IMG/VR virus record: IMGVR_UViG_3300046507_000660
Span: 1 to 64,000 of that record
Length of the DNA: 64,000 nucleotides
Strand: one strand, 5' to 3'
Source: an uncultured virus (IMG/VR IMGVR_UViG_3300046507_000660)
Lineage: Duplodnaviria > Heunggongvirae > Uroviricota > Caudoviricetes
The translations under genes were made by a program, and so were the position numbers. Below, piece by piece: positions 1 to 64,000 of the stretch (position 1 is the first letter of the stretch; each line of letters begins with the position of its first letter). The notes under the pieces were generated by a model. That model searched no databases. It saw nothing but the letters and a program-made list of their open reading frames with translations, and was not told the origin of the DNA.

Positions 1-13
1 GCCGCCCCCCCCC

Positions 14-42
14 CGACACTAGATCCCTCCGGGCTGCACCTT
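14..42 (+). promoter_or_regulatory. Putative late promoter (CGACAC-N17-CACCTT), leaderless start of terminase
   Basis: Same motif and spacing as about 9 other copies upstream of morphogenesis genes; ATG 6 nt downstream. Confidence 0.6.
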
Positions 43-48
43 CCGGCC

Positions 49-1845
49 ATGTCCCGCACGCAGCCCCCCACCTCGAGACTCCGCGTCGCCCCCGCACGCG
101 AGGAGCTGCAGCGGGCACGGAAGCCCGGCGTCGTTTCCCGTGACGCCGCCAACGTGGCCGACATCCTGCTGCGCGCCCCGGTCGCCGCCCGACGACACGC
201 CTTCAAGCACGACATCAGCGTCCGCGAGCGGCCGTACGTCATGCGGGAAGTGGAGCGGGCCACCGGCTCCCTGTACGGCCTGTGGCGGGACACCCCCTCG
301 GGCTTCGTCGAGGACGTCCTGGGCGAGTCCATATGGAGCCTGCAGCGCGACGTCCTGGACGCGCTCGTCGACCACAAGCGCGTCGCCGTCCCCGCAGGCT
401 TCGGCGTCGGCAAGACCCACCTCGCCGCGCGCGCCGCCGTCTGGTTCGTCAACGTCTACCCGGTCGGCACCGCGCTCTGCATCACCACCGCCACCCGCTT
501 CCGCCAGGTCCAGCGGCAGCTCTGGCCCCACATCCGCAAAGTCGTCCCCCGCGCCGGCCTGCCCGGAACCTGCGACACCGTCCAGTACAAGATGCCCACC
601 CCGCAGGGGCACGACTTCGTCGCCGCCTACGGCTTCTCCGCGCCCGCCAACGACGAGGCCGCGATGCAGGGCATCCACATGGCCCACATCCTCCTGATCG
701 TCGACGAGGCGGGCGGTATCGCCCCGATGATCGGCCACGGCACCAACAACCTCCTGACCGGCGGCCACGCGGCAATGCTGGCCATCGGCAACCCGGCGAT
801 GGACGACCCGGCGAGCTGGTTCGAGGAACTGTGCATCGAGGGCGACGACCCCGACGAGCCGACGACCATCACCCTGCCGATCTCCTCCCTCGACTCCCCG
901 GCGATCACGGGGGAGCGGGTCCCGTACTGCACGGACTGCCCCGACTCCACGCACGACCGGCACACCCTCGCCCGGCACATGCCAGACCAGGACTGGGTGG
1001 ACCGCACCATCCGCTCGTACGGCGAAGATCACCCGTACGTCATTGCGAAGGTCTACGCGCGATTCCCGAAGGGCGGAGGCGGTCTCGTCCTCCCGCCCAC
1101 CTGGATCGACGGCGCCCTGAGCGCCCCGAACCCAGAGGGCCCCGGCTGGCACCGCCTGTGCGACCTCGGCCTCGAGGGCGAGACAGCCACGCACACCGTG
1201 AAAGAGGGCGCCTGGGTACGCCTGGGCGTCGACGTCGCCGCAGATGGCGGCGATGAGTTCACCATCGCCCGCTCCGTCGGGGACGTCATCGAGAACCGGC
1301 ACGCCTCCGCCGGATCCGTCAACGACAACCAGGTGAAGGTCGCTGAGCGGGTCCTCGAGGAGATCCTCGCCGCGCAGCGCCTGGCCGACGCCCTCAACAG
1401 CCCGCACCCCGTCCGCGTCAAGGTCGACAAGAACGGCATCGGCCACGGCGTGACCGGCATGCTCGAGCGCTGGGCCGAGACCGGCCGCCACAAGGCGCAG
1501 ATCGTCGGCGTCATGGTCTCCGAGAACCCCACCCAGGACGACCCGGGCGCCGTCATGCGCCCGTACCGCAAGCGTGACGAGATGTGGCTCGCCACCAGGG
1601 CACTCCTGCAGCCGGACCCGTCGACCGGCACCGGCCGCCTGCGGTTCTGCTTCGACAAGAAGACCGCGGCGCAGCTCTCCACCCCGAAACTCCTGTCGAA
1701 CGCCGGCGGCTACTCCGTCGTAGAGTCCAAGAAGCAGATGAAGCAGCGGGGCATGAAGTCACCCGACCGGGCCGAGGCGGTCCTCCTGGCCCTGTACGAG
1801 CCGGAGCCGATCAACCCGCCGCGCCGCCGCGGCCTGCTCAACTAG
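49..1845 (+). CDS. terL: Terminase large subunit
   Basis: Walker A PAGFGVGKT, Walker B LLIVDEAG, coupling motif IGNP, RNase H-like GVDVA..GGD, C-terminal KSPDRAEA. Confidence 0.85.
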   Translation: MSRTQPPTSRLRVAPAREELQRARKPGVVSRDAANVADILLRAPVAARRHAFKHDISVRERPYVMREVERATGSLYGLWRDTPSGFVEDVLGESIWSLQRDVLDALVDHKRVAVPAGFGVGKTHLAARAAVWFVNVYPVGTALCITTATRFRQVQRQLWPHIRKVVPRAGLPGTCDTVQYKMPTPQGHDFVAAYGFSAPANDEAAMQGIHMAHILLIVDEAGGIAPMIGHGTNNLLTGGHAAMLAIGNPAMDDPASWFEELCIEGDDPDEPTTITLPISSLDSPAITGERVPYCTDCPDSTHDRHTLARHMPDQDWVDRTIRSYGEDHPYVIAKVYARFPKGGGGLVLPPTWIDGALSAPNPEGPGWHRLCDLGLEGETATHTVKEGAWVRLGVDVAADGGDEFTIARSVGDVIENRHASAGSVNDNQVKVAERVLEEILAAQRLADALNSPHPVRVKVDKNGIGHGVTGMLERWAETGRHKAQIVGVMVSENPTQDDPGAVMRPYRKRDEMWLATRALLQPDPSTGTGRLRFCFDKKTAAQLSTPKLLSNAGGYSVVESKKQMKQRGMKSPDRAEAVLLALYEPEPINPPRRRGLLN

Positions 1846-1895
1846 TCGGCGACAAGTGCATCCGCCAGGACGGAAAGCGTGCAATATCTTGTGCC

Positions 1896-2942
1896 ATGAG
1901 TGCGACCGCTCGTCACCCCAGCGATAGCGGCGACCGCCCCACCCCAGCGGCCGCCCTTTCCGCAGTGCCTGCGCCCGCGCCCGCGCTGCGTGAGCTCGAG
2001 CGGGTCCTGGACGTGTTCCGCACGGTCAACCGCAAGGCCAAGGACGTCGTGTCGGACTCCCGCCTGCAGCAACTCGAATGGGTCGCGGGCGAGCTCTCCC
2101 TGGCGCTCCCCCTCGGCCTCACCGAGACCGCCGGCGACTCCCTCGCCGAGCTGCTCGCCCCGGACGCCGTCCACGCCTATCTGCTCTACGGACGCGGCGG
2201 CTACCTGCGCACCGCGCCCATAGTCGCCACCGACCCGGCCAGCTACGACACCTCGGAACGCATTCGGATCTTCTGCCTCGGCATCATCGCCGAGCAGGCC
2301 CGGATCGAGTTCGAGGCACCCGACCTTCCACCGTGGGGACTGCGCCCCACCGTCTCCCCGAAGAAGGCCGACCTCATCACGGACCACCTGGAGGAGCAGG
2401 CCAAGCAGTGGGCCGAGGTCGACCGGCCGGACGTCATCGTCCGCGGCCTGGCCATGTGGGGCGTCATGCGGGACACCCTGCCGCGCCTGGGTGAGCTGGA
2501 GTCCATGCTCGTCGACGACATGGTGTTCGAGGGAAAGATCCCCGTCGCGCTCACGATCGTGCGCCAACCCCAGGGAGGCCTTCGCGGGAAGATGCCCGAG
2601 CCCGAGATCGTTGGCCTGTCCCCGGACACCGGCCGCCGTATCCAGGACTGGCTCGTACGCCGCACCGGCCTGATGACCCGGCTGCAGGGCGGCGTGCCCC
2701 GGCACCTGTGGCTGTCCGCCTGGCACCCCAACACCGGCGTCCCCATCGACCGGCGCGGCATCAGCCGCTGGTACAAGGGCGTCGCCGACGAGGTTCAGGT
2801 CAAGCAGGACGCCGAGGGGACGCCGGAGGAGGAACTGGTGCCGACCAGGTGGGAGACGATGCGCCGCACCCTCCTGGCGCAGCGGCAGGCCACGGGAACC
2901 GCACCCGACCAGCGCGGGAAGCTACTGCCGCCGCCTGCATAG
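1896..2942 (+). CDS. Divergent tyrosine-recombinase-fold protein, probably catalytically incomplete
   Basis: Box I-like DTLPRLGELESMLVDD and box II-like ETMRRT; no His/Trp or Tyr after box II. Confidence 0.55.
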   Translation: MSATARHPSDSGDRPTPAAALSAVPAPAPALRELERVLDVFRTVNRKAKDVVSDSRLQQLEWVAGELSLALPLGLTETAGDSLAELLAPDAVHAYLLYGRGGYLRTAPIVATDPASYDTSERIRIFCLGIIAEQARIEFEAPDLPPWGLRPTVSPKKADLITDHLEEQAKQWAEVDRPDVIVRGLAMWGVMRDTLPRLGELESMLVDDMVFEGKIPVALTIVRQPQGGLRGKMPEPEIVGLSPDTGRRIQDWLVRRTGLMTRLQGGVPRHLWLSAWHPNTGVPIDRRGISRWYKGVADEVQVKQDAEGTPEEELVPTRWETMRRTLLAQRQATGTAPDQRGKLLPPPA

Positions 2943-2951
2943 GGTGCGCCC

Positions 2952-3536
2952 GTGCTCCTCTCCGACAAAGACATCCGCAAGGCCATAGCCGACGACCGGC
3001 TGGGCATCGCCCCCTTCGACGACGCGATGGTGCAGCCGGCGTCCGTCGACGTGCGCCTGGCCCGCCAGTTCCGGGTCTTCGAGAACCACCGCGCCACCCA
3101 CATCGACCCGGCCGAGGAACAGCCCGACCTCACCAGGCTCGTGGAGCCGGAGGGCGACGAACCGTTCATCCTGCACCCCGGGGAGTTCGTCCTCGCGTCG
3201 ACGCACGAGGTCATCACCCTGCCCGACGATCTCGCCGCCCGCCTCGAGGGCAAGAGCTCCCTCGGCCGGCTGGGACTGGTCACCCACTCCACCGCCGGGT
3301 TCATCGACCCCGGCTTCTCCGGCCACGTCACCCTCGAGCTGTCCAACCTGGCGAACCTGCCGATCAAGCTGTGGCCCGGCATGAAGGTCGGCCAGTTGTG
3401 CGTGTTCGCCCTGTCCAGCCCGGCCGAGCACCCGTACGGCAGCACCGAGTGCGGCTCCCGCTACCAGGGACAGCAAGGGCCGACCGCGTCCCGCTCGAGC
3501 CGGGACTTCCACCGCACTGTCGTACCCCACTCGTAG
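2952..3536 (+). CDS. dcd: dCTP deaminase
   Basis: [52 protein letters not shown] motifs. Confidence 0.95.
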
Positions 3537-3693
3537 GGTGATCGGGTGATGGAGCACCGGCCGCCCTGATCAGCGACCGGTCCATGGTGGCCCGCGCGAA
3601 CCCGTGCTCCCGGGAAGGGTTGAACCCTGGGCCACCCCCAAGATCCCCCGAGACGACGTCTGACGGCCCCCAGGGCGCTGCTACGGTCCCCGC

Positions 3694-3918
3694 ATGGACG
3701 TCGCCCAGTCTCAAGCCGCCACAGTGCCTCTCACGGCCGCCGAGCGCGCCCGGGTGGAGATCGCCGCGGCGGTCACCGGGAAGACGTTCGACGACTTCGT
3801 GCGAGACGCCGTCCTCACCGCGGCGTACGACCCGCTCGTCGTCGCCCTCGAGCGGGCCGCCGACACCGTCGCCGCCCGCGCCCAGGCCGACCAGGTCCAA
3901 CACGACTACGCGGGCTGA
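3694..3918 (+). CDS. Small ribbon-helix-helix (DUF1778-like) DNA-binding protein
   Basis: Pattern LTAAERARVEIAAAVTGKTFDDFVRDAV. Confidence 0.5.
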   Translation: MDVAQSQAATVPLTAAERARVEIAAAVTGKTFDDFVRDAVLTAAYDPLVVALERAADTVAARAQADQVQHDYAG

Positions 3919-3947
3919 ACAACCGCCCGGCCCTACACTGCCGCTCC

Positions 3948-4505
3948 ATGAAGCACCCCAAGGCGGGCGGCGCCAAAGGGCAGACGTACACGGCAACCCC
4001 GCGCCTGACGTCGTACATCACGCCGCCCGCGTCCGAGGTCACCATCACCCGTGCCGACGGCACCACAGACACCGCGCCCGCCCTCAAGCCGAAGAAGGCC
4101 AGCACGCGCGCACCGCGGCGGTCACGGAACCGCGGCTCCCTCGTCTGCGCGTTCTGCGGATATGCCATCACCGGCGAGGCCGCCAGCAGCACCGAGCACA
4201 AGACCCGGGGCAAACCCATCCACCCGAAGGGGACATGCCCCGAGCAGGCGCCCCCGAAGGTGCCGACGAAGCCCGACCCCGCCTCCACAATCCCGCGCGG
4301 CCGCGGGGGCACGGGCAACCCGTACAAGAGTCCGAACACGCGCGCTGTGGGCAAAGACCAGTGGTCCAAGGTCACCTGCCCGCGCTGCAGGGCAGTTCCG
4401 GACGCACTGTGCGTCGTTCAGGGGGTGACCTCCGCGGTGCCACACCAAGAGCGCATCCAGATCGTGCGCCGTGCCCTGGGGGCCGCGCAGAAGCGCAAGA
4501 CCTGA
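3948..4505 (+). CDS. Basic zinc-finger protein
   Basis: CAFC..H..C and CPRC.A.P...C...H..R motifs. Confidence 0.55.
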   Translation: MKHPKAGGAKGQTYTATPRLTSYITPPASEVTITRADGTTDTAPALKPKKASTRAPRRSRNRGSLVCAFCGYAITGEAASSTEHKTRGKPIHPKGTCPEQAPPKVPTKPDPASTIPRGRGGTGNPYKSPNTRAVGKDQWSKVTCPRCRAVPDALCVVQGVTSAVPHQERIQIVRRALGAAQKRKT

Positions 4506-4518
4506 CCCGGGCGCACGA

Positions 4519-4556
4519 AGGGCCCGGTACCGACGGGGGATGCGGTACCGAGCCCT
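4519..4556. terminator. Hairpin between convergent genes
   Basis: gggcccggtaccg ... cggtaccgagccc, one mismatch. Confidence 0.55.
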
Positions 4557-4565
4557 CTCAACAGG

Positions 4566-5738
4566 CTACTTCCTGCGGTCGCGTGCCGCCTCGGCTTCGC
4601 TCAGGCGTGTCTCCAGGGCGCGCTCCCGGTCCGCGGCCGCGCGGAGCTGCTCCTTCGCCTGGTCCAACTCGCCGCGCAGCGCGTCGACTCGGGTCTCCTG
4701 AGTCTCCAGCCGCTTGTTCGTGCGCTCGAGCTCCGCGGCGAGGCCGGCCCGGACCGTCTCGGCCGCGTCCTTCGCCGCGGTGACCATGGCCTCGGCGTTC
4801 CGCAGGGCCTGCCGCCCGTTTTCCTCCGCCTCGGTGGCGCGCTCCTCCGCGGCCGCGGCCTTCGCGTTGGCCTCCTCGACCTGCGCCGCGGCGGCCGCCT
4901 GCGCCGCCTCGAGCGTCGCGGTCATCTCCGCGACCTGACGGTCGGCCTCGACGCGGGCCTTCCCCGCAGCGTCCTGGACGGCCTTGATCTCTTCCGCCGT
5001 ACGCCGGCGGATATCGGCGATCTCGTTGGCCGCGCCCTGGCGGGCAGCGTTGACGTGCGTCTCGGCGAGGGAACGCGCCTCCGCGACCTCCTGCTGCGCC
5101 TTGGCGCGCGCCTCCTCCGCTGACGCCTCCGCGGCTTCGGCCCTGGCGTTGGCCTCTGCGTTGATCCGCTCGACCTCGGCCTGGAAGTGGGCGCGGGCCT
5201 CCTCGAGCTCCACCTCCATCTGCTCCGCGGCCTGGTTGGCGGCGTCCCTCTCCCCCTCCGCCGCCTCCTTCGCCGCCGTCGCGGTGATCCGGAGAGTGCG
5301 CTCCCCGTCCGCGCGTGCCTCCGCCGTCGCGACTCGGGTGTTGGCCTCGCTCTCCACGGCCAAGACCTGAGCTTCGGCCGCCTCCGGATCTGTGACCGTC
5401 TGCAGGAGGCCTACGTAGCGCTCCATGGCCTTCACGCTCGCCGTGACGTGGTGGATGACCTCCTCACGCACGTTGACGGCATCGGCCGCGGAGTCGGTGA
5501 CGGGCTTGTCGGTCTCCGGCTCCTCCACGGCGGGCGCGCCGCCCGCAGCCCTGGCCCGCTTCCGCTTCGCCCGCCACGCGCTGCCGGCGTTGTGGTCCGG
5601 CCGGACGCAGTACTCCGGCGCTGGGCCGGGCGCTGACGGGTCCTTCTTCGGCTCCCGCTCGTCCCCGCATCCGGGGAACTTGCAGGTCACCTGTTCCGCG
5701 TTCTCCCCGGCCGGGGCATCGGCGCTGGGCTCGCTCAT
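4566..5738 (-). CDS. Long coiled-coil protein with N-terminal Cys/His knuckle (KfrA-like plasmid maintenance candidate)
   Basis: CKFPGC...YCVRPDH followed by about 300 aa of Ala/Glu/Arg heptad-like sequence; ATG at 5738 with GGAGAG upstream. Confidence 0.6.
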   Translation of the reverse strand: MSEPSADAPAGENAEQVTCKFPGCGDEREPKKDPSAPGPAPEYCVRPDHNAGSAWRAKRKRARAAGGAPAVEEPETDKPVTDSAADAVNVREEVIHHVTASVKAMERYVGLLQTVTDPEAAEAQVLAVESEANTRVATAEARADGERTLRITATAAKEAAEGERDAANQAAEQMEVELEEARAHFQAEVERINAEANARAEAAEASAEEARAKAQQEVAEARSLAETHVNAARQGAANEIADIRRRTAEEIKAVQDAAGKARVEADRQVAEMTATLEAAQAAAAAQVEEANAKAAAAEERATEAEENGRQALRNAEAMVTAAKDAAETVRAGLAAELERTNKRLETQETRVDALRGELDQAKEQLRAAADRERALETRLSEAEAARDRRK

Positions 5739-5810
5739 GGACGTCGCTCTCCTGGGTCGCTTCGGTCGCTCTGGAGGTCTCGGCGCCCGAGTTGTACCAC
5801 ACGCGAGAAC

Positions 5811-5879
5811 CCATCCCATCTCATCCCATCTCAACTCATCACGGTGATGAGATGAGTTGAGATGGGATGAGATCAGATG
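5811..5879. repeat. Head-to-head array of 5-bp units (YCATC / GATGR) forming a perfect 23-bp inverted repeat
   Basis: 5818-5840 atctcatcccatctcaactcatc is the exact reverse complement of 5851-5873. Confidence 0.9.
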
Positions 5880-6099
5880 CGAAAGGTGACCGTCGGGGCG
5901 CTATGCGCGCTAGAGTCGGCGCCAGTGTGGTCACGCCGCACAGACCGCCGACCCGCTACCCACGCAGCGACGGCACCAGGTCGAAGGCTCGCCGGACACG
6001 GCTACCGGCACCCGGGCGCACCCCGGCGAGGGCCTCGTGTCGGATCGCCTTGCCCTGACACCTGCGGCGGGCGGCGTGGGGCCTGCCTCGGAGACCCAC

Positions 6100-6693
6100 A
6101 TGTCACGGCACATCAGCAACGACCTCAAGGCCCGCGCCCGCGCACTCGCCGCCCGGGAAGAGATCCCGTACAGCGCCGCCCTCGCCCGGCTCCGTACCCC
6201 CCGCGACACGCCCGGCCGGCCGACGGACACCGCGGCGGACAACCCCAGCCGCTTCCTGCTCCCCGAGTACCTGTACGTCCCCTTCGCCGCGCCCGACCTG
6301 GGCGACGCCCGCCCCTGCGACTCCTGCCAGGGATCGGGCCTCGACGCTGAGGGGCGCACCTTCGCCCAGCCGTCCGACGGCGGCCGGCCCCCGCTCCTGA
6401 TCGAGGTGGTGTGCTCCGCCTGCGAGGGCTGCGGGCGCGCCGAGCACGACCCGGAAGGCTGCGGGTGGCCGCACACGGACCCCGACATGGACGAAGGCCT
6501 GTACGACGAGGACGACTACGACGAGGAACCGCCCTGCCCCTCGTGCGCAGGCCGAGAGTTCAACTACATGCAGGGCATGCTCTCCGACGACCAGGGCGAG
6601 CCCGTCGAAGTCATCTACCTGCGGCTACCGTGCGGCTGCACCGCCGACCGGATGCGCGTCATCCTCGGCGACCTGATCGAGGTGGCCGGCTGA
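6100..6693 (+). CDS. Cys-rich hypothetical protein
   Basis: GGAGA RBS; several CxxCxG motifs; coupled to next ORF (TGATG). Confidence 0.6.
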   Translation: MSRHISNDLKARARALAAREEIPYSAALARLRTPRDTPGRPTDTAADNPSRFLLPEYLYVPFAAPDLGDARPCDSCQGSGLDAEGRTFAQPSDGGRPPLLIEVVCSACEGCGRAEHDPEGCGWPHTDPDMDEGLYDEDDYDEEPPCPSCAGREFNYMQGMLSDDQGEPVEVIYLRLPCGCTADRMRVILGDLIEVAG

Positions 6694-6899
6694 TGGCCCG
6701 CCGCGAACGCGAGGACCGCGAGACCCTCCCCGGCGTCGCCGAGGTACGCCTCCGCGCCGACGACGCGACCGCCCAGGTAGTGCTGGACGTCCTCCGCGCG
6801 AACTTCACCATCACGGCCCCGCGCGACTACCCGGGGAACCGCTGGTACTTCCAGCTCGACACTGGCAACACCGCCGCCGACCCCGACGGAGACGAGTGA
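6693..6899 (+). CDS. Hypothetical protein
   Basis: Overlapping stop/start with neighbours; GC3-biased codons. Confidence 0.55.
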   Translation: MARREREDRETLPGVAEVRLRADDATAQVVLDVLRANFTITAPRDYPGNRWYFQLDTGNTAADPDGDE

Positions 6900-7213
6900 C
6901 CATGACCCGCCGCCTGGTCTACGGACCGCACTGCCCGCACGACGAATGCGCCTGGACCGGCTGCGACCACGAGGAAGGGCGCGGCAACGGCATCGTCTAC
7001 CCCTGCCAGTACGAGAACGACGGGTGCCCGTACTGCGGGCCCGCGGACCAGGCCGCCCCCCTCGAGCCGGGGCCGGAGAGGCACACCTGGAAGTGCCCCG
7101 TCTGCAGCGCCCTGACCCTGACCGCGGGCAGCCCCGACGCGCTCGAGTCCCAGGTGGCCCGCTACGGCCTCCCGCACCTCGCCGAGCACGAGAGCGCGAC
7201 CGCGTCCGCCTGA
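6896..7213 (+). CDS. Small Cys-rich hypothetical protein
   Basis: Several Cys pairs (CPYC, CPVC); coupled start. Confidence 0.55.
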   Translation: MTMTRRLVYGPHCPHDECAWTGCDHEEGRGNGIVYPCQYENDGCPYCGPADQAAPLEPGPERHTWKCPVCSALTLTAGSPDALESQVARYGLPHLAEHESATASA

Positions 7214-7220
7214 GACGCCA

Positions 7221-7253
7221 CAGGGGCCCCGTACGTGACGTACGGGGCCCCTG
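7221..7253. terminator. Bidirectional terminator-like perfect hairpin
   Basis: caggggccccgtacgt-g-acgtacggggcccctg between convergent genes. Confidence 0.75.
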
Positions 7254-7261
7254 CCGTCTGA

Positions 7262-7714
7262 TCACTCGGCCGGGTGCGCGTCCAGCCACCGCGACAGCTC
7301 ATGCGCGGAGCCGAGGACCGCCGGCCGGTTCGTACCGAAGGCCGTGGCGCCCTTGTCCTCCCCCACCGCGATGCCGTCCTCCATCTTGTTGATCAGGACG
7401 TACGCCCCCGACCAGAACTCCGGCCCCGTGCCCTTGTCCGCGTGCATCGCCGTCCGCAGGGTCCGCACGGGCCCCATGAGCGCCTGCATCTGCTTCCAGC
7501 ACGTCCCCGGATCCTGCTCGAGGCAGCCGCCGTCCGTGTCGAACTTCTCCACCGCGGCCTGGAACTTGGTGGTGGCCGCCCCCAGGCTCACCGTCTTCGC
7601 CTTCGCCGCCGGCTTCGCGTCGTCGTTGCTGCTCGAGCCGCAGCCGCTCACGGCCGCCACGGTCACGGCCAGGACCACGCCCACGGCCGTCTTCCCCCAC
7701 GTGTGTCTCCCCAT
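7262..7714 (-). CDS. Lipoprotein
   Basis: Signal peptide with lipobox VSGC followed by a Ser-rich linker. Confidence 0.7.
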   Translation of the reverse strand: MGRHTWGKTAVGVVLAVTVAAVSGCGSSSNDDAKPAAKAKTVSLGAATTKFQAAVEKFDTDGGCLEQDPGTCWKQMQALMGPVRTLRTAMHADKGTGPEFWSGAYVLINKMEDGIAVGEDKGATAFGTNRPAVLGSAHELSRWLDAHPAE

Positions 7715-7754
7715 GACGCGCGATCATCGCACGGCCCACGGACACACGTACGAA

Positions 7755-7782
7755 AGAGGGCCCCGACAGATCGTCAGGGCCC
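7755..7782 (-). terminator. Probable terminator of the traB transcript
   Basis: gggccccgac/gtcagggccc stem followed by TCTTTC on the minus strand. Confidence 0.45.
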
Positions 7783-7794
7783 CCAGGAGCACGG

Positions 7795-8232
7795 TCACGC
7801 CCTGGTGTTGGACCTGCCTCCCAGCACGTTCACGTTCCTGATGTTGACCGTCTTCGGCCTGCGCAGCGCAGCCACGATCCTCGCGACGACGATCATGAAC
7901 ACGATGCTGGCGATGGTCGTACCGAACCCCGTCGCCGCGGCGAGGAGCTGACTGGCACCCGTGAGGAGGTGCCCGCCGCCCCAGGCCGCGACCCCGAAAC
8001 CGACGCCGGCGCCGACCATACGCTGAGCCTTCACGTCCAGGAGCGGCTGCGGTGCCAGGTCCCGGGGCGGGGTCGGCGGCGTCGGCTGCAGATCAGAGCG
8101 ACGGATCTGCACGGACTTGTTCCGGTCGTACGGGTCCTGGACGTGCACGATCGGGTCGAGTTCGTCGCGCATCTCCACGGCGCCCACGACCGGCTGAGGG
8201 GTGTACGAGCGGATCACAGGCTTGCCGGACAT
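7795..8232 (-). CDS. Small membrane protein downstream of traB (Spd/spread-like candidate)
   Basis: Two hydrophobic segments; AAGGAGA RBS; overlaps traB end. Confidence 0.55.
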   Translation of the reverse strand: MSGKPVIRSYTPQPVVGAVEMRDELDPIVHVQDPYDRNKSVQIRRSDLQPTPPTPPRDLAPQPLLDVKAQRMVGAGVGFGVAAWGGGHLLTGASQLLAAATGFGTTIASIVFMIVVARIVAALRRPKTVNIRNVNVLGGRSNTRA

Positions 8233-10214
8233 GCGGGGCTCTCCTTGCTGGTGTCGTCGACGTCGACTTCGGGGGTGTGCTGGGCTGCGGTGAGGACGAA
8301 GACCACCGACCGGTCGCGCTTGCCGTTCTCCTCCACCCAGCCCTGACCGACCCACTGGGACAGCCACGGCGAGATCGACGAGTGGTGGTTGCAGATCCCC
8401 ATGCGGACCGCTTCGCCCTTGGTCAGGCCCTCCGGCCCGGCCTTCTCCAGCGCGCGCCACAGCTCCAGTCGGTTGTCCTCGATCCGGGAGCCGTCCGGGT
8501 ACATCGGGACGGCGCGCAGCACCGGCCGGCCGCCGCCCCGCGGGCCGCCACCGCGCGGGGGCGGAGGGGGCGTCGGGTCCGGATCAGGGTCCAGGTCCGG
8601 GTGCGGGCGGACGTCCGCGTCCGTGTCCTCGGCAGCCGGGGAGTGCTCGCGGGACGTCTCGAGGATCTCCTCCTCGGTGATCCAGTAGCAGCGGCCTTCG
8701 TTCGGCGTCGTGTACCGCTCGGACGAGACCATGCACTTGCCCGGCAGGTCGAGCTCGTCGAGGCGCCATCCCTTCCCGTACGCGCCCGTCCCCATGATCA
8801 TGTTGATGGGGGTCGGCTCGTTGACGGGCAGGCCGATGCGCACGCCGAACTGCTGCCGGGTGTCGGTGCCCTTCCCGCCGAACGCCTGCTCGCTGGGCGA
8901 CTGGGTCGCGGCGATGATGCGGATACCCATGGCGCGGGACACCTGCATCAGCGTCATCAGCTCGGACGCCACGTCGGGCGCCTGGCGGATGAGCTCGGCG
9001 AGCTCGTCGATGATCAGGACGATGTACTTGCCGTGCTTCCGGGTCCACTTCTTGACCCGCTCGCCCTTCGGGCCACGCAGCGTCGACAGGTGCTTGCCGC
9101 GCCGGGTCATCTCGCCCTTGAGCCAGACCAGGACCTGACGCGCGGTGTCCGGGTCGTCGGCGAGGGCGATCATGTTGTCGCGCCACGGGCCCAGCTCGAG
9201 CGCGCCGGGCTTCATGTCGATGCCCGCGAGGTCGACGTCGTCGCAGGCCACGAGGTTCGCGGCGAGGACGTTGACGGCCCCGGACTTGCCCTTGTTGGTG
9301 CCACCGGCGACCAGGACGTGCCCGTCGACGATGTCGACCAGGATCTCGCTGCCGTCGGGGTAGACACCGATCGGGATGGGCTGCTCGACCGAGGTGATGC
9401 GCACGCCCGGCCACGAGATGCCGGGCCCGGCGAGCGGGTCGGTCGTCTGCAGCCGCACGATCAACTGGTTCGGCTGCGCGCCCTCGGTGAGACGGAGCCG
9501 GCCGGGGAGGTCGAGGTTCGCCTGGAGCTGCTGCCGCTTGGCGATGACGAAGGCCGCGGACGTGTTCTTGCCCGGGGGCAGCGTCACCAGGCAGTACCAA
9601 CCGGTCTCGGTGAACACGATCCGGGAGACGTCGACCGCAGGCACGCCCAGGGCCACCAGGGCGCGGCGCAGCGCGGTCTCCTCCTCGGTGTCGCCCGTGA
9701 CTCCGGCCTGGCCGATGTTGACGCCCATCCCGTCGGGCAGGGTCGCGGTCTTGGCCGCCTTGATCTGCAGGTTGAACCGCTCGTGGCGGGACTTGATGAG
9801 CCACGGCACGTACACCGCGTACGAGGAGATCGTGACGACACCCGAGGCGATGAGCGACGGGACGGTCGGGCCGGTGATGGCGCCGATCGCCGTGTTCACG
9901 ATCGTGCCCGTGGAGGCGACGCCGAGAGAGGTGGCGAGTCCGTTCTTGTGCTTGATACCGCCCCAGGTCAGGCCGCCCGCGGCGGCGAGCGCCACGCCGT
10001 ACCCGGCGTACGCGGCCGGTGTGACGCCGGCGAGGTGGTGGAGCCAGCCCAGGCACGTCATGCCGAACGTCACCGCGGCCGGGGCCAGTTCGTAGCGCAT
10101 CCGCCCACACCAGCGGCACACAGCCTCGGCCATGCGGCGCGTACGGCCGTGGGGCGAGACCTCGTCTATGGGCGGCGGGGTGACGTGATCGGTCTTCTCG
10201 CGAGGGATGAACAC
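8214..10214 (-). CDS. traB: FtsK/SpoIIIE-family conjugative DNA translocase (Streptomyces TraB type)
   Basis: N-terminal TM helices, Walker A GGTNKGKS, IDMKPG, Walker B IIDELAEL, RAMGI..IAATQ, Pro linker and C-terminal wHTH-like domain. Confidence 0.85.
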   Translation of the reverse strand: MFIPREKTDHVTPPPIDEVSPHGRTRRMAEAVCRWCGRMRYELAPAAVTFGMTCLGWLHHLAGVTPAAYAGYGVALAAAGGLTWGGIKHKNGLATSLGVASTGTIVNTAIGAITGPTVPSLIASGVVTISSYAVYVPWLIKSRHERFNLQIKAAKTATLPDGMGVNIGQAGVTGDTEEETALRRALVALGVPAVDVSRIVFTETGWYCLVTLPPGKNTSAAFVIAKRQQLQANLDLPGRLRLTEGAQPNQLIVRLQTTDPLAGPGISWPGVRITSVEQPIPIGVYPDGSEILVDIVDGHVLVAGGTNKGKSGAVNVLAANLVACDDVDLAGIDMKPGALELGPWRDNMIALADDPDTARQVLVWLKGEMTRRGKHLSTLRGPKGERVKKWTRKHGKYIVLIIDELAELIRQAPDVASELMTLMQVSRAMGIRIIAATQSPSEQAFGGKGTDTRQQFGVRIGLPVNEPTPINMIMGTGAYGKGWRLDELDLPGKCMVSSERYTTPNEGRCYWITEEEILETSREHSPAAEDTDADVRPHPDLDPDPDPTPPPPPRGGGPRGGGRPVLRAVPMYPDGSRIEDNRLELWRALEKAGPEGLTKGEAVRMGICNHHSSISPWLSQWVGQGWVEENGKRDRSVVFVLTAAQHTPEVDVDDTSKESPACPASL

Positions 10215-10220
10215 GTCACG

Positions 10221-10277
10221 TCACCTCGCCAGGAGGGACGCGGACAGGCGGACAACGGCTGCGGTGCGCGAGGGCAT
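10221..10277 (-). CDS. 18-aa leader ORF (MPSRTAAVVRLSASLLAR) immediately upstream of traB
   Basis: GAAGGAA RBS, ATG at 10277, TGA at 10223-10221, 6 nt before the traB GTG. Confidence 0.45.
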   Translation of the reverse strand: MPSRTAAVVRLSASLLAR

Positions 10278-10303
10278 CGGGGTGTTCCTTCGTTCGTGGT
10301 CTC

Positions 10304-10319
10304 GGCGGTGCTCTCCGCC
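10304..10319 (-). promoter_or_regulatory. Conserved leader hairpin GGCGGAGAGCACCGCC, copy 1
   Basis: Identical 16-mer at 16030 and 17062. Confidence 0.75.
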
Positions 10320-10364
10320 GTGGGGCCTGGCCATGACGCCAGATGTTCGGTTGTCGCGGGTGGG

Positions 10365-10613
10365 TTACGGGCCGGGCGGCCCGAGCGTCACGGGGTCGGT
10401 CGTCTTGTCGTGCCAGACGTAGCCCCACTGATGACGACTGGTCATCTGTGTTTCGGGTGGGAGCGCGCGCCCGGCGATGGCTGCCACGGCCGTGGTCATG
10501 CTGTCCACGGCGTCCATGCGTTTGGCCGTGCGCACGTTGGTCGGGGTGCCCGGCGGGATCGTGAACTGGAAAGTCACTGTGAGCACCCGCGGGGCCTCTC
10601 GCTCCGACGTCAT
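10365..10613 (-). CDS. Small hypothetical protein upstream of traB
   Basis: GAGGGGGGA RBS before ATG at 10613. Confidence 0.5.
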   Translation of the reverse strand: MTSEREAPRVLTVTFQFTIPPGTPTNVRTAKRMDAVDSMTTAVAAIAGRALPPETQMTSRHQWGYVWHDKTTDPVTLGPPGP

Positions 10614-10673
10614 TCGTCCCCCCTCTGGATCAGACACAGCCCTCATTGTGCCTGATCTGTCGGGGAGATTGAT

Positions 10674-10761
10674 AGTTCTCCGGGAGAACTCGCGTCCTTA
10701 GCAGCTACGAACCAGCAGTGGCCTGGCCTTTTCTAGAAGGGTTCGCACGTTCTCCGGGAGA
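10674..10761. promoter_or_regulatory. Two copies of palindromic GTTCTCCGGGAGA upstream of the tra genes
   Basis: agttctcc-g-ggagaact at 10674-10690; 13-bp copy at 10749-10761; locally AT-richer intergenic DNA. Confidence 0.55.
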
Positions 10762-10771
10762 GTTGGGCCCT

Positions 10772-11440
10772 TTACGAGGCGTCCTCCTCGAGGCGCCCGT
10801 GCGCCAGGTGCTCCTTGCAATTCGCGCAGCGCAAGGTGCCCGGACGACGCGGGTGATCCTCCAGGATCGTCGGCCCGCACGTCGGGCACGTGAGCCTGAC
10901 GCGCTGCAGCGGCCGCGGCACGGCCGGCTCGAGCGGGTCCGCCCCATGCGGGGTCGCCGCGTCGTACATGTCATTCCACGTGAACCGCGTGCCGTCCCGG
11001 TCCGGTTCCGACTGATGCCAACCGCCGGGCTGGTCTCGCACGGGCATGAGCGACGGGTCGTAGTGGCCAACCGGGCGCCCACAGGAGACCCGGCCCGCCA
11101 TGGCGTGCAGCATGGTCGCGCTGCAGGTGGTCACCTCGCCCGTGCACTCCGGGCACGGTACGGGCTTCGGCTCCCCGTGGTAGCTGTCCCACTGGGTGAA
11201 GTCCGGGATCACACCGCGGCCACGGCAGCGACGGCAGGGCGGGGCCGGAGGCTTCGGCGGCGGGAATGACACCTCGAGCTTCACCAGGTCCGGGTGCTTC
11301 TCCGACGGGCCGATTGCGTCGACCTGGCAGTGCAGGGTGACCGTCCGCCAGCCATCGAGGGGCAGCGTGGAAGGCAGCTCGCCCTTGAGCAGCTCGGGCA
11401 GCTCCTCGGCGGTGATCTCACCTCCCGGCCGGGCCGTCAT
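10772..11440 (-). CDS. Zinc-finger-rich hypothetical protein
   Basis: CRRC, CPEC, CPTC, CANC; coupled operon. Confidence 0.6.
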   Translation of the reverse strand: MTARPGGEITAEELPELLKGELPSTLPLDGWRTVTLHCQVDAIGPSEKHPDLVKLEVSFPPPKPPAPPCRRCRGRGVIPDFTQWDSYHGEPKPVPCPECTGEVTTCSATMLHAMAGRVSCGRPVGHYDPSLMPVRDQPGGWHQSEPDRDGTRFTWNDMYDAATPHGADPLEPAVPRPLQRVRLTCPTCGPTILEDHPRRPGTLRCANCKEHLAHGRLEEDAS

Positions 11441-11883
11441 GACGACTCCGGGGTGTTCAGGAAGCCGCGGATCTCCCCGGCGAGCGTCCCGATGGCGTTC
11501 CCGTCGACCTTCCCGACGGTCACGTCCTCGTACATCGCCAGCGCCTTGCGCAGCAGGTTCTCCGCCTTCTCCCCGCGGGCCAGTTCCTTGTCGATACGGG
11601 CCTTGAGCGGCGCCCCGAACTCCCGTACTGCAGGGTCCGGGGCGAACCGCTTCACCGCCTCCCAGAACGCGCCGGCTGCCTTGTCCGGGGCGTAGTTCTC
11701 CCCGAACTCCATCCGCCCGTCGGGGTGGATCGTCAGCATCGGCCGGCCGTCGTCGTCCGGGATGACCAGGGAGTACGAGGTGATCGGCTTCATCGCGCTG
11801 AGCGTGCTCAGGGGCACCACCTCACCGGGCAGCGCCATGGAGACGATGCCGCGGGACTCGCCGACGGTGAACGCGCCGCTCAT
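11437..11883 (-). CDS. Hypothetical protein
   Basis: ATGA overlaps on both sides. Confidence 0.6.
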   Translation of the reverse strand: MSGAFTVGESRGIVSMALPGEVVPLSTLSAMKPITSYSLVIPDDDGRPMLTIHPDGRMEFGENYAPDKAAGAFWEAVKRFAPDPAVREFGAPLKARIDKELARGEKAENLLRKALAMYEDVTVGKVDGNAIGTLAGEIRGFLNTPESS

Positions 11884-12338
11884 GCGACCTCACCCCAGTA
11901 GCCAGGCAGGGCATGGACGTCGATGCCGTCTCGCTCGGACACGCGGGCGACGCTCGGGTCGGCGCTCCACACGGTGAGCTCGCCGAACTGGCGGAGCGCG
12001 GCGCGCAGCCGCTCCCCCTTCACCACGGCGGTCGGTCGGAAGTCGCCGCGGCCGCGCATCAGTACGAGGGTGGCGGGCACTCCGTGGGCACCCAGCCACG
12101 TCACGACGAGCTGCTCCAGGCGCTTGTCGCCGCCGGTCATGACCAGGACGGTCTGCCCGTTCGCGCGTGCCTCCCGGGCGGCCTGCACGACCCTGCGGTT
12201 CGGGGGGCATTGGAGGCTGGCACGGTGGAACGCGGCCGCGTCGTTGGCCAGGTGACGGATGCGCCGAACGTTGATGAGGCCGCCCTCGAGGTCGAAGGCG
12301 ACGGCCCCGCGCGGCGGGGCGGCGACAGCAGTGGTCAT
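11880..12338 (-). CDS. Degenerate HAD-fold protein resembling the phosphatase domain of polynucleotide kinase
   Basis: AVAFDLEGGL (DxDG variant), VMTG, LVLMRGRGDFRP..VVK. Confidence 0.5.
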   Translation of the reverse strand: MTTAVAAPPRGAVAFDLEGGLINVRRIRHLANDAAAFHRASLQCPPNRRVVQAAREARANGQTVLVMTGGDKRLEQLVVTWLGAHGVPATLVLMRGRGDFRPTAVVKGERLRAALRQFGELTVWSADPSVARVSERDGIDVHALPGYWGEVA

Positions 12339-12610
12339 GCGACGTCTCCGTTGTAAATGTGGATCATCCGGACGGCCTTCGCCTTGCACGAGTCGCACGT
12401 CTTGCGGCGGGGGTCGCCCGTGCCGCAGATCGCCGCGGCGAGGGCGTCGGCGGCGCCGGTGGAGGTGATGCGGAGCAGCGTGGTGCCCTTCTTGCGGCAG
12501 GAGTCGCAGGCCCGGACCTTCCCGGGCCGGGTGTTCTCTCCGCACGCGACCAGGGCCAGGCGCTGCTCGAGCGCGGTGAGGCTGGGGGTTTCGGCGACAG
12601 TGGCGGTCAT
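12335..12610 (-). CDS. Small Cys-rich protein with internal duplication
   Basis: Two CG...CDSC.(K)K units. Confidence 0.55.
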   Translation of the reverse strand: MTATVAETPSLTALEQRLALVACGENTRPGKVRACDSCRKKGTTLLRITSTGAADALAAAICGTGDPRRKTCDSCKAKAVRMIHIYNGDVA

Positions 12611-13263
12611 CGGTTGCAGTCCTTCGGCGCGCGCGACTTGTGGTGGGCGATGGTCTGCAGGTCTCCCCCGACCTGCTCGTATGCGGTCATCAACTGGCAG
12701 GCCGTGCATCGACGGCCCAGGAAGATCCGCAGGGGGTTCGTCGTCGACTTCTGGTGTCCCGAGCGGCCGCTGGTCATCTCGCCGTGCGTCCGGTCGCCGC
12801 ACCACTCGCACGACGGGTCGTAGTGGGAGAGGACCGGGGCGGGCTTCCACGGGCCCCAGGAGAGCGGCTGTCCGGCGTGGTCCCTCGGCAGGGGCGCCTC
12901 GGTGTACGTCGTCGGCGCAGGAACCGCCCAGAGGTGACGGCCGCGACGGTCCGACTCAGGCTCCGGCAGCTCCTCGACGGCGTCGGCCTGGACGAGACGG
13001 GGCTTCTCCGGCTCCGGCTCCCCACGCAGGGCACGCAGGCAGGCCGGGCAGATGTCCGCCTCGGTGACCGGCCCGTCCCACGGCCGTACGCCCGGAGCCT
13101 GTTCGGCGTCCGGCGTGCACTCCAGAGGCACGGTGAACACGGGCATCCTGGGGGCCGTGATGCCCTCCCCCGCGATGTGCAGCAGCGGGCGGCCTGCGGC
13201 CCGCACGACCAGGCGGCCGGCCCACACGGGCGCGGCCGGGATCTCGACGGCCAGGGCGCTCAC
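12607..13263 (-). CDS. Hypothetical zinc-binding protein
   Basis: CPAC, CEWC, CTAC; coupled start/stop. Confidence 0.55.
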   Translation of the reverse strand: MSALAVEIPAAPVWAGRLVVRAAGRPLLHIAGEGITAPRMPVFTVPLECTPDAEQAPGVRPWDGPVTEADICPACLRALRGEPEPEKPRLVQADAVEELPEPESDRRGRHLWAVPAPTTYTEAPLPRDHAGQPLSWGPWKPAPVLSHYDPSCEWCGDRTHGEMTSGRSGHQKSTTNPLRIFLGRRCTACQLMTAYEQVGGDLQTIAHHKSRAPKDCNR

Positions 13264-13517
13264 GATCGGCCCCCCGACTCGGTGCCGTGGAGCGCGCTGG
13301 AGATGCGGGCCCACATGGTCGCCATACCGACCGCTCGGTCCCGGTACATCTCGAAGCCGTCGGCCATCGCCTGATGCTGGAGAGCGGCCTCCTTGTCCCG
13401 CGCGCCCTCGCTGCGCTTCGCCTCCATCCGGGACTTGTCGACCTCAACGAGAGCCGCCTCAGCAGCCTCTGCCCAGCCCGTGGCTTTCTTCGCGGCTTGG
13501 GCCGCCGTGACGCTCAT
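13260..13517 (-). CDS. Small helical hypothetical protein
   Basis: Coupled overlaps; codon bias. Confidence 0.5.
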   Translation of the reverse strand: MSVTAAQAAKKATGWAEAAEAALVEVDKSRMEAKRSEGARDKEAALQHQAMADGFEMYRDRAVGMATMWARISSALHGTESGGRS

Positions 13518-13750
13518 CGGGAACGCCCCGTCAGGAGCTGCACCAGGCCAGTGGACTTGGGGTTCTGCCGGTACAGGTCCCGGCGGGCAGCGTGGACGCT
13601 GCGCCGGGCGAGGCAGAGAGCACCCGCCGGGACGTGGCAGGTCGGGCACTGCACGGAGTAGGAGCCGTGCCGGAACCGGGCCGCGGTCTCGTGCGCAGCG
13701 TCGTGCGCGGCGTCCGCGGCCGGGGACGGTATGAGGGTGGAGAGGATCAC
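13514..13750 (-). CDS. Small zinc-finger protein
   Basis: CPTC..PAGALC....H..R, same pattern as the C-terminus of 3948-4505. Confidence 0.55.
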   Translation of the reverse strand: MILSTLIPSPAADAAHDAAHETAARFRHGSYSVQCPTCHVPAGALCLARRSVHAARRDLYRQNPKSTGLVQLLTGRSR

Positions 13751-14409
13751 GGGCGGCCGCCCTGGGCGGGAATCGGCAGGAAGCGCGGACGGGAGCCCTC
13801 GGCCGGGAACGGCTGCTCGCGGTCGAGCATGTACTCCCACTGCCCGGTGTTCGGCTGGGGCCGCTTGAGTCGCTTGTAGTAGGCCGTGCCGAACTCCATG
13901 TCGGTGGTGTCCCCGCACTCCGTGGGCAGTCCGAGCCGGTAGATCGGGCCGGTCAGCGCGTCGGGCGCCGGCGGCTCCATCGGCCCCCACACGCCCAGCA
14001 CCATGCCCATGTGCGGGCCCTCGACGATCCGGATCTCGTGGAAGTCCCGGGTCGGCCCGGACGCCTCGGCGGAGGCGTTGCGTACGCCGCGTGCCCAGGT
14101 GTTGACGTCCGCGGCCGTCGGCGTCGGGGCGTAGCCGAGGATGCTGCGCAGGGCGGCGATGGTGGTGAGGAGCTCCGTGTACGCGGCGACGGGGAAGTCG
14201 TCTTTCCACTGGTCGCGCAGCAGGGAGCACGCCGCCTTGTCGACGATCTCGAGGAGGTGCAGGTCGACGACGCTGCGCTCGAGGAGGGTTCCGGCGGCTG
14301 AGAACGCGTTGACGACCAGGTCCACGTTGCGGAACCGGTCCCAGAGCGGCGCTACGCGCATCCCGCGGTGGTCACGGTCCTGGAGCAACTCGGGGATGTT
14401 GGTGCTCAT
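13747..14409 (-). CDS. Hypothetical protein
   Basis: AGGAGA RBS; codon bias. Confidence 0.6.
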   Translation of the reverse strand: MSTNIPELLQDRDHRGMRVAPLWDRFRNVDLVVNAFSAAGTLLERSVVDLHLLEIVDKAACSLLRDQWKDDFPVAAYTELLTTIAALRSILGYAPTPTAADVNTWARGVRNASAEASGPTRDFHEIRIVEGPHMGMVLGVWGPMEPPAPDALTGPIYRLGLPTECGDTTDMEFGTAYYKRLKRPQPNTGQWEYMLDREQPFPAEGSRPRFLPIPAQGGRP

Positions 14410-14500
14410 GGAGGGGCATCTCCTGTTAGCTGAGGCGAGGGCGGGCCAGCCCTCATGTGAGGTACGTCGAGGTGCCGATTCCTGTTACGGTTTCGGCGTT

Positions 14501-15070
14501 CTAGCTGGTCAGAGGCTCGGTAAGTTCCACGATGACCAGCGACATGCGGGCGAATCCGGTGGTGACGGGCTCCCCCATGACGGGGATCGGGCCCATGAGG
14601 AACTCGTGGTTGTCGTCCGGCAGGAGACCCCCGTCGGTGACCAGGCCGTCGATGTACGGCTTCACCGTGGGCGCCCAGTTGCCCGGGTCCCGCTTCCGCG
14701 AGAGCGGCCGCGGGTGCAGCACGTAGAAGATGGCCGCGCGCTGCAGCCGGGGCAGGCGCTTGGCCATGGCCAGGCCGGCGGCGTCCTGGCGGAGCTGCTT
14801 GCGGATCCGGTGCACGGCCATGTGGTGGAGCCGCTGGTTGCTGTCCAGCATCTCCTCGACGTAGGGCATGAGCAGCGTCCAGGTACGCCCGACGCCGGAC
14901 AGGCCGGTGAGCAGCGGCTCGACCGCGGGCGCGGGCGGGGTGGATGGCGGCCCCGGGTGCGCGGCCGGCTTCTTCCGGGCCTTCTTCTTCGGCTTCGCGG
15001 CGGCGGCCGCCGGGGAGGCTTGTCCCCCGCGGCGGCTCGCCATCAGGTCGCGGTACTGGGCCGCGGTCAT
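14501..15070 (-). CDS. rusA: RusA-like Holliday junction resolvase
   Basis: RKRDPGNWAPTVKPYIDGLVTDGGLLPDDN matches the RusA D-x-x-N...K...D...DD signature. Confidence 0.7.
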   Translation of the reverse strand: MTAAQYRDLMASRRGGQASPAAAAAKPKKKARKKPAAHPGPPSTPPAPAVEPLLTGLSGVGRTWTLLMPYVEEMLDSNQRLHHMAVHRIRKQLRQDAAGLAMAKRLPRLQRAAIFYVLHPRPLSRKRDPGNWAPTVKPYIDGLVTDGGLLPDDNHEFLMGPIPVMGEPVTTGFARMSLVIVELTEPLTS

Positions 15071-15086
15071 CCGGGCAACCAAGAGA

Positions 15087-16001
15087 TCAGCCCTCCAGGG
15101 CAGCGGTACCGGCGTCGGTCAGCCGCCAACGCCACCCCATGCCGTCGGCTTGCGTCCTGCTGAACTGCTCGTCGACCACCACCCACCCCTTCGCCTCGAG
15201 CTTCTTCACCGCGGCGCTGACCTTCCGGCCCAGGTGCCCCCATGCCGAGGTGCTGCGCTGGCTGGTGTCGAAGACGATGGGCTGGTTCGTACGGCCCGGC
15301 CGCAGCGTGAACACGACGCCCGACTTGATGAGCTCGAGCAGCGTCTTCTCCGCTGTGGTGGGCGGCGCGGGGGCGTTGGCGGGGCGGACCTTCCCCATGT
15401 AGTCCAGGCACCGGTGGCAGTTGGCCGGGGCGTCGACCGGCTCGCTCAGGTGCAGCGGGTTCGACCGGCCGGGCGTCTCGCACAGGCCGCGGTCGGCCGG
15501 GTGCTTGCGGGACCGGCCGGAGACCAGGTCGTCCTTGGGCGCGGCGTGCCGTAGCGATCCGCCCACGCCCGAGTGCCGGGTGTTCTCCCGCACGGTCATC
15601 TCGACGCCGGCCGCAGCAAGTGCCTCGTTCCACCTGCGCTGTTCGCGCTCTCGGCGCTCCTTGGCCTGCTGTTCGCGCCGCTCCTCAGCCTCCTGGCGGC
15701 GCTTGCGCGCCTCGACCACGGAGGGCGGCAACGGCGGGTCCAGTTCCATCTTGTCGCCCAGGACGAGCATCCAGCCGTCCACGCTGGAGCAGCGGTCGAT
15801 ACCGGGGAAGGCGTAGCCCAGGACGGCGGTGCACCAGTCGTTGCCGCGCCGCTCGGCGACCTCGTACATGCTCTTGAGGTCCTCGGGGCCCAGCGGTCCG
15901 CGGCTCTTGCGCTCGGCGTCCGTCCGCACCAACTCGTACATGTCGTACGCGGGATCAGGCACGGGCCGGGGAAGCAGGGCAGTCACGACGTGTCGTCGCA
16001 T
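15087..16001 (-). CDS. Hypothetical protein with C-terminal winged-helix-like segment
   Basis: VKKLEAKGWV...WRLTDAG; AGAGGA RBS. Confidence 0.55.
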   Translation of the reverse strand: MRRHVVTALLPRPVPDPAYDMYELVRTDAERKSRGPLGPEDLKSMYEVAERRGNDWCTAVLGYAFPGIDRCSSVDGWMLVLGDKMELDPPLPPSVVEARKRRQEAEERREQQAKERREREQRRWNEALAAAGVEMTVRENTRHSGVGGSLRHAAPKDDLVSGRSRKHPADRGLCETPGRSNPLHLSEPVDAPANCHRCLDYMGKVRPANAPAPPTTAEKTLLELIKSGVVFTLRPGRTNQPIVFDTSQRSTSAWGHLGRKVSAAVKKLEAKGWVVVDEQFSRTQADGMGWRWRLTDAGTAALEG

Positions 16002-16029
16002 CAGGGGGTGTTCCTCTCTTCGGGTCTAC

Positions 16030-16045
16030 GGCGGTGCTCTCCGCC
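16030..16045 (-). promoter_or_regulatory. Conserved leader hairpin, copy 2
   Basis: Identical 16-mer, 28 nt before ATG 16001. Confidence 0.75.
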
Positions 16046-16087
16046 GCGTGGCGCCTTGGCGGGCGCCGGGAGTCTCGTACGGTGAGG

Positions 16088-16675
16088 TCAGGAACGTCGC
16101 GCGGGTTCTGCCCGCACGATGGCGAGGGACTGGACGAGCAGCTCCGCATCGGTCCGCGGGTCCTCGCGCCAGTGCAGCGCGTAGGCGCCGGAGATGACCG
16201 GTCCCTCGACGTTGTGCAGGGTCGGGTGTCTGTCGATGGCGCGCTGTTCCCAGCCGTCGGCCGGGAGCGTTGCGCCGCCGGTTCCGTTGTCCGGGCAGGT
16301 GATGACGACTACGCGCTCCGTCAGTTCCGCGGTGAAGCCCCCAGCGTGCGCGAGTCGCGCGGGGCGGGGCGCTGGGGCCTGGCGTACGGACCGCGGCCTG
16401 CGCTGCCGGTAGGGTCCGCGGCCGCCACGGGGGACGGGGTGTCGCTCCATCCACTCTCGGCCGGAGGCGGTCAGCTTCACGGGGGCAGAGTCGTCTCCCC
16501 CGTCGGTCACGTACCCGGCGCTGGTCAGCGGGTAGAACGAGCGCTGATTGACGACGTAGTCGGTGCCGGTGAGCCGGTAGCGGGCGCGGGGCGCCACAGC
16601 GAACTGGGCACCGGTGCTGCCGGCCTCCGCGATGGTGCGCAGGAGGGTTTCGACAGCGGGCGTGAAGTCGGGCAT
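16088..16675 (-). CDS. Hypothetical protein
   Basis: GAGGAG RBS; codon bias. Confidence 0.55.
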   Translation of the reverse strand: MPDFTPAVETLLRTIAEAGSTGAQFAVAPRARYRLTGTDYVVNQRSFYPLTSAGYVTDGGDDSAPVKLTASGREWMERHPVPRGGRGPYRQRRPRSVRQAPAPRPARLAHAGGFTAELTERVVVITCPDNGTGGATLPADGWEQRAIDRHPTLHNVEGPVISGAYALHWREDPRTDAELLVQSLAIVRAEPARRS

Positions 16676-16751
16676 GGGGTTCTGCTCCTCGACGGGGCTG
16701 AGCGGAGAATCGTTCTGAGCGAAGAATCGAACGCGTCGAACAGCCGGGTTG

Positions 16752-17036
16752 TTACGACTTCACCGGCAGGATGGCGTCGATCGAGGTGTCCCAGGCGCGG
16801 CCGAACCACCGCGCAGCATTGCCGAGTCGGCCGGGGAACGTCTGGGCCAGCAGAACGCCGGCGGCGATCGTGAGCGTGAGCGCCAGGTGTGCGAGGAACC
16901 AGCCCACGACCGCGACGACAACTCCGGCCAGAACGCCGAGGGTTGCGATGGTGGGCGGGACGATGGCCGGGTGCGCGATGGCCAGGAGGCCGAGGGCGTA
17001 CGCGGCGAGCTTCAACTTGCCGAGCCAGTTCGGCAT
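16752..17036 (-). CDS. Small membrane protein
   Basis: Hydrophobic throughout; GAGGGAG RBS. Confidence 0.55.
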   Translation of the reverse strand: MPNWLGKLKLAAYALGLLAIAHPAIVPPTIATLGVLAGVVVAVVGWFLAHLALTLTIAAGVLLAQTFPGRLGNAARWFGRAWDTSIDAILPVKS

Positions 17037-17061
17037 CGGGTGCTCCCTCTTGGTGGTCTCG

Positions 17062-17077
17062 GGCGGTGCTCTCCGCC
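17062..17077 (-). promoter_or_regulatory. Conserved leader hairpin, copy 3
   Basis: Identical 16-mer, 25 nt before ATG 17036. Confidence 0.75.
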
Positions 17078-17087
17078 CTTCGAGAAA

Positions 17088-17150
17088 CACGTTAACGGGT
17101 TACTCGTCGGTAGCCGACAATAATCCCAATTGTTGTCGGTAAAGTTGGCG
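17088..17150. promoter_or_regulatory. AT-rich divergent promoter/operator region
   Basis: Strand switch point; ccgacaa...ttgtcgg inverted repeat. Confidence 0.5.
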
Positions 17151-17182
17151 CCACGTCAGAACGAGCCCGGGAGGGGCCAGCA

Positions 17183-17662
17183 GTGGGTCAGTTGCAAGAG
17201 GTGCACGACTTCCTCGCCAAGCGCATCGTCGAGGAGAGCATCATCGGCCACAGGGTGCAGCCGAACCTTGACGGCGTCTGGCCGGCGGTCTGGTATCAGG
17301 GGGCAGGCGGCGCCGACGACGAGTTCGAGACGCTCATCCTTGCGGGACCGGAGGGACCCAACTTCGATGCGGGCACCCGGGAGCGGGCCACCTTCGTCGT
17401 GCTGAACGACCCGGCCCACGTCATCGACTTCACCGGCTACCTGCGATGGACCGTCGCGAACCACAAGCCAGTGCTCCAGCCCGCAGAGGAGAACGGCGAG
17501 ACGGTCGCCGTGGAGGTCTGCCCCATCGACGGAGCCGAGTGCGAGCCACTGCTCCGCATGGCCCAAATCTGGCAAGCCCACCCCGAGTTCAAGGAGAAGG
17601 AGTGGCACTGGGAGTCGTCCGTCACCATCGCCGAGATCCTCGCGCGCGGAGACGATGAATGA
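17183..17662 (+). CDS. DUF6221-like actinophage protein
   Basis: N-terminal FLAKRIVEE, NDPAHV, C-terminal LLRMAQIWQAHPEF..EW. Confidence 0.55.
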   Translation: MGQLQEVHDFLAKRIVEESIIGHRVQPNLDGVWPAVWYQGAGGADDEFETLILAGPEGPNFDAGTRERATFVVLNDPAHVIDFTGYLRWTVANHKPVLQPAEENGETVAVEVCPIDGAECEPLLRMAQIWQAHPEFKEKEWHWESSVTIAEILARGDDE

Positions 17663-17898
17663 ATCACGAGGTCCGAGCCCATGTGCTCGCCGCCTACGGC
17701 CTCGCCGAAGATGACCCGACGTACCGGGCCCTCGAGGCGCTGCACGCCGCGGCCGACGTAGACCGCGAGACGGGCCAGGCGCGCGTCCGGCGCGAGATCG
17801 ACGCGGCCGCCGAGGAACTGACGGACACCCTGCTGCCCCCGGAGCTGCGCGCCGCCGGCGTCCGGCTCGTGTACAACACCGAAGGACTCCACGCATGA
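17659..17898 (+). CDS. Hypothetical protein
   Basis: ATGA-coupled operon. Confidence 0.55.
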   Translation: MNHEVRAHVLAAYGLAEDDPTYRALEALHAAADVDRETGQARVRREIDAAAEELTDTLLPPELRAAGVRLVYNTEGLHA

Positions 17899-18152
17899 AC
17901 CACGGGCCGATCCCGCCGGGCGCGATCGTCAGCGGCACCATCTCGCCGGACGCCGTCTCGACCGGCAACGTCCTCGAGGACATCCGCAACCGGGAGCCGT
18001 ACGCCGTCGAGGCCGTCATCCTCCACGCACTCGCCGAGTTCAGCATGGGCGGCCCGCCCATGGGCAAGGACGAGGCCCGCCAGTGGCTGAGCCTCTACCT
18101 GCAGCAAGTCGCCGAAGGCCGCTCCCCCGTAGACCCCGGAGTACACGCATGA
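17895..18152 (+). CDS. Hypothetical protein
   Basis: ATGA-coupled operon. Confidence 0.55.
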   Translation: MNHGPIPPGAIVSGTISPDAVSTGNVLEDIRNREPYAVEAVILHALAEFSMGGPPMGKDEARQWLSLYLQQVAEGRSPVDPGVHA

Positions 18153-18484
18153 ACTACGACGACGACCTCGAGGACCGCATGGCGGCCGAGCACCAGAACC
18201 GGCAGCGGCAGACGGCTGACCTGGACTACATCCGCCGTTACTACGGGCTCGAGCGGCGCCACGGGATCCGTGTGGCGATCGGCGGCCGGATCCGGAACAG
18301 CGGGCAGGAGGGGCAGATCGTCGACACGTCCGGCCACTACCTGATGGTGCAGTTCGACGGTGACGAGCAGCCGGTACGCCGTCACGTCACCTCGAACATG
18401 GAGTACGCCGCGGCGTCCGGATGGGTCGCGGCTACGCCCGTTCCCGACCCGTACGCCGCGGCGCCGGCCGGGGCCGCGCAGTGA
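18149..18484 (+). CDS. Hypothetical protein (SH3/KOW-like beta segment)
   Basis: YIRRYYG...GGRI...GQIVDTSGHYLMVQFDG. Confidence 0.55.
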   Translation: MNYDDDLEDRMAAEHQNRQRQTADLDYIRRYYGLERRHGIRVAIGGRIRNSGQEGQIVDTSGHYLMVQFDGDEQPVRRHVTSNMEYAAASGWVAATPVPDPYAAAPAGAAQ

Positions 18485-18999
18485 CCGCCGTCGACGAGCA
18501 ACTCGCGGGCGCGTTCTACGCGTTCATTCAGGACCGGTACGCCGACGAGCTGCGAGAGCAGTACCCGACGGGGGACAGCACCCCGGCCGTGGAGACGTAC
18601 CGGGAGCAGTACCGCGAGGTGCAGGAGGAGCACCAGGCCCTCGTCGACGCGCTGCACCGCGGCGACCAGGAGCAGGCCGCAGACTGCCTCTGGGGGCTGC
18701 GGAACCAGGCGTCCAAGTGGAAGGCGCACCCCGACTACCCCGAGCCGATCTCCGACGGCACCATGCCCTGCCCCGTGCCGGCCCCCGAGACCGGGCACCC
18801 CTGCACGAAGCGGATCCCGAAGGGTTGGGCCGCGGCGGAAGGGCACGGCGGCGGCCACTTCTGGCAGTCCCCCCGGGCGGCCGAGCTCGAGGCCCTCGGC
18901 GCGCACTACGACGCGGGAACTCTCCTGTCCGGCCAGCCCACGCCGTGGCACCTGCCCAAGGACTGCACCCCCGACTGCTGGAAGTGGAGCGACCGATGA
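18481..18999 (+). CDS. Hypothetical protein with DUF6221-like W..HPDY motif
   Basis: AFIQDR...ASKWKAHPDY; GTGA coupling. Confidence 0.5.
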   Translation: MTAVDEQLAGAFYAFIQDRYADELREQYPTGDSTPAVETYREQYREVQEEHQALVDALHRGDQEQAADCLWGLRNQASKWKAHPDYPEPISDGTMPCPVPAPETGHPCTKRIPKGWAAAEGHGGGHFWQSPRAAELEALGAHYDAGTLLSGQPTPWHLPKDCTPDCWKWSDR

Positions 19000-19048
19000 T
19001 GGTGGAACGGCGCGGCCAGACCATCGCCGAGGTACGGGAGCCGACGGC

Positions 19049-20218
19049 GTGAGCACCCACGACGACGTCGTCGATGCCGAGATCGTCGACGCGGAGCTCG
19101 TCGAGGACGGCGTCCTGGCGCTCGTCGACGACAGGGCGCCGGTCGTCGACTTCAACACGGTTCTGTACCCCGGGCAGGAGCTGCCCACCGCGGCGGACGC
19201 CCCGAAGTACAGCAAGCGGGACCTGGACGTCAGCGCGGAGACGCAGGCCCTTCTCGAGGACACGGACCCGACCGACACGGGGCCCATGCGGGCCTTCAAG
19301 GACTGGTGCGCTGAGAACGGCCGCGTCGCGATCCCGTGCACGACGGCCACGTACACCGAGTACAGCCGGCACCTGATGGCCCGCGGCCTGAAGGTCTCGA
19401 CGATCAAGAACTACATGTCCCTGATCAAGACGGCGATGCCGCCGGGGAAGAAGCCCGATAACAGCCTCTACCTGCGGCTGTTGGGCAACTACCGGCAGAA
19501 CAACAAGCGGGCGCTGCGCACCCGTCGGTCGTTCCCGATCCGGCTGCCGTACCTGATCCCGATGATGGAGAAGGCGGAGGCGGACAACCGGCCGATCGGC
19601 TGGCGCGACTCGGCGATGTTCGCCTTCGGGTACCGCTTCCTGGGCCGGAGCGTCGAGGACGCGAACCTCGAGATCGAGGACCTGACGTTCATCAACGGCG
19701 GCCTGCGGGTCTGGCTCCCCGAGGACAAGACGCACGACGAGGAGCAGAACCTCGTGCTGATGGACCGGCCGGACCTCCAGCTCGTCCCACGGCTCACCCG
19801 CTGGCTCGACTACATGGCCGACCAGGGCATCACGTCGGGGCCCGTCTTCCGGCACGTCCTCAAGAACGGCATGGTGGCCACCGAGGCGACCCGGAGCAAG
19901 ACGGCCACCAGTCGCGGCCTGCACCTGCGGGGGCAGACCGTGAACGAGCGGGTGAAGTTCTGGTTCGGTGCGGCCGGACTGGTCACGGACGGCAGGCACG
20001 TTTCCTCCCAGGGCATCCGCGCGGGCGCTGCGACCGACCTGGCGGAGAACGAAGCCACGGACGACGAGTTGGAGCGGGCCGGCCGTTGGCGTCCGGGCTC
20101 CCGCGTTCCGCGCGAGGTGTACGTCCGCCCTGCCCAGGCGGAGAGGAACGACCCGTTCGTCAGGGTCCCCGTGCACAACCCGCAGGGGCAGGCGCAGGAA
20201 CCGGAGAAGACGACCTAA
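19049..20218 (+). CDS. Cre-like tyrosine recombinase
   Basis: RDSAMF..GY...GR, EDKT, SSQGIRAGAAT, AGRW, REVYVR. Confidence 0.85.
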   Translation: MSTHDDVVDAEIVDAELVEDGVLALVDDRAPVVDFNTVLYPGQELPTAADAPKYSKRDLDVSAETQALLEDTDPTDTGPMRAFKDWCAENGRVAIPCTTATYTEYSRHLMARGLKVSTIKNYMSLIKTAMPPGKKPDNSLYLRLLGNYRQNNKRALRTRRSFPIRLPYLIPMMEKAEADNRPIGWRDSAMFAFGYRFLGRSVEDANLEIEDLTFINGGLRVWLPEDKTHDEEQNLVLMDRPDLQLVPRLTRWLDYMADQGITSGPVFRHVLKNGMVATEATRSKTATSRGLHLRGQTVNERVKFWFGAAGLVTDGRHVSSQGIRAGAATDLAENEATDDELERAGRWRPGSRVPREVYVRPAQAERNDPFVRVPVHNPQGQAQEPEKTT

Positions 20219-20775
20219 GCAGTCTGGGAGGCGGCTGCCCACTCATCCTCGAGCATGGCGTGCACGACAGAGTCACGCCACTGCCCGGCCTTGCGAACGT
20301 GCTGGCGGATGGTGCCCTCTTCGACCATGCCCGCGGCCGTCATGGTCTTCGCCGACGCCTCGTTGAGCGGGGACCGCGCTCCCCAGACGCGATGCAGGGT
20401 CAGGTCCTCGAACCCGAGACCGAGGAGGAGGCGCACGGTTTCGACTCCGTATCCGACCCCCCACGCGTCCGGGCGCAGCGCGAAGCCGAAGGTGGCCCCG
20501 CGCTGCTGGTGCGGGTCAAGAGCGACCCGGCCGAACCCGATCACATCGTGCGTGTCTTGCTCCACGACAGCGAGCGCGTACTCGCTGCGCGGGTTCGTCG
20601 TGGCTGAAGCGATGGACCTGGCCACGATCTGGCTGACCTGGTCGCGAGTACGCGGCTCGAACGACAGGTGTTCCGTGGCCTCGGGGCTGCCGTAGATGGC
20701 GTGCACCGCATCGACGTCCTCGAGTGTGAGCTCGCGGAGGACCAGACGCGGGCTGGAGCGCTTGACCGGGTACAT
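20215..20775 (-). CDS. GNAT acetyltransferase (RimJ/RimL type)
   Basis: RLVLREL, GFALRPDAWGVGYG, N.AS...M..AGM..EG. Confidence 0.9.
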   Translation of the reverse strand: MYPVKRSSPRLVLRELTLEDVDAVHAIYGSPEATEHLSFEPRTRDQVSQIVARSIASATTNPRSEYALAVVEQDTHDVIGFGRVALDPHQQRGATFGFALRPDAWGVGYGVETVRLLLGLGFEDLTLHRVWGARSPLNEASAKTMTAAGMVEEGTIRQHVRKAGQWRDSVVHAMLEDEWAAASQTA

Positions 20776-20784
20776 GCGGGGACT

Positions 20785-22158
20785 CTACCCGCGGGGCAGC
20801 GCCGGCCGACTCGCCGGGAACGCCTCGATCTCCGCACGGAGATCGCGGGCTACAACGGCCGTACGCGCCGGGCTGGTCATCAGCGCCTGACGGACGCGCA
20901 GCGCCGAGACGACGATGCCGTTGTTCCGGTGTGAGATTGGCAGATCCAGCACGGGCCGAATAGCTGCTGCGGTGCCGTCCACGTCACCGCTGAAGAGCCG
21001 GATCAGCGACAGGTCGCACTGCGATCCCGCGAGGTCTCCGAACGCCCAGTTCGGGGAGTTGGGGTCGCTGAAGCCCTGCACGGCCCGTTCCGCCTGCGCG
21101 GCGAGCTGCGCGTCCCCGTGGCCGAGGAGCGCCTCCGATTCCACCGCGTAGTAGAGCTGCTTCTCCGGGGCGTACGTGAACAGCCCACCGAGCCGGTCCA
21201 GGTCGTCGAGGATGACGTGTTCTCGCCGGTCGTCGGCCTGTTGGTTGACGGCGCGCGTCGTCTCCTCGTCGCCCAGGACCGCGGCGGCGCGGGCCTGAAG
21301 GCCGAGCAGCCACAGCCCGACGGTGCCGCGCAGGCCGGCAGCGGTCGCGGCTCCCTGGCTCGCATAGTGATACGCGTCCTCGGGCTTGTCCGCCCAGTAA
21401 GCGATCAGGGACTTGAGCCCGTCGGTGAGAGCGATGAGCCCTGGATGTTCGGCGGTCCGGGCGCAGGAGGCGGCGACGCGGGTCATAGTCATGGCCTGGT
21501 GCGGGGACTCCATATCGTTGAAGCCCTTGGCGACGAGGAACGACAGCACAGCGGCCTTGACGTTCAGGTCGCGCAAATGTGAGAGCTGCCGGACCCTGCC
21601 GCCCTCGAGGAGGCGGAACACCTGGTCCTGGGTCTCGAGCAGGTCGCCCCAGATCGTCGACAGGGGGTCACGCGGGTATGCGGCGACCAGGCGCCCCACC
21701 TCGTCGTCGAGCAGTCCGAGCGTGTCCTCGCCCACCACCTCGCGGTCTTTGCCCAGGAGAAATTCCTTCGCGCGCTGCACAGCCATCGCGCCCGTCCTTT
21801 TCATCTCGTTCAGGTCCACGTCGTCTTCGGCGTCGGCGTGGAGTGCAGTTGGTGACGCGCCGGTCAGCGGAGCGAAGTTCGGTGTGGTGCCCTCGGGGAC
21901 CTCGGTCCACAGGTCATCAATGCTGTAGCCCAGCATTTCGACGATGACCGGTCGGAAGGTCCGCTGTGGCTTCCTGCCGTCGTAGAACCATCCCTCGACG
22001 GTCTTTGAAGCCGGGTCCACGTTCTCTAAGCCGAGCCTCGCGGCCGCTTTCCTGTAGAGCGGCAAGACGTCCTCGGGGGTTCGTATGCCGCGTGCTTCGA
22101 GGGTGATGCGGAAGAACAACACGGCGCTCGCCTCCCATTTATCCGCCTGGTACGTCAC
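20785..22158 (-). CDS. Streptomyces-type transcriptional regulator (XRE-like N-terminus, TPR-like helical C-terminus); contains a TTA codon
   Basis: KTVEGWFYDGRKPQ...MLGYSIDDLW, long Ala/Leu helical region; divergent from the cassette operon. Confidence 0.7.
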   Translation of the reverse strand: MTYQADKWEASAVLFFRITLEARGIRTPEDVLPLYRKAAARLGLENVDPASKTVEGWFYDGRKPQRTFRPVIVEMLGYSIDDLWTEVPEGTTPNFAPLTGASPTALHADAEDDVDLNEMKRTGAMAVQRAKEFLLGKDREVVGEDTLGLLDDEVGRLVAAYPRDPLSTIWGDLLETQDQVFRLLEGGRVRQLSHLRDLNVKAAVLSFLVAKGFNDMESPHQAMTMTRVAASCARTAEHPGLIALTDGLKSLIAYWADKPEDAYHYASQGAATAAGLRGTVGLWLLGLQARAAAVLGDEETTRAVNQQADDRREHVILDDLDRLGGLFTYAPEKQLYYAVESEALLGHGDAQLAAQAERAVQGFSDPNSPNWAFGDLAGSQCDLSLIRLFSGDVDGTAAAIRPVLDLPISHRNNGIVVSALRVRQALMTSPARTAVVARDLRAEIEAFPASRPALPRG

Positions 22159-22449
22159 TGCCCCGACGGTAGAACGCTGTCCTCATCAAGTTGCCCCATA
22201 CAGACGGTACTTAGCAGTTCCGAGGGAGGTCAGAGGAAGAGCCGAGGAAGACCGTCAACTTTGCACCAAACCCCGAGGGCGATCTGGGGGTAGAGCCGTC
22301 TGCACGACCGTTGCAACGCTCGTAACAGCCCTCGCTGAGAGTGCCCGGACGTGCACATTCATGGATCAGGGAGTCCCCCCATGCCCTCCAGAGTTGCCGG
22401 AGCGACGACAGTCGTACGGACGCCTCGCTCCGTCTGTGGCGGCGACGTG

Positions 22450-22869
22450 ATGAGTGAGCGTTTCAAGGTCGCTGGCCGCCGCGGTGACGCACCGCCTCGG
22501 GCAGAGGACGCATGCCGGGTAGGAGTGATGCGTCGGATTGCCGCAGCGCGGCTCAGGTACTGCGGACTTGAGACGATGCAGAGCGAGGTGGTGCTGATCG
22601 TCTCGGAGCTGCTCACCAATGCGCTTCTGCATAGCGGCACCACGGAGATCAGCTTGAACATCACTGTTCAGGACGGTTCTCTGCACATCGCGGTCGGGGA
22701 CGGTATGCCGGGTGCTGCGGAGCCCAGGGAAGCGGGCGAGGGCGCCGAGTCGGGTCGTGGCCTTGCCCTGGTCGAAGCCTTGGTGGAGGAGAGCGGCGGA
22801 GCCTGGGGAACCAGCGCCGACGGCGCGACGACCTGGTGTCACCTCATGGTCCCCGAAGGGGGATCGTGA
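22450..22869 (+). CDS. HATPase_c ATP-binding protein (RsbW/anti-sigma-like)
   Basis: VSELLTNALLH, V.DG, ESGRGLALV, WG..TTW. Confidence 0.85.
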   Translation: MSERFKVAGRRGDAPPRAEDACRVGVMRRIAAARLRYCGLETMQSEVVLIVSELLTNALLHSGTTEISLNITVQDGSLHIAVGDGMPGAAEPREAGEGAESGRGLALVEALVEESGGAWGTSADGATTWCHLMVPEGGS

Positions 22870-23267
22870 TGGTTGCGGTGACAGTTGACGTAGCCACCCA
22901 GTTATTGAGCCGTCGAGCCTCGACCGATCACGAGACGGTGGGGATGCTCCTCGCCGGCCTGCGTCGCTCCCTCGCTCACGAGGCCATCACCGACGAGCTT
23001 TACGACGACCTGGAGGCCGTGCTCGGTGAGCACGCCCGCCCCGCGCCGCACGAAATCGCGGTCATCGCGGGGCGGTTACGGGCGGCGACAACCACGTTCG
23101 TGGAGATCGTGCCGCACCTCGTGAAGCCCTACCCCGTCGATGAGATGCGCCACCTGATCTACCTGAGTGCCGAGCACCCCCATCCCGAGGATGCGCACGG
23201 CCACCTGCGCCGGTTCGCCCTGGCCGTCCTCGCGCTCCTGGACTTGATGGGAGATGAGGCCTCGTGA
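22869..23267 (+). CDS. Small helical hypothetical protein (DUF6415-like); two TTA codons
   Basis: Coupled to neighbours; HLRRFALAVLALLD tail. Confidence 0.55.
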   Translation: MVAVTVDVATQLLSRRASTDHETVGMLLAGLRRSLAHEAITDELYDDLEAVLGEHARPAPHEIAVIAGRLRAATTTFVEIVPHLVKPYPVDEMRHLIYLSAEHPHPEDAHGHLRRFALAVLALLDLMGDEAS

Positions 23268-23998
23268 CGCTCTGTCCTCCGCTCCCCTATAGCCCGTTCA
23301 GATGGCCGAGAGAGAAGAACCGTTCCGTGCCCACAGGGACCGAACCGCGCCTGATCCCCTTCATCACCCAGCGGGAGGGGGAGGACGCTGCGCCGGACAA
23401 CCTCATCATCGTCCGGCACGGATCCGGCCCCCGGCTCTACTACGGGGATGAGGACGCCCAGGGCAGGGACCGGCCGCTGCGGGGCGTGCTGTGGGCGCGC
23501 TGCGGCTTCAACCCCGTGGACGAACACAAGATGCCGACGGGCAAGCCGCAATGGAAGCTCATGCACCCGTACCGGCAGATGCTGACGATGCAGGCCATGC
23601 GCTGCCAGGTCTGTACGCAGCCGGCACGAACCCCCCTGGGCTTCATCTTTCTTGCCGGTCCCAAGGACGAGGACCCCACACAGGCCATGATCCACACGAA
23701 CCAGCCTCCGGTGTGCCCGAAGCATGCCCGCGCCTCGGCCGCACTCTGCCCTCACCTTGGGAGGAACCCGATGGTCTTCCTCGCGAAGAGTGCACCTCTG
23801 TACGGGGTCACCGGCACGCTCTACGGCCTCAACGCGGACAACGTCGTGCACGTCGTTGCGCAGCCGGACCACCCCCTGCCCTTCGGGCACCCGAACCTGC
23901 CCACTCTGCTCGGCTCCCAACTGATCCGCAGGTTGAGCTCTTTCAGGGTGGTCGGACTCGACGAGCTGACACAGGAACTGGCGACGCTCGCCGCATAG
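23264..23998 (+). CDS. Conserved actinobacterial zinc-binding hypothetical protein
   Basis: HPYRQ..M...RCQVC and PPVCPKHA..S...CPHL. Confidence 0.65.
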   Translation: MTLCPPLPYSPFRWPREKNRSVPTGTEPRLIPFITQREGEDAAPDNLIIVRHGSGPRLYYGDEDAQGRDRPLRGVLWARCGFNPVDEHKMPTGKPQWKLMHPYRQMLTMQAMRCQVCTQPARTPLGFIFLAGPKDEDPTQAMIHTNQPPVCPKHARASAALCPHLGRNPMVFLAKSAPLYGVTGTLYGLNADNVVHVVAQPDHPLPFGHPNLPTLLGSQLIRRLSSFRVVGLDELTQELATLAA

Positions 23999-24210
23999 AC
24001 CCCTGCCCGGTGGCCCGGAAGGATCCGGTCCTGGCCATCGGGCAGGCACCAGACTCCGCCCGTACGACAACGGCATTCGGCGCGGGTGGAGACGGCGCTG
24101 GGGTCACGTCCCCCAACGGCCCCAGCGCCAGCCGAAGCATGCCGAGCGCCCCCGCGCCGCGACACACGCACAACTGGACCGCCCACCGGGGGCCCTGACC
24201 TGGAGGTCAC

Positions 24211-25236
24211 ATGCACACCACCCCCGAGTTCAGCAGCGTGGAAGGCGCCTACGTGGCCCTCGTCCGGCTGGCCACCGAGGAGTCCGAACACCACATCGCG
24301 GCGCGCGGCAACGAGGCCCGTGAGGTCATCGGCGTGGGATTCCGCCTCACCGACCCTCGCCAGCGCCTGCCGTACCTGGCCGAGCGCAAGGCGAACCCGG
24401 TGTTCCAGTTCGCGGAAGCGCTCTGGTACCTCGCCGGACGCCGGGACCTGGAAATGATCGGCTACTACGCCCCGTCGATGCGCGCCAGCAGCTCCGACGG
24501 CATCCGCCTTGGCGGATCCGCCTACGGCCACACCCTGTTCAGTCCGGCCAGCAGCGCCAAGCAGTCGCAGTTCGACCAGGTGATGGAACTGCTGTCGAAC
24601 GAACCCGACAGCAAGCGTGGATACCTGCCAGTGTTCAGGGCGAAGGAGCTCGCCGACCGCGACAATCCCGACGTCGCGTGTCTGGCCGGCCTGCACCTGC
24701 TCCCTCGGGACGGGCGGCTGCACATGGTCTGCAACATGCGCGCGAACGATCTCGACTGCGGCCTGCTGTCCGACGTCTTCTCCTTCACGATGATCCAGGA
24801 ATACGCGGCCATCCAGCTCGGCCTGGGTCTGGGCACGTACACCCATTTCATCGGGTCCGCCCACGTCAACGACCGCAACGCCGAGCGCGTCAAGCGCGTC
24901 CTGGACGAGGCCGACTCCCGCCCCACCGCGCCCGCCTTCTCGTTCCCGGCGATGCCTGAGAGCACCGAGGGGGCGACCATCGCGCACGTCCTGCAGCACG
25001 AAGAGGCGTTGCGCACGAACCAGCTCCGCTACAACGCCGAACACATCCGCGGCCTGGGCCTGGATCCGTACTGGGAGCAGGTGGTCATGCTGTTCGAGTT
25101 GTACCGGCAGATCCAGCACGACCAGACCGCGGCCGTTGACCCGGGCCTCATGGCCGCGCTCAACCCCGGCCTTCGCTGGCTCATGGAACACAAGTGGCCG
25201 GCCTGCGCCGCGGCCACGGCCGGGGGTGCGCAGTGA
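24211..25236 (+). CDS. Thymidylate-synthase-fold cytidylate 5-hydroxymethylase (MilA-like)
   Basis: FAEALWYL, DSKR, catalytic DVAC, MRAND..G..SDVFSF (Asp at the cytosine-specificity position), GSAH. Confidence 0.8.
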   Translation: MHTTPEFSSVEGAYVALVRLATEESEHHIAARGNEAREVIGVGFRLTDPRQRLPYLAERKANPVFQFAEALWYLAGRRDLEMIGYYAPSMRASSSDGIRLGGSAYGHTLFSPASSAKQSQFDQVMELLSNEPDSKRGYLPVFRAKELADRDNPDVACLAGLHLLPRDGRLHMVCNMRANDLDCGLLSDVFSFTMIQEYAAIQLGLGLGTYTHFIGSAHVNDRNAERVKRVLDEADSRPTAPAFSFPAMPESTEGATIAHVLQHEEALRTNQLRYNAEHIRGLGLDPYWEQVVMLFELYRQIQHDQTAAVDPGLMAALNPGLRWLMEHKWPACAAATAGGAQ

Positions 25237-25250
25237 GGGACGGTAAGCCG

Positions 25251-26282
25251 ATGAGCGGCGCCGTCGTTGAAGGCGTCGACTTCGACCGCCGGGCGGTCAT
25301 CCTGTGTAAGCCGGATGCTGTGGCGCGCGGACTGGTCAACCGAATCCTGGGGATGATCTCCGATGCGGGTATCGCCGTCTCGGACCGCTTAGACCTGGTG
25401 GCTCAGCCGTGGCAACCGCACGTTGTCTACCGGGATCTGCTGGCCGACACCGGTCGGCGTGACCTGCGCGATCTGCCTTCCTACATCGACGACGCATATG
25501 CGGGCCAGAAGGTCACCGTCGCCCTGGCGCACGGCGAGCCGGGCGTGCACGCCCGGCTCCGGCAGCTCATCGGCGACACCGATCCGACCCGGGCGGTTCC
25601 CGGCACGATCCGCGGCGACCTCGGCGACGACAGCCTTGCCGCCGCGCGCGTGGAGAAGCGCCTCGTTCGCAACCTGGTCCACACGTCGGACCATCCGGCC
25701 AGTGCGCGCCGTGAATACGGCACCTGGTGGGGGCCCGGCCGCGGGCTGCAGGTCTCCGACTTCGACCGGTGTTCGGTGATCCTGTGCAAGCCGGACGCTG
25801 TGGAGCGCGGCCTGGTCGACGCCGTACTCGAGCGGATCGACGCTGCCGGCTGCACTGTTGCGAGCCGTCTCGACGTCACGGTGCAGCCGTGGCAGGCCCA
25901 CGTGCACTACTGGGATCTCCTCGTTGACGCCGACTGGTTCCCCGACCGCGACATCCCCGCCTGTCTGGATGACGCGTACGCGGGCAAGGCGGTCACGGTC
26001 GCCCTCGCGTACGGCGAGCCGGGCATCCACGCCCAGCTACGTCAGCTCATCGGGCACTTCGACCCGACCCGGGCCGCCGCCGGCACCATCCGCGGTGACT
26101 ACGGCAACGACAGCCTCGAGGCCGCCCTTGCGGAGAAACGCCTCGTGCACAACCTCGTCCACACCTCGGACGACCCGGACGCAGCCCGCCGTGACTTCGG
26201 CACCTGGTTCGGCGCCGCCCGCCGCGTACTGCTCACCTCCCCGTCCGGCGTGCCGCTTCAGCCCGCGCCTGCCGACCGCTGA
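25251..26282 (+). CDS. Two-domain nucleoside-diphosphate kinase
   Basis: Two copies of ILCKPDAV.RGL...G..DP....GTIRGD.G...NLVHTSD; alternative GTG start at 25233. Confidence 0.85.
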   Translation: MSGAVVEGVDFDRRAVILCKPDAVARGLVNRILGMISDAGIAVSDRLDLVAQPWQPHVVYRDLLADTGRRDLRDLPSYIDDAYAGQKVTVALAHGEPGVHARLRQLIGDTDPTRAVPGTIRGDLGDDSLAAARVEKRLVRNLVHTSDHPASARREYGTWWGPGRGLQVSDFDRCSVILCKPDAVERGLVDAVLERIDAAGCTVASRLDVTVQPWQAHVHYWDLLVDADWFPDRDIPACLDDAYAGKAVTVALAYGEPGIHAQLRQLIGHFDPTRAAAGTIRGDYGNDSLEAALAEKRLVHNLVHTSDDPDAARRDFGTWFGAARRVLLTSPSGVPLQPAPADR

Positions 26283-26307
26283 CCACCCCCAGCCCCTGGA
26301 GGGTCCC

Positions 26308-27498
26308 GTGACTGCTCCCACCACGACTCGCCGTCTGCTGCCGCTACTGACCACCGAGCAGATCCGCGCATTGAAGCCCGAGCTCACTGACGTGATCGAA
26401 TACCGCAAGTCGGGCTTGTCGCTGAACCACATCGTCGGTTGTCCGCTGGAGTGCGGCTACTGCGTCCGTCACCTCTTCGACAACTTCGGCATGAAGACCC
26501 CGCGACGACTGATGAGCGACGATGCCGCAGTCGCCCAGCTCGTCAACCACCCGTACTTCCGGCCGCACAAGACGCCGATCCAGTTGTTGAACCGGGCCAC
26601 CGACCCGATGCTTCCGGTGGTCAAGCCGCACGTCTTCGCGGTGCTTCGGCAGCTCGACGAGCAGGGCCTGACCAACCACGTCTTGGTCATCACCCGGTGG
26701 CGGGTGAGCGCCGAGGACTGCGCCATCCTCAACAGCTTCAAGAACTTGCGGCTGACGATCCTGGTCACCCACTCCGGCATCGACAACCCGGCCATCGAGC
26801 CAGTGAACTCCTCCATCGCTGCCGACAGCTTGCGCATGCTGTACGAGCACGCGGAGCGGTACAGGACCGTCCTGTACTGGCGGCCGATCGTGCCAGGCCT
26901 CAACGACTCCGACGAGCACATCGAACGGGCCCGCGAACTGTCTCTGCACGCGCACGCCACCGTGTTCACCGGCCTGTTCTTCCGCGAGCAGATAGCCGCC
27001 TACTACAAAGAGCACGGCATGCCGATGCCGTACGAGGACACCGCCCGGCGGAAGATCATGCCGCAGGAGGCGGAACAGCGAATCCTGAGCGCCTTCGAAT
27101 CGGCCAAACTCCCCGGAGGGGCACCGTGGGGGACGCTGTTCCGCAAGACGAGCTGCGGGGTCGCCTACGCCCACGATGAGGCCGACTACAACGGCCACTA
27201 TGGCGTCAAGGAGCTGTGCGACATCTGCCCGCCCGCCCAGATCGCTGCGTGCGCGAAAGCCTGGGTCAAGCCCGATCTGGCGGAGGTCACCCGCGAGGCG
27301 CGTGCACTCGGCGCGATTGGCGACGTTGAGATCAACGACCGTGCCATCGTCGTTGAGGGACTGGACGAGCCGCCCCGCTACTTCCTGCAGCACGGGTTCG
27401 GCTACCAGTGCCACGACCGCGCCAAGCCCCACCACTACCGCCAACACGGCCGGGCCCCCATCGGCTGGGAGGCGGAGGACGGACCCGACACCCCATGA
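26308..27498 (+). CDS. Radical SAM enzyme (spore-photoproduct-lyase-like branch)
   Basis: SLNHIVGCPLECGYC (CxxxCxxC), ATDP, RPIVPGLND; GGAGG RBS. Confidence 0.8.
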   Translation: MTAPTTTRRLLPLLTTEQIRALKPELTDVIEYRKSGLSLNHIVGCPLECGYCVRHLFDNFGMKTPRRLMSDDAAVAQLVNHPYFRPHKTPIQLLNRATDPMLPVVKPHVFAVLRQLDEQGLTNHVLVITRWRVSAEDCAILNSFKNLRLTILVTHSGIDNPAIEPVNSSIAADSLRMLYEHAERYRTVLYWRPIVPGLNDSDEHIERARELSLHAHATVFTGLFFREQIAAYYKEHGMPMPYEDTARRKIMPQEAEQRILSAFESAKLPGGAPWGTLFRKTSCGVAYAHDEADYNGHYGVKELCDICPPAQIAACAKAWVKPDLAEVTREARALGAIGDVEINDRAIVVEGLDEPPRYFLQHGFGYQCHDRAKPHHYRQHGRAPIGWEAEDGPDTP

Positions 27499-28100
27499 AC
27501 TTCTCTGCCTGGCCCCCGCTGCTCGTCGTCGACGTCGAAGGCAACGGGACCACCCCGCCCGACCTCGTCGAGATCGCGGCCCTGCCCATCAGGGACGGCC
27601 AGCCTGACACGACGACGGCCAAGGCGTGGCTGATCCGTCCCGCGCGCCCGGTGACAGCGCACGCCGCGAGCATTCACGGCCTGACCAATGCCGTCTTGGC
27701 GGACTGTCCCACGTGGCCGACGATCGCCGAGACCGTCCGTGGCTTCCTCGGCACCACGTGGATCGCCGCCCACAACGCACACGTCGAGTATCGGGAGCTG
27801 GGCCGTCACCTGCCGGGATGGGCGCCGGCCGGAGTCATCGACACCCTGCGCCTCGCCAAGGCCACATACGTGGACCTGCCCGCCTACAGCCTCGACGCGC
27901 TGATCAAGCACGTCGGGCCAGACCTGACGCAGGCCCCGCGCACGGGCCGACACCGTGCGACGTACGACGCGTACGCCACGGCGCAGCTCCTGCTCGCCAT
28001 GGCCGCTGAATACGACACCTGGGACCAGTTCATCGCCGCCGCGGTGCCGCCGCGCCTGCCCGGTGCCCCCCAACCAGAAAAGGACCCCACCCTGTGGTGA
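27495..28100 (+). CDS. DEDDh 3'-5' exonuclease
   Basis: VVDVEG, IHGLT, AHNA, IDTLRLA, HRATYDA. Confidence 0.85.
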   Translation: MNFSAWPPLLVVDVEGNGTTPPDLVEIAALPIRDGQPDTTTAKAWLIRPARPVTAHAASIHGLTNAVLADCPTWPTIAETVRGFLGTTWIAAHNAHVEYRELGRHLPGWAPAGVIDTLRLAKATYVDLPAYSLDALIKHVGPDLTQAPRTGRHRATYDAYATAQLLLAMAAEYDTWDQFIAAAVPPRLPGAPQPEKDPTLW

Positions 28101-28693
28101 CTCCCGTCCAGACCCTCCGGATTGGCGTGCTCGGCACCCACTCCACCGGCAAGACGACGCTCTTCAAGCGCATAGAGATGGAGCTGCGCGCCCAAGGGGT
28201 CACTGTGGCGCGCACGGGCCGACTCGCCAAGCGTGCCGCAGCGGCAGGCCTGCCGAAGATGCAGCACCACACCGCGCAGTCCACGGAGTGGATCATCACG
28301 CAGGGCATCGCGGACGAGATCGGCGCGGTCGCCCAGGGCGCCGAGGTCGTCCTCGTGGACCGGGCCGCTCACGACGCCATCGCCTACTTCTACGCCGCGC
28401 TGGAGTACCGCGGTGAAGTCCCGCCGCGGCTGGAGCGCGAACGCCTCCTCACGCTCGCCTCCACGCAACTGCCGAAGTACGACCTGCTGTTCGCGACGGT
28501 GCTCGACGAGAGCGTGCCCGTCGATACCGGCCACGACTACGACGCCCGCTATCGACGGCTCGTCGACCAGCACGTGCACCGTCTCCTGGCCAACGACGAC
28601 ATCCCCCACCAGCGGGTCACCAGCGATCCCGACAGCCAGGCACACGCGATTGAGCAGACCGTGCAGCTCTGCCTGAAGGAGGCCGCCGTATGA
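28094..28693 (+). CDS. P-loop nucleoside monophosphate kinase-like protein
   Basis: GTHSTGKTT, LVDRAAHD..AY, YDLLF. Confidence 0.75.
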   Translation: MVTPVQTLRIGVLGTHSTGKTTLFKRIEMELRAQGVTVARTGRLAKRAAAAGLPKMQHHTAQSTEWIITQGIADEIGAVAQGAEVVLVDRAAHDAIAYFYAALEYRGEVPPRLERERLLTLASTQLPKYDLLFATVLDESVPVDTGHDYDARYRRLVDQHVHRLLANDDIPHQRVTSDPDSQAHAIEQTVQLCLKEAAV

Positions 28694-29469
28694 ATCAGGC
28701 CCCGCCCGCTGGCACCATCACCATCGCCGGGAAGTCGGTCTCTCGGCTGGGGTTCGGCACCATGCGCCTGACCGGGCCCGGCACGTGGGGAGACCCCGTC
28801 GACCGCGACACCGCGCTCAGTGTGCTCAGGCAGGCCGTGCACACGCACGGCATCACGCATATCGACACCGCGGACGCCTATGGTCCTCACACCGTCGAGC
28901 ACCTGGTCCGCGAAGCGCTCTACCCGTACCCGGAGGACGTGCTGATCGCCACGAAGGTGGGCCTGCTGCGCCCCGCCCCGGGCCAGTGGGTACCGCTCGG
29001 CAACCCCTTCTATCTGCGCGCAAGCGTCGAAGCCAGCTTGCGCCGCTTGCGAGTCGACCGGCTGGAGCTGTGTTACCTGCACCGCATCGACCCCGAGGTG
29101 GCGCTCGACGATCAGATTGCCGTCATGCAGGCGCTGCAGGACGAGGGCAAGATCGGGCACATCGGCCTGTCGAAGGTCACGCCCGAGCACATCCGGCTGG
29201 TGGGTAAGGGCCTGACCATTGCCGCGGTGCAGAACGTCCTCAACACGACCGACCGCTTCGACCCGGCTGTGGAGCTTTGCCGGGACCTGGGCATCCCGTA
29301 CGTGGCGTACAGGCCGCTCGACGCTGGCACCTTGGCCCGCGTGAACGGGCCGCACGCGCCGCTGCACTGGCTCCTCGAACACGGCTCCCACATCGCGCCC
29401 ATTCCGAGTACCAGCAAGCCCGGCCACCTCGACGAGATCGTGGCCGCGGTCCAGGGCGGCGCGGCCTGA
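28690..29469 (+). CDS. Aldo/keto reductase
   Basis: RLGFGTM, IDTADAYG, IATKVG, SLRRL..D..YLHR, GKI.HIGLS. Confidence 0.9.
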   Translation: MNQAPPAGTITIAGKSVSRLGFGTMRLTGPGTWGDPVDRDTALSVLRQAVHTHGITHIDTADAYGPHTVEHLVREALYPYPEDVLIATKVGLLRPAPGQWVPLGNPFYLRASVEASLRRLRVDRLELCYLHRIDPEVALDDQIAVMQALQDEGKIGHIGLSKVTPEHIRLVGKGLTIAAVQNVLNTTDRFDPAVELCRDLGIPYVAYRPLDAGTLARVNGPHAPLHWLLEHGSHIAPIPSTSKPGHLDEIVAAVQGGAA

Positions 29470-30059
29470 TGCCGGCCGCGGCCACAGCCGAGATACCCGC
29501 GCAGCGTCGACGTGCCGCATACGAGAACTGGCGGCCGCCGGTGATCGGGGTGCAGCTGCTCGTCCCCGTCGGGGCCGGTTGCTTGCTGGTCGCCGAGACA
29601 CTGGGCAGCATCGTCTTACCCGTCGATGCCGTGCACGGCGGAGAGAGTCCGTGGCAGGCAGCCCAACACGTGCTTCTCGGCGCATCGGACACCATCCCTG
29701 TTCTACGGCGCGTTGTACTGGACCAGAAGCAGATGCGACGGCGGAAGGTCATCACACACGTCCTCGCGACTGCTTCCATGTCCCGCGGAGACGTTGCCCC
29801 GCTCACCTACCGGGACCCGCGTGGGGAATTACGCGTGCTGCCCACTGATCGGGTCATCGACCGTCTGCCCACTCTGGCGAGGCCGCGGGTCCTTCTCGCG
29901 TTGCAGGCGCTTGCCGTGGGCGAGACCGCCTATCTGGAAGACGGCGTTTTGCGGGATTCGCCGCCCGCGGAGCTCGTGATCGACAGCACCGACATACCTC
30001 CATCGGAGGTTGCGCACCGAATCGCAAGCCTTCCGGCCGGGCAGTTGCCCGGCCGGTAG
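29469..30059 (+). CDS. Degenerate NUDIX-fold protein; two TTA codons
   Basis: LP.DAVHGGESPWQAAQH lacks the REUXEE acids; GETAYLEDG tail typical of Streptomyces NUDIX proteins. Confidence 0.5.
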   Translation: MPAAATAEIPAQRRRAAYENWRPPVIGVQLLVPVGAGCLLVAETLGSIVLPVDAVHGGESPWQAAQHVLLGASDTIPVLRRVVLDQKQMRRRKVITHVLATASMSRGDVAPLTYRDPRGELRVLPTDRVIDRLPTLARPRVLLALQALAVGETAYLEDGVLRDSPPAELVIDSTDIPPSEVAHRIASLPAGQLPGR

Positions 30060-30084
30060 GCCCCCACCGCTCGGATGGAGCACA

Positions 30085-30528
30085 GTGCCCCAGCAGCCCG
30101 TAAACGACGTGATGATCATCCTCGAGCGCGACGGAGCCGTGTGCCTTGCCGAGCGGCAGGGCACCGGCTACGCCGACGGCATGCTGAACCTGCCCTCCGG
30201 CAAGCTCGAGAAGAACGAGGACGTATTCGACGCCGTGGCCCGGGAGGCGTGGGAAGAAGCGGGCATCGTTGTCCAGCGTGACGCCCTGCAGATCGTTCAC
30301 GTCATGCACTTCCGGAACCCGGAGGAGGAGCCCCGGGTCGGCTGGTTCTTCATCGCCCGCCACTGGGAGGGGGAGCCACGGAACATGGAGCCGCACAAGT
30401 GCGCAGGCCTGTCCTGGCACCCCATCGGTCAACTCCCCAACAACACCGTCCCGTACAACGCGCTGGGCATCGCGCACTACCTCAAGGGCGAGCCGTTCTC
30501 CGTACACGGTTGGGAGAGGTCCGCGTAG
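30085..30528 (+). CDS. NUDIX hydrolase
   Basis: LPSGKLEKNEDVFDAVAREAWEEAG; NMEPHKC. Confidence 0.9.
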   Translation: MPQQPVNDVMIILERDGAVCLAERQGTGYADGMLNLPSGKLEKNEDVFDAVAREAWEEAGIVVQRDALQIVHVMHFRNPEEEPRVGWFFIARHWEGEPRNMEPHKCAGLSWHPIGQLPNNTVPYNALGIAHYLKGEPFSVHGWERSA

Positions 30529-30620
30529 AGCCTGGGGTGTAACAGATCACGGCCGTTGACGTTCGGGCAGTGAAGGGGGTTGGCCTTTATGTCAACCCCG
30601 CAGTGACCCGGAGGAACGGT

Positions 30621-31235
30621 GTGACGACCGCGACAGCTCCCATCTCGCCCGAGGCCGGCCGCTCTCATCTGCAGGAGAGTTTGTTCTCCTGGCTCGAGCC
30701 CGAGCCGGCCCCGAAGCCGCGCATAGCCAAGCCCGCTCTCGAGCCCGCGCGCTCACCGGTGGCCGAGGCGTTGATGCTCGAGGAGGCGGCCCCCGCCACC
30801 GCGCCGGTGGTCGGGGCCGAGACGAAGACGCTCGAGGAGTCCGACCCGGAAGGCCCCCCGGTCGCCCCGGCCCAGGCCCAGGCCCCGGAGAAGAAAGACC
30901 TGTCCCACGTGTGGGTCGTGGCCGCCGAGGTCGAGGTGACGCCGAAGATCGCGAGCGTCGCCGACTACCGCGGCAGCTTCAAGGCCACCGAGGGGCAGCG
31001 CGTCGACGCGCTCGAGGTGTATTGCAAGGGCTGCCGTCGCCCGTACGACGAGGTCAGGGGCCGGGACTGCGCCGAGAAGATCGACAACAAGCACCTGATC
31101 GGTGGGGACCAGAGCGTCCGTGCGAAGCGGAAGATCCCCGTGCCGCCCGTGAACGCGAAGATCATCCCCGGCGGCACGATCAACCGGCGCGGCCTCGGCG
31201 CCTACGTCTCCGGAGTGTCCCGCCCCAAGCGCTGA
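30621..31235 (+). CDS. Hypothetical protein
   Basis: GGAGG RBS; Pro/Glu-rich N-terminus, CKGC...C. Confidence 0.6.
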   Translation: MTTATAPISPEAGRSHLQESLFSWLEPEPAPKPRIAKPALEPARSPVAEALMLEEAAPATAPVVGAETKTLEESDPEGPPVAPAQAQAPEKKDLSHVWVVAAEVEVTPKIASVADYRGSFKATEGQRVDALEVYCKGCRRPYDEVRGRDCAEKIDNKHLIGGDQSVRAKRKIPVPPVNAKIIPGGTINRRGLGAYVSGVSRPKR

Positions 31236-31279
31236 GCAGCACGCGACACTAATGCCGCCCGCTGTTCATGGTGCGCGGC

Positions 31280-31675
31280 GTGACTACTCAGCAACCTCAG
31301 CCGTCGAGCGATGAACCGATCGCCCATAACCCGGACCTCATCGGGCCTGCGGTTCCCGACGCGAAGATCGGCCGGGAGGCCTTCGGGCTTCTCCTGCTCT
31401 CGTTCGGTGTGCTCGGCGGCCTCGGTGCGCTGGGTGCCCTGCACTGGGTCGCCGGTCTGTCAGCCGCGCTCATCGGCCTGTGTGCCAGTGGCGTCGTTGT
31501 CCGCCGCAACAGCAAGCAGCGATGGCAGCAAGACGCTGGCGCCATGGTCGCCTTCGCCGCCTACGCGGGGCAGACCGCCCTCCTGTTCTACCTGCTGCAG
31601 CCGCTCGGATGGCTGGCCGTCAGCTCCCTCGGCATAGCCGCTGGCCTGTGGCTGTCCAGCGATGAGGGGGCCTGA
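31280..31675 (+). CDS. Membrane protein preceding portal
   Basis: Four hydrophobic segments; leaderless GTG after promoter motif at 31244-31272. Confidence 0.65.
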   Translation: MTTQQPQPSSDEPIAHNPDLIGPAVPDAKIGREAFGLLLLSFGVLGGLGALGALHWVAGLSAALIGLCASGVVVRRNSKQRWQQDAGAMVAFAAYAGQTALLFYLLQPLGWLAVSSLGIAAGLWLSSDEGA

Positions 31676-34155
31676 TGCCCCGCCAACTCTTCCCAGGGCT
31701 CCGCGGCCTCCTTGTTCCTCGAGGCGCCGTGGAGCCAGCAGCCGCGACCGCGCCCGTCGAGACGAAGGACCTGCTCGCAGGGGGCGTCTACTCGTCGATG
31801 TCGTACGCCGGCGTCACGAACGTGTGGGGCACCCCGGGCCGCGCGGACGGCTGGGACCTCGAGCGCGTCATTGTCGAGGGCTACGAGCGCTCCATCTGGA
31901 CCTTCAAGTCCGTGGAGGCGATCAGCAAGCACGCCTCCACCCTGCCCATCCAGATCGGCCGTGGCGGCGACGAGCGACAGTTCGCTGAGGTCCTCAAGGA
32001 CCACCCGCTGTACAAGCTGCTCAACCGGAAGGCCAACCCGCTCGAGACCGGCGATGTCTTCAAGAAGCGGCTGAGCGCCCAGTTGCTGCTGAGTAAGAAG
32101 GGTGTGTTCGTAGAGAAGACGAAGAACCGGCGCGGGGTGCTGACCCGGCTCGACCTGCTGCCACCGGACCGCGTCCGCATCATCCCGGACACCGAGAACT
32201 CCGCCTATGTGAGCCATTTCGAGCTCACGGAGTACAACGGCCGCATCCGTGAACTGCCGCCGGAAAAGGTCATCTGGATCAGAGACCCGCACCCCACGGA
32301 CCCGTTCTGCGGCGTGACCCCGCTCGAGGCCGCTGGGCTGTCGGTCGACCTGGACGTCAAGGCCCGCACCTACAACATCTCCTTTATCAACAATGACGGC
32401 CGCCCTGGCGGCATCGTCGGTATCGACCTGGACGGCGTCGACTCGTCAGAGGTCAAGCGGATCCAGAAGCGGCTCGAGCCGGGCGCGCACAACGCCGGAC
32501 AGCTCACCCTCGTGGGCACCGGACCCGGCGGTGTCACGTACGTCGACACGTCGGCCCGCCCGCGGGAGATGGCATACGAGACGCTCGCCAGCACCTCGAA
32601 AAACGAGATCCTCTCCGCCTTCGGCGTGCCGGAGAGTGTGATCGGCAACGCCAGCGAGCGGACGTTCGCGAACGCCGACCGGGAGGAGTACACGTTCTGG
32701 GCTCACACCGAGCTCCCCCACCTCAACCTGCTTGCGTCGGCGTTCGACTCGGACCTGTCGGACGAGTGGGTGATCCGGTTCGACACCTCCCGCATTCAGG
32801 CGCTCGAGTTTCCCCGCCGTCAGGCCCGCGAGGAAGCGCGCAAGGAGTGGGAGTCGGGTCTCATCACCATCGACGAGTACCGGGTGGCGGCCGGGCGTAC
32901 GCCCTTCAACACCCCGCAGTCCCGTGCGCTGTGGATCAGCCCGCAGAAGGCACCCGTCCCCGCCAACGCCCAGGACGCGGCCGCGCTCGGCCTCTCCGAC
33001 CCGGGCGGCGCTCCGGGCGCAGGCGGCGCCCCCGGAGCAGGCCCGGATGCTGGGCCGCCCGCGGTCGGCGGGAGCCAGTCCGCCGCCGCGGCGGTCGCCG
33101 AGGCCCGCACCGACGAACCCGGTCCGAAAGCAGCCGATGACGTAGCTGCGGCCCGCGGGCAGGCACCCCTCGAGCCGTCCGCCGGATCAGACTCGCCCGC
33201 GGCCGGCGCCGTGGCGGATGCCCGCGCCGACGTCACGGACGACACCCCCGGGGAAGCAGCCGACAACGTTGCGGCCGCCCGCGCCAGCATGGTGCAGCCC
33301 GAGGCCGGGCCCGCCGCCGAGGAAGTCGAGCGGGCACGCACTCAGCTCGAGACCAAGGCGCTCCGCGACGACAACGGGTTCGAGGTCACCGACGACGACT
33401 TCGACGCCCTCGCCGCAGCCATCGAGGCGGCCCTCACTGCGCTTCTGGCGCGCCAGGAGGGCGTCATCGTCGCCCGGCTCCACGCTCCGAAGATCCGCAA
33501 GCACACCAGGTTCTGGACGCCGGAGAACGACAACGACACCCGCGGAGGCGACGCCAACCTCGACGAGGACCGCGTCGTCAGCGCGGCCCGCTGGGCGGAG
33601 GAGACCACCAACACCCTCACCCCGATCCTGCAGCCGGCCGCGGCCGCCACCGCTCGCAAGCTGAGCAAGGCAGTCACCGGCACCGAGACGGTGCCCCCGG
33701 CCGCAGTCGCGCCCGCCCTCGTCACCGCGGCGCACGCCGGGGAAGCGATGACCGCGTTCCTCATCGAACTCGCCGCCGTGCTGCACCAGGCCCAGGCCGA
33801 CCCGAACCTCGACCTCGACACGCTGAAGCACGTGGTCGGCGGCTTCTACAACTCGGCCGGCCCCGATCTCGCCGCCCGGGTCGCGGAGACCTGCGCCGTC
33901 TCGACCATCAACGGGGCCGCGGACGCCGCAGCAGAGAACGCCGGACCCGGAGTCGTCCGGACATGGCTCACCCGCCAGGACGACCGCGTACGGCCCGCGC
34001 ACCGCGCCCTACAGGGCAAGACGCTGCCCGTCGGCACGCCGTACGAGATCGACGGCGCCCAGCTCCGTTACCCCGGCGACCCGTTCGCCCCGCTCGCCCT
34101 GACGATCAACTGCCGTTGCCGTCTCCACTACGCCACAGACGAGGACGTGAACTGA
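31675..34155 (+). CDS. Portal protein fused to a MuF/gp7-like head morphogenesis domain
   Basis: HPLYKLL..ANP, F.NDGRPGG, ILSAFGVP, TFANA; C-terminal WLTRQDDRVRPAH...LRYPGDP...INCRC. Confidence 0.85.
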   Translation: MPRQLFPGLRGLLVPRGAVEPAAATAPVETKDLLAGGVYSSMSYAGVTNVWGTPGRADGWDLERVIVEGYERSIWTFKSVEAISKHASTLPIQIGRGGDERQFAEVLKDHPLYKLLNRKANPLETGDVFKKRLSAQLLLSKKGVFVEKTKNRRGVLTRLDLLPPDRVRIIPDTENSAYVSHFELTEYNGRIRELPPEKVIWIRDPHPTDPFCGVTPLEAAGLSVDLDVKARTYNISFINNDGRPGGIVGIDLDGVDSSEVKRIQKRLEPGAHNAGQLTLVGTGPGGVTYVDTSARPREMAYETLASTSKNEILSAFGVPESVIGNASERTFANADREEYTFWAHTELPHLNLLASAFDSDLSDEWVIRFDTSRIQALEFPRRQAREEARKEWESGLITIDEYRVAAGRTPFNTPQSRALWISPQKAPVPANAQDAAALGLSDPGGAPGAGGAPGAGPDAGPPAVGGSQSAAAAVAEARTDEPGPKAADDVAAARGQAPLEPSAGSDSPAAGAVADARADVTDDTPGEAADNVAAARASMVQPEAGPAAEEVERARTQLETKALRDDNGFEVTDDDFDALAAAIEAALTALLARQEGVIVARLHAPKIRKHTRFWTPENDNDTRGGDANLDEDRVVSAARWAEETTNTLTPILQPAAAATARKLSKAVTGTETVPPAAVAPALVTAAHAGEAMTAFLIELAAVLHQAQADPNLDLDTLKHVVGGFYNSAGPDLAARVAETCAVSTINGAADAAAENAGPGVVRTWLTRQDDRVRPAHRALQGKTLPVGTPYEIDGAQLRYPGDPFAPLALTINCRCRLHYATDEDVN

Positions 34156-34177
34156 CCTGAACACCTACCCCGCCGCC

Positions 34178-34510
34178 TTGCTGCGCGTGATCGACGGCGA
34201 CACTCTCGACGTCGATCTCGACCTCGGCTTCACGATCCGTTCCCGGCAGCGCCTGCGCCTGCTGGGCCTCAACGCGCCGGAGAAGAACACCCCGGAGGGC
34301 AAGACCGCCAAGGCGTGGGTGAGTGACTGGCTCACCGAGCATGGCCCCGACCTGGTGGTCGAGACCCACGCCCGGGAGAAGTACGGCCGCTGGCTGGCCA
34401 CGGTCACCGGCCAGGACGGCGCCTGCCTGAACACCGCACTCCTCGAAGCCGGCCAGGCCGCCCCCTACGACGGCCACGGCCCCCGCCCTCTCCCTGAACC
34501 CAAGGAGTAA
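34178..34510 (+). CDS. Staphylococcal-nuclease-like (thermonuclease) protein
   Basis: RVIDGDT, RLRLLGLNAPE, EKYGRWLA, LN..LL..G; start may be a few codons upstream. Confidence 0.8.
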   Translation: MLRVIDGDTLDVDLDLGFTIRSRQRLRLLGLNAPEKNTPEGKTAKAWVSDWLTEHGPDLVVETHAREKYGRWLATVTGQDGACLNTALLEAGQAAPYDGHGPRPLPEPKE

Positions 34511-34515
34511 CCGCC

Positions 34516-34728
34516 ATGTGGGCAGCTATCTGGATCGCCTGGACCACCGTCTTTGCCATCGCCGAGGCCATCGCCCTCGCCAACAAGAAGGACGAGGACA
34601 CCCTTTCGGAGAACGTCCGCCGCCTGTTCCGCACGAGAACCAGCAAGGCGGGCCGCGCCGTATTCGCGGCCGCCTGGTTCGGATTCAGCGGCTGGTTCGC
34701 GCTGCACATCCTGACGGAGACGATGTAA
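34516..34728 (+). CDS. Small two-TM membrane protein
   Basis: AAGGAG RBS; hydrophobic ends around DTLSE. Confidence 0.65.
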   Translation: MWAAIWIAWTTVFAIAEAIALANKKDEDTLSENVRRLFRTRTSKAGRAVFAAAWFGFSGWFALHILTETM

Positions 34729-34746
34729 CCAGGGGGCGAGAGGCCA

Positions 34747-34775
34747 CTTGCCCAATTGGGCAAGAACGATCTTGG
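34747..34775. promoter_or_regulatory. 18-bp palindrome CTTGCCCAATTGGGCAAG plus AACGATCTTGG, copy 1
   Basis: Four near-identical intergenic copies. Confidence 0.85.
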
Positions 34776-34834
34776 AGTATGGCGCGGCCATCACCACGCG
34801 ACGCTAACCACGCGTGATGTGCATGGTCCGCGCC

Positions 34835-37800
34835 ATGCTGAATCGCCCCGCTGCTGCGCACGCTGAGTTGCAGGACCTGAGTGACGGTCTCGAGGTCAAG
34901 GCCGCCCGCCGTTGGAACCCGTCCCTGCATCCTCGCGACAGCAAGGGCAGGTTTATCGAGACGGGCGGCATCGTCCGCCTGTGGGGAGGCGATCTCGCGC
35001 GCGTCATGCGCGCCCTGCCCAACGATCGCATCCTCGTGCAGGACCAGACCGGCCCGGACGAATTCAACGGCCGCAGGCACACCACCAGCGCCAAGTGGGT
35101 GTCCATGGTGGCCCGCCCCGATGGCTCCGCGCCCACCGACAACGAGCACAAGGTCGAGGCGGAGGACGAGAAGCGGGACAAGGACGCGCGGCGCGGCAAC
35201 GGCGTCGTCCACGACGACCCCGGCGACCCCGACACCCCCAACGACGCCCACGCCGTCGACGACCGCGGCCGCCCGATCGGCGAGGACGACCACCCCGTCG
35301 GGCCTCGCGAGAACGACGACCAGGCCGAGCCCGAGCACGGCAGGCACCCGGTCAACGTCCGCGCCCTGCCCAACCAGAGCACCGCGGGCGGTAGCCGCTT
35401 CCAGGACACGGCGGCAGTCCGTCAGCACTTCCTCGACCTGGCCGACCGGCCCGACACCCGGCCGGAGATGGCGCAGTTCCTGCGTTCCGTCGCCACTGAC
35501 GAGGACCTGCGCGTCTCGGGCGACCTGGCCGTCCTCCGCGACGACTCCACCGGCCGCTGGTACCTGACGGCGACCGGCACCGGTCAGCGCATGGACCTCG
35601 CCGGCGACTTCGCCACCCCCGAGGAGGCCAGCGAGTTCGCACGCCATCTCAGGCGCACCGCTCCGACCAAGGGCACTGCGATCCGCTCCCTTGCCCGGGG
35701 GTTTGACTTCTCCAACCCCGACCTTGACGCCGAGGCGCGCACCTGGCGCTCGGACAGGGACGAGAACATCGCGGCCGCCATCAAGCGGGCCCGCGGGGAA
35801 TTCGACGCTTCCCGCTCCGCCCCCGCCTCCGATGCCGCCCGCGCCCCGCACGCCGACGCCGGCACTCCGGAGACGGTCAGCCGCGAGGAGCTCAAGCCCG
35901 GCGACCGCGTCAAGGTCACCGTGAGCCGCAGCGACATCGAGTGGCCGACGAGCACCCGCGACCAGGACAAGCCGGAGACGGTCACCGTCGAGGGCACCAT
36001 CGCGCCCACCCACTCGGCCGGCCCGGGTGTAAGCGGCGCAACGCTCGTCGACGTCACGCTGACCAGCCCGGACGGCACGGTCATGACGTCCGGCGACACC
36101 GCACGCATCCGGCGCATGCCCACCCAGGTCGCACGCTCCGGGCACACCGACGGCTTCACCCCGGAGGAACGGCGTGCCGACCGCGTCCGTGTCGGCGACG
36201 TCATCGCCCGCGGGGAGTTCGGGCACGTCGTCACGCGCATTGACCGCGGTCAGGGCGGCCGCGCTTTCACCACGCGCAACCTCGGCGGCCGTGGCGAGGT
36301 CGACCAGTTCGGCGCCCGCCACGGCGACATGCTGTCCGTCGTCCCGAAGGCCCGCCGCCGGCCGGAGGATGTGCAGCGCGACACCCCGGGCCACACACAG
36401 CAGCACCCCAACAGCAGGGATGCCAAGGGCGCGGCCGCGGCGATCCTCAGCGACTGGGCGAAGGTCAACGAGCTCGCCGCGCAGCAGTGGCCGGACGGGG
36501 CACCGGAGGAGTTCCGCACCCTGGCCCAGCACATGCAGAACGTCACGGACGCCCCGAAGGGCGCCGACGGCTACCAGCAGAACGCCGACGCGATGCGCGG
36601 CGCCCTGGACGCGCTCCACGGCCTCGACAGCGAGGGCGTCAGCCAGGACATGGTGAAGGCGCTGCACCGGCTCGAGGAGGGCCTGGACGCCAACGCCGAC
36701 CGGTTCGAGGCCGACTCCCGGGCGATCACGGAGAACAAGCGGAAGCGGGAGGCGGTCAACGCCCCGAACCCGGACGCTCCGGCCGCCCCGAACGCCCCGC
36801 AGAGCAACGCCCCCACGAACGACCATCCGACGGGTGAACCGCTACAGCACAACTGGGACCCCGAGAACCTGGTCACCCTGACCATGCCGGAGGCGCTCGC
36901 GAACTTCCTGAACGTCGACGAGACCGCGGCTATGGACGACCCCGACACCCGGAAGGCCCTCACAGAAGCCGTCCACGGCCGCAACGGCACGCTCAAGGTG
37001 ACCGCACCGATCGAGACGCACCGCGCCCTGCTCGAGTGGGCGTGGACGCTCGCAGGCGGCGAAGGACTGGACTCCGACCCGAAGGAAGTCCGGGCCCACC
37101 GCAACTACACCAAGCGCGTCGACGAGGCCGCGGCAAAGCTGGAGCGCGAGCGGCAGCACCGCGGCGCCCCGGACGCGAACGGGAACGCACCCGACGCCGG
37201 CACCGGTGACGGTAAGACAGATGCGCCGTCGGCCAACACCCCCGGCGCCGACACCAGCGAGCCGCAGAACACCCCGGACACGGTCACCATGACGCCCGAC
37301 GAAGTGTCCAACCACCTCGACGCGGTGCGCTCCGAAGGCTCCAAGGCGCCGTCACGCATGGACGACGGCGAGATCCGCGACGAGATCGTCTCCCTGATGG
37401 AGCGGGAGATGGCCAACGGCGGGGAGCTGTCGGGAGTCGACCGCACCCGCCTCCAGGTCCTCGAGGCGGAAGAGGCCCGCCCCGCCGGCCGCGCGCCGAA
37501 GCGCGAGGACAAGCCGAAGCCGAAGCCCGCGGAGGAGCCCGGCGGCCTGTTCGACGTCGCCCCGGACGAGCAGCAGCAGTTCGTTGCCGACCCGAACAAC
37601 CCCGACGACCTGGCGGACGACCCGCTGGGCACGCCGGACATGTTCGCCAACCACGAAGGCCGCGACACGTCCCGGCTGCGCCCCCCGCAGTCCCGCAAGC
37701 CTGCCGACTTCAAGCCCGGCGACCGGTTCGTCGACACCGACGGGCGTACCCACACCGTGAAGGAGGAGCCGATACGGACCCCGCGCGGCCGTATCCGCGT

Positions 37801-40800
37801 CGTCGATGAGGACGGCGGAGAGCACTTCCTCGCACCGGACAAGGAGCTGCGCGTCCTGCACGAGGGCGAGGACGCCCCCGCGGTGCCGGAGACCAACGCC
37901 CCTGACGCGAACGCGCCGGAGAGCGGTGCTCCGTCCGCGGACACCCCGGAAACCGGCACACCGGGCGCCGACGCTGCAGACACCCCCAACAACGCGCCCG
38001 AGGGCGGCACCCCCGACACCCCGGACGACTCCGTCGCCCCGCCCGCTCCGATCGGGGATGCGTCCCCGACGAGCATGAGCAACGAGGACATCGACGCCGA
38101 GCTCGAGGCGCTGCAGGCGTGGCAGAACCGGCACGTCGCGAGCAGCGGGGAAGGCCCGCGCGTTCAGGGCAGTCCCATGGTCGCTCTCTCTCCTGTCGGC
38201 AACCGGCGGGGCGCCCTGCGCGAGGAGCAGCGCAAGCGTGAGGTGGCCCGCCAGGACAAGGAGCGGAAGGAGAAGGAGAAGCAGGACCGGGCCGCAGCGC
38301 TCGCCCGTTCCGAGATCGGCAACCGCGCCGCTGACGGCTCGTACCCGGTGACCGTCGACGGCGAGAACGCCGGCAGCGTCAGCCAGACCGCCCGCAAGTG
38401 GCAGTACACCGACGCCGAAGGCCGCAGGTCTCCCGACTTCTACCCGAGCCGCGCCCAGGCCGTGGCCGCGCTGGTCAGCAACCGCGACGTCCGCCGGAAC
38501 AACGACGCGCAGCACGTTCGCCAGGATCAGGCGCGTACGCAGACGCCGGACGGGTGGGCTCTCGGCGACCGCGCCGACGTGGCCGAGAACGACATCATCC
38601 GTATCCCCCGGATGGGCCGTGACCGTGACGGCAGGCCGTACCCCGAGGGCTGGGGCCAGCCGGTCCGCGTCAACCGTGTGGAGCGCCGGGACGACGGCAC
38701 GACGATCGTCTCCTACAGCAACCCGGACGGCTCGTATGCGGGAGGCAGTCCGCTGTTCCTGCGGGGTCCCGACGACTCGTTCGCGTGGGCCAACGGCCGC
38801 ACCCGCCCGGAGCCGACTCCCGCGTGGCGGCACGAGCTCCGTCCCCGGATGGCCGACATCGGCGACGACGTCGCCACCCTGCTGAACCACGCCGACGGCC
38901 TCGACGACCAGGACCAGGAGCGGATGCGGCGCCTGGGCGAGTTCATCCGCCGCGTAGAGGACGGCGACACCGAGGATCTGCAGGCGGACCTCCGCAAGAT
39001 CCGCGACGAGGCCGCGTGGCTCGAGGAGCAGTTCAGCCGCGAGGACCTGCCGTTCGAGACGCGCAGGTACAAGTCGTGGGCCACGGCCGCGCACGGGAAG
39101 GCACAGCGGGCCCTCGACCACCCTGACTTCCAGCACGGCAGCACGGCCGACGGCCCGGACAACGCTTCCGGCAACGCCCCGGGCAACGCCCCGGACACGA
39201 ATGCGCCGAGGGCAGATGGCGTGCCCGACTGGGCTGACGACCTCGGGGGCGATGTCTGGCTCGACCAGCCGAGGAGCACCGGCGGGCCCCGCAACATCTA
39301 CGTCGACGGCCAGATTGAGGGACTCCTCGGTCGGGACCGGCCGAAGGGCAGGTACTACTGGTGGCGGCCGGGGGGCCAGAGCAGCGAAGAACGCTTCGAC
39401 ACCCCCGAAGAGGCCGCCCGCGCCTTCGCCCGCGAGATGCGGGAGAACAACCTGCCGAGCCTGAGCACGCCCAACGACGGCGGCGACGGCCACGACGACC
39501 GCGCCACCCGTGCACGGGACCTGTTCGACGAGGGCATGAACGCTGTGGGCGGCGACTCCCTGCCGGAGATGCAGGAGTTGAACGATCGCCTCGGCCGTGC
39601 CGACTCCGCCGATGACCGGGACGCGGAACTCGGTGACATCGCCGACCGCATGGACGAGCTCGCCGACCAGTACGGGCTCGCAGGCCCGCAGGGCGAGCTT
39701 GCCGCCGACCGGTTCCGTCGCGCTGCGCGTGCCGCCCGCGGCGAGCAGGACGACCGCAACAACCACAGCGGCGACGACCACAGCAACGCTCACGCAGACG
39801 GCGACCGCAGCACCGGCGGTGCGTCCAACGACGGCCAGAACGACGGCCAGAACGACGGCAACAGCGACAACCAGGCGACCCCGGCCGGCGACAGTAGCGA
39901 CAACACCGACGAACCGAACCAGGGCGACGAGCCGAACCCCGACGACACCCAGACCCCCGGCGACGACCAGGGCCACGACGACCAGAACAACGGCCGGCAG
40001 CGCAACGACACGCACCCGGACGGGGCCGCCCCCGATGGTGGGCCCGACGGTGGCGGAGCAGGCGCGCCCGACTCCGGCGACAACGGCGACGGCCCCGACC
40101 GCACGGACAACGCCCCGAACCCCGACGAGGCGAACCAGGACGACGAGGAGCGTCGCCGTAGGCGCCAGCGTCGCCGCCGCAACAACGGCGGGGGCGGTAC
40201 CGGTGGCCCCGGCGGGGGCGGACCGGGCGGGCTTGGCCTGCCGCACCTGAGCCTGCCGAACCTCAACGTCCCCGCCGGAACGGGCGGCGACAGTGGCGAC
40301 GGCGGCCACGGCGACGGCCACGGCGACGGCCACCACCCGCGTACGCCTCCCAACCCCCGCCCGCACGACGTGGACTCCCTGCGGAACGCCTGGCGATCCG
40401 GTGAGGGACTCACCGCGGGCGAGGACACCCCCGAGCGGCGCGCCCACCTCGCCGACCTGGCGGACCGCGAGGGCCTCACCCTGTCCCCCCAGGGCGGACT
40501 CGCCCTGTATCCCGAGCAGCAGGACGACGGCACCACCGTGTGGCGCTTCGCCCAGGCCCGCAACGGCTCAAACCTGCCCGGCATCACCCTGACCACCGAC
40601 AACCCCGAGGAAGCGCGGGCGCTCGCGGGCCGGTTCGAGGAGATCACCGACGCCAACGGCGACCCCTTCGACTGGCACCAGCCGCAGGGACCGGCCAGCG
40701 TCGCCGCGTGGCGTGACGGGGAAGGCCGCACCCTGCCCCAGGCCATCCGCGCGGTGCAGGACGACTACCAGCAGGAGCGCGCCGGAGCGTTCAACCTGCC

Positions 40801-43800
40801 CGAGGACCTCACGGGCATGGACGACGCCGCCCTCGAGGCCGCCATGCGGCAGGGCCTCGGCCCGGAGGACGAGCTCCGCGTCATGGCGGAGATGGACCGC
40901 CGAGACGGCTACGTCGACGAGCGGGTCCGCGCTGCCGCGCAAGCCACGCCGCCGACGAACGCCGACGAAGCGGAGCGCGAAGGCCGCGCCATGGACGAGG
41001 CGCTCCGGTTCGGCGCCACGGACGTCACGCAGCCCGCTCCGGCCACCCCCGGACGCCTGCGCCGTGAGTTCGACGCCCTCGACGAGGAGCGGTTCCAGGC
41101 CGCCATGCAGGCCACCGGCGGGCGGATGCTCAGCTCCGAGGCCGAAGCCCAGGGCATCGACCCGCGGGCCCTGTTCTCCGGCGGCAAGTACAGCAACAAG
41201 CAGGCGAAGGAACTGGCCTCGCCCGAGCTGAAGCACTGGTTCGACGGAGACGACAACACCCCCGGCAACGGCCGACTCACGTACCCGCAGTACCGGGCGC
41301 GGGAGGCCGACCGCGCCCTGCGCGCCGAGTTCGCCGACTGGGACGAGGCCCGCTACCGGCAGGCCGTCGACTTCACGAACGGCTACTTCTTCCGCCGCGA
41401 GTACAAGTACGGCTTTACCGACTTCAACGAGCGAGAGCTGTTCTCCGGCGGCAGCCTGAGCGCCCGGGACCGGTGGATGCAGTACGCCAGCGACGAACTG
41501 CAGGAGTGGTTCGACCTCAACGGCGGCCGCCAGACGTTCGCCCAGTTCCGCGAGGCACGCCGCGCCAACGACCGCGCCGAACGGCACCAGCACGAGGAGG
41601 AGGAGCTGCAGCGCGCCGCCGGGGGCACTCCCGAAGGCGGAGCCCCCAACGGGGCGGGACCCCTCACTGACGACGACGTCACTCCCGCGCCGCCCTTCAA
41701 CGCCGCGACCCCCGAGAGCGAGTCCGACGCCTCATTCCGCTTCGGCGGCCGCGACCGTATGCAGCAGTTCGCCGACCGAGCCGAGGTACGCCCGGACGGA
41801 GCCACCTCCGAGGGCGTGTGGCTCAACGGCCGGCAGATCGGCACCATCCGCAACGTCAACGGTGCCAACGCCGACCGTGAACCGGTCTGGGACGCCAGCC
41901 CGTTCTACGGCCTGGACCACTCGGCCAACAGCCGTTCCCAGAGCCGGGACACGGCCATCGCCAACCTTGTCGTCCGCGCCCTGCAGAACGGCCCCACGGA
42001 CTCCTCGAACCCGAGCGAGGACATGTGGGACTCGGTGACCCTGCACCTGGCAGGCCTCACCCACCCGCTGCCCGAGCTGCCGGAAGCCCTTCGCGACGAC
42101 CCGGAGGCGCGCGCGCGGTACGACCGGCTGTCCAGCATGGTCGACTCCTTCCGGGATCAGCAGTCGCCCACCGGCGACCTGCGCCAGGACCTGGCGCAGG
42201 CCCGCGACGACTTCGCGTGGCTGCACGACGCGCTCGAGGGACAGGCGGGTACCCCCCAGCAGCGCGAGGAACTGTCCGACCTCAAGACCCGCACCTTCTG
42301 GGCGGACCGTCTCCAGCGCGGTCTTGGGGAGCCGAACAGCGATCTGGAGCGCCCCCACGCTCCCGGTGAGCCGCAGGGCGCCGGAGATGCGCCGTCCCCG
42401 GCGGTGCCGACGCCGGAGCCGGCGAACGCCCCGGACGACACCGCCGATCCGTCGGCGACACCCGACCCTGAGCCTGAGCCGAACCCGGACCCGATCAGCG
42501 GCCAGCCCGCGCACTGGGCCCGCGTCGGGGACTTGGCGCAGGGCGACATGGTCCGCATGAACGGCACCACCAGGAGGGGCCGGCCGGTCCAGCGCGCCGG
42601 ATACGTGCAGAGCACGCCCGAGCTGGTCGACGTCACCCGACGCGGCCGCACCGACCAGATGTGGCGTACCTGGGTCACCGAGAACCCGGACGGCACCGGC
42701 GCGGCCGGGAACGTCTACACGTCCGCCAACGCCACCGCGGCGCGCGCCGAGGCGCCGGACAACGTCGTGCCCGGATCCCCGGCCAGCGGTGCCCAGGCGT
42801 CGCTGCGCTCCGGTGATCTGCCCGACCAGATCCCCGCCGACCGTGACGGCAACGGCCTGTTCCCCGGCAGCACCGTCCGCGGCACCAACGACCGTGAAGG
42901 CACCATTACCGGTGCTGCCCCCACCACCGTGTCGGTGCACTGGTCCGACGGCAACGACGACGACGCGCTCCCGGCGACCACGCTGACCGTGACCAACGGA
43001 CAGCGCCCCGACGGCTGGACCGCCGACGGGCACCGGGTGACCACACAGAGCATCGTCAGCGACAGCGACGGCGCCCTCCTCGGCCCCGTCGACGACGTCG
43101 CCGGAGACAACGTCACCGTCCACACGACCGACGGCACCATCACCCGCAGCGCGGGCGACCTCCGCGTCACCGGCCAGGTGCGCGACGACGCACCCCCGGC
43201 CGCACCGGTGACCGGCATCGACGAGCCCGCGGCCGCGGACCTCAAGGACGGCGACGTCGTCGTCCTTGACCTCGACGGCCAGCTCTCCACCGTCGCGATC
43301 ACCAGCCCGCCCCACCACGACGGCGACCGCGTCACCCTGCAGTACGCCGACACCACCACCGGCGAGATGGGCGAGATCGACGTCGACGCCCGCGCGGTCC
43401 TCCCACGCGCCCAGGGCCCCGACGGTGGCGCCCCGGACCTCGGCCCGGACAACGCGCCGGAGCCGGCCGACGACCTGACCGTGCACCCGACCCCGCGCAC
43501 CGTGGACCCGGTGACCGGCCCGACCGTCGATCCGGACCTCGACTCGAGCGACCGGAACGTCATCGGCGACCACGCCGACGGCCCGGACACCGACCCCGAC
43601 GCCCACCAGGCGGCCGTGCGCATCACCAGCGACCTTCCCGTCACCCCGGAGCAGGCGCAGGCCCTGGCGACGCAACTGCGCTCTGCCGCGGACCCATCGA
43701 CGCTGGAGGGCCGCGCCGCACTCCGCGCCGCGGACCACCTCGACCGCGCCGCCGGCCGGACCCCGCCCACGGGCCTTGACCGGCCCCGGGCGTCGAACGC

Positions 43801-46333
43801 CGCACAGATCGGCGAGGGCGACCTGGTGGCCATGCCGGACGAGCGCCACGGCGACCAGGTGCGTGTCTTCCGCGTCATCGACGCCGAGGACGGCCCCGGA
43901 GGCGTGCGCAGCTTCCTCCTGGAGGACGAGAACCAGCAGTGGCGGCGCCGCGTCGTCCACGGGGCCATGCCCGTGTGGCAGCTCCCCGAGGCCGAGCCGG
44001 AGCCCGTCAACCCGCCCGACGTCAACGACACCGACGGCGCCCCGGACCCGGCGGGCGACTCCGGATTCGGTATCCCCGGGGGCCCGATGCGCCGCGCTGG
44101 AGACGACCCTGCCGCCCCGACCGCCCCGACCGCTCCGGCCACGCCGGACGGCTCGAGCACCCCGGACGAGCCCACGGCGCCCGTCGCCCAGGTCCGCCCG
44201 GGAAGCCTGCGCCGCGGCGACGTCATCGACGCGCCCGTGAGCCGGACCGGCTACCAGTTCAACGGCCACCGGCGACTGACCATCATCAGCGAGCCGCAGC
44301 GCAACGGCTGGTGGATGCAGCTCACCGGCGTCGACGAGGACGGCAACGTCCACGACTTCGGGCTGCACAACGGCCGCGCCGTGAACGTCTACGACCGGAA
44401 CCGGCCCACCCCGGCCCTGCCTCCGGCCGGTACGCCCCGCGACCCCAACCAGGTGCCGCAGACCGACCTTAACCAGATCATCACCGACCACGGACGCGCC
44501 CACGCCGCCCGCATCATCGACGAGGCCATCGCAGGCACCGAGCCGCCCGGCGACATCCACGCCCTGCGCGAGGGCATCGCCCAGCGCCTCACCCCGGATG
44601 CCCTGGCCAACGCCCGCCAGGCGACCCGCCAGGACGGCATCGCTGCCCTCGACGCCGCGAGCATCACCGGCCGGGACCGGGCGAGCGCCCAGCGCCGCCT
44701 GCGCACCACCCGCAACCGGGCCCACGACGACACCGTGCGCGCGGCCCTGCGCACCATCAACGACCTCGAGCCCCTCGACGGCGAGAGCAACGAGGACCTG
44801 GCGGCCCGCGCCCGGGACCTGCTGCGCCTCATCCCGGACCAGGTCGCCGGCCGCCCAGACGCCGACCCCGACGCCGACCCCGACGTCACCCGGGCCGTGA
44901 CGGGACACGCCGACGACGCGGTGAACACGCTCCTGCAGCAGCTCCAGGCCGCGGGCGTGGACCCGGGCGACGCCGAGCGGATCGCCCGCGTGCTCACCCA
45001 GCAGATGGCCGGGACCCGGCAGGCCACCGCCCGCCGGATCGCGCGCCGGGTTGCCGCGGCGAACCCCGACGCCGGACGACAGCCGGGCCTCCTCGCCCGG
45101 ATCGTCGCCGCCCTGGTCCGCCTGGCCAAGCGGTTCGGGGAGCTGGTGAAGCAGGGAGCCCGGACGATCGCCGAGAAGTACCGCGACTCGCGCGAACGCC
45201 TCGCCCGCCTGCGCGCCTTCCTGGGCCGCATGGTGCGCCGTGTCCGGCAGTGGCCGGAGTCCCGCCGCCTGGCCCGCCTCCACCGCGCGGTGAACCTGCC
45301 GGACACGGACGGCGAGTCGCTCGCCGCACGGATCAGCCACTGGGCCGGACTCATGCCGGAGCCGGGCCGGTTCGGGCAGTCGCAGCGGCGCCTCACGTTC
45401 TGGCGGCCGACCACGTGGGCGCGCCTCGCGTCCGGTCATCTCCCGGACCGGTCGGACCGGATCCAGTGGACCCCGGACCGTGCAGCCGACGGCGGCCCCG
45501 GCCTGACCGGGCTCCGCCACATGGCAGCCCTGCGAATGGCCGGCCAGGACGTCGACACCGACGTGACCCGTCGTCTGTCCGCCGCTCTCGGCGACGACTT
45601 CGGGGACGACCCGCACGTCACGCTGCAGCACGCGGACGACTACGTGGCCGCGAGCGAGCGCCGCCTGGTCAACCTGCAAGCGGCCCGCAGCAGCGCGACC
45701 ATCCCGGACGACCCCGACCTCGACATCGAGATCACGGGCGCCCGCTCCGAGCTCGCGGCCGCCCGCCGGGAGTACTCGGACCTGCGGACGCGATACGCCG
45801 CCGCCGTGCCCGACGCCGTGGCCGCGTCCCTGGCCGACATCCGCGACATGGGCCCCGAGGGCACCGCCGCGATCGTGTTCGGCCCGGACACCGACCCGGA
45901 CGCCGAACGCGCCGTGCGAGGCGTCCAGCGGCTCATCCCCCGGTCATGGCTCAACACCGCCGAGGCGCGCCGCTTGACGGCCGTGGACGGCACCCAGGGC
46001 CGGTACGAGCCGGAGGGACAGCGGGCCACGGTCGCCGACCTGGCCGACGAGGGACTCGGCACGGCCGGGTTCGCCCTGGGCCAGCACTTCGCCGGACACC
46101 TCGGCGACCTCGACGCCGCGCAGCGCGCGTTCCAGTTCAGCCGGACCCACACCGGCCGGCCGGGCGCCCGCCGGATGCAGCGCAGCCCGTGGGACCGGAT
46201 CCGGCGACGGCAGCAGACGCAACCGGAGACCGGTGACACTCTCGCCCGGTCCATTCAGGCGATGTTTAGTGGCGACTGGTACCAGGACGACGACATGCGC
46301 GCGTTCCTCCTGGGCCTGCTCGCCACGCGATAA
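34835..46333 (+). CDS. Giant (~3830 aa) repetitive multidomain protein, probably virion-associated
   Basis: Uninterrupted ORF with GC3 bias; N-terminal HPRD..GRF; internal repeats; located in the head module. Confidence 0.8.
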   Translation: MLNRPAAAHAELQDLSDGLEVKAARRWNPSLHPRDSKGRFIETGGIVRLWGGDLARVMRALPNDRILVQDQTGPDEFNGRRHTTSAKWVSMVARPDGSAPTDNEHKVEAEDEKRDKDARRGNGVVHDDPGDPDTPNDAHAVDDRGRPIGEDDHPVGPRENDDQAEPEHGRHPVNVRALPNQSTAGGSRFQDTAAVRQHFLDLADRPDTRPEMAQFLRSVATDEDLRVSGDLAVLRDDSTGRWYLTATGTGQRMDLAGDFATPEEASEFARHLRRTAPTKGTAIRSLARGFDFSNPDLDAEARTWRSDRDENIAAAIKRARGEFDASRSAPASDAARAPHADAGTPETVSREELKPGDRVKVTVSRSDIEWPTSTRDQDKPETVTVEGTIAPTHSAGPGVSGATLVDVTLTSPDGTVMTSGDTARIRRMPTQVARSGHTDGFTPEERRADRVRVGDVIARGEFGHVVTRIDRGQGGRAFTTRNLGGRGEVDQFGARHGDMLSVVPKARRRPEDVQRDTPGHTQQHPNSRDAKGAAAAILSDWAKVNELAAQQWPDGAPEEFRTLAQHMQNVTDAPKGADGYQQNADAMRGALDALHGLDSEGVSQDMVKALHRLEEGLDANADRFEADSRAITENKRKREAVNAPNPDAPAAPNAPQSNAPTNDHPTGEPLQHNWDPENLVTLTMPEALANFLNVDETAAMDDPDTRKALTEAVHGRNGTLKVTAPIETHRALLEWAWTLAGGEGLDSDPKEVRAHRNYTKRVDEAAAKLERERQHRGAPDANGNAPDAGTGDGKTDAPSANTPGADTSEPQNTPDTVTMTPDEVSNHLDAVRSEGSKAPSRMDDGEIRDEIVSLMEREMANGGELSGVDRTRLQVLEAEEARPAGRAPKREDKPKPKPAEEPGGLFDVAPDEQQQFVADPNNPDDLADDPLGTPDMFANHEGRDTSRLRPPQSRKPADFKPGDRFVDTDGRTHTVKEEPIRTPRGRIRVVDEDGGEHFLAPDKELRVLHEGEDAPAVPETNAPDANAPESGAPSADTPETGTPGADAADTPNNAPEGGTPDTPDDSVAPPAPIGDASPTSMSNEDIDAELEALQAWQNRHVASSGEGPRVQGSPMVALSPVGNRRGALREEQRKREVARQDKERKEKEKQDRAAALARSEIGNRAADGSYPVTVDGENAGSVSQTARKWQYTDAEGRRSPDFYPSRAQAVAALVSNRDVRRNNDAQHVRQDQARTQTPDGWALGDRADVAENDIIRIPRMGRDRDGRPYPEGWGQPVRVNRVERRDDGTTIVSYSNPDGSYAGGSPLFLRGPDDSFAWANGRTRPEPTPAWRHELRPRMADIGDDVATLLNHADGLDDQDQERMRRLGEFIRRVEDGDTEDLQADLRKIRDEAAWLEEQFSREDLPFETRRYKSWATAAHGKAQRALDHPDFQHGSTADGPDNASGNAPGNAPDTNAPRADGVPDWADDLGGDVWLDQPRSTGGPRNIYVDGQIEGLLGRDRPKGRYYWWRPGGQSSEERFDTPEEAARAFAREMRENNLPSLSTPNDGGDGHDDRATRARDLFDEGMNAVGGDSLPEMQELNDRLGRADSADDRDAELGDIADRMDELADQYGLAGPQGELAADRFRRAARAARGEQDDRNNHSGDDHSNAHADGDRSTGGASNDGQNDGQNDGNSDNQATPAGDSSDNTDEPNQGDEPNPDDTQTPGDDQGHDDQNNGRQRNDTHPDGAAPDGGPDGGGAGAPDSGDNGDGPDRTDNAPNPDEANQDDEERRRRRQRRRRNNGGGGTGGPGGGGPGGLGLPHLSLPNLNVPAGTGGDSGDGGHGDGHGDGHHPRTPPNPRPHDVDSLRNAWRSGEGLTAGEDTPERRAHLADLADREGLTLSPQGGLALYPEQQDDGTTVWRFAQARNGSNLPGITLTTDNPEEARALAGRFEEITDANGDPFDWHQPQGPASVAAWRDGEGRTLPQAIRAVQDDYQQERAGAFNLPEDLTGMDDAALEAAMRQGLGPEDELRVMAEMDRRDGYVDERVRAAAQATPPTNADEAEREGRAMDEALRFGATDVTQPAPATPGRLRREFDALDEERFQAAMQATGGRMLSSEAEAQGIDPRALFSGGKYSNKQAKELASPELKHWFDGDDNTPGNGRLTYPQYRAREADRALRAEFADWDEARYRQAVDFTNGYFFRREYKYGFTDFNERELFSGGSLSARDRWMQYASDELQEWFDLNGGRQTFAQFREARRANDRAERHQHEEEELQRAAGGTPEGGAPNGAGPLTDDDVTPAPPFNAATPESESDASFRFGGRDRMQQFADRAEVRPDGATSEGVWLNGRQIGTIRNVNGANADREPVWDASPFYGLDHSANSRSQSRDTAIANLVVRALQNGPTDSSNPSEDMWDSVTLHLAGLTHPLPELPEALRDDPEARARYDRLSSMVDSFRDQQSPTGDLRQDLAQARDDFAWLHDALEGQAGTPQQREELSDLKTRTFWADRLQRGLGEPNSDLERPHAPGEPQGAGDAPSPAVPTPEPANAPDDTADPSATPDPEPEPNPDPISGQPAHWARVGDLAQGDMVRMNGTTRRGRPVQRAGYVQSTPELVDVTRRGRTDQMWRTWVTENPDGTGAAGNVYTSANATAARAEAPDNVVPGSPASGAQASLRSGDLPDQIPADRDGNGLFPGSTVRGTNDREGTITGAAPTTVSVHWSDGNDDDALPATTLTVTNGQRPDGWTADGHRVTTQSIVSDSDGALLGPVDDVAGDNVTVHTTDGTITRSAGDLRVTGQVRDDAPPAAPVTGIDEPAAADLKDGDVVVLDLDGQLSTVAITSPPHHDGDRVTLQYADTTTGEMGEIDVDARAVLPRAQGPDGGAPDLGPDNAPEPADDLTVHPTPRTVDPVTGPTVDPDLDSSDRNVIGDHADGPDTDPDAHQAAVRITSDLPVTPEQAQALATQLRSAADPSTLEGRAALRAADHLDRAAGRTPPTGLDRPRASNAAQIGEGDLVAMPDERHGDQVRVFRVIDAEDGPGGVRSFLLEDENQQWRRRVVHGAMPVWQLPEAEPEPVNPPDVNDTDGAPDPAGDSGFGIPGGPMRRAGDDPAAPTAPTAPATPDGSSTPDEPTAPVAQVRPGSLRRGDVIDAPVSRTGYQFNGHRRLTIISEPQRNGWWMQLTGVDEDGNVHDFGLHNGRAVNVYDRNRPTPALPPAGTPRDPNQVPQTDLNQIITDHGRAHAARIIDEAIAGTEPPGDIHALREGIAQRLTPDALANARQATRQDGIAALDAASITGRDRASAQRRLRTTRNRAHDDTVRAALRTINDLEPLDGESNEDLAARARDLLRLIPDQVAGRPDADPDADPDVTRAVTGHADDAVNTLLQQLQAAGVDPGDAERIARVLTQQMAGTRQATARRIARRVAAANPDAGRQPGLLARIVAALVRLAKRFGELVKQGARTIAEKYRDSRERLARLRAFLGRMVRRVRQWPESRRLARLHRAVNLPDTDGESLAARISHWAGLMPEPGRFGQSQRRLTFWRPTTWARLASGHLPDRSDRIQWTPDRAADGGPGLTGLRHMAALRMAGQDVDTDVTRRLSAALGDDFGDDPHVTLQHADDYVAASERRLVNLQAARSSATIPDDPDLDIEITGARSELAAARREYSDLRTRYAAAVPDAVAASLADIRDMGPEGTAAIVFGPDTDPDAERAVRGVQRLIPRSWLNTAEARRLTAVDGTQGRYEPEGQRATVADLADEGLGTAGFALGQHFAGHLGDLDAAQRAFQFSRTHTGRPGARRMQRSPWDRIRRRQQTQPETGDTLARSIQAMFSGDWYQDDDMRAFLLGLLATR

Positions 46334-46342
46334 GGAGGCAGC

Positions 46343-46612
46343 GTGTTCACCGTCACCGGCGCATTCGATGACGGTGCGACCTACACCGTGCAGATCACCG
46401 GGCGGGCAGACCGCCCGGTGATCGGGTCGCACCGGGCCGCGGCCCTCGTGGAGCTCCACCTGGGCGAGAAGGTCCTCCTGTCCCCGACCGGCCCCCTGGC
46501 GGCCGTTGCCGGGGACGACGGGGCGTCCGTGCTCGCAGTGCTTCGCGAGTACACCAACGTGATCGAGGAGAGCGGCGGCGTACCCCGGCAGGCGAGCGTG
46601 CCCGGGAGCTGA
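46343..46612 (+). CDS. Small protein directly downstream of the giant gene
   Basis: AAGGAGG RBS overlapping the giant gene stop. Confidence 0.65.
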   Translation: MFTVTGAFDDGATYTVQITGRADRPVIGSHRAAALVELHLGEKVLLSPTGPLAAVAGDDGASVLAVLREYTNVIEESGGVPRQASVPGS

Positions 46613-46617
46613 TCCGA

Positions 46618-46650
46618 GGCGCTTGCCCAATTGGGCAAGAACGATCTTGG
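46618..46650. promoter_or_regulatory. 18-bp palindrome element, copy 2
   Basis: 33-bp exact reverse complement of copy 3. Confidence 0.85.
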
Positions 46651-46709
46651 GCAGTGGGGCGGCGAGGTGGCGGCGACACAAGCCGCTCCGCTCGCTCATC
46701 CTCCGCCCC

Positions 46710-47348
46710 GTGACCAGATACGGATTCGCCATCAAGGCTCTCCCCAAGGGCGCCAAGCCTTTCGGGCAGGAAGACGACAAGAACAAGGAGAACCCGGGGC
46801 TCGAGACATCCAGCCCCGGCGCCTCCGACAGCGACACCTCCCTGGACCCTGCGGACGAGCTGCCCGAGGACCCGACGGCGGCCCCGTTCGCGCCCGCCGA
46901 CGACCCCGCGGCGCCCCCGGAGGACCCTGCAGCCTCCCCCGCCGGGGACGCTCCACCGGCGGGAGACGGCACCGGAGAGGAGCCGACGGACGCCCCGCCA
47001 CAGCCGGAAGGTGACTCCCGCCCCTGGGCCGGAGACGAGTACAACGAGGGCGAGGAGACCGATCCCGACGGCCCCCTGTCGTGGTCTGCGTTCACCGGCG
47101 GCAACGGGGAACAGGCTTGGCTCGACAAAGCCCAGGACGGCACACTGACCGGATGGGTGCGGGACTCCACCGGCCAGGTGTGGCGCTACACCGACCCCGA
47201 CGCGTGGGCGCTCGACGTCGACGGCGCCCACATGACGCAGACGCACCACAACGGCGAGGACAACGCCCAAGCGGCCGGGGACGGCACGCAGGGCGGACAG
47301 CCCCCGGACGACCGGGGCAAGCAGGACCTGATGTTCGCGGGCCAGTGA
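46710..47348 (+). CDS. Acidic Pro-rich hypothetical protein
   Basis: Leaderless GTG after promoter motif at 46674-46702; Trp-rich C-terminal domain. Confidence 0.6.
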   Translation: MTRYGFAIKALPKGAKPFGQEDDKNKENPGLETSSPGASDSDTSLDPADELPEDPTAAPFAPADDPAAPPEDPAASPAGDAPPAGDGTGEEPTDAPPQPEGDSRPWAGDEYNEGEETDPDGPLSWSAFTGGNGEQAWLDKAQDGTLTGWVRDSTGQVWRYTDPDAWALDVDGAHMTQTHHNGEDNAQAAGDGTQGGQPPDDRGKQDLMFAGQ

Positions 47349-47358
47349 GGAGAGTCGA

Positions 47359-47574
47359 GTGAAGCTCAACCGGCAGGCGTTCCAGGACCTGCTCAACGAG
47401 GGCAAGGCCGCGTACGCGGCGGGAGACCCATCCGACTCGTGCCCGTACAACATGTACGGCGCAGACGTAGAGGAGCGGTTCGGGTACCGCTACTGGACCC
47501 GCGGATGGGTCATGGCCCGGTCCGAGGCCGAAGCCCAGGCTGCCCAGCCTGTAGGAGCCAGCGCAGGACAGTAA
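47359..47574 (+). CDS. Ribosome modulation factor (Rmf)-like small protein
   Basis: EGKAAYAAG....CPY...RYWTRGW. Confidence 0.55.
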   Translation: MKLNRQAFQDLLNEGKAAYAAGDPSDSCPYNMYGADVEERFGYRYWTRGWVMARSEAEAQAAQPVGASAGQ

Positions 47575-47633
47575 GGCCCTCCACTCGGCACGGTGCCCGG
47601 CGGCCCACTGTCCACCGCCGGAGGTTCCCCGCC

Positions 47634-49856
47634 GTGCCGAGCGCTGCTCCACCCACCAGATCCACCCGTCCCAGCACCACCCAGCGAGGCACCAGCCGGG
47701 CAATCTACGCCGTGACGGGCGTGGTCGACGAGGTCGATGACCTCATCCTGCCTGGTGCTTTCACCCGCACCCTGGCTTCACGGCCCGTCAAGTCCGTGTG
47801 GCATCACGGGTGGAAGGACCCTGTCGGCGTCGTCCTCGAGTGCGAGGAGTGGCTGCCCGGGGACGTCCGATTCAAGAGCGTGCCCGACTGGCCCCCCGAG
47901 GCCGGCGCGCTCGTCGCCACCGTGCTCTACAACCTGCGCACCCAGCAGGGCCGCGACGCCTACGAGCAGGTCAAGCAGTGGCATGAGCACAAACAGGCCG
48001 CGTTCTCGATCGGCTTCCGCGTCCCTGAGTGGGGCGCCTCCACCCGCAACAAGATCCGTGTCATCCACGACATGGACCTGTTCGAGGTCTCGCCCGTTCT
48101 GCACGGCGCGCACCCGATGACCCGCTCCCTCGAGGTGAAGTCCGCCGCCGGTAGCGGCCACGACGGGCTCGAGTACAAGTCCACGCCCGGCCCAGTAGAG
48201 ATCGACGTCGTCGCCTCCTCAAAGAGCGATGACGCCATCAAGGTCGCGGGACTGGTCGTCAAGGCCGCCGACACGGGCCGCGTCCTGATGATCCAGCGCG
48301 CCCTCGACGACGAGGACCCGGCCGCGGGCACCTGGGAGTTCCCCGGCGGACATGGGGAGGACGACGAGGACCCGCTCCAGACTGCGATCCGCGAGTGGGG
48401 TGAGGAGACCGGCTCGACGCTCCCCGGCACCACCAGCGTCGTCGGGTCCTGGACAGCCCCGAACGGCATCTACCGGCTCTACGTGGCAGTCGTCCCGACC
48501 GAGGCGTCTGTACCGATCAACACCCCGCACGACGAACGCCGGATCGCCAACCCGGACGACCCGGTCGGAGACGCGACCGAGGTCACCGCCTGGTGGCCGA
48601 TCACGGCTCTCCCCGATATGCCGCTCCTGCGGCAGGAGTGCCGCGAAACCCCGTGGGACCTCCTGGCCGGCGCTGCCCTGCCGAAGCCCTCCGGGCCGAC
48701 CCTCGACCCCGTGAAGGTCGCGGCCGGGACCGTCGCTGCCCAGGACTTCGCCGACGGTGTGCTGTCCCGATACCGGGCCCTCGCCGCCGCCGAGAAGAAG
48801 TCCGCGCACGCCGCGGTGCAGGGCGCCCGTACCCGGCCGCACCTCGAGCACAAGTCCGCCCGCGTCATCGTCGCCGAGGCCAAGTCCGCCGGCGGCGCGG
48901 ACCAGAACCGCGGGGACGCCGAGCAGTTGCGGCACTGGTACGTCCGCGGTGAGGGCGCAGCTCAAATCGGCTGGGGCACTCCCGGCGACTTCGACCGCTG
49001 CGTGTCCATCGCCGGACGCCACATGAGCCCGGAGAACGCCAAGGGCTACTGCAATCTCCGCCACAAGGACGCCCTGGGCATCTACCCCGCCACCCACGCG
49101 GCCGAGAGCAAGAGCGCTCGCCGCGCTGTCCTCGAAGCCAAAGCACGACTCAGCGCCAGCACTGGAGACCCCATGGACCCGATCCAGACCCTGCCCCAGT
49201 CGTTCGAGCAGATCCGCGACCGCCTCGGCCAGGCCGTCCGCATGCTGCTCGCTCCCGATGACGACACCTGGGCGTGCATCCACGGCACCTACCCGGACCA
49301 CGTCATCGCCTCGGTGCACTCCGGCGAAGAGGGAGAGGAGCACTACCTGGTGCCGTACACCCTCGACGGCGACGACGTGGACCTGGGCACGCCGAAGCCG
49401 GTCACGCTGGCCACCGTCGTTGTCTCCGACGAGGACGACGACGAGCCGCGCGAGGCCGACGAGGACGAGGAGGCCGAAGCCCGCGTCGTTCAGCCCACGG
49501 TCGACGCGCTCAGCGACGCGACCGCGCGGATCAGCACCACCACCGCGGGCCCGAAGCAGCTCGAGGATGTCCGCGACAAGGTCCGTGACCTGATCGCCGC
49601 CCTGTCGGCGAAGGGACTCGACGTCGCCGACGCACAGCCCGCACGCCGCGGGCCGGCGGCCGCAGCGTCGGGGCTGGACCTGTGGGACGAGGACGACGAG
49701 GAGACGCCCGACGACACCGGGGACGGCGATCCCGAAGGCGACGGAGGAGACCCCGCGGGCGACCAGGACGACCCGACCCTCAAGCCGAAGGACGACGACG
49801 CCGTCCGCCTGGACCCCGACGAGGTGAGGGCCGCACTCGCCGCACTGCGGAGCTGA
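47634..49856 (+). CDS. HK97-type prohead protease fused to NUDIX and further domains
   Basis: W.H...PVG, FSIGF, LFEVSPV; NUDIX box GGHGEDDEDPLQTAIREWGEETG; GGAGG RBS. Confidence 0.8.
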   Translation: MPSAAPPTRSTRPSTTQRGTSRAIYAVTGVVDEVDDLILPGAFTRTLASRPVKSVWHHGWKDPVGVVLECEEWLPGDVRFKSVPDWPPEAGALVATVLYNLRTQQGRDAYEQVKQWHEHKQAAFSIGFRVPEWGASTRNKIRVIHDMDLFEVSPVLHGAHPMTRSLEVKSAAGSGHDGLEYKSTPGPVEIDVVASSKSDDAIKVAGLVVKAADTGRVLMIQRALDDEDPAAGTWEFPGGHGEDDEDPLQTAIREWGEETGSTLPGTTSVVGSWTAPNGIYRLYVAVVPTEASVPINTPHDERRIANPDDPVGDATEVTAWWPITALPDMPLLRQECRETPWDLLAGAALPKPSGPTLDPVKVAAGTVAAQDFADGVLSRYRALAAAEKKSAHAAVQGARTRPHLEHKSARVIVAEAKSAGGADQNRGDAEQLRHWYVRGEGAAQIGWGTPGDFDRCVSIAGRHMSPENAKGYCNLRHKDALGIYPATHAAESKSARRAVLEAKARLSASTGDPMDPIQTLPQSFEQIRDRLGQAVRMLLAPDDDTWACIHGTYPDHVIASVHSGEEGEEHYLVPYTLDGDDVDLGTPKPVTLATVVVSDEDDDEPREADEDEEAEARVVQPTVDALSDATARISTTTAGPKQLEDVRDKVRDLIAALSAKGLDVADAQPARRGPAAAASGLDLWDEDDEETPDDTGDGDPEGDGGDPAGDQDDPTLKPKDDDAVRLDPDEVRAALAALRS

Positions 49857-49931
49857 GTTGCACCCTCGCGACCACTCCACCCCCACGGCCCCGCTCCACT
49901 GCAGTTAACAAAACCGCAGGTCAAACCCCAT

Positions 49932-49967
49932 GCGCTGCCCGCTCTTGACGTCTCGAGCGGGCAGCGC
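49932..49967 (+). terminator. Perfect 13-bp hairpin before the capsid promoter
   Basis: gcgctgcccgctc / gagcgggcagcgc. Confidence 0.6.
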
Positions 49968-50081
49968 GCGACGTTAACCCCCCTCTCCCACTTTCATCAC
50001 GCCTCGCGTTGAGGCGTCCCGGTGCTGGCCGGGCGAACGGCGCACGTCAACCGCCACCCCAGCATCAGGGAGAGCCCCGCA

Positions 50082-51374
50082 ATGCCCACCAGCCGTATTC
50101 AGGAGCTGCAGAAGGCGCTCGAGCTCAAGAGCAACGAGGCCGAGCGCATCAGCCAGACTTTCAAGGTCGAGGACGGCGGCCAGTTCATCGTCTCCAGCGA
50201 GCAGGCCAAGGCCTTCCGCAAGGTCTCCGGCGAGGCGCAGGAGATCAAGGCGCTCATCGACGCCGAGCAGGGTCTGACCGAGATCAAGCAGTACCTCGAC
50301 GCCCCGGACGCCCCGCCGGCCGCGGCCGCCCACTACGCCCAGCGCCACACGGGTGTCGAGGAGAAGTCCCTCGGCGACCTGTTCGTCGAGTCCGGCTCCT
50401 ACCAGCGCGCCAACCAGGCCGAGTTCCGTGACAAGCCGTACATCCGCGCCGACATCGAGGGGAAGTCGATCTTTTCCCTGTCCGCGGGCACCGTGTCCCA
50501 CCAGGTCCTCGGCTCCGCGCAGAACCTCGGCATCGCCGAGCGCCCGTTCCGCAAGTTCCACGTGCGGGACCTGTTCCCCAAGTCGACCACCAAGAACCCC
50601 GTCCTGTACGGCGCGCGTGAGACCGGCTGGACGAACTCCGCCCGCCAGGTCAAGGAGCGGTACGCCGCGGACGGTGTCTCGCCGGCGACCGGCGCGGACA
50701 CCGACACCTGGGGTCGGGCCCCGCGTTCCAAGCTGACCCTGACGCCGGTGATGTACCCGGTCGCAGAGGTCGCGCACCTCCTGGACGCGCACAAGAACAT
50801 CCTCAGCGACGAGCCGCGTCTGAAGACGTTCATCAACACCAGGATGGTGGAGGGGGTCAAGTACGCGGAGGACTGGGACCTCTTGCACAGCGTCGGCGAC
50901 GGCCAGTCCCTCACCGGCATCTACAACACCCCCGGCGTCCAGCAGTACACCGGCCTCGCGGCCGACCAGTACTCCGTCCAGATCCGCCGCGCCATCACCA
51001 AGGCGCTGCTGGCCGAGTACGACCCGACCGGCATCGTCCTGTCCCCGACGATGTGGGAGCGCGTCGAGGTCGAGGAGGACAAGAACGGCGCCTTCCGCGT
51101 CGCCATCGCCGTCGCCATCGGTGCCGAAAAGAAGGTGTGGAGGCTGAACGTCGTCGAGACGACCGCGATGGCCGACAGCGACTTCCTGATCGGTGCCTTC
51201 GGTCTCGGCGCGCAGCTCCACGACCGCGAGAACGTGTCCGTGACCGTCTCCTCGGAGAACGCGGACAACTACGAGAAGGGCCTGATCACCTTCCGTGCCG
51301 ACGAGCGCCTGGCGCTCGAGGTCCCGCGGCCGGAGTCGTTCGTCATCGGCTCCTGGACCCAGCCGACCGGCTGA
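50082..51374 (+). CDS. Major capsid protein (HK97 fold, N-terminal scaffold domain)
   Basis: Coiled N-terminus, LL.S.GDG..LTGI, GLITFRADERLALEVPRPESFV. Confidence 0.9.
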   Translation: MPTSRIQELQKALELKSNEAERISQTFKVEDGGQFIVSSEQAKAFRKVSGEAQEIKALIDAEQGLTEIKQYLDAPDAPPAAAAHYAQRHTGVEEKSLGDLFVESGSYQRANQAEFRDKPYIRADIEGKSIFSLSAGTVSHQVLGSAQNLGIAERPFRKFHVRDLFPKSTTKNPVLYGARETGWTNSARQVKERYAADGVSPATGADTDTWGRAPRSKLTLTPVMYPVAEVAHLLDAHKNILSDEPRLKTFINTRMVEGVKYAEDWDLLHSVGDGQSLTGIYNTPGVQQYTGLAADQYSVQIRRAITKALLAEYDPTGIVLSPTMWERVEVEEDKNGAFRVAIAVAIGAEKKVWRLNVVETTAMADSDFLIGAFGLGAQLHDRENVSVTVSSENADNYEKGLITFRADERLALEVPRPESFVIGSWTQPTG

Positions 51375-51387
51375 TCCACGCCGCAGT

Positions 51388-51421
51388 GAGGGGGTGCACC
51401 CGGGTATGGGTGCGCCCCCTC
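51388..51421 (+). terminator. Terminator hairpin after capsid
   Basis: gagggggtgcaccc / gggtgcgccccctc. Confidence 0.65.
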
Positions 51422-51455
51422 CCCCGTACCACCGACACGACGACGGAGGACCCTG

Positions 51456-51728
51456 GTGATCGAGAAGCAACTCACTGGACTCGCGGCAGACCTGGACGCG
51501 CTCACCAGCGCCCCGGCCGCTCACCGGGGGCCGCGGTGCCATATCGGGCTTCTTCTGGAGGGCGTGGACGCCGACGTGGCCGAGTCGCTGCGCGCCGTCC
51601 TGGAGACCACCGTGTCCGCCACGGTCATCGCTGAAGCCCTCGGCCGGCACGGCAACCAGGTCACGGCCTGGACGGTCAACAGGCATCGCAGACGCGGAAC
51701 CCCTAACGGATGCAGGTGCCCCCGATGA
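51456..51728 (+). CDS. Small Cys/His protein coupled to the phosphoesterase
   Basis: RC...VNRHRRR...CRC; GGAGG RBS. Confidence 0.6.
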   Translation: MIEKQLTGLAADLDALTSAPAAHRGPRCHIGLLLEGVDADVAESLRAVLETTVSATVIAEALGRHGNQVTAWTVNRHRRRGTPNGCRCPR

Positions 51729-52972
51729 GCCTGAGCACGGAACTGCAGGCGCTCCTCGAGCCGGCCGCCCCGCAGCAGAGCCAGCCCGCCCAGTCGCAGC
51801 GGCCGCCGCAGGGCGCGCCCCGCGGCTGGGAGTCCGGGGTGCGATACGAGCCGGGCGGCACGATGGTCGTCACGGCCCCGCCCGCCGACAGCCCTCCCGC
51901 CGGAGAGGCCGACTGGCGCGAGCGCGTCGAGGAGATGGGTCTTGCCATCCCCGAGGGCTTCCGTGTCCGCCTGGTCGAGGCCAAGCACGACCCCGCCGCC
52001 TGGCACCGCGACGCCCAGGGCGACGACGCCGTCACCCGCGCGGTGTGGCGCTGCCGGTACGTCATCGAACCCGCGGCGCCCGCATGGATGTCCGCTGGCG
52101 ACGTCGACGCCCTGGTCCGCGACGCGATGCGCCGCCGCCGCAAAGCGCGTCCGGCCATCGACACCGCGGAGCGCGCCCTGGTCGTGGTGTACGCCGACGC
52201 CCAGGCCGGGAAGGTGGGCCGGGACGGAGGCACACCGGAGCTCATCGCCCGGATCGCTGAGCGGTTCGACCGACTCGACGACCACGTCCGGGACTTGAAG
52301 GCCGTGGGGCGCGGCCCGTCCGTCGCCTACTGGGCCGACGCCGGAGACTGCGTCGAAGGATTCGAGAACACCACGCAGCAGGCGTTCACTAACGACCTGA
52401 CCTTGACCGAGATGGTCCGCGTCCACCGGCGCGTGACCTTCGAGGGCCTGGACCGTCTCGCCGGGAAGTTCGGCCGTGTCGTCGCCGCGACGTGCGGCAG
52501 CAACCACGCCCGGGTGCGCCGCGGGAAGGACGCCGTGGGCCCGCCGGTCGACGACTGGGGCATTGAGGTCATGTCACAGGTGGCCGACGCCTACGCCCGC
52601 AACGAGGACGCGTACGGGCACGTGTCGTTCGTGATGCCGGAGCGGTGGCGGGACACCGTGAGCCTGGACGTCGCCGGGAAGATCGTGGGCCTGTCCCACG
52701 GCCATCAGTACCCGCGGCCGGAGAAGGCCGGCGACTGGTGGCGCGGGCAGACCTTCGGGCGGCAGCCCGTCGCGGACGCCGACATCCTGATCACGGGGCA
52801 TTACCACCACTTCCGCACCCAGCAGATGGGCAACGGCAGGCTCTGGATTCAGGCCCCGACCCTCGACAACGGTTCCGACTGGTACGCGGTCCGCTCCGGC
52901 GAGGTCTCCACGTCTGGCCTGCTCGTGTTCAGCGTCGGCCCCGAGGGCTGGGACGACCTCCGCATCTTGTGA
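51725..52972 (+). CDS. Calcineurin-like metallophosphoesterase
   Basis: ADAQ.GK, AGDCVE, GSNH, SHGH, GHYHH. Confidence 0.8.
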   Translation: MSLSTELQALLEPAAPQQSQPAQSQRPPQGAPRGWESGVRYEPGGTMVVTAPPADSPPAGEADWRERVEEMGLAIPEGFRVRLVEAKHDPAAWHRDAQGDDAVTRAVWRCRYVIEPAAPAWMSAGDVDALVRDAMRRRRKARPAIDTAERALVVVYADAQAGKVGRDGGTPELIARIAERFDRLDDHVRDLKAVGRGPSVAYWADAGDCVEGFENTTQQAFTNDLTLTEMVRVHRRVTFEGLDRLAGKFGRVVAATCGSNHARVRRGKDAVGPPVDDWGIEVMSQVADAYARNEDAYGHVSFVMPERWRDTVSLDVAGKIVGLSHGHQYPRPEKAGDWWRGQTFGRQPVADADILITGHYHHFRTQQMGNGRLWIQAPTLDNGSDWYAVRSGEVSTSGLLVFSVGPEGWDDLRIL

Positions 52973-53010
52973 AGAAGACGTAAAGGGGACCGGAAGTTCA
53001 CCGTCCGCGG

Positions 53011-53754
53011 ATGACTTCCACACGACGGTGGCTCCTGACCACCTACAAGGGCACCGGCTACGCCGACACCTACAAGTGGACCCTGCCTGCCTGGGCAGGG
53101 ACCCTCCCCGACGGCCGCAACTACAACACCTGTCCTGGCGCCTCTGTCTGCGCCCCCCTCTGCTACGCCCGTACGGGCACCTACCAGTTCCGCACCGTCA
53201 AGGCGGCCCACGAGGCGAACCTGGTGATGGTCCTGGACGACTTGCCCGGCTGGGAGGCGGCGATGACCGCCGAGCTCCAGCACAAGCGCTACCGGGGCGG
53301 GAAGTTTGTCCGCTGCCACGACGCCGGCGACTTCTTCAGCCCGGAGTACACCGCCGCTTGGATGCGTGTGATGCGCTCCGCGCCCGACGTCACGTTCTAC
53401 GCGTACACCAAGAGCGTCAGCCTCTTTCGCGAGTGCGTGGAACCGGACCCGCCCGCGAACTTCAAGTGGGTGTACTCACTCGGCGGCCGAGAAGACCACT
53501 TGATCGACCTCGAGACCGAGAGGCACGTCGACGTCTTCCCCGACGAGGAAGCCGTCGAAGCCGCCGGCTACACCTCCCGAGGCGACCTAGGGGACCTGGT
53601 CTCGATCCTCGGCCCGCAGAAGGTGGGACTGCCCGCCAACAACATCCGCCACCTCAAGACCAAGCAGGCCGGCAAGCGGTTCAGCGAGCTCGAGCGTGAG
53701 CGGAAGGCGCAGCGCCGCGGGCCCGGCAAGCAGTTCCGCGGCGGACGGCCGTAG
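53011..53754 (+). CDS. GP88-like Cys-triad (radical-SAM-like) phage protein
   Basis: TCPGASVCAPLCYA, VRCHDAGDFFS, FYAYTK. Confidence 0.65.
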   Translation: MTSTRRWLLTTYKGTGYADTYKWTLPAWAGTLPDGRNYNTCPGASVCAPLCYARTGTYQFRTVKAAHEANLVMVLDDLPGWEAAMTAELQHKRYRGGKFVRCHDAGDFFSPEYTAAWMRVMRSAPDVTFYAYTKSVSLFRECVEPDPPANFKWVYSLGGREDHLIDLETERHVDVFPDEEAVEAAGYTSRGDLGDLVSILGPQKVGLPANNIRHLKTKQAGKRFSELERERKAQRRGPGKQFRGGRP

Positions 53755-53762
53755 CGGCAGGA

Positions 53763-53853
53763 CCAAGATCGTTCTTGCCCAATTGGGCAAGCGCCACCCG
53801 GCACCGGATCCGTGCCGGACGGCATCAAGATCGTTCTTGCCCAATTGGGCAAG
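53763..53853. promoter_or_regulatory. 18-bp palindrome element, copies 3 and 4 (flank reversed, 62 bp apart)
   Basis: CAAGATCGTT-CTTGCCCAATTGGGCAAG at 53764-53791 and 53826-53853. Confidence 0.85.
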
Positions 53854-53940
53854 TGCCCCACCCGGCAGGGCGCGACCGTAACCGTCCGGGTGGGGCACGG
53901 TTCCCGCGCCCAACACAGACACGAGAGAGGGGCGTGGAGC

Positions 53941-54432
53941 ATGGGGCTCTACAAGACGGACGGAACCCGGATCACGAAGGCGGCGTTCCCTTCCACCACT
54001 GCAGGCATCACCGACCCCGAGGTGATCGTCACGCAGGACGTATACGCCACCCGTCACAGCGACGAGGGCAGCTACTACACCGGCACCAGCAACGACACGA
54101 AGCCCGAAGGGTCCGTCAAGACCCTCGCCTTCAAGGCCGGGCAGCTCGTGCGACAGTCGGCGATCAATGCCCTGTACCCCCCGGCGGTGATCGACAGCAT
54201 CAGCCCGGCAACCGGCGGTGTCGCCGGAGGCACGGTCGTGACCATCACTGGCAAGAACCTGGACGGCGTCACCTCGGTGACCTTCAACGGAGTCGCGGGC
54301 ACCGCCCTGAACGTCGTCTCCGCCACGAAGCTGACCGTCACCACGCCGGCCGTTACGGCAGGCGTGAGGGACGTCGTCCTGGTCGACGACGCGGGCAACA
54401 CGACCAAGACCGGCGGGTTCACCTACGCCTGA
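53941..54432 (+). CDS. IPT/TIG (Ig-like) domain protein, possible head decoration
   Basis: IDSISPATG..AGGTVVTITGKNL...VTF...TVTTP...FTY. Confidence 0.75.
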   Translation: MGLYKTDGTRITKAAFPSTTAGITDPEVIVTQDVYATRHSDEGSYYTGTSNDTKPEGSVKTLAFKAGQLVRQSAINALYPPAVIDSISPATGGVAGGTVVTITGKNLDGVTSVTFNGVAGTALNVVSATKLTVTTPAVTAGVRDVVLVDDAGNTTKTGGFTYA

Positions 54433-54441
54433 CCCGCACGA

Positions 54442-54477
54442 CAAGGGGCGGCTTCCTACACAGGGGGCCGCCCCTTG
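54442..54477 (+). terminator. Terminator hairpin
   Basis: caaggggcggc / gccgccccttg. Confidence 0.65.
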
Positions 54478-54555
54478 GCGTAGGGCGCGACACAAGCTGT
54501 ACCCGGAGTGCAGGGTGCGCGCCGTCCGGACCGAACCCCCGAGAGGGAGCCACTC

Positions 54556-55143
54556 ATGGCAGGCACCACCGCCCGCACCCGCAAGACCACGGCCAAGACC
54601 ACCGAGGCCGCCCCCGCACAGGAGACCACCGCCGAGGCTGCTCCCGCGCAGGAGACCGCACCCGCCGAGACCACCACCGCGGCCCCCGCCGAGGAGACGA
54701 CCACCGCGGCCCCCGCCGAGGAGACGGCGCCCGCGGTCGAAGACACCCCGGCCGCCGACAGCACCCCGAAGGCGCCCGAGGCCGCTCCGCTCGAACCGCC
54801 GGCCGTCCAGGAAGCCCCGGAGGCCCCGGCAGAGCCCGGCTACGCCAGCCCCACCGACGTCATCCCCGACGAGGCCAACCTGTCCGATGTGATCATCGAC
54901 GACGCCACCAAGGAGCCCCCGGCCGACCCCGGCAGCGTGTTCCGGCCGCTCACCCCGTACGGCTCCACCCTCGTGTGCACCGTGCGCTTGGTCGAGCGGA
55001 CGTACATCGGGCCGCACTCCAACCCCATCGAGCGTCTCCTGCAGCCCGCGGGCGCGCACGTCGCCGAGGGCATCGCCGCGCGGATCCAGGAGCGCCTCGA
55101 CGCCCAGGCCGAGCGGCTCGCCGCCCACAGCAGCGAGAAGTAA
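54556..55143 (+). CDS. Hypothetical protein with Ala/Glu/Thr tandem repeats
   Basis: Approx. 27-bp units encoding ETTTAAPAE; GAGGGAG RBS. Confidence 0.65.
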   Translation: MAGTTARTRKTTAKTTEAAPAQETTAEAAPAQETAPAETTTAAPAEETTTAAPAEETAPAVEDTPAADSTPKAPEAAPLEPPAVQEAPEAPAEPGYASPTDVIPDEANLSDVIIDDATKEPPADPGSVFRPLTPYGSTLVCTVRLVERTYIGPHSNPIERLLQPAGAHVAEGIAARIQERLDAQAERLAAHSSEK

Positions 55144-55154
55144 GGGGGTGCGGG

Positions 55155-56015
55155 GTGGTCTTCGACTATGAACCCATGTACGGCGGGGCGCAGTACGACC
55201 CCGAACCGGCCGGCGGAGCTGTCAGCCGCCTGGATCTGTACGGCACGGCCGATCGGAGCGGGCCGGTAGTCGCCGCGGCGACGACGGTCACCCGGCTCCG
55301 CGCCGGGGTGTACCGGTTCGACCTGCCCGAGGTGCCGCCCGGCCGCTACTGGGGGATGGTCACCTTCACCCCGAACGACGGGGCCCAGCCGGTCAAGGAC
55401 ACGAGTCCGCGCCTGGACCTGCCCATGGGCATGGGCCTCGTCACCTCCCCCGAGGCCGTCGCCGACGAACTCGGTGTCCCCCTCCCCGTCACGCCGGAGC
55501 AGCGCGGCGCGCTGGAGACCGCTATCCGCAACGCGCAGGCCGACGTGGTGGGCCACATCAACCGGCCCATCGTGCCGCGGGCGCTCACCCTGCGCGCTGT
55601 GATGCCGTTCTACACCGGCCGTCTCGACGACGCCGACACCTGGCCCCTGCCCGAGCAGGACGACAACGTCGTGGTGAGCGCCTACCGGGCCAACTCGGAT
55701 GGCACGTACGACGTCGACTTTCTGATCGGCCTCAACGGGGCCCGCGAGGAGACGATCGTTCGCTACGTCACCGCGGCGGCCGCGGAGTCCGAGCGGCAGC
55801 GCCCCGGCGGGGTCGGAGCCACCGGCCGCCGAGTGACCTCCGTGAGCGCCGAGGGACAGTCCATCTCCTACGAGAGCGCACCCACCGAGGGACAGGCCGG
55901 AGCGGCGCCCACGCTGGCCTCCCTGAACCGGCTGCGCCGCAGCCTCTACCAGCCTCTCAACCGTCCGGCCCGCCCACCGTGGCCGTACTCCACGTACCGC
56001 GGCCGCGGTCGCTGA
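55155..56015 (+). CDS. Probable head-to-tail adaptor
   Basis: Position; TSPEAVADELG...AIRNAQADV and VTSVSAEGQSISY. Confidence 0.55.
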   Translation: MVFDYEPMYGGAQYDPEPAGGAVSRLDLYGTADRSGPVVAAATTVTRLRAGVYRFDLPEVPPGRYWGMVTFTPNDGAQPVKDTSPRLDLPMGMGLVTSPEAVADELGVPLPVTPEQRGALETAIRNAQADVVGHINRPIVPRALTLRAVMPFYTGRLDDADTWPLPEQDDNVVVSAYRANSDGTYDVDFLIGLNGAREETIVRYVTAAAAESERQRPGGVGATGRRVTSVSAEGQSISYESAPTEGQAGAAPTLASLNRLRRSLYQPLNRPARPPWPYSTYRGRGR

Positions 56016-56036
56016 TCCACGAAAGGAGCGTCCCCG

Positions 56037-56672
56037 ATGGGCGACCTCTACCAGTCCTACGGCGAGCTGACCGGCGGCCAGATCGAGGGCATCGACTACC
56101 AACGCACCTGGCGCACGTCCGACGTGTCCACGCTGCTGCACCTGGCCATCCACGGGGGAGGCATAGAGACCGGCACCACCGAACTCGCCGATGCGGCCGC
56201 GGCCGACATCCACGACTTCTACACCCTGGACGCCTTCAAGGCCGCCGGCACGAACACCGACCTGCACATCACGTCGACCCGGTACGACGAACCGCAGGCC
56301 CTCGCCATGGCGGCCGCCGCCACGCACATCGTGTCCTGGCACGGCGCCTCGGGAGCCACGGCCTTCACCTACCTGGGCGGCCGCGACTCCAACCTCCGCG
56401 ACCAGATCGGCCAGTGCCTCCGCGATGCGGGGTTCACGGTGCAGCTCGCCACGGAGGAGCTGAACGGCAACGACCCGACGAACATCTGCAACAAGAACCG
56501 GCGGAGCATGGGCGTCCAGCTCGAGCTGAGCACCACCCAACGTGCCGCGTTCTTCACCGGCGGCGACATGTCCCGGGGCAACCGCAAGAACACCACGGCG
56601 GTGTTCACCTCGTACGTCGCCGCGGTGAAGCTGGGCATCTCCAAGGCCCTCGTCACGGCCGGGGCAGGCTGA
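56037..56672 (+). CDS. Poly-gamma-glutamate hydrolase (PghP family)
   Basis: AIHGGGIETGT.ELA, HITSTRYDEP, VSWHG, G....NICN, GVQLELS. Confidence 0.85.
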   Translation: MGDLYQSYGELTGGQIEGIDYQRTWRTSDVSTLLHLAIHGGGIETGTTELADAAAADIHDFYTLDAFKAAGTNTDLHITSTRYDEPQALAMAAAATHIVSWHGASGATAFTYLGGRDSNLRDQIGQCLRDAGFTVQLATEELNGNDPTNICNKNRRSMGVQLELSTTQRAAFFTGGDMSRGNRKNTTAVFTSYVAAVKLGISKALVTAGAG

Positions 56673-56674
56673 CC

Positions 56675-57010
56675 ATGGCTGTCGTCCTCCCGAACGCCGT
56701 ACTGACCGTGTACGCCCTCGCCCACCCATGGGCGCGGGACGCCAACGGGGTGCCCGTCCCCCCGAACCCGAACCAGAAGCCGGCCCCGCGCGGCACCTGG
56801 CCCGGGTCGGTCCTGCAGCAGGACGACGGCTCATGGACGGTGCGCCTCGACCCGCAGGCGTGGCCAGTGAAGGACGGCGACACCATCAGCGACGAGACGG
56901 GCCGCTCCTGGACGCTGACCGGCTCGCCCCGCAACCACGCGGTACCCGGCTGCCCTGACGTCGACTACGTCCAGGCCGCCGCCACCCTCAACCCGCCCGA
57001 GGTGCTGTGA
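56675..57010 (+). CDS. Probable head closure / stopper protein
   Basis: Position and beta-rich pattern (VKDGDTI.D..GRSW). Confidence 0.5.
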   Translation: MAVVLPNAVLTVYALAHPWARDANGVPVPPNPNQKPAPRGTWPGSVLQQDDGSWTVRLDPQAWPVKDGDTISDETGRSWTLTGSPRNHAVPGCPDVDYVQAAATLNPPEVL

Positions 57011-57546
57011 TGGCGGACGCGAAGTTCACGCCGAACCAGGGTCTCGAGGAGGCCCTGGCCCGGATGCTCGCCCCGTACGTGCAGCGCATCGCGCACCAGG
57101 TCGAGATCGAGGCGAAGCGCCTGGCCCCGCCAACCAAGCGGTGGGTGACCGTCGGCGACGACAAGGTCCGCCCCACCCACGTCGCGGCCCAGGGCCAGGA
57201 GGTCCCCGGGAACCTGCGCTTCACGATCAACTCCATGCGCTGGGACATGGAACACCGAGGAGTCGGGCCCAGCACGTACATGCTCGAGCCCCGCGACGAG
57301 AGCTCCCGGGCCGTGGCCAACATCAAGAACTGCCGCTGCACCACGCACAAGGACCCGCAGGGCATCGCCCGGCACATCAACACCGGCCAGCCGGTCGTGG
57401 CCGGGAAGAAGGTCACCGTCACCGTGTCCGTTCAGGCCCCCCAGGTCGTCGAGGCCGAGGTGGGCACCGTGTACCCGGGCAACCTCCGCGCGGACGGAAC
57501 GCACTTCATGTCGCGCGCGGCCGCGATCGTCGCCGCCCGCCGCTGA
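57010..57546 (+). CDS. HK97 gp10-like neck protein with inserted MuF-like segment
   Basis: EAKRLAP...VEAEVGT...FM frame with KRWVTVGDDKVRPTH...NCRC insert. Confidence 0.55.
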   Translation: MADAKFTPNQGLEEALARMLAPYVQRIAHQVEIEAKRLAPPTKRWVTVGDDKVRPTHVAAQGQEVPGNLRFTINSMRWDMEHRGVGPSTYMLEPRDESSRAVANIKNCRCTTHKDPQGIARHINTGQPVVAGKKVTVTVSVQAPQVVEAEVGTVYPGNLRADGTHFMSRAAAIVAARR

Positions 57547-57586
57547 CCGCGCGACACAAGCCGGCCGGGCGCCCACAGTGCCCGGC

Positions 57587-57859
57587 ATGGCTACGAACCC
57601 CACCACCAGGAAGCCCGCCGCCGAGGCGGAGGACAACACCGAGCCGGTCGCCGAGACCGCCGAGGCCCGCCCGGAGCGCGCCCGCCGCACACCCGACGTC
57701 GTCGGCCCGCCCCTTGGCGACGGCGAAAAGCCGGTCACCGTCACCCTGTCCCACCACCTGCGGATCAACGGCACCGACCATCTGCCGGGCGTCGAGATCC
57801 GCGTGTCCCCCGACTATGCCCGCGGCCTGCGCGGTCAGGGCTACGTCGCCCGCACCTGA
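57587..57859 (+). CDS. Small hypothetical virion-module protein
   Basis: Leaderless ATG after promoter motif at 57552-57579. Confidence 0.55.
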   Translation: MATNPTTRKPAAEAEDNTEPVAETAEARPERARRTPDVVGPPLGDGEKPVTVTLSHHLRINGTDHLPGVEIRVSPDYARGLRGQGYVART

Positions 57860-58284
57860 TGACCGAGCCGACCCTCGCCGACGCCGACCCGGTCTCCGTG
57901 CTCCTGGCGTGGCTGCAGCAGAGCGACGAGGTCGCCGACGCACTCGGCGGCCCCAATCGCGTGTCCGGCATCGCCGAGGCACCATGGCCGCACCTGGTCA
58001 TTGACCACGGCGCCGGCGGAGACCTGCGTGACCTGAACTGGGCCATCGCACCGGAGGTGACGCTCGAGGTGCACGGGGACCCGGGCGGCTGGCCGGGGAA
58101 GGCCGAACTGCGGAAGATCCTCATGCGCTGCGCCACGGCCGCCAAGGGCGTCGTCGAGGCGCCGCACACGCCCGGCCAACCCGTCATCAACGGGGTGAAG
58201 CCCTCCGGTCTCCTGGTCTGGTCGCCGCTCGTCAACGGCCAACCCAGGTGGCTGATGAACCTCTCAGTGACCCTGCACCCGTGA
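57859..58284 (+). CDS. Probable tail terminator
   Basis: Position before major tail; AWL.Q..EVADAL...RVSG...PWPHLV. Confidence 0.55.
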   Translation: MTEPTLADADPVSVLLAWLQQSDEVADALGGPNRVSGIAEAPWPHLVIDHGAGGDLRDLNWAIAPEVTLEVHGDPGGWPGKAELRKILMRCATAAKGVVEAPHTPGQPVINGVKPSGLLVWSPLVNGQPRWLMNLSVTLHP

Positions 58285-58357
58285 CGACGCGACGTTAACC
58301 ACTCCCGCTCTCCAAGGTGTCCGCGCCCTGACACCGGACACCTTGGAGAGCCCCGTC

Positions 58358-58951
58358 ATGAGTGGCGAGACGATCAACAACAACGAAATCGTTGTCCCCA
58401 GCATCACCCGCGTCTACCTGGGGCCCGTCGGTACGACTGCGCCCGCCGACGCAACCGTGGCGATGCCCGCCGCTCTGCGGAGCGTCGGCCTCACTACCGA
58501 GGACTCGCTCAAGTTCAACTCCGAACCGAACTTCGAGCAGGTCAAGTCCGCCCAGTCCTCGTACCCGACCCGCACGTTCCAGACCTCCGATGCGGCGACC
58601 ATCGAGGTCGACCTGCAGCAGTGGTCCGGCGAGAACTTCAAGGCCGTGTACGGCGGCGGCGACATCGCCGAGATCACGCCCGCCGGCGGCACCGGCACCC
58701 CCAAGCACTACAAGTTCACGCCGCCGCGGATCGGCTCCCGGACCGAGGTGATGGCTGTGGTCGAGGTCATCGACGGCGGCAAGCACTACCGGTACATCAT
58801 CCCCCGCTGCATGCAGATGGAAGGCGTCGCCTCCGACCTCGCGAAGACCAAGGAGGCCGTGCTCCCGTTGCGCCTGGCCGTCCAGGGCGGCGACGACCTG
58901 GATGCCTTCTACGTCCTCACCGACGACCCCGCGTTCGGCCCCGCGGCGTGA
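58358..58951 (+). CDS. Major tail protein
   Basis: VYLGPVGT.AP, VGLTTED, YIIPR; upstream of chaperones. Confidence 0.75.
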   Translation: MSGETINNNEIVVPSITRVYLGPVGTTAPADATVAMPAALRSVGLTTEDSLKFNSEPNFEQVKSAQSSYPTRTFQTSDAATIEVDLQQWSGENFKAVYGGGDIAEITPAGGTGTPKHYKFTPPRIGSRTEVMAVVEVIDGGKHYRYIIPRCMQMEGVASDLAKTKEAVLPLRLAVQGGDDLDAFYVLTDDPAFGPAA

Positions 58952-59049
58952 CCTCTCGCGGCAGCGCGCGACACAAGCCCCACCGGCTTGGCACTGTCCG
59001 CGCGCTGCCGCACCCCGGCAACCCAGCTACTCAAGAAGAGGTCACCCAC

Positions 59050-59574
59050 ATGTCGTTCGTCATCGACCTGGACGCCGAGCGCCGCGAAGTCCAGTACCCC
59101 GACGGCATCCCCGTGAAGTTCGGCGGGGAACAGTTCATCTTCCCGGCAGAGCTGCCAGCGGAAGCTCTCGACCCGATCCTGTCCGACGAGCTGGACCTGG
59201 TCGGCCTCCTGGGCGACGTCCTCGAATCCTCCGACGGCGACGCCGGAATCAAGGAGATCGTCAACGCCCTCTTCCGGCGCCCGTCCCTGCCGCGGAAGTT
59301 CCTCGCCGCGATCCGCGAGACCTACACGATCCTCCTCGGCGACCAGCACGAGGACTTCCTCCGACAGCGCCCGTACATCGGCGACTACGTCCGCCTGACG
59401 ACCGGTCTCACCAAGGTCTACGGGGTGGAACTGGGAAAGCTCTTTCGGTCTGCCGACTCCTCCGAGAACGCTTCGGAGACGTCGAGTCAGACCTTTCCCG
59501 ATACCACCGAGTCGACGCCCGACGAGTCTGGCTCCGCCCCGGACAGCCCGAATTCATCGGCCTCCGACGGCTGA
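59050..59574 (+). CDS. Tail assembly chaperone (G)
   Basis: Between major tail and tape measure; contains slippery GGGAAAG. Confidence 0.75.
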   Translation: MSFVIDLDAERREVQYPDGIPVKFGGEQFIFPAELPAEALDPILSDELDLVGLLGDVLESSDGDAGIKEIVNALFRRPSLPRKFLAAIRETYTILLGDQHEDFLRQRPYIGDYVRLTTGLTKVYGVELGKLFRSADSSENASETSSQTFPDTTESTPDESGSAPDSPNSSASDG

Positions 59575-59879
59575 TCTCCCTCGTCGACGGTCTGCCCGAC
59601 GACTCCCAGGTCCGCTCTGTCCCCTTCGGAGGCTGGAACCGGTACCTCGAGCTCTTGGCGCTGATCGTCGAGGAGATCGGGCTCCTTGCCGCAGACAAGC
59701 GGCGCGAAGAGCCCACCAGCATCGTTCGCCCGCCGCGCTCCGGCACTGCGACGCGCAGCAGCTCCGGCACCACGCCCCAGCCGCCGCAGCCCGCCCCGGA
59801 ACCGCCGGCGTCCCGCATGACCGGCCACAGACAGATGCTCATGGCGGCCATGCAGAGAGGAATGGTCCGTAGTGGGTGA
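59433..59879 (+). CDS. Tail assembly chaperone -1 frameshift extension (T)
   Basis: G GGA AAG at 59433-59439; -1 frame open to 59879 (DVESDLSRYH...LVDGLP). Confidence 0.75.
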   Translation, partial: GKALSVCRLLRERFGDVESDLSRYHRVDARRVWLRPGQPEFIGLRRLISLVDGLPDDSQVRSVPFGGWNRYLELLALIVEEIGLLAADKRREEPTSIVRPPRSGTATRSSSGTTPQPPQPAPEPPASRMTGHRQMLMAAMQRGMVRSG

Positions 59880-62800
59880 GGGCCTGCAGGCCGGTCGCCT
59901 CGACGTGCCGGTCGTCGCCGACCTTTCGGGGTTCGCGGCAAAGCTGCGCGCGGAAGTCGAGTCGGCCGCCGAAGGCCTGGCCGCGAAGATCAAGGTCGAG
60001 ATCGACTCCAAGGGCCTACGGCGACGGCTCAAGGACGTGGTCAAGGAGGCGTCCAAGGGCGTCACCGCGAAGATCCGCGTAGAGATCGACGAAGACCGGT
60101 TCCGTGCCTCCCTGGACGGCATCCGCCGCCGCATCGACGACTCCGGCCTGAACCTTCCCGTCAGGCCGGACGGCGACGGCGACGGCTCGAACCGCGGCGG
60201 TCTACTCGCCGGGCTGCGGAACCTGATCACTGGCGCCCAGGGCGAAGCCGACCGGAACCCCGTCAACGTTCCGGTCAACATGCGGATGCCGGGGCGCGGC
60301 CGCGGCTCCCTGCGCATGCTCGGCATCGGCTCCCTCATCTCCCTGCTCGAGCCCGCGGTCGCCCTGATCGGCCAGTACGGCGCCGGCCTGACAGCCCTCG
60401 TGTCCGCGGCCGCGCCCGCGGTCGGTGTCCTGGGAGCGATACCCGGGCTGATCGCCGCGGCAGGCACCGCAGCTATCGGCACGAAGGTCGCGTTCTCCGG
60501 CTTCGGCGACGCGCTCAAGGAGACGCTGAAGATTCAGCAGCAGCAGGCCGCCGGGACCAAGGTCACCAAGGCCGAGCAGCAGAAGCTCGACCAGGCCCTC
60601 GGCAAGCTGTCGAAGTCGGCGCGGGAGACCGTCACCACGGTCGCGAGCCTGTCCAGTGCCTGGCGGGACATGAAGAAGTCCGTCCAAGAACGCTTCTTCT
60701 CCAAGATCGCCGACGAGGTCAAGCCCCTGTCGGAATCGGTCCTCCCTCTCTTCAAGAAGACCCTCGGCGACAGCGCCTCTCAGATGGGCAACCTCGCCAA
60801 GCGGGGCGCCCAGTTCATGCAGACCGGCGTCTTCCGCAGGGACTTCAAGACGATCGCGGGCACCAACTCCCGCGTCGTCGGCAACCTGACCGATGGCCTG
60901 GCCAACATGGGCCACGCCACCATGGACTTCCTGGTGGCTTCCGGACCGTTCGTCGAGCGGGTCGGTCAGGCCGGCGAGAAGTTCACCCAGTGGGTCCGGG
61001 CCTCCGTGAAGGCGGGCCGGGAAACCGGCAGCCTCGCCAAGTTCTTGGACCACGCCGGGGACAAGGCCGCGCAGCTCGGCAGGACCACCGGCAACCTCAT
61101 CAAGGGACTCGGCGGGGTCGGCAAGGCCGCGATGGACAGCGGTAACGCCCTGCTCGACGGCCTCGAGGGCAGCATGCTGCGCTTCACGCGCTGGGCCAAC
61201 TCCGGCGTGGGCCAGAAGGCCATGCAAAATTTCTTCAGCGACGCGGCCCCTGCGTTCCACGAGGTCAACCTCCTTTTCGGGGACCTCATGCGCGGGCTCG
61301 GCCGGTCCATGAAGGACGGCGGGATCACCGACCTCGTACGGCAGATCCGCACGGAACTGATGCCCGCCCTCGGTTCGTTCTTCAACGCCATCGGCCACAG
61401 CGTCGGGCCAGCGGTCATCTCCGTGATCTCGAACCTCGCCACGGCGATCGGGAACGTCTCGGCGGCGGGAAGCGGGCTCGCCGTACTGCTCGTGACCTTC
61501 AACGGGCTGCTGCAGATTTTCAACGGGGTCATGCGCGTGATCCCCGGGGCGAACACGGCACTTGCTGTGTTCCTGGGCACGATGCTCGCCCTCAAGGTGG
61601 TCAGCGGCGTCGCCACGATGCTGCGCGGCTTCGGCACCTCCGTCACCGCCGCGGGCACCTCCGTGCGCACGCTCGGCACCACCATGCGGGGCACGATGGG
61701 CGCTGGCGTCCTCGGCCCGCAGATCACCATGTGGCAGCGGATGGGGCTCGCCTACCAGGGCGCCGCCTCGCAGGGTGGCCGCCTCACCGGGACGCTGCGC
61801 GGGATCGGCGCGGCCAACCGTGTCGCCTCCCGGGCCCTCGGCGGCATCACGTCCGCTCTCGGCGGCCCGCTCGGCATCGCCATCGCTGGCGTCACGATCG
61901 GTCTCGGCTTGCTCGCCTCCAAGCAGGAGGCCGCAGCCCGCGCCGCGGCCGCGCACGAGGAGCGCGTCAACTCCCTCGCGCAGGCCCTGGCGGACTCCAA
62001 CGGCCAGATCGACGCCAACGTTCGCGCCCAGGCCGCGCAGTACCTCCAGGAAATCAAGCTCTCCGATGGCAAGGGCAAGCTCGTCGACGTCATGCGGGAC
62101 GCCGGCGTGAACCTCAAGTCGGTCACGGACGCCTACCTGCAGCAGGGCGGCTCAATCGACGGGCTGCAGAAGAAGCTGACCGGGCTCGCCGATGCCACCA
62201 AGCACTACGTGAACTACGCCGGTGACAAGGCGTCCAAGCTCGAGTACACGCCGCAGGGCGAGAAGTACAAGGCCGCGGCCGACGCCCTCGGGGCGATGAG
62301 TGGCGAGCTGGACAAGTCACGGAAGAAGCAGAAGGAACTAGACCAGGCGGTCAACGGCTCGGCTACTACCGGCACGACGTCGTACGACCGTCTGAATTCC
62401 GCCGTCCAGGGCTTCACCGACAAGACCAAGAGCGCGGACGAGCGAGTCGACGCCCTCAAGCGCGCTCTCAACGAGCTGCAGGGCAACACCCAGTCGTTCC
62501 ACGACGCCGAGACCCAGCTCAACGCCGTGATGCTCCAGATCGACGACACGATGAAGGAGAACATCGACCACGCCGACGGCTGGGGCAAGAAGCTCGTCGA
62601 CAACGACGGGTTGGTCAACACCGCGTCCAAGAACGGGCAGACCCTCAACTCGCAGCTCACGGACCTGCGAGACGGCATGCTCGGCGTGGCTACCCGGGCG
62701 CAGGAAGCCGCGGAGCAGGGCCTCATGCCCATGTCCGAAGCAATGAGCAAGAGCCAGAAGGCGATGGAGCAGGCCCGCGCGAAGGCCATTCAGCTCGCCA

Positions 62801-63915
62801 CGGACATGGGCATCCCCAAGGAGCAGGCCAAGGCGCTTGCCGATCAGATGGGGTTCATCCCGGACACCGTCACCACCCTGATCACGGCCCAGGGCATCCC
62901 GGAGGCGACCGCGGAGTTCCTAAGCCTGCGCAGCACCCTGGAGAAGATCCCCGCAGGCAAGGGCGTCCAGATCAAGGCGCCCACGTTTGAGGCCCGCACC
63001 CAGATCGAAGCCCTCGGCTTCAAGGTGCAGCGCATCCCCGGCAGCAAGAACATCGTGGTCACGGCCCCGACCAAGGGCGCGCGCATCAACATCGGCGCCC
63101 TCGCCGCGGACATCGCCAACGCCCCGGACAAGAAGAAGGTCACCGTCCAGGCGATCATCAAGCAGGCCGCCGGCGACCTGAAGAACGTCCAACAGAAGGT
63201 CGCGGGCCTGCCCAAGGGCAAGTCCATCGAGGTCAAGACACCCACGAAGACGGCCCAGGCCGCGCTCAAGGACCTCGGTTACAAGATCAAGACCGTCGAC
63301 GGTTCGCACGGCAAGACCGTCAAGATCACCGCCCCGAACAAGACGCCCATCCAGCAGGTGCAGGCGATCCAGGGGAAGATCAACGGCCTTACCGGCAAGA
63401 CCGTCCACGTCACCGTCAAGTACTCGACGCTGGGCAAGCCGTACGTCTCCCCGAAGGCAGACGGCGGGATCGTCCAGTACGCCAACGGTGGCATCCGCCG
63501 CATGGCAGGCCGAGTGAAGGCCTTCGCGAACGGCGCGGAGCAGCACATCGCGCAGATCGCGCAGGCAGGCGAGATGCGCCTGTGGGCGGAGCCCGAGACC
63601 GGCGGAGAGGCCTACATCCCGCTGGCTCCCGGCAAGCGCCGCCGCTCCGAGGCGATCCTCGATCGGGTCGCAGAGATGTTCGGCGGCCGCGTCGTCTACT
63701 TCGCCAACGGCGCGATGCGCCAGTACGCACAGGGCGCCGTACGGACGCGCGCCTCCACCGTCCGGCAGCGAGCGGCGGCCGCGCAGGCGGCGGGAGCGCT
63801 TGTCGGCGGTGACCTCAACCTGAACATCGGTGCGGTCGCATCGACTGGAACCGCCCTGGAGGACGCCATGTTCGAGCTGCGCCGTATCCGACTCGGAGGG
63901 GGAGCCAATGCGTGA
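59872..63915 (+). CDS. Tape measure protein
   Basis: 1347-aa Ala/Gly-rich helical ORF; ADGG/ANGG and WAEPETGGEAYIPL C-terminal motifs. Confidence 0.9.
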   Translation: MGEGLQAGRLDVPVVADLSGFAAKLRAEVESAAEGLAAKIKVEIDSKGLRRRLKDVVKEASKGVTAKIRVEIDEDRFRASLDGIRRRIDDSGLNLPVRPDGDGDGSNRGGLLAGLRNLITGAQGEADRNPVNVPVNMRMPGRGRGSLRMLGIGSLISLLEPAVALIGQYGAGLTALVSAAAPAVGVLGAIPGLIAAAGTAAIGTKVAFSGFGDALKETLKIQQQQAAGTKVTKAEQQKLDQALGKLSKSARETVTTVASLSSAWRDMKKSVQERFFSKIADEVKPLSESVLPLFKKTLGDSASQMGNLAKRGAQFMQTGVFRRDFKTIAGTNSRVVGNLTDGLANMGHATMDFLVASGPFVERVGQAGEKFTQWVRASVKAGRETGSLAKFLDHAGDKAAQLGRTTGNLIKGLGGVGKAAMDSGNALLDGLEGSMLRFTRWANSGVGQKAMQNFFSDAAPAFHEVNLLFGDLMRGLGRSMKDGGITDLVRQIRTELMPALGSFFNAIGHSVGPAVISVISNLATAIGNVSAAGSGLAVLLVTFNGLLQIFNGVMRVIPGANTALAVFLGTMLALKVVSGVATMLRGFGTSVTAAGTSVRTLGTTMRGTMGAGVLGPQITMWQRMGLAYQGAASQGGRLTGTLRGIGAANRVASRALGGITSALGGPLGIAIAGVTIGLGLLASKQEAAARAAAAHEERVNSLAQALADSNGQIDANVRAQAAQYLQEIKLSDGKGKLVDVMRDAGVNLKSVTDAYLQQGGSIDGLQKKLTGLADATKHYVNYAGDKASKLEYTPQGEKYKAAADALGAMSGELDKSRKKQKELDQAVNGSATTGTTSYDRLNSAVQGFTDKTKSADERVDALKRALNELQGNTQSFHDAETQLNAVMLQIDDTMKENIDHADGWGKKLVDNDGLVNTASKNGQTLNSQLTDLRDGMLGVATRAQEAAEQGLMPMSEAMSKSQKAMEQARAKAIQLATDMGIPKEQAKALADQMGFIPDTVTTLITAQGIPEATAEFLSLRSTLEKIPAGKGVQIKAPTFEARTQIEALGFKVQRIPGSKNIVVTAPTKGARINIGALAADIANAPDKKKVTVQAIIKQAAGDLKNVQQKVAGLPKGKSIEVKTPTKTAQAALKDLGYKIKTVDGSHGKTVKITAPNKTPIQQVQAIQGKINGLTGKTVHVTVKYSTLGKPYVSPKADGGIVQYANGGIRRMAGRVKAFANGAEQHIAQIAQAGEMRLWAEPETGGEAYIPLAPGKRRRSEAILDRVAEMFGGRVVYFANGAMRQYAQGAVRTRASTVRQRAAAAQAAGALVGGDLNLNIGAVASTGTALEDAMFELRRIRLGGGANA

Positions 63916-64000
63916 CGGCGAATGGGTCCTCGGCTACTCCCCTTATGACAACTACCCGGGCGCGTCGCTGACGTTCGGCCGCGAGAGGTCCGGCATCTAC
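63908..64000 (+). CDS. Start of probable distal tail protein (truncated by window)
   Basis: GGAG RBS, ATG overlapping the tape-measure stop, open to window end. Confidence 0.5.
   Translation, partial: MRDGEWVLGYSPYDNYPGASLTFGRERSGIY

Follow-up and report, generated by a model that had tools for sequence, protein, structure and literature searches.

The locus examined here raises the question of what a run of tightly linked nucleotide enzymes does beside the integrase of a phage. The original prediction was that eight such genes form a cytidine-nucleotide modification pathway carried by a phage-plasmid. Our window comprises the first 64,000 nucleotides of an uncultured virus record (IMG/VR IMGVR_UViG_3300046507_000660), a 75,446-base contig that is syntenic with Streptomyces phage Gilgamesh and carries an integrase (68% amino acid identity to Gilgamesh gp32). 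The open reading frames scanned include no recognisable partition or replication gene, and the phage-plasmid designation is unproven. All eight predicted reading frames are present on the plus strand at their expected places (Table 1). Seven of them (24211-30059) constitute a single operon in which neighbouring genes overlap at their stop and start codons, with ATGA, GTGA or TGATG junctions from the TS-like through the NUDIX-like gene. The eighth, an active NUDIX hydrolase that had been counted as a cassette member, belongs instead to the phage backbone: similarity to Gilgamesh restarts at about window base 30053, the gene is 85.6% identical in DNA and 83% in amino acids to Gilgamesh gp43, plasmid copies of the cassette lack it, and a homologue lies close to the cassette in just 3 of 80 actinomycete loci. 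The operon is mobile cargo, lodged beside the integrase in a temperate phage of Streptomyces that resembles Gilgamesh; we call the operon cargo because Gilgamesh itself is without it.

Table 1. Features of the phage window, with supporting matches and occurrence among the 80 actinomycete loci where available.
Feature	Coordinates	Strand	Evidence
dCTP deaminase, same phage	2952-3536		
Tyrosine integrase; phage backbone, left border of variable cargo	19049..20218	+	Pfam Phage_integrase E 3.8e-8
GNAT acetyltransferase (cargo, non-core)	20215..20775	-	Acetyltransf_3 E 4.1e-25; 5/80 loci
NsdA-family TPR-like regulator, divergent from operon	20785..22158	-	NCBIfam NF053720 E 1.7e-14, under its cutoff; 11/80 loci
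HATPase_c_2 anti-sigma-factor-like ATP-binding protein	22351..22869	+	PF13581 E 1.5e-10
DUF6415 protein	22836..23267	+	PF19979 E 3.7e-11; 9/80 loci
Cys-rich hypothetical protein, 244 aa	23264..23998	+	phrog_30088 (unknown function) E 2e-18; 17/80 loci
MilA-like pyrimidine-nucleotide C5-hydroxymethylase (TS fold), predicted	24211..25236	+	Pfam Thymidylat_synt E 1.5e-16; PDB 5jnh match
Tandem (two-domain) nucleoside-diphosphate kinase (NDK)	25233..26282 (start GTG 25233, overlapping TS stop, or ATG 25251)	+	NDK PF00334 E 2.7e-36, two stretches
Radical SAM enzyme, unnamed family; SPL-like core plus C-terminal four-Cys domain	26308..27498 (start 26308 or 26320)	+	
DnaQ-like DEDDh 3'-5' exonuclease	27495..28100	+	RNase_T PF00929 E 1.5e-16
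P-loop kinase, thymidylate-kinase-like fold (AAA_28)	28094..28693	+	PF13521 E 1.2e-9
Aldo-keto reductase	28690..29469	+	Aldo_ket_red PF00248 E 3.9e-51
NUDIX-fold protein without catalytic NUDIX box	29469..30059	+	ESM Atlas; no Pfam match
Active MutT-like NUDIX hydrolase; phage backbone, right cargo border	30010..30528	+	NUDIX PF00293 E 3.1e-15

The cassette is patchily distributed, being present in 21 of the 301 genomes sampled from the genus, and it also resides in chromosomes of 7-12 Mb and plasmids of 0.4-1 Mb. The expectation that its genes would be conserved together was borne out, as they are collinear on six Streptomyces plasmids and recur in the 80 actinomycete loci, whose flanks are variable. 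The exonuclease is found in all 80, the NDK in 79 (upstream of the radical SAM gene; 35 tandem-sized and 44 shorter), the TS-like gene in 76, the kinase in 72 and the NUDIX-like gene in 44, while the reductase is present in at least 57, some loci ending at a contig edge. An HATPase_c_2 homologue, which Gilgamesh also carries, lies upstream of the cassette in 27-32 loci, and the Cys-rich protein is 28% identical to Gilgamesh gp38. Beyond the actinomycetes, alphaproteobacterial and Nostoc plasmids and IMG/VR prophages carry the radical SAM enzyme, exonuclease and kinase (45-57% identity), and no TS-like gene accompanies the proteobacterial copies. These three genes are the cross-phylum core, which actinomycetes extend with the hydroxymethylase, NDK, reductase and NUDIX-like genes.

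The TS-fold enzyme aligns over residues 4-339 with a MilA structure, the CMP 5-hydroxymethylase 5jnh (E 3.1e-80), and matches a second one, 5b6d; T4 dCMP hydroxymethylase (1b49) is matched at E 1e-5. The DSKR, MRAND and LSDVFSF motifs of the original prediction are genuine, each aligning to MilA. Residues E69, K135, C157, A178, D188 and H218 are kept in 72-73 of 73 cassette homologues, and the Lys135/Ala178 (or Gly) pair is found in all 73 as well as in two divergent copies (L099 and L101). Mutagenesis of MilA ties the Lys/Ala pair to CMP over dCMP, the dCMP type being Arg/Ser, and MilA Tyr218, together with His216, binds the 2'-OH of ribose. At the position of Tyr218 the 73 homologues carry Asn (51), Gly (19), Cys (2) or Ala (1), and none carries Tyr. 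The close resemblance to MilA that had been claimed holds for the cytosine-type Asp and the CMP-type pair but not for Tyr218; since no homologue retains this residue, the enzyme cannot simply be equated with MilA. From sequence, its predicted reaction is CMP to 5-hydroxymethyl-CMP; a ribo substrate is indicated by the Lys/Ala pair, yet the sugar pocket is altered (Tyr218 to Asn).

The kinases that a route to a triphosphate had been supposed to include are present. The two NDK halves are about 80% identical as DNA (25488-25728 versus 25968-26208). The AAA_28 protein matches phrog_2107 'thymidylate kinase' (E 1.3e-9), and its structure model (pLDDT 91.1) finds thymidylate kinases as best Foldseek matches (TM 0.65-0.70, 21-23% identity), with NadR also among the top matches (TM 0.65); we predict that it is a pyrimidine NMP kinase. 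Equally, and in agreement with the original prediction, the 12 cargo genes include no recognisable MilB/BcmB-like glycosidase. The exonuclease matches DEDD exonuclease, exodeoxyribonuclease X and epsilon subunit families in NCBIfam, and its residues D13, E15, H153 and D158 do not vary across 31 sequences. The ESM Atlas groups the NUDIX-like protein with NUDIX clusters (TM 0.62-0.66; 24 of 30 feature matches), which is a lead only, and its description as a dead NUDIX is upheld by a non-acidic residue at the REUXEE glutamate position in 49 of 49 aligned homologues.

The radical SAM gene yields no significant Pfam match (Radical_SAM E 0.12). Its product carries a CX3CX2C motif (C41, C45 and C48) that is invariant in 31 of 31 aligned sequences, and the AlphaFold model (pLDDT 91.3) matches radical SAM structures. 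The nearest is spore photoproduct lyase (SPL), at 12-14% identity across residues 1-277 only, with scores barely above those of other radical SAM enzymes. Outside this match lies a C-terminal domain (residues ~278-366) with four invariant cysteines, which probably hold an auxiliary Fe-S cluster beside one SAM cluster. The enzyme fits no curated family, and no SPL model in NCBIfam or Pfam matches it. We also rejected viperin as its identity, as there is no PADLOC, Pfam or NCBIfam viperin match and viperin ranks below SPL and PFL-AE.

An antiviral, viperin-like role had also been suggested. The radical SAM enzyme is not a viperin relative, but the genomic context agrees with the antiviral part, in that PADLOC places defence genes directly adjoining the core in 9 of 9 non-actinomycete loci scanned. 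These include genes of Gabija, Thoeris, Shedu, CBASS, Lamassu and SIR2-HerA systems and dGTPase genes; the matches are GajB (1.8e-225) with dGTPase (1.2e-146) and ThsB (5.4e-114); SduA (2.6e-121); a CBASS cyclase (3.2e-147) with E1-E2 (1.7e-230); LmuB (4.6e-127); SIR2 (7.9e-94) with HerA (5.2e-177); dGTPase (2.4e-74); HamB-like (7.5e-45); type IIG RM (6.8e-28); and PDC-S51 (6.5e-11). A SAMHD1/EF1143-like HD protein (2o6i E 2.1e-43, SAMHD1 ~3e-20) often accompanies this core as an alternative fourth gene, which is a further pointer to the handling of (deoxy)nucleotides. The system itself is not among the models of PADLOC, and no description was found in the literature searched. Because the three-gene core sits among anti-phage genes in other bacteria, it may represent an undescribed nucleotide-based defence system.

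We tentatively propose that the seven genes form a mobile operon that makes and handles a modified pyrimidine (cytidine) nucleotide and serves as a nucleotide-analogue conflict system, directed against phages or competitors; this proposal could well prove wrong. To a similarly guarded degree, we suspect that it resembles viperin by logic, not by family. The operon probably acts on CMP to yield an altered cytidine nucleotide. By homology, the MilA-like enzyme would place a hydroxymethyl group on C5 of the cytosine nucleotide; the thymidylate-kinase-fold enzyme would, judging from its fold, convert monophosphate to diphosphate, and the tandem NDK, again by homology, diphosphate to triphosphate. 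The radical SAM enzyme might then act on the sugar, for example by diol dehydration or oxidation, and the aldo-keto reductase might reduce the resulting carbonyl, giving a deoxy or epimerised nucleotide that could block or poison polymerases. The exonuclease may rid the carrier's own 3' ends of the analogue or supply monophosphates, and the catalytically dead NUDIX-fold protein may bind or sequester nucleotides, a role that the HD hydrolase may fill in alphaproteobacteria. Since the reductase and HD protein are alternatives rather than partners, the reduction cannot be universal.

Several observations count against a conflict system. The defence-island signal is weak in actinomycetes: in a sample of 16 loci (125 flank ORFs, E<=1e-20), only two had clear defence neighbours (a pAgo-associated nuclease with Cas1/Cas2, and CBASS), four had ambiguous matches and ten had none. 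A ribonucleotide is suggested by the Lys/Ala pair but deoxynucleotides by the exonuclease, thymidylate-kinase fold and SAMHD1-like partner, and the proposed sugar chemistry reconciles the two by assumption only. Moreover, an exonuclease that removes terminators would rescue a phage too, unless it is specific.

The same genes could instead be a small cluster for the biosynthesis of a nucleoside antibiotic or antimetabolite that is secreted against competing bacteria or fungi, with the exonuclease and either NUDIX-like or HD proteins conferring self-resistance, following the logic of thmABC or the MilA/BcmA routes. Close homology to MilA, the Streptomyces hosts, a nearby DUF6415 protein that a plasmid annotation calls a 'natural product biosynthesis protein' and a reductase of a typical tailoring type all accord with this, as does the precedent of thmABC, a mobile cluster of three genes whose flanks vary (PMC12691670). 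We nevertheless regard an antibiotic as unlikely: the conserved set holds no recognised MilB/BcmB-type glycosidase, exporter or nucleoside-releasing phosphatase, NDK and kinase push toward a non-exportable triphosphate, and the non-actinomycete core lies within defence islands at every locus scanned (9 of 9). The repair of DNA in mobile elements, with an SPL-like enzyme reversing a pyrimidine lesion while exonuclease and kinase process the ends, seems very improbable. JGI does name homologues 'DNA repair photolyase', and the exonuclease is an obligate partner (80/80 loci), but the SPL resemblance is partial and low-scoring and no SPL family model matches, the linkage to nucleotide-pool enzymes (TS-like, NDK, TMPK-fold kinase, and reductase or SAMHD1-like HD protein) is constant, and the setting is that of defence islands.

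It is also quite unlikely that the operon, in the manner of T4, provides the mobile element with a modified (deoxy)cytidine triphosphate to build into its own DNA or RNA and so evade restriction or CRISPR. The order of hydroxymethylase, NMP kinase and NDK mirrors the T4 route through gp42, gp1 and host NDK, the carriers include phages and plasmids, and the phage dCTP deaminase and two NUDIX domains could bias pools. Thymidine hypermodification pathways offer a further parallel, pairing a TS homologue with both a P-loop kinase and a radical SAM isomerase. However, the Lys/Ala (or Gly) pair is of the CMP rather than the Arg/Ser type throughout, chromosomal and large-plasmid copies would mean that all cellular DNA is modified, Gilgamesh manages without the cassette, the proteobacterial core has no TS-like gene, and no polymerase, glycosyltransferase or transferase is co-conserved.

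Among known systems, MilA (mildiomycin) and BcmA (bacimethrin) share with the cassette enzyme the catalytic Cys and Glu, the cytosine-selecting Asp and the Lys/Ala pair. They differ in that MilA has Tyr218 where all 73 homologues have Asn, Gly, Cys or Ala, and in that their routes employ the MilB/BcmB glycosidase, whereas here the neighbouring genes encode kinase, NDK, radical SAM and exonuclease proteins. Nucleotide kinases are frequent companions of prokaryotic viperins (pVips); the present operon departs from these viperins in its non-viperin radical SAM enzyme with an extra four-Cys domain and in its obligate DnaQ-like exonuclease. The T4 hydroxymethyl-dCTP pathway (dCMP hydroxymethylase, dNMP kinase, NDK and dCTPase) likewise passes from a TS-fold cytosine hydroxymethylase to a monophosphate kinase and an NDK, but lacks the ribo-type Lys/Ala pair and counterparts of the radical SAM enzyme, reductase and exonuclease, and the cassette also occurs in chromosomes and on plasmids. 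Spore photoproduct lyase (COG1533-type) differs in its low identity, in leaving the four-Cys domain uncovered, in the lack of a family-model match and in its sporulation or repair context, where the context here is nucleotide metabolism. In thmABC of Photorhabdus, a mobile radical SAM enzyme is joined by an AbmG-like nucleoside kinase and an NTPase resistance gene (rather than an exonuclease), and the product, 4'-thiothymidine, is a secreted antibiotic (PMC12691670). The likeness is one of gene content and lies in a three-gene mobile unit that combines radical SAM enzyme, kinase and nucleotide-hydrolysing self-resistance gene between variable flanks (PMC12691670).

The eight open reading frames that the original prediction placed between positions 24211 and 30528 are all present as described, and those from the thymidylate synthase (TS)-like gene through the NUDIX-like gene have stop and start codons that overlap (GTGA, ATGA, GTGGTGA, ATGA and TGATG), with a gap of 25 to 40 bases located 5′ of the radical SAM gene as the sole non-overlapping junction. 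These overlaps indicate that the genes constitute a single operon. Scans for promoters and terminators were uninformative at the ~69% G+C content of the window. The proposal that all eight genes form one unit holds for the first seven, but not for the active NUDIX gene, which is a backbone gene homologous to gp43 of the related Streptomyces phage Gilgamesh.

Features of the viral record, with supporting matches
Feature	Position	Strand	Evidence or remark
Large terminase	49-1845		PHROGs, Pfam
dCTP deaminase	2952-3536	+	PF22769 E 9.7e-49; phrog_1663 E 3.9e-59
FtsK-like translocase	8214-10214	-	PHROGs, Pfam
RusA	14501-15082	-	PHROGs, Pfam
Tyrosine integrase	19049-20218		PHROGs, Pfam
TS-fold enzyme	24211-25236		Thymidylat_synt E 1.5e-16
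Two-domain nucleoside diphosphate kinase (NDK)	25251-26282		E 2.7e-36, two stretches
Radical SAM	26308/26320-27498		Radical_SAM Pfam E only 0.12
DEDDh exonuclease	27495-28100		RNase_T E 1.5e-16
AAA_28 kinase	28094-28693		E 1.2e-9
Aldo-keto reductase (AKR)	28690-29469		E 3.9e-51
NUDIX-like, 196 aa	29469-30059		No family match
Active NUDIX	30010-30528		E 3.1e-15
Portal-MuF fusion	31675-34155		PHROGs, Pfam
Giant ORF, 3839 aa	34814-46333	+	Between portal-MuF gene and protease
Repeats, ~30-50 bases	34740-34788, 46616-46663, 53763-53867		Self-BLAST
Prohead protease-NUDIX fusion, 805 aa	47439-49856	+	Peptidase_S78 E 1.9e-10; NUDIX E 3.2e-16
Poly-gamma-glutamate hydrolase	56037-56672	+	PF05908 E 9.9e-59; among structural genes
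Tail-fibre gene repeats	68089-69745 (record bases, beyond window)		Gene of 1886 aa

The window makes up the first 64 kb of a single viral record of 75,446 bases. The data show that the carrier is an integrase-bearing, Gilgamesh-like phage or prophage. Its genes follow a Gilgamesh-like order (FtsK-like, RusA, integrase, MutT-like gp43, gp44, portal-MuF and giant ORF), and the protease fusion is followed by genes for the major head protein, tail proteins, the tape measure and then tail fibres (PHROGs, Pfam). No partition or replication gene was seen among the window ORFs scanned, and the earlier designation of this element as a phage-plasmid is therefore unproven. When the region from 24211 to 30528 was used to search phage records, only its last 476 bases found a match, to Gilgamesh gp43 at 85.6%; the active NUDIX protein is 83% identical to this gene product. 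Gilgamesh carries none of the seven operon genes, and the genes that it shares here are limited to the integrase, an anti-sigma-like gene, gp38, gp43 and gp44. Furthermore, the radical SAM protein gave no tblastn match among 50,697 phage records. Together, these results define the cargo as extending from the integrase to approximately position 30053, and we rejected the possibility that the cassette is part of a Gilgamesh-type backbone. Membership of the active NUDIX gene in the cassette was likewise rejected, given its homology to gp43 and its occurrence within 9 kb of the radical SAM gene at only three of 80 loci.

Several other features of the phage were recorded. The dCTP deaminase encoded near the terminase is a further nucleotide-pool enzyme that could interact with a cytidine pathway, and the NUDIX domain of the protease fusion is the third NUDIX-type module of the window. 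The giant ORF product is acidic and rich in proline and alanine, and its gene is the syntenic counterpart of hypothetical gene 48 (13.9 kb) in Gilgamesh. Direct and inverted repeats with 88-100% identity lie where structural-region genes adjoin, at three such boundaries, and may be regulatory, and the tail-fibre gene carries tandem direct repeats of ~150-330 bases with 78-89% identity.

Co-conservation of the genes, as originally proposed, is borne out for the first seven. The TS-NDK-radical SAM-exonuclease-kinase(-AKR) series is collinear on six Streptomyces plasmids, two of which were compared at the protein level (68-83% identity; 49-57% for the NUDIX-like gene; active NUDIX absent). A genome scan confirmed at least 531 radical SAM relatives among 600 candidate stretches, and the best 80 of these, all from actinomycetes and with 72-88% identity, were used to count neighbors within 9 kb at a query coverage of at least 50%. 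The exonuclease is present at all 80 loci, the TS-like enzyme at 76, the kinase at 72, the AKR at 57 and the NUDIX-like protein at 44, wherein the downstream counts are lower bounds because several loci stop at a contig edge. Without the coverage filter, an NDK is found upstream of the radical SAM gene at 79 of the 80 loci (35 of tandem size and 44 shorter). An anti-sigma-like ATPase occurs in the flanks of 32 loci, and other flanking genes are scattered (WhiJ-type regulators, DUF6415, GNAT, methyltransferase and relaxase).

The cassette is an accessory, mobile unit. A 12-gene block of the window, from the GNAT gene to the NUDIX-like gene, also resides in two other genomes (L009 and L012) at 66-91% identity, and the radical SAM gene occurs in 21 of 301 sampled genomes of one genus (E ≤ 1e-50; some matches are fragmentary). 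Partial radical SAM matches, which cover 25-45% of the length with 70-89% identity, were found on three plasmids (H51, H55 and H61) and in three genomes (G209, G047 and G072), which suggests that some Streptomyces replicons carry putative decayed copies of the cassette. On a plasmid of S. anthocyanicus (NZ_CP109230.1, 1411-9647; locus L004), the radical SAM gene is divergent (24-35% identity) and is followed by the familiar exonuclease-kinase-AKR-NUDIX-like tail; it is preceded not by TS and NDK but by genes for a GT4 glycosyltransferase, a hexapeptide-repeat transferase, a class II aldolase and a MurA-like enzyme. This variant suggests that the front ends of the module are interchangeable.

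Among proteins of solved structure, the best relative of the TS-like enzyme is MilA, which 5-hydroxymethylates CMP in the mildiomycin pathway (5jnh; E 3.1e-80, 273 bits, residues 4-339), compared to E values of 1.2e-11 for the best ThyA and 1e-5 for T4 dCMP hydroxymethylase. Given these scores and the presence of Asp in place of the TS Asn, an ordinary ThyA was rejected. According to the paper on the MilA structure (PMC5175136), catalysis relies on Cys155 and Glu68, Asp186 is the mark of enzymes that use cytosine, Lys133 and Ala176 stand where deoxy-specific enzymes have Arg and Ser, the A176S/K133R variant switches preference from CMP to dCMP, and the 2′-OH is hydrogen-bonded by His216 and Tyr218. 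Among 73 cassette homologues, the corresponding catalytic residues C157 (73) and E69 (72), the cytosine-type D188, the ribose-preference pair K135 and A178, and H218, the equivalent of His216 (73 each), are retained, and thus the motifs originally cited for this enzyme were correct. The position of Tyr218 is occupied by Asn (51), Gly (19), Cys (2) or Ala (1), and never by Tyr. Two divergent phage copies (L099 and L101; 44-47% identity) keep the Lys, Asp, His and Asn residues and carry Gly for Ala. As judged from these alignments, the hydroxymethylase clade departs from MilA at a sugar-contacting residue, and this replacement may reflect a sugar that is different or already altered.

A structural model of the AAA_28 kinase (pLDDT 91.1) best matches thymidylate kinases (TMK), including that of Pseudomonas (TM 0.65-0.70, 21-23% identity), followed by Mycobacterium TMK and the NadR kinase domain (TM 0.65), and its PHROGs family is likewise thymidylate kinase. 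Acting in succession, a predicted kinase for 5-substituted pyrimidine monophosphates and an NDK would be consistent with a pathway that leads from the monophosphate to the triphosphate. The 196-residue protein previously labeled a ‘dead NUDIX’ resembles ESM Atlas NUDIX clusters (TM 0.62-0.66; 24 of 30 feature matches), which is a lead only. The REUXEE glutamates are missing from their place in 49 of 49 aligned homologues, and so this label is reasonable.

The radical SAM protein is claimed by no curated family in Pfam, NCBIfam, PADLOC or a PDB profile search. Among NCBIfam models, ‘mobile pair protein B’ comes closest (E 0.0017; a score of 18 bits, where the cutoff is 410), the single PHROGs family matched is of unknown function, the PDB profile search returned nothing below E 0.07, and searches of ESM Atlas and of the PDB with two long fused homologues gave no lead on function. 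The family is compact, comprising 656 representative clusters at E ≤ 1e-3 and 93 at E ≤ 1e-30 among 1.84 billion. In an alignment of 31 sequences with identities as low as 25%, the CX3CX2C cysteines (C41, C45 and C48) are invariant, as are C279, C300, C303 and C311 near the C terminus, which would form an auxiliary-cluster domain. The AlphaFold model (pLDDT 91.3, pTM 0.91) has AprD4 among its structural matches. AprD4 is a radical SAM diol dehydratase, and an NADPH reductase encoded separately acts with it to bring about a net deoxygenation.

Relatives of the radical SAM protein (50-56% identity by tblastn) are also present on plasmids of alphaproteobacteria (Mesorhizobium, Sinorhizobium, Rhizobium, Agrobacterium, Roseibium/Labrenzia and Gluconobacter) and Nostoc. 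The order radical SAM-exonuclease-kinase is evident in seven of the eight non-actinomycete plasmid records examined, with Nostoc lacking the exonuclease, and none of the eight carries the TS-like gene or NDK. A fourth gene, located after the kinase gene, encodes an HD protein of ~476 residues in four records (Labrenzia, two Sinorhizobium and Rhizobium; L091, L092, L093 and L087) and an AKR in one (Gluconobacter); three have none. The HD protein, which takes the position held by the AKR elsewhere, resembles the EF1143-type dNTP triphosphohydrolase (2o6i, E 2.1e-43) and SAMHD1 (~3e-20). Eight viral contigs in IMG/VR also carry the module. Four have Streptomyces-type full cassettes, with a homologue of Gilgamesh gp44 next in two of these, two are divergent actinomycete phages with TS-NDK-radical SAM-exonuclease(-AKR) beside lysis and tail genes, and two carry the proteobacterial-type module.

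Defence genes recognized by PADLOC directly adjoin the module in all nine non-actinomycete loci scanned (nine of ten, Nostoc being left out), a small set in which some plasmids are near-duplicates and one of eight Labrenzia/Roseibium records was examined.

Defence genes adjoining the module outside actinomycetes (E values)
Locus	Neighbors
A. vitis	GajB 1.8e-225, dGTPase 1.2e-146, WYL, ThsB 5.4e-114
S. chiapasense	SduA 2.6e-121, QatC 2.1e-31
S. meliloti	CBASS phospholipase 5.7e-102, cyclase 3.2e-147, E1-E2 1.7e-230
Rhizobium	LmuA, LmuB, LmuC (LmuB 4.6e-127)
Mu-like prophage	SIR2 7.9e-94 with HerA 5.2e-177, immediately upstream
Second viral contig	dGTPase 2.4e-74, DpdJ-like helicase, methylase
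Mesorhizobium	HamB-like helicase 7.5e-45
Labrenzia	Type IIG restriction-modification 6.8e-28
Gluconobacter	DUF3800/PDC-S51 6.5e-11 (weak)

The signal is much weaker in actinomycetes. Of the 61 full-length loci, 16 were sampled (125 ORFs in the flanks, E ≤ 1e-20), and clear defence systems were observed at two, namely a pAgo-associated nuclease with Cas1/Cas2 and a four-gene CBASS; four others gave ambiguous kinase or mad3-like matches and ten gave none. No system-specific model in PADLOC-DB 2.0.0 (2023) matches the cassette genes, and the only matches in this region are a generic one for the exonuclease (DEDDh/PDC-S48) and one for the backbone NUDIX (PDC-S07). Full-text searches of open-access papers and bioRxiv preprints yielded no description of the gene set.

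All the enzymes that can be named act on nucleotides or 3′ ends (hydroxymethylase, TMK-fold kinase, NDK, exonuclease, NUDIX fold and SAMHD1-like HD). Together with the mobile and patchy distribution, the defence islands outside actinomycetes and the position as integrase-side cargo, this enzyme content leads us to favor, with a confidence that falls slightly short of an even chance, a conflict system whose product is a modified pyrimidine nucleotide, made by viperin-like logic with an unrelated radical SAM enzyme. In actinomycetes, 5-hydroxymethyl-CMP would be the starting point, and radical chemistry on the sugar might be followed by reduction of a carbonyl, a proposal for which AprD4 and its reductase provide the precedent. 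Protection of the carrier would fall to the exonuclease and to the NUDIX-like or HD proteins. The model is under real tension in that a ribo-type hydroxymethylase stands alongside DNA-type partners. A more specific proposal, which we consider rather unlikely, is that the core of radical SAM enzyme, DnaQ-like exonuclease and TMK-fold kinase defines a widespread, undescribed anti-phage family, carried by plasmids and prophages of Actinomycetota, Alphaproteobacteria and Cyanobacteria, whose product is a pyrimidine nucleotide that poisons polymerases. A dedicated exonuclease with a proofreading role, assisted by HD or NUDIX-like proteins, would then clear the analogue from the carrier’s own nucleic acids. 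In Streptomyces and in this phage, the system would begin by placing a 5-hydroxymethyl group on cytidylate to yield a new hydroxymethyl-cytidine-derived antiviral nucleotide.

Production of a secreted nucleoside antibiotic, for which thmABC offers a precedent, seems improbable to us, and modification of the carrier’s own DNA or RNA seems more improbable still. JGI names the radical SAM homologues ‘DNA repair photolyase’; a spore photoproduct lyase (SPL) model is absent among the NCBIfam and Pfam matches of this protein, and we regard a repair module as very improbable. If the conflict-system reading is true, these genes would represent a second radical SAM route to antiviral nucleotide analogues, unrelated to viperin, with self-protection built in by an exonuclease, dNTPase or NUDIX-like protein. 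Its front end would be modular, with a MilA-like enzyme and NDK in this phage and sugar-nucleotide enzymes on the S. anthocyanicus plasmid. As a possible new nucleoside scaffold, the product could be of interest to pharmacology, and the element would be an example of a temperate phage arming its own host.

Viperin and pVip generate 3′-deoxy-3′,4′-didehydro NTPs. Viperin is not the closest solved fold to the cassette radical SAM enzyme, and no viperin model in PADLOC, Pfam or NCBIfam matches at E ≤ 0.01. The SPL fold leaves the C-terminal four-Cys part of the enzyme uncovered. In MilA and BcmA (bacimethrin) systems, the N-glycosidase partner MilB or BcmB releases 5-hydroxymethylcytosine, whereas no such enzyme was recognized among the 12 cargo genes (three small ones have no assigned family) or conserved neighbors, in agreement with the original prediction. 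T4-type deoxy-specific hydroxymethylases carry Arg and Ser at the positions of MilA residues 133 and 176, whereas Lys and Ala are found there in all 73 cassette homologues compared.
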